The position numbers and the translations under genes were made by a program. Source: an uncultured virus (IMG/VR IMGVR_UViG_3300036800_000376) (lineage: Duplodnaviria; Heunggongvirae; Uroviricota; Caudoviricetes). From it: a stretch of 24,330 nucleotides of DNA. Location: the IMG/VR virus record IMGVR_UViG_3300036800_000376. The stretch is one strand, 5' to 3'. Shown piece after piece: positions 1 through 24,330 of the stretch (position 1 is its first letter; each line of letters opens with the position of its first letter). Under the pieces are notes generated by a model that searched no databases, was not told where the DNA came from, and saw nothing but the letters and a program-made list of their open reading frames with translations.

Positions 1-1
1 T

Positions 2-64
2 CGCGAAGCCACGACCGCCGCCGGCGCCGCGACCGCCGCCGCGATCAAAGCCCGACGCTCCTGA
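2..64 (+). CDS. 3' end of an unknown CDS running in from the left edge
   Basis: Open frame REATTAAGAATAAAIKARRS* with G/C-ending codons; TGA at 62-64. Confidence 0.35.
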   Translation, partial: REATTAAGAATAAAIKARRS

Positions 65-112
65 CCATCACACGAGCGACTTGCAATCTCGTCCGAGTAT
101 GTCGTCCCACCC

Positions 113-121
113 TGCTACGGT
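113..121 (+). promoter_or_regulatory. Putative extended -10 element for a leaderless transcript of the TA operon
   Basis: TGCTACGGT (TGn-TAnnnT) lies 8 nt before ATG 130; no good -35 seen. Confidence 0.35.
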
Positions 122-129
122 GGGATGGC

Positions 130-447
130 ATGCCTAACGAGAGCGTTCTGCGCGAGACCACGATCCCGGCCAACACTGTCCGCGTTCCCGAGCCCGAGCC
201 CGGCACCGCGGCGGTCATCCGCCGCTACCAGGAGGACCGCGCCGTCGTACTTCACCCAGCCGACTACGCGCAACTCGTACAGGACAGCAAGCTCATCGCC
301 TCCCTTGGCCGCCTCGACTCGCTCCCGACGTCCACCCCGCTCGAGCGCAAGGTCATAGCGTCGGTCGAGACTCCCGGCGCCGAGAGTCCGGTCCTGGAGG
401 ATCACGACGCGCTCACCGCATGGCTCGCGCTGGGCGAGGAGCAGTAG
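130..447 (+). CDS. Putative type II antitoxin, Phd/YefM-like
   Basis: AAVIRRYQEDRAVVLHPADYAQL resembles the Phd/YefM pattern (pvvItr.g...AVlv...dY..L); acidic C-terminus; overlaps a downstream toxin-like gene. Confidence 0.55.
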   Translation: MPNESVLRETTIPANTVRVPEPEPGTAAVIRRYQEDRAVVLHPADYAQLVQDSKLIASLGRLDSLPTSTPLERKVIASVETPGAESPVLEDHDALTAWLALGEEQ

Positions 448-980
448 TCGGCCGCGCCTTCTGGGCGCTCGCTCCGTTCATCCCCGCCGCACCGTTCCGA
501 CTCCACGCCGGCGCTGACCACCCCCCGATCACCGTCCCACAGGTGAGCACGCTGCGACGAGCCGCCCAACGCGGTGGCGACGTCGAGCTCACAGTACTCA
601 CCACAGCGAAGCTACGACCGGTGCTCGTGATCGCAGAGGCCTCGGACCCGTTCGACGGTCCAGCGGTTCTCGCGCTCCGTCTGCGACGCTTCTCCAAGCT
701 CACCGACGACGAGCAGGGCACCGTCCGCCAGGGCAAAGCCGAGAAGCTCTTCTACCTGCGCCCCGACCGGTTTCCTGGGCTCACCGAGGAGAACGCCGCG
801 GTGTTGCCGACTCTCATTCGCGTCGCACCCAACGCGCTCGATGAAACCAGCGACCTTGGAGGTCTCGACGAGAACGAGCTACGCGTCATACACGAGCGGA
901 TCGTCCGCTACTTCGGTCTCGACCTAACCGTTCTCGTCCGCCAGCTCCTGGAGAACCGGCTCCGCGACGTCCGCCACTAA
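420..980 (+). CDS. PemK/MazF-like endoribonuclease toxin
   Basis: KLRPVLVI motif; C-terminal NAAVLPTLIRV...LGGLDENELRVIHERIVRYFGL matches the PemK/MazF ending. Start is uncertain. Confidence 0.65.
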   Translation: MARAGRGAVVGRAFWALAPFIPAAPFRLHAGADHPPITVPQVSTLRRAAQRGGDVELTVLTTAKLRPVLVIAEASDPFDGPAVLALRLRRFSKLTDDEQGTVRQGKAEKLFYLRPDRFPGLTEENAAVLPTLIRVAPNALDETSDLGGLDENELRVIHERIVRYFGLDLTVLVRQLLENRLRDVRH

Positions 981-1023
981 GCAGGGATCCGTGACATCAA
1001 GCAAGCCGCCCCTTGTCAGATGG

Positions 1024-1515
1024 TTAGGTGGTCGCCCACCGCGCGCGCATCGGCGTGTTCTCGATGCGATCCACTAGCGCGTACAGCGATACCGGGTCCA
1101 GGTCCCGCAGGCGGGCGACCAGCGCGTCGGGGTCTTCCACCGCGGCCGCGAGCTCGGGGTTGCGCAGCGCGTCGGCGACTTCGGCCCAGAGGAGACGGGG
1201 AATGCTCAGGGGGGCGCTGCCCTGGTGAGTAGACCAGGCGATCTTGCTGATCACGTTGATCTCCTCGTCGGTGAAGGGCAACGGATTCGTCTCGTGAACG
1301 AGGTCGAGCAGCTGGTAGTAGCGGGCAGCATCGCGCTTCAGGATCAGCGATGGGCTGAGACCACAATCGAGACGCTTCGCGACCCATTCCGCGAGCGGAT
1401 CCCCGATCCGGAACTGAGCCAAATCGCGCGGCGTGACCTCCGGCACAGCGTGCGCATCCGCGCCCGTGCCAACGTGCGTATCGTCGTGCACATCCTTGAG
1501 GCTAGAGGGGGTCAT
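1024..1515 (-). CDS. Hypothetical protein, possible DNA-binding regulator of the element
   Basis: ATG 1515 with GGAG upstream. Beta-helix-helix-like segment (LAQFRIGDPLAEWVAKR...SPSLILKRDAARYYQLL) followed by a helical domain (LLWAEVADAL...DALVARLRDL). The longer ORF-track start at 1827 looks spurious. Confidence 0.7.
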   Translation of the reverse strand: MTPSSLKDVHDDTHVGTGADAHAVPEVTPRDLAQFRIGDPLAEWVAKRLDCGLSPSLILKRDAARYYQLLDLVHETNPLPFTDEEINVISKIAWSTHQGSAPLSIPRLLWAEVADALRNPELAAAVEDPDALVARLRDLDPVSLYALVDRIENTPMRARWATT

Positions 1516-1547
1516 ACTCTCAACGGCTCCTATGTGATTTGAAAAGG

Positions 1548-1599
1548 TTGTTAGACAAGCGTTTTCGACGGTCTTACCGCGAGTCCTTAGTCTACACGC
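1548..1599. promoter_or_regulatory. Cluster of GT-N3-AC dyads (putative operator) between divergent genes
   Basis: TTGT-TAG-ACAA (1548-1558) and CGGT-CTT-ACCG (1569-1579) in an AT-richer patch; related sequence at 8306-8328. Confidence 0.45.
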
Positions 1600-1833
1600 T
1601 TCCCGAAGATCCACCCGCGAAGCATCCCGCCCCTCCCCCGGTCTTTGCAGCCGCCCGTCGGACAGACTACGCGCCGGTCCTGACGCCGGGGGAAGCGCTC
1701 TCCGAGCCGGTCGCGCAGCCACTCGAGGCGGCGCGTCGTTCCAGCCACGCGCCGCGGTCGACTTGTCCGATTGCGACGATGTTCCCTGCTGCCTGCTGGT
1801 CCGGTGGTCCGAGGCGCGCGGGAGCATTACGCC

Positions 1834-2515
1834 GTGAACTCTCGGTTTGTCCTCGTCGCGGTACTCCTACTCGCGGTGGCAGGCGGATTCGCCTGGCTGG
1901 GCTACGTCCTCGGCACCGGCCGCTCGTCGGTCGATCGTGAAGACGCTCACGATCCCGGGGTCGTCGAGCCCGAGCTCTCGGCCCAGGACGCGTTAGCTGA
2001 CCGCCACCTTGACGCAGCCCGCCGCTTCTACGAGGCGATGGGGGCGTTCCGGGGACCACGCCGTCGGCTTCTGCGTCTTGCCAAGACGGCGAGCGAGTTC
2101 GCGGCGGTCTGCCGCGAGGCGGGCGAGGCAGGCCTGGAGTATCGCTCCTCGTCCGACGTCCAGGGAGCGATCAGGCCGCCTCGTGAGCTCGCGCGGTCGA
2201 GTCCGCGGGTTCCCGCCGTAGCGGAGTGGCGGCGCTTGGATCGTGCCTATGGAGGCGCTCACGGCACGAATGACCGATCCGGCGACCACGCTCAGTGAGC
2301 TCGCCCGGGCGCTCGACGAGCTCGGTGACGCCGCCACACACGTCGCCGGCGCACTCGGGGGTGGGGAGACCGTTGCGGAGCTCGCCGTCTGCAGCTTCTG
2401 CTTCAAAGCTGGCACTCAGGTCCGTCGCGTGGTCGCCGGCCCCGACGCCTTGATATGCGACGAGTGCATCCGCCTGTGCGTCGAGGTTCTCGATGACCAG
2501 CGCGGGGACAACTAG
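1834..2515 (+). pseudogene. Membrane-anchored helical protein with C-terminal ClpX C4-type zinc finger, split by a +1 frameshift near 2248
   Basis: GTG 1834 with GGAG RBS; N-terminal TM helix. Similarity to 8795..9253 continues across a frame change at 2245-2251. CSFC...VVAGPDALICDECIRLC is the ClpX zinc-binding motif. Confidence 0.7.
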
Positions 2516-2540
2516 CGTGAGCGCGGGTCACCATGGCGAA

Positions 2541-2558
2541 GCATGCATGCATGCATGC
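2541..2558. repeat. (GCAT)n tandem repeat, 18 bp, self-complementary
   Basis: GCATGCATGCATGCATGC read directly. Confidence 0.9.
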
Positions 2559-2791
2559 TGAAAGCACGTCGGGGCCCGACTGGAAACTGCGAACTGCACA
2601 TTTCCTATGCGTCCCGTGGCCCCGCGGGCGCGCTAGGACCAGGCGAGCTGCGCAGCCAGGTCGTCCGCAGCGGGTTAGCGACGACGCCAGCGAGGCCGAG
2701 TGCGACAGTGATGACCGCGGCTCGACGTCGGGGTGAGCGAGCAGGGATTCCAGCGAGCCCCAAACGGACCTGGATGTCTAACATGAACGGT

Positions 2792-3325
2792 GTGGCGACG
2801 CTGCCCGTTCATCGCATCGATGCGGATGTCTACGGACGTATGGTTGTCTCGGGCGCGCTGGACGGCGAACCGGTCGAATTGCTCGACGGGGTGCTCTGCA
2901 AGATGAGCCCGCAGGGTCCGGCCCACGCTCTGGTCATCCAGCTGCTCACGCGGCACTTTGCGGCGGCAGAGGCGTGGCTCAGGGTGCAGTTGCCGCTCCA
3001 GGTCGCGAGCGACTCTGTGCCGGAGCCCGATCTTGCGCTGGTGGAGCACAGGCCAAATCCAGACGCGCACCCGACCAGCGCGCTCGTCGTCGTGGAGATC
3101 GCGGTGAGCTCCCACGAGATCGACCGTGGTGTCAAGACGCGCCTCTACGGCACCGCCGGCGTGCCTGTGTACTGGCTCATCGATCAGCCCCACCGATCGA
3201 TCGAGGTCCGCACGCAGCCGACGCCAGACGGTTATGCCGTGACCGACACGTACGGGCTAGGCGAGACGGTCCCCGCGCCTGCCGCCGGGGTCGGGACGCT
3301 CGAAATCGCCTGGCTGCTGGGTTGA
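2792..3325 (+). CDS. Uma2 family (DUF820) PD-(D/E)XK putative endonuclease
   Basis: VELLDG..MSP.GPAH, PEPDLALV, LVVVEIAVSS..DRGVK..LY..AGVPVYWLID. Start could be 2774, 2783 or 2792. Confidence 0.92.
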   Translation: MATLPVHRIDADVYGRMVVSGALDGEPVELLDGVLCKMSPQGPAHALVIQLLTRHFAAAEAWLRVQLPLQVASDSVPEPDLALVEHRPNPDAHPTSALVVVEIAVSSHEIDRGVKTRLYGTAGVPVYWLIDQPHRSIEVRTQPTPDGYAVTDTYGLGETVPAPAAGVGTLEIAWLLG

Positions 3326-3430
3326 GGAGCGCGGCCGTCGCCTCTACGCTCGGCGATCGCCTCGGCGCTTGCGCATCTGATTCCACGACCGCCCGGTAGC
3401 GATCAAGCTCGGGCGGTTTGAGCTAGTGCT

Positions 3431-3489
3431 CCCCGCGGCGTCGCGCTGGCCATCCCGCGGTAGGGGCCGCGAGGGCGCCAGCCGCGGGG
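3431..3489. terminator. Long imperfect GC-rich hairpin between convergent genes; possible bidirectional terminator
   Basis: CCCCGCGGC (3431-3439) pairs with GCCGCGGGG (3481-3489), with inner CTGGC/GCCAG and GCGG/CCGC pairing; no U tract. Confidence 0.35.
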
Positions 3490-3521
3490 GCTCGGTCGGG
3501 GCGCCCGTTGGTAGCAGCTCC

Positions 3522-3806
3522 TCAGGCCTCCGAAAGGCGTTTACAGGCGCCGGTGCGACGCTCGCCGGCGGCGCGCTCGCCTGACGCGGCGATTGTGCGG
3601 CTGCCTATCGGCCATCGCCTGGCAGAATCGGCCAAGATGCCCCCCATCGCGAACACGAGTAGCCACGTGCCTGTACGAAGTGAGGGCCCGAGCGCGACTT
3701 CGGCGATCGCGACCACGCACAGCCCCCCACCAACCAGGCGCATCGCGACGCCACCAAGAGCCCCGAACACCACCAGACCGACGAGAGCGACAGCGAGCGG
3801 GCTCAC
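3522..3806 (-). CDS. Small membrane protein, truncated or degenerate paralog of 3803..4267
   Basis: GTG start overlaps the upstream TGA (GTGA). MSPLAVALVGLVVFGALGGVAMRLVGGGL...GTWLLV aligns to the upstream gene, then diverges. Confidence 0.55.
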   Translation of the reverse strand: MSPLAVALVGLVVFGALGGVAMRLVGGGLCVVAIAEVALGPSLRTGTWLLVFAMGGILADSARRWPIGSRTIAASGERAAGERRTGACKRLSEA

Positions 3807-4267
3807 TTCTTCTTCCAGGGCCACCGCAGTAGGGGCCGCGGCGGTGGCGCTATCCACGGCGGTCGGGAGTCCTCGGGTGGCGTAAGTGTCGCCTGCGGCC
3901 CCTCAGGCCTGCTAGAGGAGCTCATCACCACAGTGGGAGATCTCGGCGGCCGTGGTTGTTCTCGTCGGAAGCGCGCAAAGGGGTTCGGTCGCCTTGAGGC
4001 GCGGAACCGCTCGAGGATCGCCATCGCCATCGTGCTCTTGTACATGGGGTGGCCGTCTATCTTGTGACCTGCCGCGTAATGCCATTGGCCGAGGAGCCAC
4101 ACCACACTCCCCATCACGAGCACAAGTAGCCACGTGCCCGGTGGGGAGCCGACCGCGATCGCCACGATCGCCACGATCGCGAGCAGGCCGCCGCCCAAAC
4201 GCATCGCAACGCCACCGAAGACCCAGAAGACGAACAGCGAGACAAGAATGACAGCGAGCGGGCTCAC
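3803..4267 (-). CDS. Small multi-pass membrane protein with Pro/Arg-rich tail
   Basis: MSPLAVILVSLFVFWVFGGVAMRLGGGLLAIVAIVAIAVG..GTWLLVLVMGSVVWLLG gives about three hydrophobic segments; GTGA-coupled at both ends. Confidence 0.7.
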   Translation of the reverse strand: MSPLAVILVSLFVFWVFGGVAMRLGGGLLAIVAIVAIAVGSPPGTWLLVLVMGSVVWLLGQWHYAAGHKIDGHPMYKSTMAMAILERFRASRRPNPFARFRREQPRPPRSPTVVMSSSSRPEGPQATLTPPEDSRPPWIAPPPRPLLRWPWKKK

Positions 4268-4443
4268 TGCGCGAATTGACGCCGTGGGCCGGGGAGCAGC
4301 GAGAGGAAGTCCCAAGGCCCGCTGGCGAGCGCCAGGAGCACGCCCGCGGCGATCATCAGCGGCGATCGCCACACAGCTGGACGGCGGCGCCAAGCAGGAA
4401 AGAGCAACCTGCCTGGCACCGTGACCGACCGCGACGGGCTCAC
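4264..4443 (-). CDS. 59-aa hypothetical single-TM protein (not in the ORF track)
   Basis: MSPSRSVTVPGRLLFPAWRRRPAVWRSPLMIAAGVLLALASGPWDFLSLLPGPRRQFAQ*; both start and stop are GTGA overlaps with its neighbours. Confidence 0.5.
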   Translation of the reverse strand: MSPSRSVTVPGRLLFPAWRRRPAVWRSPLMIAAGVLLALASGPWDFLSLLPGPRRQFAQ

Positions 4444-6596
4444 TTCTTGTGTTGCTTCTTGTGGCGGGCCTTGTGATGCTTCTTGTGGCGGGGCGTCGTC
4501 GTCGTCTTCTTCTTCTTCTTGGGGTGTCCGCCGACGAGCGCGTACCTACGGCCCGAAGATGCCGGCGCGTAGGGATAATTGCCTGACGGCAGCGACGCGA
4601 TCGAGAACCAGTACTTGCGGTGAACGCCTGGATAGCCGGCACCGAACGTGTAGGTGGTGGAGAAGCGCCCCTTGCCGGTGACGTACTCGTGCACGCCGTA
4701 GGTGCCGCGGGCGCGACCGAAGCCGTAGCGCAAACGTACGTTCACGCCTCCAGGTGGGAGGTACCCGCCGAGCAGCTGGCCGGTGATCCGCACGGTGTGC
4801 CCCCACGCGACGCGACTGGGAGAGATGCTGAGCAGCTTGACCTTCGCCGGCACGATCAGCTGCAACTGTGCCGAGCTCGTCGAGGCGATCGTGCTCGTGC
4901 CGCCGTACACCGCCTCCACCAGACGTCCGGGCCCAGGTGGCAGCGTTGCGGTCCACGTGCCATACGGCCCGGTCGTCGCGGTCGTCGTCTGCGTGAACGC
5001 ATTTGACCCGTTATCGGGCGACGTCATGATCGACACCGGCTGCCCGGCGAGCGCATCCCCGTTGGTGGCGAGGAGCCACCCAGAGACCACTGCGCTCTTC
5101 CCGTAACCGACGCGGAGCTTGCTCAGCTGGACCGCGTGCGGGAGTACCGGCACGCGCCGCTTCTTGCAATGCCCAGCGTGACAGACCTTCTTCACCACCA
5201 TCTGCGGATGGCAACGCGTGACCTTCCGGACGATCGTCCTCGCGCGGCGCTTGACGCTCACGAGCTTTCCGTGCCGGCGGACCTTCACCCAGTGCGCGGG
5301 GATCTTCTCGCGCTCGCGCACCTTCCCGCACTTCACGCCCTTGATCTTCGAGAACGTCGCCGCCATCGCCGAGGGCTGCTGAATATCCAGCCCCCAGGTC
5401 ACGGGCGCCCCCGATGACGCCGGAGCTCCAGCAGAATCGTAGGACTGATTAGTCGCGGTGCACGAAACCGAATGATTCCCCAGACCGGACACGGGGATGC
5501 TCGCCGGAGACGTCTTGTAGGACTGCGCGGGTCCACCGTCGACGGCGCAATCAATCGCCCCTAATCCACTTGGCCCAGTTGTCGCTGTCGCTGTCACGTA
5601 CTGAGTGCCCGCATTCGATGACGCTTGCGTGGGGCCGCTCAAGCTGACCGTTACTGGGGTCGAGTCCACGTGAATGGTCTCGGTAGGCGACGCCGGGTTC
5701 CCCGCCGCACTCGTGGCCGAGAGGACCAACTGCTGATCACCGCTTCCGCTCAGGGAGATCGTGGGCGACCACGTCTGAGTTCCCGGACACTGCTGCCACA
5801 CCGTATGGTTGGGGACCGGGCACCCCGGCGGTATCGGGAGCTGAACGGGCTGACCGTTCTCTGAGGCCGACATGGAGGCGATCCCCGACGGTGCGCTTGA
5901 ACTGTATGCGATCGACCACCCGGAGCCCCTCACATACTCTGACGCACCCTTGTACCACAGGTTGGTCGCTCCGATCGCGGTGACCGCAGGATTCACAGTC
6001 TCGTGTACATCGAGCTGAACATCGTCGACGAGGAAGGCAGCCGCGTCGGCCGGGCACTTAGTTCCCGACGGATTACACCCAAGATCGAAACCGAACTGGG
6101 TGGCCGCTAGCCCGCCCACGCTGTACGAGTGCCATGCGTCATCGACACGCTGGGGACCGCCACCTGTCCAGTAGAAGTCCGCAATGTAGCCGCTACCAAC
6201 GGTGTCAAATAGCTGCATGCTCGGAACGGACGCGCCAGCGATCTGGAGCCCCGCTGGTGCCGTTGCAATCCAACCTGACGACATGCCCGGCGGTACCGTG
6301 TTGACGCTGTCGTTAGCGAGCTGCAGACTCTCCTCTGCCTGACCGCAGTAGTTCGTGGTGACGATGCCGAACGTCTCGTAGCCGCTGAAAACGTTGTTGG
6401 CCCCGCCAGCGTCTTGCATGCCACACGCGTACACGGGCTCGTCGGCTTGTGCCGAGGCAACGACCTGGAGCGGCGCTGGCTCCATTGTCTCCATCGCGGA
6501 GGGCGCAAGCGACAGCACGGAAAATGCGAGGAGGCACGAGAGCAGAGCCTTCGAGGCGACGATGGAGCCACGGGCCATGGGAGATCGTTTACACAT
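4440..6596 (-). CDS. Large secreted/surface protein with probable Ig-like beta-sandwich repeats and basic Lys/His-rich segments
   Basis: AGGAAGG RBS before ATG 6596; signal-like N-terminus; Cys-paired Ser/Thr/Gly-rich beta region (AAGN..., VDST.., VDGG); two C-terminal modules (V.G.L....P..G..V...T...G.W/F); KKKKKTTTTPRHKKHHK tail. Confidence 0.85.
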   Translation of the reverse strand: MCKRSPMARGSIVASKALLSCLLAFSVLSLAPSAMETMEPAPLQVVASAQADEPVYACGMQDAGGANNVFSGYETFGIVTTNYCGQAEESLQLANDSVNTVPPGMSSGWIATAPAGLQIAGASVPSMQLFDTVGSGYIADFYWTGGGPQRVDDAWHSYSVGGLAATQFGFDLGCNPSGTKCPADAAAFLVDDVQLDVHETVNPAVTAIGATNLWYKGASEYVRGSGWSIAYSSSAPSGIASMSASENGQPVQLPIPPGCPVPNHTVWQQCPGTQTWSPTISLSGSGDQQLVLSATSAAGNPASPTETIHVDSTPVTVSLSGPTQASSNAGTQYVTATATTGPSGLGAIDCAVDGGPAQSYKTSPASIPVSGLGNHSVSCTATNQSYDSAGAPASSGAPVTWGLDIQQPSAMAATFSKIKGVKCGKVREREKIPAHWVKVRRHGKLVSVKRRARTIVRKVTRCHPQMVVKKVCHAGHCKKRRVPVLPHAVQLSKLRVGYGKSAVVSGWLLATNGDALAGQPVSIMTSPDNGSNAFTQTTTATTGPYGTWTATLPPGPGRLVEAVYGGTSTIASTSSAQLQLIVPAKVKLLSISPSRVAWGHTVRITGQLLGGYLPPGGVNVRLRYGFGRARGTYGVHEYVTGKGRFSTTYTFGAGYPGVHRKYWFSIASLPSGNYPYAPASSGRRYALVGGHPKKKKKTTTTPRHKKHHKARHKKQHKK

Positions 6597-6607
6597 CACA
6601 AGCCTTC

Positions 6608-7111
6608 CTACGGGCAGATCTCGGCAACGACTATCGGCAGCGGCCCGAACGCGTTCGTCCCAGCGGGCTCCATGAATACAGCTAGGCTCTCCCGCCCTGA
6701 GACAGAGGCACTCGAGTAGGTCGTAACGAATCCCGGGAGCCTGAACGGTGGGCTCGTCACGTTCGCAAGAGCGAAACACTTGCTCGATAGCTGACCGCGA
6801 AAGACGATGGTGCCGTTACCACTAGCCCATCCGGTAGTGGTCGCCGGCTCGCTGGAGGACACGACCTGTCCGCCTTGGCCAATCCGTGCCCAAAACACCA
6901 CCGACCCGGCGATCGAGCGACTGTTGAGCTTGGCGGCGGTGATCGCCCCGTTCGCAAGCTTTTTCTGGGTGACCGCGGCGTTGTGCAGTTGGCGGGTGCC
7001 GATGCTGCCGGCAGGGATGCTGATGGCGGCGTAGCTGGTGCCCCCGAGCGCGCAGAAGAGCGCGAGGTACCCAACTAAGTTCGCGCGAATGTGGCCTGTA
7101 AGTCGTGTCAT
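6608..7111 (-). CDS. Secreted protein with short beta repeats
   Basis: GGAGG RBS. ANLVGYLALFCALGGTSYAA signal followed by SIGTRQL/AVTQKKL/AITAAKL repeats, a pattern I recognise from Solirubrobacterales exported proteins. Confidence 0.85.
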   Translation of the reverse strand: MTRLTGHIRANLVGYLALFCALGGTSYAAISIPAGSIGTRQLHNAAVTQKKLANGAITAAKLNSRSIAGSVVFWARIGQGGQVVSSSEPATTTGWASGNGTIVFRGQLSSKCFALANVTSPPFRLPGFVTTYSSASVSGRESLAVFMEPAGTNAFGPLPIVVAEICP

Positions 7112-7132
7112 CCTCCCCTACCTCCTCGTTGG

Positions 7133-8263
7133 TTACCCGTCTGGTGATGAGCCTGGCCCGAGTGCGCCGTTGGCGCCGAAAGCGGGTGGCTTGGTTGTTG
7201 ATGATGTTGATGCGCGCGTCGGCGTCGACGCTTGGGTCGCCGCTGGCGTGACAACGGGCGTCGCTGGCGCCGTGTACGTCTGCTGCTGGCTCACCGCGGA
7301 GCTCGCCGGCGTGCTCTGCTTACGCTCGGGCGTGCTGGTCCTGTGATGGACCACTGCTCGCGGGCGAGCTCGGTGCGCGGGCCGACGAGCGCGAGCGCCG
7401 GTTTTGGACTCCGCCTTGAACCGGAGCGCCATATTCCGGACTCTCGAGTGATCGATGGTCGTCGAATGCGTGGCAGGCAGAGTGGCTGCGACGGACGGAG
7501 CGACGCGCGCGGGATGAGAGCCGCCACCGCTGAGCGCCGACGTGAACTTGGTGACGCCGACCGCTAGCGCGATCGCCGCGACGGCAACGCAGGCGGCGAT
7601 CAAGGCGCGTTTGCGCGTGAGAAGCTCAGCTCCGCCGGTGAGGAGCACAGCTCCCCCAGAGCCGGTAGCCGCGAGTGGTCCTGAACGCCTGACGGGTGGG
7701 GGCGAGCTGCGGAACGGCGGCGCGGGGTCCTCTTTGGGCGCGTGTTCCTCGGTGTTGACCTCTGCTGGTGCGAGAGCGTCAACGGTCGGATCGTGCTCGG
7801 CTGGCGACCCGACGACGGGCGCGCTGCGCTTGGTCCGCCGAAGCGGCCCTCCAGTTCTTGACGGGCGAGCCGCAGGCTTCGCAGGAGCCGCGGTCGCGCT
7901 CGCGCTCGCGGCGGCGCGCCTATCGAGCATTCGCTTGAGCCGATCGACGTCACCCGATGGCGCCGGGATCGATGGCGGCGACGGCTCGGGTGGATCGGCG
8001 CGAAGGGTGGGCATCTCCGGTTCGATCCAGGTGCGCTCCGAGGGACTTTCGGGTGTCTCCGCGACGTTGCGGCGCGGGAGCTTCGGTGGGGCGAAAACGC
8101 TCGAATCGGTCGGCGACTGGTCGAGTAGGTGTTTGGGGACCATCGCGTCGACCGAGGGAATGTCTGGGGCTTCCTGCGCTGCGCGTTGGCTCGCGCGCCG
8201 AATTCGATGCCGTGAGCTCGCGGCCTCAATTGGAGTAGGCGGCGTGAGGGTCTCGTCGGTCAT
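7133..8263 (-). CDS. Pro/Ala-rich single-pass membrane protein
   Basis: Disordered Pro-rich N-terminus, TM helix ALIAACVAVAAIALAVGV, Ser/Thr-rich extracellular part ending FGANGALGPGSSPDG. Confidence 0.75.
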   Translation of the reverse strand: MTDETLTPPTPIEAASSRHRIRRASQRAAQEAPDIPSVDAMVPKHLLDQSPTDSSVFAPPKLPRRNVAETPESPSERTWIEPEMPTLRADPPEPSPPSIPAPSGDVDRLKRMLDRRAAASASATAAPAKPAARPSRTGGPLRRTKRSAPVVGSPAEHDPTVDALAPAEVNTEEHAPKEDPAPPFRSSPPPVRRSGPLAATGSGGAVLLTGGAELLTRKRALIAACVAVAAIALAVGVTKFTSALSGGGSHPARVAPSVAATLPATHSTTIDHSRVRNMALRFKAESKTGARARRPAHRARPRAVVHHRTSTPERKQSTPASSAVSQQQTYTAPATPVVTPAATQASTPTRASTSSTTKPPAFGANGALGPGSSPDG

Positions 8264-8502
8264 TTCGACTCGATCTCGGAGAGTTGTTTTACAGAGGTCT
8301 GCAATGGTCTAACCGCGAGTCTACACGCCAAGTTTGTTGGAACGCGCATCAAGTACCCAAACCGCGAACAACCTCGCAAGTTCGACTCGCAGCTTTCTGA
8401 TGTCCTCTTCTTACCCTGCTGGCATACAAACCGGAACCTCGGGCGGGAGCGCGCAGCGCTCTCGTCGAGGGACTGATACTGCGGCTCGCGGATCTCGGTC
8501 AA
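8260..8502 (-). CDS. Small hypothetical protein, possibly frameshifted
   Basis: AGGAGG RBS and a TTG start overlapping the xis-like stop; the 3' half has atypical codons. Confidence 0.4.
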   Translation of the reverse strand: MTEIREPQYQSLDESAARSRPRFRFVCQQGKKRTSESCESNLRGCSRFGYLMRVPTNLACRLAVRPLQTSVKQLSEIESK

Positions 8503-8798
8503 GTCGCCTCCTGAGGGCGCACCAGGCTAGGAGGCTCTTGCCACGTATCCACGGTCTCAGGGGTGCGCAGCTTTATCGGCCGCGTGTTCAGCGGGGATGC
8601 TCCTCCGCCGGCGGCGTCATCGACATTTCGCTCGCCTGCGATCAGCGCGTCGACTTCACTCTCCGGGATCCGGTATTCGCCGCCAATTCGGACGGCAGAG
8701 AGCCGGCCGCGCTTTATGTACTTGCGGACGGCTTGGGTCGTCATGTTGATCCGGCGGGCGACCTCGACGGTCGTCAGAAGCGGCTCTTGCTGCGTCAA
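8499..8798 (-). CDS. Excisionase-family (HTH_17/MerR-like) DNA-binding protein
   Basis: LLTTVEVARRINMTTQAVRKYIKRGRLSAVRIGGEYRIPESEVDALI; GGAGG RBS; TTG 8798 overlaps the upstream TGA. Confidence 0.9.
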   Translation of the reverse strand: MTQQEPLLTTVEVARRINMTTQAVRKYIKRGRLSAVRIGGEYRIPESEVDALIAGERNVDDAAGGGASPLNTRPIKLRTPETVDTWQEPPSLVRPQEAT

Positions 8799-9253
8799 CT
8801 TGACCTCCGTTGTTCGCCGATCGCGGGAACGAGGCCGTCCTCCACGGCTACAGCGCGCGCGAGTTGCTCGGCGGCACGCGCGAGCTCGGTGTATCCGCGC
8901 GCGACAGCTGCGAGGCTCCGCCCCTGGCTTACGCGGTTGAGCTCCTCGAGCGCTTGATCGAAGATCAACCACAGATCGGCTGGTCCTCGTCTGCCGGTCC
9001 CGCGCTGGAGCTCGTAGGGTGGATCCGCTGGCCGAACCGGTGGCCACTCGAATCCTGCCTCGTGTGCCGCAGCGCATGCGGTCGCTTGGTGCGCGCACGC
9101 GCGAGAGAGAGCTGCCAAGCGGCTACTGAACCCCGCGTCTGGCTGCGCCATGCGGTGCCCGCGGATAGCCTGAGCGAGTTCTTCTCCCGCCTGCTCGAAC
9201 TCGGCTTGTGCTCGGTCGGGATCGACCGTCCGTTCTGGATCCGCCGAGGACAT
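8795..9253 (-). CDS. All-helical hypothetical protein, paralog of the central domain of 1834..2515
   Basis: ATG 9253 just downstream of a promoter; motif RL..L......A..C..A.EAG.E...PP.EL.....R......W...D.A.E.L is shared with the left-hand gene. Confidence 0.8.
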   Translation of the reverse strand: MSSADPERTVDPDRAQAEFEQAGEELAQAIRGHRMAQPDAGFSSRLAALSRACAHQATACAAAHEAGFEWPPVRPADPPYELQRGTGRRGPADLWLIFDQALEELNRVSQGRSLAAVARGYTELARAAEQLARAVAVEDGLVPAIGEQRRSS

Positions 9254-9264
9254 AAGCGTCGGCA

Positions 9265-9294
9265 ATCGTAGCAAACAGGGCGAACAGGCGACAA
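9265..9294 (-). promoter_or_regulatory. Putative housekeeping-sigma promoter of the xis-like operon
   Basis: TTGTCG-18 nt-TACGAT with a TGn extension, 11 nt before ATG 9253. Confidence 0.55.
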
Positions 9295-9458
9295 GGTTTC
9301 TGGTTCAATGCGAGCGGGTGCGCAGCGCCACTTCCCCCGGCTGGCCGAGATGATCGACTGGCCGGCGGGGTCTGAACCCGGGAGCACCGACGCGCTTCGA
9401 GTTTTTGCCGCGCGAGCTCCATCTCGTCGCGCTCAGCGGTTTGCGCACGGCGTGCGAC

Positions 9459-9752
9459 TCAGGAATCGGGCGCTACAGAGGCGAGATCGGTGCGGCGAGG
9501 GTGATGCGACGCATCGTCGGCGACTACGATCGCGCTCGCGTATGGGCTACGTAGCTCTCCGGGGATGTGTTGTAGCCAGAACTCTGGTGCGTCCTGAAAC
9601 CTCACCGGGCCATTAGCGCCGAGCACCGTGATCTCCGCGGTGATCCGCCGCGCTTTCTCGGGGTCTGGCCCGCCGAACATCGTCTCGCCCGCCTCGTGAC
9701 GGGCGGTCGCGATTAGCTCGCCTTGACTGTAGAAGTGTGCCTCGACCATCAC
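9459..9752 (-). CDS. Small hypothetical protein, candidate immunity/antitoxin for the upstream kinase
   Basis: 97-aa globular-looking ORF 8 nt after the kinase stop; last gene of the operon. Confidence 0.7.
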   Translation of the reverse strand: MMVEAHFYSQGELIATARHEAGETMFGGPDPEKARRITAEITVLGANGPVRFQDAPEFWLQHIPGELRSPYASAIVVADDASHHPRRTDLASVAPDS

Positions 9753-9760
9753 TGCCTAGT

Positions 9761-10993
9761 TTACCGTAGGGAGAGGCTGGCGGGTAGGCGTTCGGTGTTG
9801 AGCATGTCGGCGATCCGCTCGCGCATCGCCTCCGCGCGTTCCTCGCCGATCATCGGCGCGACGCCAAGCAGGCTGGGGCTCGCGCCAAGCCGTTCGAGCG
9901 TCTCGATTTCGTGCGGGTCGAGGCGCCCGAAGCCCATGCCCACACGGTGCTCTTGAAGCTGCGTGGCGTTGACGGCACCCCCGGGCTTGTGGAACGCGAA
10001 CCCGTGGTCGATCAGGCTCAGGGACCCGTCATGATCGACCAGAAAGTTACCGGCGTGACGGTCGGTGTTCCCGCACACCGCGTCGAAGAACGCGGCATCG
10101 CTGACCTGTTGGAAGTCGGAGTCAGCTCGCCAATCCATCAGCATGCCGGGGGTGCCGTCACGGTGCGCTGAGAGCGCCGACATGCCGTGCTCGTCGTCGT
10201 AAGTGAGCGCCGTCGTCGGCACCATGTGCGTGTAGCGCTCCCCCATTGCGCAGGCTAGATGAAACGCGGCTGCTTCGTGGGTGGCCTGCTCGTGGCCGTT
10301 AACCCCGTAGTACCCGAGGATGTTCGAGGTGTCCTCCTGCTCGACGGGCTTCAGGTAGGCGGTTGAGCCATCCGCAAGTGTTATGCGCTCGACATCGTTG
10401 GCGGTGCCACCGAGAGGCTGGCGGTAGGTGATGGTGGTATCTGCGAGCGCCTGGGCGGCGGCCTGGCTGGCCTGGGCGGCGAGCACAGCCGCGATCCGCT
10501 CGCGCTCCTCCTCTGTCGCCTCGGTGCCGCCACCGACGTCGTCGTTCTCGTAGCTGGCTGTGGCGTCGTCCCAGCCGTCGCCCGCCGTGCCCGTCCTGGC
10601 GGGCTCGCTCGAGGCCGGCGCGGCGGCGGCGTGGTGTCCGCGACTGGGAGGTGGGGGTGGCGGGGGTGGCGGATCGCCCGGGCCGGGGCGCGAGTCGCCG
10701 GACACGCTTGTCGCGACGAGCTGCTGGCCGGCGACCGTCATCGCTTGGCCACCTCCGCTGGCCTGATGGCCGACCTGATGGTTCTGACCGCCGCACGCGC
10801 ACTCGCATTTCTCCCGGATCGCGTAATAGCACTGGGTGTAGCACCCTTGCCTGACCTCGGCAGGCATCAGCCCGCGCTGCCAGTATTCGCCGCCCTTCGC
10901 CTTTGATGTCGCCCACAAAAGCACTGGCATCCCTGGTGTGAGCCGCGTTTGCCCGGTCATGGCGTCAGGGACCGGCGCGACTGGGGGGATCAT
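9761..10993 (-). CDS. PI3/4-kinase/HipA-superfamily kinase with N-terminal Cys/His cluster
   Basis: LGGTAN loop, AYLKP (Lys), HEAAAFHL (Glu), VPTT, FFDAVCGNTDRHAGNFLV, LIDHGFAF; N-terminal CYTQCYYAIREKCECACGGQNH; ATGA-coupled to the ATPase gene. Confidence 0.85.
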   Translation of the reverse strand: MIPPVAPVPDAMTGQTRLTPGMPVLLWATSKAKGGEYWQRGLMPAEVRQGCYTQCYYAIREKCECACGGQNHQVGHQASGGGQAMTVAGQQLVATSVSGDSRPGPGDPPPPPPPPPSRGHHAAAAPASSEPARTGTAGDGWDDATASYENDDVGGGTEATEEERERIAAVLAAQASQAAAQALADTTITYRQPLGGTANDVERITLADGSTAYLKPVEQEDTSNILGYYGVNGHEQATHEAAAFHLACAMGERYTHMVPTTALTYDDEHGMSALSAHRDGTPGMLMDWRADSDFQQVSDAAFFDAVCGNTDRHAGNFLVDHDGSLSLIDHGFAFHKPGGAVNATQLQEHRVGMGFGRLDPHEIETLERLGASPSLLGVAPMIGEERAEAMRERIADMLNTERLPASLSLR

Positions 10994-12186
10994 GGGTGCG
11001 CCTGGAGGACGCTGAGTGCGAGCTGCTTGAGTGCGACGCGTGCGTGAGCGGGGATCTGGTCCATGTTGTACTCGCCGTGCTCGAGGGCGTTCTCGATCGT
11101 CTCGTTGGCGGGAATGAGCAGTGGCGCGAGCCCGGCCTCGAGGAATTCCTCTTTGAGGATCTCCAGGTCCGCATGTTGGTGGTCGCGGATGTTGTTGATG
11201 ACCGCGAGTACCGCTGTCGCTTGAGCCTGTTGCTTTTCGCTGTCGACGAGCGCGCGAGCGTTGCGCAAATACCGATAGCTGTAGAGGAATCCTGCGGTGG
11301 TCGCGATCGTGGCGCGGCTCACGAGCACCGCGACATCACACGTCTCGGCGAGCGTACGACCGACCGTGTTCTGTAGCCCGGCGCCGGCGTCAAGGATCAC
11401 GAGCGGGTACTGCTGTCGTAGCCGGATGGCGATGCGGCGCAGGATGTCCGGACGATCCATCATGAGCGCGAGCATGGGCGCGTGGTGACCGGTCGCGTAG
11501 AGATCGACACCTGAGGGAAGGGTGGCTGCGTGCTGCTCGGGTGGGGTGTCGGGGTCGGAGATGAGCTGGCTCATCTCGCCTCCCTCGGGGGCCAGCACGG
11601 ATAGGCCCGCGAGCTCGGCGTCGCAGTCGACGAGCGCGACTGGTCCGTGTCCGGCGCGCGCGAGGATATCTGCGATCGCGAGCGAGAGCGTGCTCTTCCC
11701 CACCCCGCCAGCGCAGCTCATCACTGCGATCGTTCCAGTCCTCCCGACGGCGGCGTGGATCTTGCGGTCAAGGTCGGTCTCGGCCTGTTCGGGTTGCTGC
11801 GCGCGGCGACCGCTCCTGACGGCCGCTGGGGCTAATGCGCGTACTTCGCGTTCGTGGCCGTCGGCGCGGAAGTCTCGGTTTTGCTCGACGGGGCGCACGC
11901 CAGGGTTTCGACGCGGGCGAACAGGACCCGCCGGGAGCATCGACACGCCGACTGCCGGCCGGTACGGTGCCGGGACTACTGGTTGGAGCTCTGGGACGAC
12001 GAAGGTGTCGGCCGGTGGCGCAGGGATGACGTGAGAGGCCTCCGCGACGGTGCCGGCATCGTCAGCCACGCGGATGATGGCGGGGTTCTCTGCGGCTTCG
12101 TGATCTCGTGGCGGTGGGGGCGGCTCTTCCTGGTGTGGACGCCAGGTCCACGCACCTTCGCGTTTGAATGCTGGCCTGTCAGGCAT
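10990..12186 (-). CDS. MinD/ParA-family ATPase with Pro-rich N-terminus (EspI/FlhG-like architecture)
   Basis: IAVMSCAGGVGKST, VALVDCD, YPLVILDAGAG, VLAVINN. Confidence 0.88.
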   Translation of the reverse strand: MPDRPAFKREGAWTWRPHQEEPPPPPRDHEAAENPAIIRVADDAGTVAEASHVIPAPPADTFVVPELQPVVPAPYRPAVGVSMLPAGPVRPRRNPGVRPVEQNRDFRADGHEREVRALAPAAVRSGRRAQQPEQAETDLDRKIHAAVGRTGTIAVMSCAGGVGKSTLSLAIADILARAGHGPVALVDCDAELAGLSVLAPEGGEMSQLISDPDTPPEQHAATLPSGVDLYATGHHAPMLALMMDRPDILRRIAIRLRQQYPLVILDAGAGLQNTVGRTLAETCDVAVLVSRATIATTAGFLYSYRYLRNARALVDSEKQQAQATAVLAVINNIRDHQHADLEILKEEFLEAGLAPLLIPANETIENALEHGEYNMDQIPAHARVALKQLALSVLQAHP

Positions 12187-12694
12187 ATGGGCTTACGGTA
12201 CTCGCCTTCCAAGCTTTGTTCGTACGCTTGAGCTTGACCTTCACGGTGTAGGTCTCCTGCCCGTCATTGACGGTTGCGGTCGCGTCGACGGCGTTGTGGC
12301 CGCCCGGTTTGATCTGTAGCTGCAGGAGCTGGGGGTGCAGCGCGCGGATTGAGGGCGGAACGTTTGGTGGGTTGGTGGCCAGGCTCGCGCGTAGCTGCTC
12401 GGTTGAAGCTGCAATCCGCGTAGCGGGCTGGTGCCCGTACTCGAACGCGAGGTAGCCGCCCAGGAACGATCGTGCGGCCGCCGCGGGCCCGGTCTGCGGT
12501 CCGGTCACCGTCGCAGGCGGCGAATGCGCTCCCGTGGAGGCGGTGGAGGACGTCGTCGACGACGTCGAGTGGTGATGTGTGGCGCGATGTGCTGGCTTTG
12601 GTCCACCGGCGTGCTCGAGGGCCGCGACGATCCCAGCCGACGCGAGCACCACGGCAGCGATGAATGCGATCCACCTCGTGCGGGTTTCAGCCAT
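12179..12694 (-). CDS. Membrane-anchored protein with one putative NTF2-like (VirB8/TcpC-like) domain
   Basis: N-terminal TM, Ser/Thr linker, AARSFLGGYL...ATATVNDG..Y...L.....W pattern. Confidence 0.75.
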   Translation of the reverse strand: MAETRTRWIAFIAAVVLASAGIVAALEHAGGPKPAHRATHHHSTSSTTSSTASTGAHSPPATVTGPQTGPAAAARSFLGGYLAFEYGHQPATRIAASTEQLRASLATNPPNVPPSIRALHPQLLQLQIKPGGHNAVDATATVNDGQETYTVKVKLKRTNKAWKASTVSPYA

Positions 12695-12751
12695 CGCCTG
12701 CTCGTCGGCCGCCGAGCTCGGCGGTGTCTGTAGATATGGCTCTCACGGGGC

Positions 12752-12970
12752 TCATCGGCTTACGACGCGACTGCAGTTGTGCACCGAGCGCCAGGCCTGG
12801 AAAGCCGCGAACAGATTGTGGTGGGTGCTCAGGTCGTGATGCAGCCGCCACACGTGGAACGCGCAAGCGGCCGCGGAGCCAGTACGGATCTGGTGGCCAT
12901 CGATTGAGCAGCCGGCGCTCGTGAGCATCGCCGTGGTGGCCAGGAGCGCTACGAGCCTACGTCGGGTCAT
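12752..12970 (-). CDS. Small His-rich lipoprotein
   Basis: GAGAGGA RBS; MTRRRLVALLATTAMLTSAG-C lipobox; two further Cys. Confidence 0.75.
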   Translation of the reverse strand: MTRRRLVALLATTAMLTSAGCSIDGHQIRTGSAAACAFHVWRLHHDLSTHHNLFAAFQAWRSVHNCSRVVSR

Positions 12971-13067
12971 GGTTCAGTCCTCTCTTAGGTGGGCCGTGGA
13001 AATGGCTTTCCAGAGGGCGCGTGCGGGCGCCTACGGGGATGAGCGGCGGACGGACGATGGTCTTTGC

Positions 13068-13088
13068 TCCCCCTGGCGGCGAGGGGGA
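13068..13088. other. Intergenic stem-loop within the transfer operon
   Basis: TCCCCCT-7 nt-AGGGGGA. Confidence 0.35.
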
Positions 13089-13132
13089 TCAGGAGTCGCA
13101 GAGCTCGTGGCAGCTCCGATGCGTTGAAGGTC

Positions 13133-14032
13133 TCAGCCTGTGGTGGTTGCAAACCCATCCCCCTCCCATCCTGTTGTCGTTTTGCGCATCACGAAAGTGA
13201 GCGTCAATGACTCGCCGTCGTCGATGACGGTCGCCGTTGCGGTGAATCGTCCGGCCTGGATCGGGCCGTAGTCGATCGACCCCAGCGACGCGGCGACCCC
13301 GGTCTGCCGTTGTCCTGCGAGGGGGCCACGCCCGGTGCGGATCTGGCGCAACGCTTGCAACGTCGCTCGCGGCAGGGCAGCACGCGCCCCTTCGGCATAG
13401 TCGACGTACCCGAGCACGAAGCTCACCGCCGTGGTGCGCGCCGCGTGAGGAACGCTCGCGGCGGGCGGGCGGGCCGGTGGCTTGGCGTCGTCGGTCGCGA
13501 GGTCAGGCGGGATGATCTGCGTGACTAGCCACCGTCCTCTCTCTCGGGTCGCGTCGACCGTGAAGGGGTATGTGTGAGACGTGTTCGCGGCGACTGCGAG
13601 GACTTGCGTGGAGTAGACGGTGGATCCCTGCTGCTCGTAGGACGCGAGTCGCAGCCGCCCATCGCGATCCGTCGGGGGGATCCGCCCGCCCCCTACCGCG
13701 AGGTTCCGCGCGACCACGCTCGAGTACGGCAGCGCGCGCGCGGACGTCATCCCGCTCAGGTACGCGATGTAGGCCGCAACGAACGCGTGAACCACGTGGC
13801 CCGAGTCGGCCGCTGTGAGGCCACCTGAGGGCTTGTGAGCGGGCACCTGGGGCGTTGTGGTGGCCGTGGTCGGAACGGTCGGCGCCGGCGCGCTCGCGGC
13901 GGCGTGTTTCCTCACAGGCGTGGGATGGGGCGAGCCGTGACTCGAGAGCGCCGCTACGGCCACCAAAGCGCAGATCGCCGGGAGGGCGGCTAGCGCGACT
14001 TTCCTGGCCGTGGTGCGATGTGAGGGTCTCAA
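13133..14032 (-). CDS. Membrane-anchored protein with two putative NTF2-like (VirB8/TcpC-like) domains
   Basis: TTG 14032 overlaps the hydrolase stop (TTGA); TM helix; two repeats of F...Y..Y..G...LP ... aromatic-x-strand-W. Confidence 0.75.
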   Translation of the reverse strand: MRPSHRTTARKVALAALPAICALVAVAALSSHGSPHPTPVRKHAAASAPAPTVPTTATTTPQVPAHKPSGGLTAADSGHVVHAFVAAYIAYLSGMTSARALPYSSVVARNLAVGGGRIPPTDRDGRLRLASYEQQGSTVYSTQVLAVAANTSHTYPFTVDATRERGRWLVTQIIPPDLATDDAKPPARPPAASVPHAARTTAVSFVLGYVDYAEGARAALPRATLQALRQIRTGRGPLAGQRQTGVAASLGSIDYGPIQAGRFTATATVIDDGESLTLTFVMRKTTTGWEGDGFATTTG

Positions 14033-15516
14033 AAGCCTGGTGGGTGTCGTTGGACGTAGCCGGCGGTGCTCGATCCGGGCTGGTTTCCCCAGCGTGGCCC
14101 GTCGGATGGTGCTTGCGGGGGTTGCGGCGGCGCGTTCTCCCGACCCAACTGGGTATCGAAATAGATCCCTGCGACCTCGATGAACACATGCCCGCTGGTG
14201 GAGAACGTCGTGATCCATTTCCCTGGGCCCGGATCGCCGCGAATGGAGAAGTCGCCCGATACCAGAATCTGGCCGCCGAGGATGCTCTGCTGAAAACTAG
14301 TGCCCCAGAACAGATATGACGTGGCGCTCGAGCAGTCGTAGCCGGGCACGCCGTACTCCTCGGCGCCGGGGACCGCGGCGGGGTCGGGATTGCTCGCGCT
14401 CATCGTTTGCGCGGGGGCGCCGTGCGCGCCGCCGTAGCTGTAGCCAAAGTGGGCGATGCGGTTCCCGGCGGCGATCATTGCCTGCACTACGGGCGGAGCG
14501 TACGCCGGCGCCACAGCAAGCCCCGTTTTGGGGTCGATGATCGCCTTGGACCCTGGCACTGTCGGCCCGCCTCCGGTCGTCGGCGCGCAGGTGCTGGAGG
14601 ACGGTGTTGCCGTGGCCGCCGCCCCGGACGGGCTCGTGACGGTGGCTACGGGCCCCGCGCCGGTTTGCTGCGTCTGGCCCGCTTGCCCGTTCTGTGCGCT
14701 GGCGCCGCCGGTCGTCGCTTGGGTAGTAGCTCCGGTCCGGGCTGGAGCGGCCGTTGTGGAGGTCGAGGTCGGCGTCGTTGTGGAGGTGGGTGTGGTCGAG
14801 GTGGGATTCGGGCATGAGCACGACGTGCCTTGCCCCGACGTCGTGCCGCCAGCCTGCGACGTCGTCGGGGTCGCGGTCGGTGAGGTGGACTGGGCCGGTG
14901 TGGTCAGTGAGACGGGTACCGCGGTCGCGGGTGGGAGGCTTGGCGGGTGACCGTTCCACGCGGCGCTGATGGCCGCTGTCAGCGTCTGCACGCCCGTCGG
15001 GCCGAGATAGGTCGCGGCCGCGGCCTGCACCTCGGCGACGTACCACCCCGCGTGGTTGTACGCAAGGATCGCCGTCGGCCAGTTCCCTGGCGCGCCGGAA
15101 GCGTGCAGGTAGTTCGCGGCGCCGTAGATCGCGTCCTGCGCGTCGTAAACGTCCGGTGTCCCACCGGGATTAGACACAGCGACCCCGTACTTCGCCCAGG
15201 TGCCGGGCTCGAATTGCATCCACCCGATCGCGCCCGCCGACGAGGTGTTCATGTTTGTCCCGAAGCCGGTCTCGATCTTGTTGATCGCCGCGAGATACGC
15301 GTACCCGTCCGGGCCGAGCCCGTACCGTTGCGAGGCGGCCATGTAGTACTGCACCAGCGGGGGTTCGCCTGTGTACGACACCGGCTGAGCTGTCGTTGTC
15401 GCGCCGCATCCCGAAGCGGCATCGGTGACCACGGGGACGCTGGCGAACACCACCGCGAGCGCGATTCCACACAACGCCACGATCGAGGTCCCGGTGCCCA
15501 GCAGCACCCATCTCAT
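14029..15516 (-). CDS. Conjugative cell-wall hydrolase: lytic transglycosylase plus NlpC/P60-like peptidase (CwlT/TcpG/VirB1 analog)
   Basis: LAAINKIETGFG, SSAGAIGWMQF...TW, AIYGAANYL, AILAYNHA; Thr-rich linker; YSYGG, YDCSSATS, GHVFI. Confidence 0.92.
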   Translation of the reverse strand: MRWVLLGTGTSIVALCGIALAVVFASVPVVTDAASGCGATTTAQPVSYTGEPPLVQYYMAASQRYGLGPDGYAYLAAINKIETGFGTNMNTSSAGAIGWMQFEPGTWAKYGVAVSNPGGTPDVYDAQDAIYGAANYLHASGAPGNWPTAILAYNHAGWYVAEVQAAAATYLGPTGVQTLTAAISAAWNGHPPSLPPATAVPVSLTTPAQSTSPTATPTTSQAGGTTSGQGTSCSCPNPTSTTPTSTTTPTSTSTTAAPARTGATTQATTGGASAQNGQAGQTQQTGAGPVATVTSPSGAAATATPSSSTCAPTTGGGPTVPGSKAIIDPKTGLAVAPAYAPPVVQAMIAAGNRIAHFGYSYGGAHGAPAQTMSASNPDPAAVPGAEEYGVPGYDCSSATSYLFWGTSFQQSILGGQILVSGDFSIRGDPGPGKWITTFSTSGHVFIEVAGIYFDTQLGRENAPPQPPQAPSDGPRWGNQPGSSTAGYVQRHPPGF

Positions 15517-15629
15517 CAGCCGTTTCCCGGCTCAAGCGGCGCGATCCAGCCCGCCGCGGCACTCATGGTGGCGCCGTCGCGATTTCGCGCGTCGATAACT
15601 CCTTGGGCGGCGGCGTATCGGACGGTCAT
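15516..15629 (-). CDS. 37-aa coupled mini-ORF (not in the ORF track)
   Basis: MTVRYAAAQGVIDARNRDGATMSAAAGWIAPLEPGNG*; ATGA overlap at the start and TGATG overlap at the end. Confidence 0.35.
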   Translation of the reverse strand: MTVRYAAAQGVIDARNRDGATMSAAAGWIAPLEPGNG

Positions 15630-15925
15630 CGCTGGCGGTCCTCGAAGTCCGCCGCGAGTGGGGACGGTCGCGTGGCGCGGCGTGTTGGTTGGTGGTGGTA
15701 GACGCCGATGGTCTCCTCGCAGCTGACGTCCTCGAGCTCATGGAGGACGTACCGCACGTGTCCCGGTCGTGGTGGGGCGTCGGGGTTCGCCGGGCGGCTT
15801 ATGAGCGGTCCCGGAGCGGCGGGAAGGTCGATCGCGCGATAGCGGAGGGTCTGCTCGATCGTGTCGTGCGCTCCTCGAAGCTCGGCACCGTCATACGGTC
15901 CGTCGACGTAGAGGTGGGTGACCAT
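15626..15925 (-). CDS. Hypothetical protein
   Basis: 99 aa; starts 2 nt after the VirB6-like stop; LYVDGPYDG N-terminal motif; GC3-rich codons. Confidence 0.65.
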   Translation of the reverse strand: MVTHLYVDGPYDGAELRGAHDTIEQTLRYRAIDLPAAPGPLISRPANPDAPPRPGHVRYVLHELEDVSCEETIGVYHHQPTRRATRPSPLAADFEDRQR

Positions 15926-15927
15926 GC

Positions 15928-18813
15928 TCAGGGAGTCCCGTTGGGTGGTGGTAGCGGTGGTGGTGACGGTGGTTTGCGCTCGGCGTCGCGGACGAGTCGT
16001 TGCAGCTCGTCGCCGAGCTCGGGAGCGTTGGGCGACAGCGCACCTGGTGGTGAAGGTGGTGGCGCGTCTCGACGAGTTGGTGGCGCTTCGCGCGATCCGT
16101 TCCCGGGGCGTGGCGTTGGCGTGTCGTGCTGCTGTGTGCGGTGAGCTTCGGCGGCGGCAGCTCGGTTCGCTCGTGAGGTCTGGGCGGTTCTCGCGAGCTC
16201 GTCTCGCTCCGCGTCGGGTTTGACCTCGCGTAGCCGTGCGGCGACGTGGGGCATGTTTTCGCTGTCCGCGAGGGCGGCTGCTCGTTCGCGCTGGTCTGCG
16301 GTCATTGCTGAGGCGAGCCGTTCGGGGGAGTGGCTGCCCAGCCGGTTCAGGGACGTTTGGAGGCGTTGGCGGTCCTCCCGCTGGCCGGCGGCGCCACTGG
16401 GAGCGCTTGGGGTGCGGAGCTCGCCGTGCGCGGCTTCGACCTCGTCGACGTCGTCGAGGACGCGATCGGTTTCGACTCCAGGGAGATCCGCGGTGCCGCT
16501 GCCGCCGTCGGGGAGGGATCCCGGGGCGAGTGGGTCGATGGGCCCGTCAGGACCCTCTCCGTTCGGTGACGGGGGGGTGTCTGGCGGCCGGTCGTCTGCT
16601 GCTCCTCCTGGCGACGGTGGCGGCGGTGGTGGCGGGCTGTCGGAGGTGCCTGCCCCGGACTTTGGTCCGCGGCTGCCGAGACCGAAGGCTCCGAGGATGG
16701 CGCCGCCGGCGGCGCTGACACCGGCGGTTGCTGCGATGGCGGTGCCCTTGGCGGTCTTGCTGCCCATCCGCGCGAGGCGGGTTCGGCGGTATGCGCGGGC
16801 GAACTCGTCGCCGGCTGACCCGTCCTGCGGCTGGTGGCTCGTGAGCGCCTGGTTGAAATGGCCGACAAGCTTGCGGCGTTTCGCCATGACGACCCAGAAG
16901 AACGCGATCTGGATGAGGTACTCGAAAAGCCATCCGAAGCCGGTTAGTTGCGCGGCGCCGATGATCCCGAACTCGATCGTCAACAGAACGACGAGCACGA
17001 GCGCGTAGATGAACTTGCGGATGAGGGCTGTGAGCATCCTCTTCCCCCACAGGTAGAAGAGTTGGTGGCCGCGGCCTGGGAAGAGCCCGGCGAGGAGGAG
17101 CACAGGGAGCACCACGAGTCCGAACAGCACCTCGAGCTGCGCGACGACGACCCCGATTGAGAGGCCACCGAGGATGAACACCAGCGGGATGGACCCGATC
17201 AGCACGAGGACTGCGACGGCCAGGCGTTGGCCTTGTGCGTTCTCGAGTTGCGCGTCGACGGCCGGGGTGTCTGGCCAGTTCACCGCGAGCGCTTTCTGGA
17301 GGCCCATCCCGAGGGGGTCGGATTGGATGCCGGGGGTGGATTGCTGCTTGGCGGAGACCTCCTCGATTGCAGTGAAGATCTCGTTGCGCATCCCGCCGAT
17401 CGGGGAGGCGGCAGGCGACGACCCGCCGGCCTGCGACCACACCGACAGGCTCGAGTTGACGTTCGGTGCGAGCGCGCCGTTCGGGTGACCGTCGAACGGA
17501 CCGATCTTGCAGCTCGGGTTGGTGCCCTCCGGCACCAGCATCTGAAACTGGTGGTTGACGAGCTTGTTCTCGTTCGCGAGAAGAGCGGCTTGCTCGAGCT
17601 GGAGGTCGCACTGTGGGTTGTCGGCCTCGAGGTACCAGTCGGCGTATTTCTGGTTCGGGATCGGGTGCGTAGTGACGTGCTTGGAGCCGGGGTAGGGTGC
17701 GCATCCGGTCGCACCGGAGGTGGGGTCAGCGACCGAGATCCCCGCGTTGGGGCCGGCTGGCGCGTTAGCGGTGCAATGGTCGAGCCCTCCGAAGTCGAGG
17801 ATCTCGAACGGCTGGAAGACCGCGAGTTTGAATAGGGCGTCTTGTGCGGTGAGGAGCGATCCTTGGTTGGTTTGGAGGCCGCCGGCGCCGGAGTTCACTG
17901 GCGTGTCTGAGGCGACGGTCGCGGTGAGCGATAGGGCGCTGTCGGCGAGCTGGTTGGTGGTGTCCGCGGCCCATCCGATCGTGTTCGCGGGGTCGGCGAT
18001 GATCGCGAGCGCCGCCGCGTAGATCAGCACCGAGACCGCGACCCCCGCGAGGGTCCGAACGTATCGTTGCTTGACCAGCCCGTTCCACAGCGCGTAGAGA
18101 CCGATCGCGGCGAAGGTGACGAACAGCACGTCCTGGAAAGGACCGGCGTGGAAAAGGCCGCTCACGGCGCCGTGGAGCCCGTTGAGTAGCCCGACACCGT
18201 GTGTGAATTGCGATCCTCCCGTGCCTGGCGCGCTGGTGATGAGGTTTAGCGAGAACGCGAAGCCGAAGATGAGGAACGCGATGTGCAGCCCTAGCAGCGC
18301 GAGCTCCCACAGAATCCACGAGATCGTGTAGAACGCGAGCGCTGGGAGGCCGGAGAGATCGATCCCGGTGAGGCCGACACTGACCCCTCCGATGTGCTGA
18401 TCGAGGTCATAGGACCCCCAGGGGTAAGCGCCGTAGTAGCTTCCGACGCATGGTGCGGCCGCGCCGGTGTTGGTTACGCATTGCGTTTGGGGTGCGTTGA
18501 AGTCGAGGAGGTCGGTGCCGTGGTAGGCGTAGTCGCCGTACGCGCCGGCGACGCCCGCTATCGGGACCGAGATCACCGCCGCGAGCGACCCGATCACCAG
18601 CACCCGACGAGCCACCCGAAGGCCTGCAGCGAGCCGGCGCCGCTGCGGCGCCCGGGCCCGCCGGCGAGCGATCCACCGCTCGAGCGCGGACCCGCGGACC
18701 CGCGCATCAATCCGCGCGATAGTCCACGCCACCCCAAGCGCGGTGGCTGCCACAGCCACCGCGTTTATGAGCGCCCACAGCAGCCCGCCGCTGGCGGTCG
18801 TTCCGCTCGTCAC
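15928..18813 (-). CDS. VirB6/TcpH/ConG-like polytopic conjugation channel protein
   Basis: Many TM segments, an extracellular Cys-containing loop, LFGLVVLPVLLLAGLFPGRG..F..W motif, Pro-rich cytoplasmic tail; follows VirB4 with a GTGA overlap. Confidence 0.85.
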   Translation of the reverse strand: MTSGTTASGGLLWALINAVAVAATALGVAWTIARIDARVRGSALERWIARRRARAPQRRRLAAGLRVARRVLVIGSLAAVISVPIAGVAGAYGDYAYHGTDLLDFNAPQTQCVTNTGAAAPCVGSYYGAYPWGSYDLDQHIGGVSVGLTGIDLSGLPALAFYTISWILWELALLGLHIAFLIFGFAFSLNLITSAPGTGGSQFTHGVGLLNGLHGAVSGLFHAGPFQDVLFVTFAAIGLYALWNGLVKQRYVRTLAGVAVSVLIYAAALAIIADPANTIGWAADTTNQLADSALSLTATVASDTPVNSGAGGLQTNQGSLLTAQDALFKLAVFQPFEILDFGGLDHCTANAPAGPNAGISVADPTSGATGCAPYPGSKHVTTHPIPNQKYADWYLEADNPQCDLQLEQAALLANENKLVNHQFQMLVPEGTNPSCKIGPFDGHPNGALAPNVNSSLSVWSQAGGSSPAASPIGGMRNEIFTAIEEVSAKQQSTPGIQSDPLGMGLQKALAVNWPDTPAVDAQLENAQGQRLAVAVLVLIGSIPLVFILGGLSIGVVVAQLEVLFGLVVLPVLLLAGLFPGRGHQLFYLWGKRMLTALIRKFIYALVLVVLLTIEFGIIGAAQLTGFGWLFEYLIQIAFFWVVMAKRRKLVGHFNQALTSHQPQDGSAGDEFARAYRRTRLARMGSKTAKGTAIAATAGVSAAGGAILGAFGLGSRGPKSGAGTSDSPPPPPPPSPGGAADDRPPDTPPSPNGEGPDGPIDPLAPGSLPDGGSGTADLPGVETDRVLDDVDEVEAAHGELRTPSAPSGAAGQREDRQRLQTSLNRLGSHSPERLASAMTADQRERAAALADSENMPHVAARLREVKPDAERDELARTAQTSRANRAAAAEAHRTQQHDTPTPRPGNGSREAPPTRRDAPPPSPPGALSPNAPELGDELQRLVRDAERKPPSPPPLPPPNGTP

Positions 18814-21251
18814 GCGGGCACCGCTTCGAGCTGCCTTTGGGACGTGTTGAACGCTTCGAGCATCGCTGGCTCGAGGTCGAACTGGACTTCGCCGAGGCGC
18901 CCGTGGATGTCGCGCATCAGGCAGAGGCCCTTCTTGTAGCCGCGGACACGGCTGATCCGTCGGGTGCCGGCGTCGGGGAGTCCGACCTGCTCGAGCGCGG
19001 CGCGGGCGTCAGCCTCGGTTGGCTGCCCGAAGATCATGTAGGTGCCGATGAGGCTCGAGAGGTCCCCGATGTCGGCTAGTCGCTGGGTGGCGATCACGAT
19101 GACTGCGTTCATCGCGCGGCCCATTCGCACCAGGCGCTGGAAGAGCGCGCGTCCTTGCGCGCTTGCGAGCAGGAACCACGCCTCGTCGACGATGATCACC
19201 TTGTTGCGGGTGGGGTCGCCGGACACGAGCCGGAGCGCCATGTCAGCCAGCAGTCCGAGTGTCGCGACCCCGATCCGCTCCCGGTCTGAGTAGCTCTCCC
19301 GGGTTTGGGATGCGTCGGGGAGATCGAGCGTTGGGGTGCGAATGCTCGTGAGCATCGCCCGCGCCGAGATGGTGTCATCGCCGGGGGGTCCGAATGCGAG
19401 TTTCGCGAGCCCGAAGTCAGCCCACGAGGCGAGCTCCTCCGCGACGGCGGTCGCGATCGTTCCGCCGGCGCGGAGACGATCGATCACCGCGAGTGACCCC
19501 CATTCGGCGTGGTGCATGCACTCGCGGATCGCTTTCGTGAGCGCGGGGCGGGCGCCCTGTTGGCGCATCGTGCCGTCCCCGACGAGCTGCGTGAAGTAGC
19601 TCATCGCGGCCTCCTCGCGCACTTCGGGGAGCGGGACGCGCATCGGGTCGAGTTGCCCGCGGTTCGCGTCGCCGCTGGAGAGCTCGAAGTGGCTCACGAG
19701 ATGCCCGATTGGGGCGTACTTGTGGAACCCGTGGTCGGGTTTGGGGTCGATGTCGACGACCTGGCTGCCGCGGAGCAGCGCTGTGGTGGCGATGCTCTGC
19801 AGGCTGACGGTCTTGCCTGACCCGAGATCGCCGGCGAGGAGGACCGCGGATCCGGCGTTCTCGCGGGAGGGCTCGGTCACGTCGAACTTGACCACTCGGC
19901 GGGTGACCGGCGTGTATCCGACGTAGGGGCCTTCGAGGCTCCCGACCGCGGTGGTGGCCATCGGGACCATCACCCCGATCTGCTCAACGGTCAGTGGGTC
20001 ATCCCACTCGTGCACCGCGGAGCCGCAGCGTGGGAGGTGCTCGTAGTACAAGCGGCGCTGGATACCGGAGGGGCGGTGCACGGTCAGCGGCCGATAGGCG
20101 TCCTTGATCTTGGTGACTCGCCGTTCGAGTTCTTTGTGCTCGGGAGCGCCGACGATGAGTTGCAGGGAGCCCGTCATCAGCGGCGGGTGGTCCTCGCGAT
20201 CGAGGTAGGCCTGCAGCAGGCGCGCTACTTGCCGGGTGTCTCCCGCGGTCCAGGACTCGCCGAGGATTCCGGATTCCTCCTCGCGGGAGCTGTTGTCGAC
20301 GTCGAGGGTCCGGCGGCGCGCTTCGCGGCGCGCGCGCTCGTTGCTCATGTACTTCCAGTGGAGCGCGCAGTCGACGGGGAACTCGAGGCGCTCGAGGGGC
20401 GCGAACATAAGCTCGCACTGAGGGCCGGGCCAGGGAGGATGTTCGGGTAGTGCCCCGAGCACGAGCGCTGACTGGTAGGAGGTGCCGTGCTCGGATTCGA
20501 CCTCGAGGTGCGTGTCGTGGCGGGTGATTCTCGCCTTCGCTGCGCGGTCGATGATGGTGCTCAAGGGCCGGTAGGACCGGTTGGTGCCGTCGTCATCTGA
20601 GACCACGAGGGCTCGTGGGCGCCAGAACTCGTCGAGCTCGGGCTCAGCGAGCCCGCGGCAGCGTGCGCGCGCGAGGAGCCATTGGATCTCGCGGGTGTCC
20701 GCGCGGTCGATACCGATCTCCCCGAGCGGGCCCTGCAGCTGGTCGAACAGGGTGCTTTCCTGGTCGCGGATCGTGACGAGCTCGTCCTCCATGACCGGCG
20801 CGGCGGATTGCACGCCGGCGGCGGACTCAACGCGGCGGCTGATCCTCCATAGCGCACGGCGGGTTTCCGCGATCATCGCGGCCGCGTCGGTGGACTCCGG
20901 TAGGCGGATCGCGAGGTAGACCTCGACGTCGCGAGGGTTCAGCCGGTCGATGAGATGCTCGTGCCAGTTGACATGCCAGCGCCATATCGGCTCGTCGGCG
21001 TAGCGGGTGTCGACCGTCCGGGCGGCCTGGCGGGCGTAGTGCTCGGCGGGGTAGCTGCGGCACACTCTCCAGATCGATCCGTCGCTTCGCGCTTCCATCG
21101 CGGCGAGCGCGAGGGACGCTGCGACCTCATATTTCTGCTGGTCGGTGAGGAACTCGTATGAGGTGTTCTGCAGGCGGTAGAGCGCGCGGCGCTCGCCACC
21201 GTGACCGAACAGGATGTTCCCGTCGACGTGGGTGACTCCGAGCATCCTCAT
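18810..21251 (-). CDS. virB4: VirB4-like conjugative ATPase (TcpF/ConE type)
   Basis: 813 aa; Walker A GDLGSGKT, VVDIDPK, Walker B IIVDEAW, VRMGRAMNAVIVIATQ, GLCLMRDIHGRLG. Confidence 0.93.
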   Translation of the reverse strand: MRMLGVTHVDGNILFGHGGERRALYRLQNTSYEFLTDQQKYEVAASLALAAMEARSDGSIWRVCRSYPAEHYARQAARTVDTRYADEPIWRWHVNWHEHLIDRLNPRDVEVYLAIRLPESTDAAAMIAETRRALWRISRRVESAAGVQSAAPVMEDELVTIRDQESTLFDQLQGPLGEIGIDRADTREIQWLLARARCRGLAEPELDEFWRPRALVVSDDDGTNRSYRPLSTIIDRAAKARITRHDTHLEVESEHGTSYQSALVLGALPEHPPWPGPQCELMFAPLERLEFPVDCALHWKYMSNERARREARRRTLDVDNSSREEESGILGESWTAGDTRQVARLLQAYLDREDHPPLMTGSLQLIVGAPEHKELERRVTKIKDAYRPLTVHRPSGIQRRLYYEHLPRCGSAVHEWDDPLTVEQIGVMVPMATTAVGSLEGPYVGYTPVTRRVVKFDVTEPSRENAGSAVLLAGDLGSGKTVSLQSIATTALLRGSQVVDIDPKPDHGFHKYAPIGHLVSHFELSSGDANRGQLDPMRVPLPEVREEAAMSYFTQLVGDGTMRQQGARPALTKAIRECMHHAEWGSLAVIDRLRAGGTIATAVAEELASWADFGLAKLAFGPPGDDTISARAMLTSIRTPTLDLPDASQTRESYSDRERIGVATLGLLADMALRLVSGDPTRNKVIIVDEAWFLLASAQGRALFQRLVRMGRAMNAVIVIATQRLADIGDLSSLIGTYMIFGQPTEADARAALEQVGLPDAGTRRISRVRGYKKGLCLMRDIHGRLGEVQFDLEPAMLEAFNTSQRQLEAVPA
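19741..19837. repeat. 97-bp direct repeat, copy 1 (VirB4 Walker A region)
   Basis: 88 of 97 nt identical to 22240-22336, ungapped, by manual alignment. Confidence 0.95.
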
Positions 21252-21850
21252 CGCTGGCCTCCGCGGACACGCAGCCGCTCCCCGGCCTCCACGCGGACCA
21301 TGGCGACGCCGCTGGGGTCGTCCTCGTGTAGCGGGGTGATCTCGTGGCGGCGGTGGCGGTAGCGCAGTGCGACCGGATCGCGGGTGTAGACGGTCGCTGG
21401 GCCGGTGATTTCGCCGTCGAGGAGGATTGGCCAGTCCGGGCCGGGCGCGAGCGTCACGGTCTCATCGAGCACCTCGGCGATCCCGGCTCTCGGGAGGCGC
21501 TCCTCGCCGTAGAAGTGCTTGCCCGCGAAGTGCTCTGAGATCAGCGACGTCCAGTGTCGGTGGGGCATCCTGCCGTGCGGGCGGTAGCGCGCTCCTACGT
21601 ACGCTCCGGCGGCCGGGATGAGTGTGAACGCGATCTCTGGTGGGACCGCGCCGGCTAGCAGGTCGATCCCGGGGATGTTGCGCGCGAGGAAGACGAGCGC
21701 GATCGCTGCGATGAAGTAGGCGGCACCCCAGATCGGGATCCCTCCGGGGACGGGGATCCGCCACTCTCCTTGCCCGTTTGGGATCGCGTAGACGCGGCGC
21801 TCGAGGCGATACACGCGACGCCACGACCGCACCTCCATTTCGCCCGCCAT
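21248..21850 (-). CDS. tcpE: TcpE-family conjugal transfer membrane protein (VirB3-like)
   Basis: SWRRVYRLERRVYAI...WRIPVPGGIP, two TM helices, PHGR motif; directly upstream of VirB4; GAAGGGAG RBS. Confidence 0.85.
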   Translation of the reverse strand: MAGEMEVRSWRRVYRLERRVYAIPNGQGEWRIPVPGGIPIWGAAYFIAAIALVFLARNIPGIDLLAGAVPPEIAFTLIPAAGAYVGARYRPHGRMPHRHWTSLISEHFAGKHFYGEERLPRAGIAEVLDETVTLAPGPDWPILLDGEITGPATVYTRDPVALRYRHRRHEITPLHEDDPSGVAMVRVEAGERLRVRGGQR

Positions 21851-21884
21851 GCCGGTTCTCCCTTCCTCCGCGGCGTTCTCGGGG

Positions 21885-22355
21885 TCAGCCCGAGAAGAAG
21901 CTCGAGACCTGGTTCCCGAGCGCGGTGAGGTGCCCGAGGGGGTCTCCGATGACCCATCCGACTAGCGCGCCAGCGACGATCGCGACGAGCAGCTTTCCGT
22001 GCTCGGCGCGGCCATAGTGCTTGAGCGCCATCGCGCCGACCGCGATCGCGAAGATCCATGGGATCCAGTCCTGCCAGAGCTGCTTGAGGTTCGCCGATCC
22101 GCCCTTGAATGGATCCGTCCCGCCCGTCGCCGCGGCGGCCGTCGCGGGATGCGCGATCAGGAGCGCGCCCACGAGGAGCGTGGCGGCTGTCGCGAGTGCG
22201 ATCCAGGTCGAGCGTGATTGATGACGCTGCTGCTCGGCCTTGGGGTCGACGTCGACGACCTGGCTGCCGCGAAGCAGCGCCGTGATGACGATGCCCTGCA
22301 GGCTGACGGTCTTGCCTGACCCGAGCCTGCCGGCGAAGTGTGTCCTCGGTGACAT
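21885..22355 (-). CDS. TcpD/VirB2 pilin-like membrane protein with an extra VirB4-derived N-terminal segment
   Basis: AGGAGG RBS before ATG 22355; signal-like helix ending PATAAA, then two hydrophobic helices and a DP motif; sits between tcpC and tcpE. Confidence 0.75.
   Translation of the reverse strand: MSPRTHFAGRLGSGKTVSLQGIVITALLRGSQVVDVDPKAEQQRHQSRSTWIALATAATLLVGALLIAHPATAAAATGGTDPFKGGSANLKQLWQDWIPWIFAIAVGAMALKHYGRAEHGKLLVAIVAGALVGWVIGDPLGHLTALGNQVSSFFSG
22240..22336. repeat. 97-bp direct repeat, copy 2 (inside the pilin-like gene)
   Basis: Encodes AGRLGSGKTVSLQGIVITALLRGSQVVDVDPK. Confidence 0.95.
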
Positions 22356-22386
22356 TGCTCTTCCTCCTGCTGATTGGACGGTGCCG

Positions 22387-23262
22387 TTATTGGCCATCGA
22401 TCGACGTCACGATCCATCGGTCGAGCTGCTTGACCGCGAGCTGGTACTGCAAGGGGTATGTCGCCCCGGTCGTGGTGTCCCCCACCTGGACGCTCGCGAG
22501 AACTTCCATGCTTCCGTCCGGGTTTGTGTAGAGCTCCTGCGTGTTGGTGACCGACTCGAACTTCAGGCCAGCTGACGGTTCGGGGAGGTTCGCGGTGGGC
22601 GCCTCGTAGTAGGTCAGGTCCTGGCCCGCGAAGTACGCCGAGAAGAACTGTGTGAGAAGGGTGCTTACGCCGGCGGGTGCTGGCGGGGCGCTCGCGAGCT
22701 CACCGGGCGGTCCGGGAGCGGTCGGGTCCACCGCGGGCGGAGCCGTGAGGGATGGTTCGGCGAACACCGCGATGCCCGCTTGGGTTTGTGCGACCGGGAC
22801 CGCGAGATACCGCTCGACCTGGTGGCCGCGAACGGCCACGACCGCGTTGACCGTGATCAGCGCGTGGTTTGCGTTGCCGTCTTGGGCCCAGGTCACGGGT
22901 TCGGCGCTTGTCACGTACGAGCTGTAGTTGCCTGGGCTCGCGACGCTCGCGTTCGCGCCGGTCGCGAAGAATCGTTGCGCCGATCCGTCCCCGTTCGTCG
23001 TTCCAACGGAGAGGTAGTCCCGCGCGAACGCGGTCGCCGCCCACAGCATCTGCGGCGAGGGCGTGAACGCTGCGGTGCTGGAGCGTTCGTACACGCGCGA
23101 GGCGGTTGAAGGGCGAACAATCGCGACCACGCCACGCGCGATCACCAAGAAGATCACGAACCACACGACGTACCGACCGATGCGCCGCAAGGGCAGGTTC
23201 ACCGGCGCCGGGTGAAGCGATCGACGCTGACGCTTCAACAAGGACCCAGGCTCCGGCGACAT
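22387..23262 (-). CDS. tcpC: TcpC-family conjugal transfer protein (VirB8-like)
   Basis: N-terminal TM, ATAFARDYLS, RYLAVPV...P.L...P, LTQFFSAY...LTYY, Y.L......RW.VTSI. Confidence 0.9.
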   Translation of the reverse strand: MSPEPGSLLKRQRRSLHPAPVNLPLRRIGRYVVWFVIFLVIARGVVAIVRPSTASRVYERSSTAAFTPSPQMLWAATAFARDYLSVGTTNGDGSAQRFFATGANASVASPGNYSSYVTSAEPVTWAQDGNANHALITVNAVVAVRGHQVERYLAVPVAQTQAGIAVFAEPSLTAPPAVDPTAPGPPGELASAPPAPAGVSTLLTQFFSAYFAGQDLTYYEAPTANLPEPSAGLKFESVTNTQELYTNPDGSMEVLASVQVGDTTTGATYPLQYQLAVKQLDRWIVTSIDGQ

Positions 23263-23268
23263 CTGTAT

Positions 23269-23297
23269 ACCGTACCAAACACAGCGATGCAGAACAA
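23269..23297 (-). promoter_or_regulatory. Putative promoter of the transfer operon, leaderless
   Basis: TTGTTC-17 nt-TACGGT with a TGn extension, 6 nt before ATG 23262; no RBS. Confidence 0.6.
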
Positions 23298-23357
23298 ACA
23301 GGGCAATCACCCGGTCTTACGGTGTCGTGGCCTGACGAGAGGGCACGACGCGAGGGG

Positions 23358-23374
23358 CCTCCGCTAACGGGAGG
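23358..23374 (+). other. Candidate oriT nick-site hairpin (MOBT/Rep_trans type)
   Basis: CCTCC-GCTAACG-GGAGG; CTAAC in the loop of a GC-rich hairpin, as at ICEBs1/Tn916 nic sites. Confidence 0.35.
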
Positions 23375-23459
23375 TTCGTGAGCCCTTACGTGCGCGCGCC
23401 TCCGGGTGAGATGTGGCCCCGCACGCGCGGTGTGAGATCGGCGAGGCGGGAGAACTCGG

Positions 23460-23491
23460 GGGGGTCCCGCCGGCGGGGGCTTGGGACCCCC
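23460..23491. repeat. Inverted repeat with 9-bp arms
   Basis: GGGGGTCCC-14 nt-GGGACCCCC. Confidence 0.8.
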
Positions 23492-23538
23492 TCAGGAGCG
23501 ATCGCGGTGAGGCTGTTCACTGCCGCGGGGCTCTCCTC

Positions 23539-23674
23539 GAGAAGCGCATTTCCATCGCCATCACCACCACAGGTCCCGCGTATGGGCAGGGGACATTCGC
23601 GGTACGCCAGCGGTCGCGTGTCAGGGGAAGGGGCGCGACCGGTCGGCAGCGATGACGATGAAGATGCGCTTCTC
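23539..23674 (-). ncRNA. Putative structured RNA (or ssDNA) element: 31-bp closing stem with two inner hairpins
   Basis: 23539-23569 pairs with 23644-23674, giving 24 Watson-Crick pairs, 6 G-U and 1 mismatch on the minus strand. Confidence 0.45.
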
Positions 23675-23856
23675 CCGGAGCGCGTAGCGGACTCGTGTGC
23701 GACTGCTGATTACTCGTGTCAGACTAGCGCACTAGTGTCGGCGGCGCCACGGGGCGAACGTCCGTGCGGGCCGCGCGGGCGCAGCCGGCTTGTCTGCGAT
23801 CGGCGGCGGGGCTGGCGGCGGATCGTGGTCCGGGAGCTCTTCCCGGACGGGCTCGT

Positions 23857-24312
23857 CTATTGGTGGGTCCAGCTCGGTGTCTCGGCCGGCGTCTGGTTGG
23901 AGCCGTTCTCCCCCCACCCCTCGGTCTCGCGGCTCTCCGCCTGGTGGTCGTGCTCTGGTGGCCGGTTCTCCTCCACCTGGGAGCTCTGGTCGCCCTCCGG
24001 CGGGTCGCCCGGCGTCCACGACCCCTCCTCTGCCGCCCCATCTCCCGCCGGTGCCGACGGGGCGGTCCCCTGAGGGCGCAAAAAGCGCACCTGCATTCCC
24101 GTCGCTTCGCCGTCGCCCCCCTTGACGATGCGCGACTCGTAAAGGAGCTCGTGATCCTTCGCGTACTTGGCCAGATGCAGGCGCAGGTTCGCCTCCGAGG
24201 AGTCGTAGTCCTCACCCTTCTTCAGGAGATACACGCGTCCATCCGTGATCCCCATCTCTCCAAAGTCGAACTTCGGGACGCGCGTGAAATCGTCCCCCAC
24301 TAGCTCCGGCAT
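23857..24312 (-). CDS. Hypothetical protein: small N-terminal alpha/beta domain (possibly DNA-binding) plus acidic disordered tail
   Basis: GGGAG RBS; strongly GC3-biased codons; DGRVYLLKKGEDYD...LR..L..YAK...QVRF. Confidence 0.8.
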   Translation of the reverse strand: MPELVGDDFTRVPKFDFGEMGITDGRVYLLKKGEDYDSSEANLRLHLAKYAKDHELLYESRIVKGGDGEATGMQVRFLRPQGTAPSAPAGDGAAEEGSWTPGDPPEGDQSSQVEENRPPEHDHQAESRETEGWGENGSNQTPAETPSWTHQ

Positions 24313-24330
24313 CGCTGTCTCCCGTCGTAG

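Follow-up and report, generated by a model that had tools for sequence, protein, structure and literature searches.

A PI4KII-like kinase and its cognate partner gene at the end of a Gram-positive-type conjugation operon: a putative deliverable effector

The transfer of proteins by conjugation machines of the Gram-positive type is, to our knowledge, poorly documented, and we know of no effector–immunity pair in the described core operons of these machines. The window analysed here, the whole stretch of 24,330 nucleotides from an uncultured virus, raises the question of what the gene for an atypical kinase, followed closely by a second small gene, is doing at the end of an actinobacterial operon of this kind. 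A sequence-only reading had proposed either a T4SS-delivered toxin with an adjoining immunity gene or a kinase that regulates mating. The features concerned are the following.

22387–23310, minus strand: TcpC (PF12642, E = 1e-13)
21885–22397, minus strand: weak TrbC/VirB2-like match (Pfam/NCBIfam)
18810–21251, minus strand: VirB4-like AAA_10 traffic ATPase (PF12846, E = 3e-56)
15928–18813, minus strand: 961-residue membrane protein of the CD3337/EF1877 type (NF046089, E = 8e-21)
14029–15516, minus strand: SLT transglycosylase (SLT, E = 6e-8)
12179–23310, minus strand: the whole upstream block of Gram-positive-type T4SS genes and unknowns (Pfam and NCBIfam)
10990–12186, minus strand: ParA/MinD-type P-loop ATPase with a 150-residue Pro-rich N-terminal extension (PF01656, 34.9 bits; PF13614; PF10609; weak NCBIfam matches of BcsQ/MinD type)
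9761–10993, minus strand: modular kinase gene, product P0001 (open reading frame and translation, 410 residues)
9459–9752, minus strand: cognate partner gene, product P0002 (97 residues, GTG start 8 nt past the kinase stop), putative neutraliser of the kinase
8800–9458, no strand: about 650 nt that follow the partner gene and lack a convincing coding frame (codon-position GC; Arg/Ser/Pro-rich, low-quality translations), the probable operon end
8499–8805, minus strand: HTH_17 (excisionase/MerR-like) DNA-binding gene (PF12728 at residues 107–155 of a listed 199-residue frame)

TcpC, a VirB4-like ATPase, a VirB6-like membrane protein and a cell-wall hydrolase lie in one run on a single strand, the make-up of Gram-positive-type T4SSs like those of pCW3, Tn916 and ICEBs1; the window yielded no recognisable coupling protein or relaxase. 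The ATG of the kinase gene (10993–10991) shares an ATGA with the TGA (10992–10990) of the preceding frame (10990–12186), so the coupling to an ATPase gene that had been described holds as far as the overlap is concerned, but the overlapping gene encodes a ParA/MinD/CbiA-type P-loop protein and not VirB4. The database gene call (P0004) starts at M22 instead; the ATGA start is favoured because relatives keep sequence from residue 9 on. The kinase gene is plausibly the second-last of the operon, as first proposed: 8800–9458 has no convincing coding frame and gave no Rfam or tRNA match, yet neither a minus-strand terminator nor a promoter-like site was found in 8000–13200. Repeats in 8700–9500 are unremarkable. 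The listed HTH_17 frame probably reaches too far at its 5' end, the GC frame signal being confined to positions below about 8820, and searches including Pfam and NCBIfam returned no identity for the window frames at 4440–6779 and 7133–8263.

The kinase gene product is divided into four parts.

10865–10969, minus strand: residues 9–43, a short conserved N-terminal motif, hydrophobic/Trp-rich and hairpin-like (match to an open reading frame of locus L003)
10688–10864, minus strand: residues 44–102, a Cys/His module (C51, C55, C63, C65, C67, H72, H76) with G-D-S-R-P at its end, common to P0005, P0009, P0067 and L002–L005
10505–10687, minus strand: residues 103–163, a Pro-rich and then acidic linker (translation)
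9764–10504, minus strand: residues 164–410, the kinase domain (28-sequence alignment and AlphaFold2 model)

Residues 9–43 share 60% identity (35 residues) with the C-terminal part of an ADP-ribosylglycohydrolase frame in L003, which stands immediately 5' of a kinase gene that itself carries the N-terminal module. The cluster CxxxCxxAxxxxCxCxCGGxNH that had been picked out from the letters is present exactly, as C51-x3-C55-x2-A58-x4-C63-x-C65-x-C67-G-G-x-N71-H72 followed by H76; the module that contains it, closed by the conserved G-D-S-R-P motif, is probably metal-binding. The poly-Pro/acidic linker is likewise found, with a run of nine prolines (residues 108–116) and then an acidic stretch (about residues 139–166). 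Its length and sequence differ between relatives, and P0009/L003 has a long coiled-coil-like insert at this place.

Judged from the family alignment and the predicted structure, the C-terminal 247 residues of P0001 form a minimal atypical kinase with a complete catalytic set, and belong to the PI4KII/Fam20/CtkA/HipA structural group. Every element of the intact domain named by the sequence-only reading (Lys, Glu, DRHxxN, DHG) was located: K215, E240, D311-R312-H313..N316 and D329-H330 are invariant in the 28-sequence alignment and G331 is kept in at least 90%, so that residues and model together display the lysine, helix-C glutamate, catalytic D-x-H-x-x-N loop and metal-binding aspartate of a bilobal kinase. 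The AlphaFold2 model (pLDDT 92.6, pTM 0.91) was matched best by VIA-align to PI4KIIalpha (4pla_A; Z = 18.4, r.m.s.d. 3.2, 229 of 247 residues aligned; another PI4KIIalpha at Z = 17.9), followed by Fam20 (Z = 13.4–13.8), CtkA (12.8), HipA (11.6) and HipT (11.0), and Foldseek returned Fam20C (E = 5e-7) and PI4KIIalpha. Sequence identity to the closest solved folds (PI4KIIalpha, Fam20 and CtkA) is 13–19%. The Pfam match to PI3_PI4_kinase (PF00454) is marginal, scoring 28.3 bits where the cut-off is 27.1 and aligning only residues 296–338 (profile positions 133–176 of 241). The kinase assignment is based on the fold model together with the family alignment. The window kinase has in common with PI4KIIalpha, Fam20C and Helicobacter pylori CtkA the lysine, the glutamate, a DxHxxN-type loop and the metal-binding aspartate, and differs from them in being a bare 247-residue core without eukaryotic inserts.

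The label of a PI3/4-kinase/HipA-type domain is thus apt for the fold, which is nearest to PI4KIIalpha and related by structure to HipA and HipT, but finds no counterpart in HipA sequence matches. Pfam gave no HipA_C (PF07804) or HipA_2 (PF20613) match for P0001 at E ≤ 0.01, and the family profile run against PDB sequences gave no HipA or HipT at E ≤ 1 and only Fam20C, at E = 1e-3; by these searches P0001 is not a member of the HipA/HipT sequence family, the likeness being structural only (Z = 11.0–11.6). In Pfam, P0001 also showed no Phage_Mu_F (PF04233) match and no domain past the kinase at its C-terminus. Its best NCBIfam match, the SCO1664 family of Actinomycetota (TIGR03843), has the catalytic half of the domain in common with P0001; at 31.8 bits against a cut-off of 172.4 the score is far too low for membership, which was rejected. 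Relatives of P0001 number 812 cluster representatives at E ≤ 1e-3. Weak profile matches occur in 126 of 401 sampled Actinomycetota genomes and mostly represent a weaker SCO1664-like paralogue (71 bits or less, a single one in each genome), matches to which were not counted as family members. A search for related loci among genome contigs found one locus only, and P0001 had no tblastn match in phages.

The small downstream gene had been taken for an orphan, which it is not: P0002 is one of a family that numbers at least 345 proteins, relatives of which adjoin kinase genes. Its codon-position GC is consistent with coding in frame, with a GC3 signal weaker than that of the kinase gene, and an HMM trained on five plasmid partners, in leave-one-out fashion, ranks P0002 first among non-training frames (E = 1.1e-5; 5078 open reading frames). 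Each intact locus that was read has a member of the family beside its kinase gene: five plasmid loci, two loci of a single genome and five phage contigs. In the Micrococcales plasmid loci read (L054–L058) the partner follows immediately 3' of an intact kinase in five of five cases; it does so too at both loci of the Solirubrobacterales genome G001 (L022 and L001); and the five best matches of the partner profile in viral sequences (5257 open reading frames, 39 loci) all abut a kinase frame, four of them on the same strand and directly downstream. By contrast, no partner was found at any of 29 control loci of the SCO1664-like paralogue (L025–L053). Kinases with any N-terminus are so accompanied, be it the Cys module, an 'MCR' type, none at all or MuF/portal. 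These gene neighbourhoods show that a partner gene of about 90–100 codons moves with the kinase domain wherever the domain goes, and they support the view of the small gene as its conserved cognate partner, which putatively inhibits the kinase as opposed to activating it or being its substrate. A 47-residue fragment 3' of the L003 kinase resembles the partner family, as judged by eye only.

The surroundings of the pair vary. On the related Micrococcus plasmids, five in number and counted as one lineage, the kinase lies two genes past an FtsK/SpoIIIE-type ATPase gene, and on Glutamicibacter pGnpA106 it follows a VirB4-like/M23/FtsK-like block, so that the link to conjugation, on which the sequence-only reading had staked its proposal, recurs on Micrococcales plasmids in the form of neighbouring T4SS or coupling-ATPase genes. 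On Microbacterium plasmid B and Brevibacterium pAP13 the pair is away from recognisable T4SS genes, and no VirB4-like match was found on either; MOB-suite typed seven of eight plasmids as non-mobilizable. Megablast of 9400–21300 against plasmids gave no match, and tblastn of the other window proteins against the plasmid loci gave none except for the VirB4-like protein; the kinase–partner pair is therefore common to distantly related transfer systems. In phages, portal and/or Phage_Mu_F was found above the Pfam cut-off in seven of 22 viral kinase-bearing frames scanned, and MuF below the cut-off in three more. The kinase domain is in these relatives the C-terminal cargo of portal/MuF proteins which, by analogy, is the known layout of injected polymorphic toxins, described for the MuF toxins of temperate phages (Jamet et al., 2017, PMC5576092) and for the polyvalent proteins of phages and conjugative elements (Iyer et al., 2017, PMC5512222).

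The N-terminal module has other cargoes too. It is joined to the kinase in the window protein, P0005 and P0009/L003, whereas P0067 carries the same module and Pro linker (46% identity over residues 45–171) in front of an ADPrib_exo_Tox domain (PF03496, E = 2e-13), and in L002 and L004 the module is found on a HExxH protein with weak matches to ATLF (E = 0.014) and Zn_peptidase_2 (E = 0.007). The gene 3' of the L002 HExxH protein is unrelated to the partner; in this single contrasting case the small downstream gene tracks the toxin domain and not the N-terminal module. One N-terminal module on differing C-terminal enzymatic domains, with a small gene specific to the enzyme, is the pattern of polymorphic toxins, and the proposed layout of targeting domain, linker, toxin and immunity gene is borne out for module, linker, variable enzyme and conserved partner gene, with targeting and immunity as its putative parts. 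Comparison of the architectures shows that kinase domain and Cys module were each recombined independently, the former with portal/MuF and the latter with ART or HExxH domains. The fusions to other toxin domains that were to be looked for in virB4-linked loci exist as ART and HExxH proteins, but the available flanks of the L002 and L003 contigs hold no T4SS gene. The Cys module also matches the last 30 or so positions of phrog_6842, which is annotated without function, and it forms the C-terminus of small actinophage proteins with no assigned function; it may be DNA- or metal-binding instead of serving in trafficking. A word-based search with the N-terminal 99 residues retrieved only the window's own protein, tblastn of the module against plasmids and phages gave no match, and the ESM Atlas returned only a viral hypothetical cluster (score 0.75).

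The window protein resembles the MuF and polyvalent systems in having an N-terminal part for delivery or anchoring, then a linker, an exchangeable C-terminal enzyme and a small cognate gene, in having relatives of its kinase domain on portal/MuF proteins and in the presence of ART domains in the same architectures. It differs in lacking MuF or portal, and its small Cys/His module is not named in the available portions of PMC5576092 and PMC5512222. The word 'kinase' is absent from the main text of the former; in the available text of the latter the kinases comprise a clade of truncated Ser/Thr/Tyr kinases from Verrucomicrobia/Bacteroidetes phages together with zeta-toxin-like kinases, and the terms 'PI3K' and 'HipA' do not occur in it.

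The reading that we prefer, tentatively and as something short of probable, is that of a kinase effector that can be transferred, is neutralised by its partner and is built firmly into a T4SS operon of the Gram-positive type, its delivery being putative. A mobile cassette of kinase and small partner would here be mounted on a delivery-type N-terminal module at the end of a conjugative operon. The donor would make the kinase and keep it inactive with the partner, while the N-terminal module and linker would pass the kinase on, either to the mating apparatus or to the DNA being transferred. Phosphorylation of a protein, or possibly a lipid, in the recipient would then arrest or reprogramme the cell, and cells that acquire and express the element would make the partner and be protected. 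The benefit might be the punishment of cells that lose the element, or takeover or anti-defence at establishment, a role that has been proposed for phage-injected polyvalent proteins.

Several points speak against this reading. To the actinophage proteins that end in the Cys module, the flanks of L002 and L003, the two plasmids with the pair away from T4SS genes, the MOB-suite typing and the relatedness of the Micrococcus plasmids are added the stand-alone chromosomal islet considered below and the place of the candidate signal: known T4SS substrates mostly use C-terminal signals, and an N-terminal one, as here, would by that analogy be unusual. The X-Tfe systems are of the Gram-negative VirB type and their effectors carry a C-terminal XVIPCD signal, unlike the window, which has a Gram-positive-type conjugation system (TcpC, CD3337 type), a candidate N-terminal signal, a kinase cargo and putative transport. 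The likeness lies in a T4SS-linked effector, of putative toxicity in our case, encoded together with a cognate candidate protective protein; in Xanthomonas and Stenotrophomonas, bacteria-killing X-Tfe effectors are paired with X-Tfi immunity proteins, and a protein of the X-Tfi type can protect against self-intoxication (PMC6759196, PMC10933484, PMC6536674).

The main rival, which we regard as rather unlikely, is a non-secreted kinase toxin–antitoxin module of the HipBST/HipJS kind acting in addiction or abortive infection, in which the partner would be the antitoxin and the HTH protein perhaps a regulator; the module would stabilise the element or defend its host, and its place in the operon would be incidental. 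We know of no Hip system with an N-terminal delivery module or inside a T4SS operon. The islet of G001 consists of a 245-residue kinase, a 103-residue partner and a 95-residue XRE HTH protein, flanked by housekeeping genes and a PIN/VapBC-like pair, and this minimal three-gene arrangement fits a plain toxin–antitoxin module; an HTH gene also lies 3' of the pair both here and in L055. The HipBST and hipJS systems (PMC6581861, PMC8262856) share with the window a small core kinase of broadly the same fold, to which HipA and HipT are structurally related (Z = 11–11.6), an adjacent partner of about 100 residues and a nearby HTH gene, and bicistronic hipJS modules (PMC8262856) have the same order of core kinase and then small protein, HipS.

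The predicted fold of the partner may be weakly HipS-like. The P0002 model (pLDDT 81), compared with 48,161 chains, gave as its best two 7vkb_B (Z = 4.4) and 7ab3_B, the HipS of Escherichia coli HipBST (Z = 4.2), with HipA N-subdomains at ranks 6 and 8 (Z = 3.2 and 3.1); however, Z values of 4.2–4.4 are in the range that the tool calls common, and no chain reached Z = 5. Foldseek with the same model gave nothing at E ≤ 0.001, the best matches (E = 0.25–2) being Ig-like and unrelated chains. Nor does sequence favour a HipS homologue: none of 24 partners matched Couple_hipA (PF13657), or any Pfam family pointing toward HipS, at E ≤ 10, and hhalign of the partner family against 12 actinobacterial Couple_hipA domains returned a probability of 0.2%. 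A PDB sequence search with the partner profile yielded nothing meaningful at E ≤ 10, and the ESM Atlas nothing for the partner. The window pair is also set apart from the Hip systems by a kinase without HipA_C/HipA_2 similarity whose fold is clearly nearer to PI4KIIalpha (Z = 18.4) than to HipA/HipT (Z = 11), and no PADLOC model matches kinase or partner. A toxin–antitoxin role would, moreover, leave unexplained the N-terminal modules common to ART and HExxH proteins and the portal/MuF fusions.

It is improbable, in our estimate, that the kinase is an establishment gene, made in the new host from incoming DNA to blunt defence or the SOS response and never transported. On Microbacterium plasmid B the pair adjoins genes for DprA, HNH, a DNA methyltransferase, a helicase and DUF4192, a neighbour set that we take to resemble early/anti-restriction regions, and conflict-type domain partners (ART; portal/MuF) would suit such a role; the window pair, however, is the distal part of a structural T4SS operon and not a separate early region, and the N-terminal module and linker would have no obvious role. 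The alternative of the sequence-only reading, a kinase that regulates the mating machinery by acting on the donor T4SS, the ParA-like ATPase or envelope targets, with the partner as substrate, adaptor or activator, gained no support and seems to us very doubtful: translational coupling to the ParA/MinD-type gene, the position at the T4SS operon end and the precedent of a partner-dependent kinase among the structural neighbours (the Fam20A–Fam20C complex) would suit it, but the pair also exists without transfer genes, in the chromosomal islet and in phage portal/MuF fusions, the ParA-like gene is not conserved beside the kinase in the plasmids, and the swap to ART or HExxH behind the same N-terminal module is typical of conflict effectors and not of dedicated regulators.

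To return to the deliverable effector, a broader version, which we advance as speculative and unlikely, is that Gram-positive-type conjugation in Actinomycetota injects proteins as well as DNA. The Cys/His module and Pro linker would then be a new tag for translocation or for piggybacking on DNA, with swappable warheads (PI4KII-like kinase, ART, metallopeptidase-like), and the partner would confer immunity, so that only cells keeping the element recover. On this version the target could even be a membrane lipid in place of a protein, given a nearest fold of the phosphatidylinositol-kinase type and the presence of phosphatidylinositol in actinobacterial membranes.

One kinase–partner cassette runs through phage MuF/portal cargo, conjugative operons and chromosomal toxin–antitoxin-like islets, settings that are usually studied separately, and the analysis defines two families without present annotation, that of the kinase (812 cluster representatives) and that of the partner (at least 345 proteins). 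The locus offers a concrete and cheap test system, comprising a 247-residue kinase with clear catalytic residues, a 97-residue candidate antidote and a short, fusable N-terminal tag. Should the partner prove to be an inhibitor, the two would constitute a new kinase–inhibitor fold pair; if the N-terminal tag is confirmed, it would provide a handle for finding further conjugation-delivered effectors.

The window (67% G+C) is mostly a single minus-strand gene run, in which a Gram-positive-type conjugation set was recognized with Pfam and NCBIfam, followed after several genes of no assigned function by a P-loop gene:

22387–23310, minus strand, TcpC
21885–22397, minus strand, weak TrbC/VirB2-like protein
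18810–21251, minus strand, VirB4-like AAA_10 ATPase
15928–18813, minus strand, 961-aa CD3337/EF1877-type membrane protein
14029–15516, minus strand, SLT transglycosylase
10990–12186, minus strand, ParA/MinD/CbiA-type P-loop protein

The last of these carries a Pro-rich, probably disordered N-terminal extension of 150 aa, and no such ATPase adjoins the kinase in the plasmid loci described below. Neither a coupling protein nor a relaxase was recognized in the window by Pfam or NCBIfam; one of two minus-strand ORFs, 4440–6779 (779 aa) and 7133–8263 (376 aa), which returned no Pfam, NCBIfam, PHROG, PADLOC or PDB sequence match, may be the missing component. A plus-strand Uma2-family endonuclease is listed together with a weak ParD-like match (E = 3e-4) under the coordinates 2543–3325 and 6608–7111. 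No close DNA relative of the window was found among plasmids.

The kinase gene proved to be as the sequence-only reading had described it: ORF 9761–10993 (minus strand) encodes 410 aa, its ATG overlaps the stop codon of the ParA-like gene (ATGA), and the Cys/His pattern, nine-proline run, acidic stretch and kinase residues all match. The ATGA start is favoured over the M22 start of the database gene call because a relative is conserved from aa 9 onward. The 97-aa ORF (9459–9752, minus strand) starts 8 nt past the kinase stop and has a coding-like GC pattern. The pair is translationally coupled into the T4SS operon. The region downstream, at about 8800–9458, is without a convincing coding frame, so that the pair probably forms the end of the operon; no terminator was found downstream of it. 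Next comes the HTH_17 gene, whose product probably has about 100 aa rather than the listed 199; ORF 8499–9098 is probably over-extended: its coding signal and HTH both lie within the 3′ ~100 codons, and its 5′ half, like the neighbouring ORFs 8965–9387 and 9123–9422, yields Arg/Ser/Pro-rich translations.

Family profiles matched the kinase domain marginally (PF00454, 28.3 bits over 43 residues) or far below cut-off (SCO1664 family, 31.8 bits against 172), and membership of the HipA or SCO1664 families was rejected. An exhaustive phmmer search returned 812 cluster representatives at E ≤ 1e-3 (205 at E ≤ 1e-10), whose alignments cover aa ~165–405 and whose N-termini differ greatly. Across 28 aligned members there is no variation in the Lys, the Glu, the D-R-H..N loop or the D-H of the D-H-G motif, and the Gly of that motif is present in at least 90% of them. 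In an all-against-representatives structural search, the confident AlphaFold2 model (pLDDT 92.6, pTM 0.91) matched PI4KIIα best (Z 18.4, r.m.s.d. 3.2, 229 residues), followed by Fam20 (Z 13.4–13.8), CtkA (12.8), HipA (11.6), actin-fragmin kinase (11.2), HipT (11.0), MavQ (10.8) and CotH (10.6); Foldseek agreed, and Fam20C was the sole PDB match by sequence (E = 1e-3). By conserved residues, model and fold matches it is thus a minimal, catalytically intact kinase that belongs to the structural neighbourhood of PI4KII, Fam20 and HipA.

The 97-aa protein, previously taken for an orphan, is by gene linkage a cognate partner of the kinase. The kinase was located by tblastn on eight large Micrococcales plasmids. 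Five loci in which it is intact were read at sequence level (Microbacterium plasmid B, M. luteus NZ_CP043850, Glutamicibacter pGnpA106, Brevibacterium pAP13 and Micrococcus pLMA7), and in each of them a gene for 84–131 aa directly follows the kinase. These five products align with the window partner, sharing an invariant Trp and a conserved C-terminal motif. An HMM of the five, with the window partner left out, ranked the latter first among 5078 ORFs (E = 1.1e-5), followed by the ORFs directly after both kinase genes of a Solirubrobacterales genome, G001 (E = 1.4e-4 and 6.5e-4); the following match had E = 0.33. The same HMM found no partner gene in the same ORF set at any of 29 loci of the weaker SCO1664-like paralogue (L025–L053). 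Genomes flagged as unpublished contributed two of these control loci and ten genomes of the tally of weak kinase-profile matches (126/401 sampled genomes of the phylum), the only two results that draw on them. With a profile built from eight partners, 345 proteins were retrieved, nearly all unnamed and of about 103 aa. Plasmids pJD12 and pCW.Ay have the same gene order by annotation. On M. luteus pSGAir0127 (L125) the FtsK/SpoIIIE and kinase genes are both broken into short ORFs, and the region is thus apparently decayed. A 47-aa frame after the kinase of metagenomic locus L003, cut by the contig end, resembles a partner N-terminus by eye.

The partner model (pLDDT 81) comprises a small β-sheet, two helices and a disordered tail. 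Foldseek gave no match at E ≤ 0.001; in a wide structural search the top two hits were chains of ~100 aa from kinase complexes, 7vkb_B (Z 4.4; probably Legionella HipS) and the HipS chain (Z 4.2) of the E. coli HipBST system, with HipA N-subdomains at ranks 6 and 8. All these scores are low and a likeness to HipS fails in sequence tests; a HipS-like fold is offered as a lead only.

The architecture around the kinase and Cys module is modular. P0067, a database protein of 291 aa, has the Cys module and Pro linker in common with the window protein (46% identity over aa 45–171) but has an ADP-ribosyltransferase exoenzyme domain at its end. Scanning metagenomes with the Cys module gave 20 loci: L003 joins it to a coiled-coil-like insert and a kinase, L002 and L004 to a protein with an HExxH motif and weak metallopeptidase matches, and L005 to a short tail, while the remainder are small phage-like proteins ending in the same motif. 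In L002, the next gene encodes a product with no relationship to the partner. The Cys motif matches the terminal part of phrog_6842, a 'hypothetical protein' in 69 actinophage records; proteins of this type (L007–L021 and the phage records, from mycobacteriophages and Arthrobacter phages) have ~100–140 aa and often further CxxC pairs upstream. The plasmid kinases carry a different N-terminal region, Cys-containing and basic, and the G001 copy L022 and many other kinases have none. Directly upstream of the L003 kinase gene (3736–5412), in the same frame, lies an ADP-ribosylglycohydrolase ORF (2116–3657; PF03747, E = 2e-63) whose C-terminal extension shares a short motif with the window protein (aa 9–43); both ORFs may derive from one multi-domain protein that was formerly fused or has been split. 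Giant relatives of 987–3184 aa (P0085, P0099, P0100, P0142, P0146, P0153 and P0156) contain 2–4 tandem kinase domains, some with and some without ART and DRAT domains; P0099 has ADPrib_exo_Tox and DRAT.

The phage relatives are suggestive of delivery. Viral contigs, when scanned, yielded 32 loci, in which the kinase domain forms the C-terminal portion of 270–2200-aa proteins. Among 22 of these ORFs scanned for Pfam domains, near-duplicates left out, seven (L071, L088, L078, L099, L075, L074 and L085) have portal and/or Phage_Mu_F domains above the cut-off and three (L081, L086 and L079) a MuF match below it. MuF polymorphic toxins and polyvalent proteins, for which entry into the host together with the DNA has been proposed, are built in this way (PMC5576092, PMC5512222). 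The main text of neither paper mentions this kinase type; the word 'kinase' is absent from that of PMC5576092, and the kinases treated in PMC5512222, so far as its main text goes, are of another clade. The five best matches to the partner profile among 5257 viral ORFs all adjoin a kinase ORF, four directly downstream on the same strand (L071, E = 2.3e-4; L075, 0.042; L085, 0.13; L073, 0.24) and one tail-to-tail (L081, 3e-4), on contigs of 33–69% G+C.

If related plasmids are counted only once, the pair is T4SS-adjacent in three lineages and not in two, Microbacterium plasmid B and pAP13. Related linear plasmids of Micrococcus have the kinase two genes past an FtsK/SpoIIIE-type ATPase gene; on pGnpA106 (L056) a VirB4-like/M23/FtsK-like block precedes it, with an IS481-family element plus a chloramphenicol efflux gene (predicted cmx) inserted between them (9054–11218). 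Apart from the VirB4-like ATPase, no window protein beyond the pair had a match in the plasmid loci. The available part of a paper on the Micrococcus plasmids does not mention a kinase. Beyond the pair, the M. luteus plasmid locus L055 has genes, listed under the spans 16086–16703 and 18170–19084, for a protein of 80 aa that contains two CxxC pairs, a 66-aa protein HicA-like by eye, an HTH_17 protein and a protein with an AbiTii domain (PF18864, E = 1e-30). One G001 locus (L001) lies near a DDE transposase. The other, L063 (G001:C5:641732–661700), is a stand-alone trio encoding a 245-aa kinase, a 103-aa partner and a 95-aa XRE HTH protein. Behind it come genes for an ATPase of AAA_14/ATPase_2 type and for a pair of PIN-domain proteins; together they make up a small islet of toxin–antitoxin or defence-like character between housekeeping genes.

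This chromosomal three-gene version beside a VapBC-like pair lends support to a non-secreted, HipBST-like toxin–antitoxin module, a reading that we consider rather unlikely. Regulation of mating and a role in establishment only are both improbable, and less likely than either a toxin–antitoxin module or an effector. No prior description of the kinase–partner family was found in the literature searched. The observations are best fitted by a kinase effector and its neutralising partner, forming a cassette that different delivery parts have been joined to by mobile elements; transport of the effector through the window T4SS, suggested by architecture and context, is a possibility that we hold tentatively, at somewhat short of an even chance.

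Follow-up and report, generated by a model that had tools for sequence, protein, structure and literature searches.

Within the 24,330-nt stretch of DNA that was analysed (the window), a segment of the conjugation ATPase gene virB4/tcpF that encodes the Walker A region is present a second time, in frame, near the 5' end of tcpD. We regard the arrangement as a real, lineage-specific ectopic duplication, which is probably best read as the neutral scar of a templated insertion. All features described below are on the minus strand.

The repeat pair and the genes that carry it

A repeat search of the window returned a single family, comprising two direct copies of 106 nt (19732–19837 and 22231–22336) with 89% identity (94/106) and a spacing of 2499 bp. 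This is the sole substantial dispersed repeat in the window, and in a blastn comparison of the region with itself it scores far beyond chance (E 1.2e-34). Within the core of the repeat (22240–22336 against 19741–19837), 88 of 97 nt are identical, with 9 mismatches, and the similarity ends abruptly at both flanks. A 30-nt core common to both copies is present at exactly two places across the 24,330-nt window; matches to it were found in none of 100 shuffled sequences.

Both copies are intragenic and share one reading frame. The source copy encodes residues 473–504 of VirB4/TcpF (AGDLGSGKTVSLQSIATTALLRGSQVVDIDPK), corresponding to the Walker A motif or P-loop, helix 1 and the strand after it. 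The ectopic copy encodes residues 8–39 of TcpD, a protein of 156 amino acids when read from the ATG at 22355 (AGRLGSGKTVSLQGIVITALLRGSQVVDVDPK), and precedes the first hydrophobic stretch; it is also detected as a fragment match to Pfam AAA_10. Over the 97-nt core the copy differs from its source by five amino acid replacements and two silent changes, and a third silent change (AAG/AAA) is found at 22239, the base right after the core. The repeat at these positions, its in-frame match, the five replacements, the two silent changes within the 97 nt and the intact GSGKT had all been noted in a preliminary description of this DNA, which is borne out in these respects.

The gene carrying the copy (21885..22355) was assigned to the tcpD family through a match of residues 94–154 to the NCBIfam model TcpD_dom (NF040686; 39.9 bits versus a cut-off of 24), supported by hhalign and by relatives of 120–124 amino acids. 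Among these relatives, P0125 (29.6 bits) and P0128 (24.2 bits) also pass the cut-off, and P0127 (21.6 bits) fails. With the 32 inserted codons subtracted, TcpD measures 124 amino acids, in line with its relatives. The gene had initially been labelled pilin-like; the TrbC/VirB2 model (Pfam PF04956) scores 21.2 bits, under its threshold of 27.9, and the protein is instead a TcpD-family membrane protein. An AGGAGG ribosome-binding site (22363..22368) is located 7 nt upstream of the ATG at 22355, and the database gene call for the 156-residue protein also starts there.

The hydropathy profile of TcpD comprises an N-terminal hydrophobic stretch with an AxA motif, followed by two hydrophobic helices. 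The first stretch (22137..22208; residues 50–75 by hydropathy, ending A71-T72-A73) was defined from hydropathy, alignment and the positions of AxA in this protein and four homologues, and may represent the core of a signal peptide with a signal-peptidase-type AxA site. AxA follows the first hydrophobic stretch in all five proteins. Their N-termini do not align, and the stretch is preceded by 6, 12, 17 and 19 residues in the four homologues, compared to 49 here. The hydropathy of the insert itself is 1.45, under the threshold of 1.6 used for membrane stretches.

The operon, tcpC-tcpD-tcpE-tcpF(VirB4), is of the Gram-positive type (Tcp / MPF_FA) and is ordinary as a system, with tcpD located between tcpC and tcpE and upstream of the VirB4-type ATPase gene. 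The latter (18810..21251; 813 amino acids) is identified as a VirB4/TcpF conjugation ATPase by Pfam AAA_10 (191.3 bits, above cut-off), by length and by gene context; it matches NCBIfam ATPase_TcpF with E 2.6e-62 and 210.8 bits, below the curated cut-off of 1100. Homologues number 290 at E<=1e-10, mostly of about 800 amino acids, and the nearest are from Solirubrobacterales. Between the repeat copies lies the gene for a tcpE-like membrane protein of 200 amino acids (21248..21850). It has no direct Pfam or NCBIfam match and was assigned from tblastn homology, seen in 66 of 80 loci, to the ORF that immediately precedes VirB4; three of four tested ORFs from just upstream of VirB4 in related loci pass the Pfam TcpE cut-off. 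A TcpC-family (VirB8-like) gene is found upstream of tcpD (22387..23310; Pfam TpcC, 52.1 bits versus a cut-off of 27). A large membrane protein encoded downstream of virB4 occupies the VirB6/TcpH position (15928..18813; NCBIfam CD3337/EF1877 mobilome membrane protein, E 7.8e-21 and 74.4 bits, below the cut-off of 120), and an SLT-domain cell-wall hydrolase the TcpG/VirB1 position (14029..15516; Pfam SLT_2 and SLT, both above their cut-offs).

Source, drift and distribution of the copy

The tetrapeptide VSLQ is found in two of 91 VirB4 homologue segments, both of which are the window's own protein, and it is present in the TcpD copy as well. VirB4 relatives of 64–78% identity have VSAQ or VAAQ in its place. 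Because source and copy both carry this otherwise unique marker, the copy is, on sequence grounds, derived from this element's own virB4.

Since its origin the copy appears to have drifted free of the constraint acting on VirB4. Four of the five replacements (R, G, V and I) occur at their positions in none of the 91 VirB4 homologues. The selection acting on the segment, raised in the preliminary description in terms of dN/dS, can be expressed as a pN/pS of 0.79 between copy and source over 32 codons, a value with a very wide error as only 10 differences enter it. The insert contains the Walker A motif (GSGKT), the intact state of which has a 20% expectation by chance, and it is recognized by Pfam AAA_10 with 29.5 bits over profile positions 15–65 of 362 (51 positions). 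Alone it does not comprise a complete nucleotide-binding fold, having no Walker B, the remainder of the protein being the membrane body of TcpD; the inserted fragment is not an ATPase.

A hairpin is located within the copy (22298..22330), with arms GCAGGCT (22330–22324) and AGCCTGC (22304–22298) that are perfectly complementary only there. Three adjacent differences, GAT to AGG, complete this 7-bp inverted repeat, and the calculated DNA hairpin energy is -12.3 kcal/mol for the copy versus -6.8 kcal/mol for the source. Of 3000 random variants of the source with 10 substitutions, 1.7% fold as well as the copy. The three-base change is a probable quasipalindrome template-switch correction, and the stability of the hairpin could mean that there has been selection on a hairpin, in the 5' mRNA or in the DNA, instead of pure drift.

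In a blastn search (E<=1e-5), neither a second Walker copy nor a comparable dispersed repeat was found in any of 160 related loci. An ORF in the TcpD position was seen in 136 of them (median length 103 amino acids). These ORFs are homologous to the TcpD family of the window (hhalign probability 95.7%, E 8.4e-9), and a Walker A motif (GxxxxGK[ST]) is present in none of the 136. HMMER with the TcpD body against 1.84 billion representatives (E<=0.001) returned five proteins, namely the protein from the window, three relatives of 120–123 amino acids without the insert and one repetitive protein of 872 amino acids; a cluster mate of TcpD of 124 amino acids also has no insert. The insert is absent from all four sequence relatives (120–124 amino acids). 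Absence from relatives rests on elements more distant than the closest ones, P0006 and P0130 (VirB4 77–78% identical), and on P0127, which may belong with the VirB4 relative of 64% identity, their contigs being of equal length (8224). It looks like a one-off, lineage-specific event, and to the earlier question of whether homologous pilins carry the segment the answer is negative for the four family members and the 136 ORFs.

Possible origins of the insert

In our reading, some 96 nt (32 codons) encoding the P-loop, helix 1 and the following strand of the ATPase were duplicated from the virB4/tcpF gene of this same element to a site 2.5 kb upstream, in the 5' end of tcpD. A single illegitimate event is most likely, in which repair of a break at the beginning of tcpD would have used a short stretch templated by nearby DNA, and candidate routes are templated insertion of the NHEJ or SDSA type or a template switch during replication. 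The observed insert has the features of a repair scar, being short, copied from nearby DNA (96–106 nt from 2.5 kb away) and bounded by illegitimate junctions. It could have survived because tcpD has to stay in frame and because the landing site is the one freely variable part of TcpD, before the first hydrophobic stretch. Cleavage at AxA, if real, would remove the fragment together with the leader and leave mature TcpD unchanged; if TcpD retains its first helix, the insert would persist for good as a cytoplasmic tail of roughly 50 residues. The copy would later have drifted, with the quasipalindrome-like correction of three bases as part of that drift. The preliminary description had offered three options for the repeat, of which the scar of a duplication is the only one to gain support, as a one-off insert of the element's own virB4 under relaxed evolution. 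The data gave no support to the idea of a switch, to a module swap or to mimicry of a P-loop.

The same neutral scar might conceivably have a two-step origin, although we consider this unlikely. A unit of 2499 bp, consisting of the tcpD body, tcpE, the virB4 N-half and the Walker segment, would have been duplicated in tandem, and an in-frame deletion of most of the first copy would then have spared only its Walker end, fused to codon 7 of tcpD. The spacing and direct orientation of the copies are exactly those that a collapsed tandem duplication leaves, and both junctions would be illegitimate, as they are for a one-step insertion. However, two rare events are required, the second being imprecise yet in frame, and tandem duplications usually collapse precisely via homologous recombination. 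No further trace of a second unit is present in the window, and one-step capture of 42–83 bp of nearby DNA has been observed experimentally among the repair scars reported for an actinobacterium (PMC5869714).

It is improbable that the fragment is functional, in the sense of an uncleaved TcpD whose cytoplasmic tail would bind nucleic acid or phosphate ligands, or would dock on the VirB4/TcpF hexamer as a P-loop mimic. Similarly little weight is given to co-option as a membrane-tethered tail that would bind nucleotide or single-stranded DNA or plug the TcpF/VirB4 hexamer, or to the hairpin at 22298–22330 tuning tcpD translation; if true, either would mean that a membrane protein has been caught gaining a new module from the catalytic core of its neighbour. 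GSGKT and the helix that follows are intact, the copy stays in the frame used by the source, AAA_10 recognizes the fragment at 29.5 bits, and a divergence of roughly 10% has accumulated with no indel. Retention of the frame is nevertheless forced by the position of the start codon, upstream of the insert, and by the need for TcpD in transfer that reviews report (PMC12857230, PMC8043184), and an intact GSGKT is 20% likely under random change. The AAA_10 match is partial (15–65/362), four of the five replacements have no counterpart in the 91 VirB4 homologues, and nothing similar is present in the 136 TcpD-position ORFs or the four family members. In the AF2 model of TcpD, which is poor overall (pLDDT 55), the insert is coil with pLDDT <50. 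A P-loop mimic leader, as originally suggested, is left without support.

Module replacement, also suggested originally, is very improbable; here the block from tcpD through tcpE to the virB4 N-half would have been swapped in from another element by recombination at the Walker segment, leaving a stray copy. No stretch of VirB4 is more conserved than this segment (30/32 residues identical to P0006 and P0130), which makes it a plausible site of crossover, but VirB4 identity to the three closest relatives has no step there. The values for the N- and C-terminal parts are 76/76% for P0006 (359/471; 230/304), 78/72% for P0130 (365/470; 220/305) and 60/67% for P0007 (284/471; 205/308). GC content is flat across both junctions, the lineage-specific VSLQ is common to the copy and the resident gene, and a swap by homologous recombination would leave no extra copy at the start of tcpD.

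We give just as little credence to the proposed recombinational off-switch, in which recombination or single-strand annealing would delete tcpD, tcpE and the VirB4 N-half, and to its outcome, a released circle of 2.5 kb and a 348-residue ATPase domain preceded by the ribosome-binding site of tcpD. Geometry and frame permit such a deletion, the repeats being direct and in the same phase, and the product of about 348 residues was correctly calculated (7 + 341). However, no joint between the copies is seen in the contigs of two sequencing runs, X1 and X2 (a weak observation, as contigs drop rare variants), and copies of 89–91% identity with perfect stretches of <=30 nt are a poor substrate for recombination. 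There is no associated recombinase, the result would be irreversible loss of transfer and a dead element, and the arrangement occurs in 0/160 related loci and 0/136 TcpD-position ORFs.

In run X1, possibly the source sample itself, a contig of 10,548 nt made with a different assembler covers 18000–23491 with 0 differences and 0 gaps at depth 18; identical short contigs between 18405 and 21452 are present in X2, a run belonging to another study. The longest exact run common to the copies is 30 nt. They share no 31-mer, and there is therefore no de Bruijn graph ambiguity at this point. Mis-assembly of the second copy is unlikely because the X1 assembly spans both copies unchanged and because of this limit on exact identity, which upholds the earlier argument from divergence. 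A chimeric join or misplaced reads as the source of the second copy is barely credible: the window comes from a metagenome-type contig, and X1, the one run in which the region is complete, may be the same sample, but the second assembly is identical, the copies differ at 12/106 positions and the copy is in frame inside an intact gene with its own ribosome-binding site.

Comparison with known systems

The locus resembles the tcp locus of pCW3 from Clostridium perfringens (MPF_FA-type T4SS, NF040686) in having a small membrane protein that matches the TcpD model above cut-off, and in the gene order tcpC, tcpD, tcpE, tcpF(VirB4), large membrane protein and hydrolase. TcpD and TcpE are membrane proteins necessary for pCW3 transfer, according to reviews (PMC12857230, PMC8043184). 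Unlike pCW3 TcpD, the protein described here has a 32-codon fragment of the ATPase gene at its N-terminus (156 amino acids, versus 120–124 in its sequence relatives), and its host clade is apparently high-GC Actinomycetota instead of Firmicutes.

In its predicted architecture TcpD is also similar to pilins of the VirB2/TrbC/TraA type with long cleaved leaders, in that an N-terminal hydrophobic stretch with AxA is followed by two hydrophobic helices. The leaders of such pilins are about 50 amino acids long. To our knowledge, no pilus is known for MPF_FA systems. Scores just under the TrbC Pfam cut-off of 27.9 bits are recurrent (TcpD 21.2, P0125 19.1 and the related locus L073 27.7); unlike TrbC/VirB2 pilins, the protein falls short of the family threshold and its leader cleavage is putative.

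Template-switch mutations associated with quasipalindromes are a known class in the E. coli work reported in PMC7202029. As in that class, adjacent changes in the copy perfect an inverted repeat that is imperfect in the source; the present example differs in being a single case, polarized solely by comparison with the source copy.

The finding opens no long-standing question. It provides a clean natural example in which a presumably essential transfer gene has received, in frame, about 100 bp from its neighbour, with a source traceable by VSLQ. The landing site, in the variable N-terminal region, is evidently tolerant, and the example indicates that the region before the hydrophobic core of TcpD can accept about 30 extra residues. 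The subsequent mutational history of the copy can be read, including the probable quasipalindrome correction.

A further parallel is with scars of NHEJ in Streptomyces ambofaciens, among which inserts of 42 or 83 bp derived from DNA near the break are described (Hoff et al. 2018, PMC5869714). The insert in tcpD is likewise short (about 96–106 nt), with a source 2.5 kb away, and apparently actinobacterial; Ku scores above cut-off in all five Solirubrobacterales genomes tested, which represent a related order and not the host. The S. ambofaciens scars were obtained experimentally with I-SceI cuts, whereas the event here would be ancient, lies in frame in a presumably essential transfer gene and has a repair pathway that we infer. 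The insert in tcpD may be a natural match to the short, nearby-templated insertions found at breaks repaired in the laboratory in actinobacteria.

A virB4 Walker A segment repeated in frame within tcpD

The region is a Gram-positive-type (Tcp/MPF_FA) conjugation operon in which every gene lies on the minus strand. It encodes a TcpC-family protein (22387–23310; Pfam, 52.1 bits), a TcpD-family protein (21885–22355; NF040686, 39.9 bits; cut-off 24), a tcpE-like protein (21248–21850), VirB4/TcpF (18810–21251; AAA_10, 191 bits), a 961-residue membrane protein with a sub-threshold match to CD3337/EF1877, and an SLT hydrolase. The tcpE-like protein has no direct family match and was assigned through related loci: by tblastn it is homologous to the ORF directly upstream of VirB4 in 66 of 80, and three of four tcpE-position ORFs tested from such loci score above the Pfam TcpE cut-off. 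In accounts of plasmid pCW3, TcpD and TcpE are described as small membrane proteins on both of which transfer depends (PMC12857230, PMC8043184). The named VirB4 homologues nearest to the window are from Solirubrobacterales.

The tcpD gene was called pilin-like in the preliminary description; the product is instead a TcpD-family membrane protein, with a TrbC/VirB2 match (21.2 bits for 21885–22355) below the Pfam threshold of 27.9. Scores just below this cut-off recur among small TcpD-position proteins (27.7 bits for L073:3057–3362 and 16.4 for L001:2965–3270, both from related loci, and 19.1 for the TcpD relative P0125), which hints at a distant relationship between TcpD and VirB2. No promoter-like site was found at 21700–23500. 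Folding of the tcpD 5′ end gives a z-score of −3.0, but its ribosome-binding site is not strongly paired, and no regulatory role is proposed. An inverted repeat at 23523–23690 (40-nt arms, 78% complementary, 88 nt between them) lies in the gap of about 550 nt between the tcpC start at 23310 and the end of the upstream minus-strand ORF at 23857, and could have a regulatory or oriT-like role. The element also carries further cargo or maintenance genes at 8499–12186 and 2543–3325, encoding an excisionase-type HTH protein (8499–9098), a PI3/PI4-kinase-like SCO1664-family protein (9761–10993), a ParA/CpaE-like ATPase (10990–12186) and, on the plus strand, a Uma2-family endonuclease (2543–3325).

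A repeat search of the whole window returned a single substantial dispersed repeat, a direct pair at 19732–19837 and 22231–22336 (106 nt, 89% identity, spacing 2499; E 1.2e-34 by self-blastn of the region). Of the 106 positions, 12 differ between the copies, and their longest uninterrupted identical run is 30 nt; this perfect core occurs exactly twice in 24,330 nt, and any match was found in 0 of 100 shuffles. The core pair first described (19741–19837 and 22240–22336, 88 of 97 nt identical) indeed has nine mismatches. Both copies are coding on the minus strand in the same phase, so that residues 8–39 of TcpD (156 aa, ATG at 22355) correspond to residues 473–504 of VirB4 (813 aa), as had been proposed. 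Also as described, there are five amino-acid differences and two silent ones within the 97 nt, GSGKT is intact in the copy, and an AGGAGG precedes the gene. A third silent difference is found one base beyond the 97 nt, and the AGGAGG is at 22368–22363, 7 nt before the ATG. The observation of an in-frame Walker copy in tcpD is thus confirmed.

Related loci and the site of insertion

The arrangement was sought in 160 related loci (80 metagenomic and 80 taken from species genomes, with VirB4 39–48% identical). When each was compared with itself, none contained a dispersed direct repeat comparable to that of the window or involving the Walker segment; other matches consisted of palindromes, a single tandem-like repeat and a few weak alignments 32–83 nt long. 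The tandem-like repeat (L067:1047–1533; 351 nt with an offset of 144, 80% identical) is located upstream of the tcp genes, and in five loci (L061, L062, L066, L068 and L072) a self-complementary stretch of 100–116 nt (74–82%) at about 3436–3549 falls within the tcpE-like gene that immediately precedes virB4. Alignment-based scans of metagenome, genome and viral contigs yielded 80, 80 and 1 loci, all of them relatives of 36–48% identity, and a single-protein scan of genome contigs with VirB4 found no relative.

A TcpD-position ORF was identified by HMM in 136 of the 160 loci, the remaining 24 lacking a match, some because the upstream flank is missing. These ORFs have a median length of 103 aa on a longest-ORF reading (108 are of 130 aa or fewer), and none contains the Walker motif GxxxxGK[ST]. 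They are homologous to the TcpD family of the window (hhalign probability 95.7%, E 8.4e-9), a relationship visible only by profile–profile comparison; an HMM built from 15 distant-locus proteins gave no match to the TcpD of the window at E ≤ 1e-3.

When TcpD or P0125 served as query in word-based protein searches, nothing beyond the query came back. Against 1.84 billion representatives, HMMER with the 117-residue TcpD body gave five proteins at E ≤ 0.001: the window's own, P0125 (120 aa, 46% identity), P0127 (123 aa, 36%), P0128 (123 aa, 39%) and a repetitive protein of 872 aa. P0127 is probably a neighbour of P0007, the 64%-identical VirB4. To the question of whether homologous pilins carry the segment the answer was negative: P0125, P0127, P0128 and a cluster mate, P0129 (124 aa), all have a gap there, a result that covers relatives more distant than the closest elements, those of P0006 and P0130 (VirB4 77–78% identical). 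Removal of the 32 extra codons would bring the window's TcpD to 124 residues, the family size. In a close relative at 78% identity (P0008, P0131, P0130) VirB4 seems to be split into pieces of 609 and 195 aa on one 78,805-nt contig, the larger diverging at its end after about residue 600, and a cluster mate from another contig is intact (826 aa); the pattern suggests a sister element in which virB4 is broken.

Each of the five family members contains three hydrophobic stretches, the first directly followed by an AxA motif (A71-T72-A73 in the window, AMA at 34 in P0125, ALA at 39 in P0127 and AHA at 41 in P0128). The region before the first stretch measures 49 aa in the window's TcpD versus 6, 12, 17 and 19 in the homologues, and does not align among them. 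The insert has a hydropathy of 1.45, below the 1.6 used for calling membrane stretches, and in the AF2 model, which is poor (pLDDT 55), residues 6–36 are coil at below 50. From these features we infer a signal-peptide-like leader with an insert-tolerant n-region, predicted to be removed after A73.

Source and divergence of the copy

From 131 proteins, 91 VirB4 homologue segments matching the motif were compared. VSLQ after GSGKT occurs in two of these segments, both from the window's own protein, and also in the tcpD copy; the 64–78% relatives have VSAQ or VAAQ. The source is therefore the resident virB4 lineage after its split from those relatives. The authentic VirB4 segment remains identical to P0006 and to P0130 at 30 of 32 residues. 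Over the same 32 codons, copy and source differ with pN/pS = 0.79 (6.8 non-synonymous and 3.2 synonymous differences), and four of the five replacements (R3, G14, V16 and I17) are seen in none of the 91 homologues, which indicates that the copy evolves without VirB4-type constraint. Under random change an intact GSGKT is expected in 20% of cases and a run of at least 30 unchanged bases in 30%. The copy is kept in frame because tcpD has no usable start codon other than the one upstream of the copy; the first ATG, GTG or TTG that follows in frame is within the hydrophobic core. Since the segment is free of stop codons in all three phases, retention of the source phase is a one-in-three coincidence.

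Three adjacent differences convert GAT in virB4 to AGG in the copy, making GCAGGCT (22330–22324; GCGATCT in the source) perfectly complementary to AGCCTGC (22304–22298). An A-to-G change (Ser to Gly) adds one more pair, and 4 of the 10 differences between the copies strengthen a hairpin at 22298–22330 with a perfect 7-bp inverted repeat (−12.3 kcal/mol versus −6.8 in the source, DNA parameters). The RNA fold of the 98-nt segment is likewise more stable (−43.5 versus −37.2 kcal/mol), a level reached by only 1.7% of 3000 source variants carrying 10 random substitutions, in this post hoc comparison of one sequence. The triplet fits a quasipalindrome template-switch mutation, described as a known class (PMC7202029); alternatively, the change may have been kept by selection for a 5′ hairpin.

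Origin of the insert

The copy is a real one-off, an in-frame ectopic piece of about 96 nt from the element's own virB4 P-loop segment and the lone case among the relatives examined; of the readings first offered, the scar of a duplication is the one supported. It lies in the part of the TcpD N-terminus that varies, and a neutral repair scar is the most likely reading, which we hold to be probable. Similarity stops abruptly at both junctions, a pattern that illegitimate joining would leave. The piece of virB4 could have been captured, or copied as a templated insertion, in one step. Tandem duplication of a 2499-bp unit followed by in-frame deletion would leave an identical end state, and we regard this two-step route as unlikely.

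That the insert serves as a functional TcpD tail, or as the P-loop mimic once suggested, is quite improbable: it covers 51 of 362 AAA_10 profile positions, has no Walker B and is free of VirB4-type constraint.

Contigs matching the window were found in two sequencing runs. X1, which may be the source sample, contains every sampled word of the stretch, and a 10,548-nt contig (depth 18), from a different assembler than the window's, spans 18000–23491 including both copies with 0 differences and 0 gaps. X2, another soil metagenome that belongs to a separate study, has short contigs identical to the window within 18405–21452, including 19664–19814 (0 differences in the six pieces listed); none of the matches listed covers the tcpD copy at 22231–22336. 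The element or its host is thus present in more than one sample. Recombination between the copies had been proposed as an off-switch for transfer, and the predicted deletion product of 348 aa is arithmetically correct and in frame. The contigs listed for X1 and X2, which as contigs drop rare variants, show no copy-to-copy joint; the repeats have diverged by 9–11% and are identical over no more than 30 nt in a row, no relative examined has the arrangement, and the outcome would be an element unable to transfer. Such a switch is very improbable. An assembly artefact is more improbable still, because the X1 contig spans both copies identically and, as first argued, the copies have diverged. Module replacement is not supported, given flat GC and no identity step at the Walker segment against the three closest VirB4 relatives (N-part/C-part: P0006, 76%/76%; P0130, 78%/72%; P0007, 60%/67%).

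The event looks unusual and is nonetheless ordinary, in a conjugation system of known kind. Ku scores above cut-off in all five Solirubrobacterales genomes tested. Scars of NHEJ reported in Streptomyces ambofaciens include inserts of 42 or 83 bp from the region near the break (PMC5869714), a direct precedent for one-step capture or templated insertion, and the insert in tcpD is a fresh instance of an already known mutational class.
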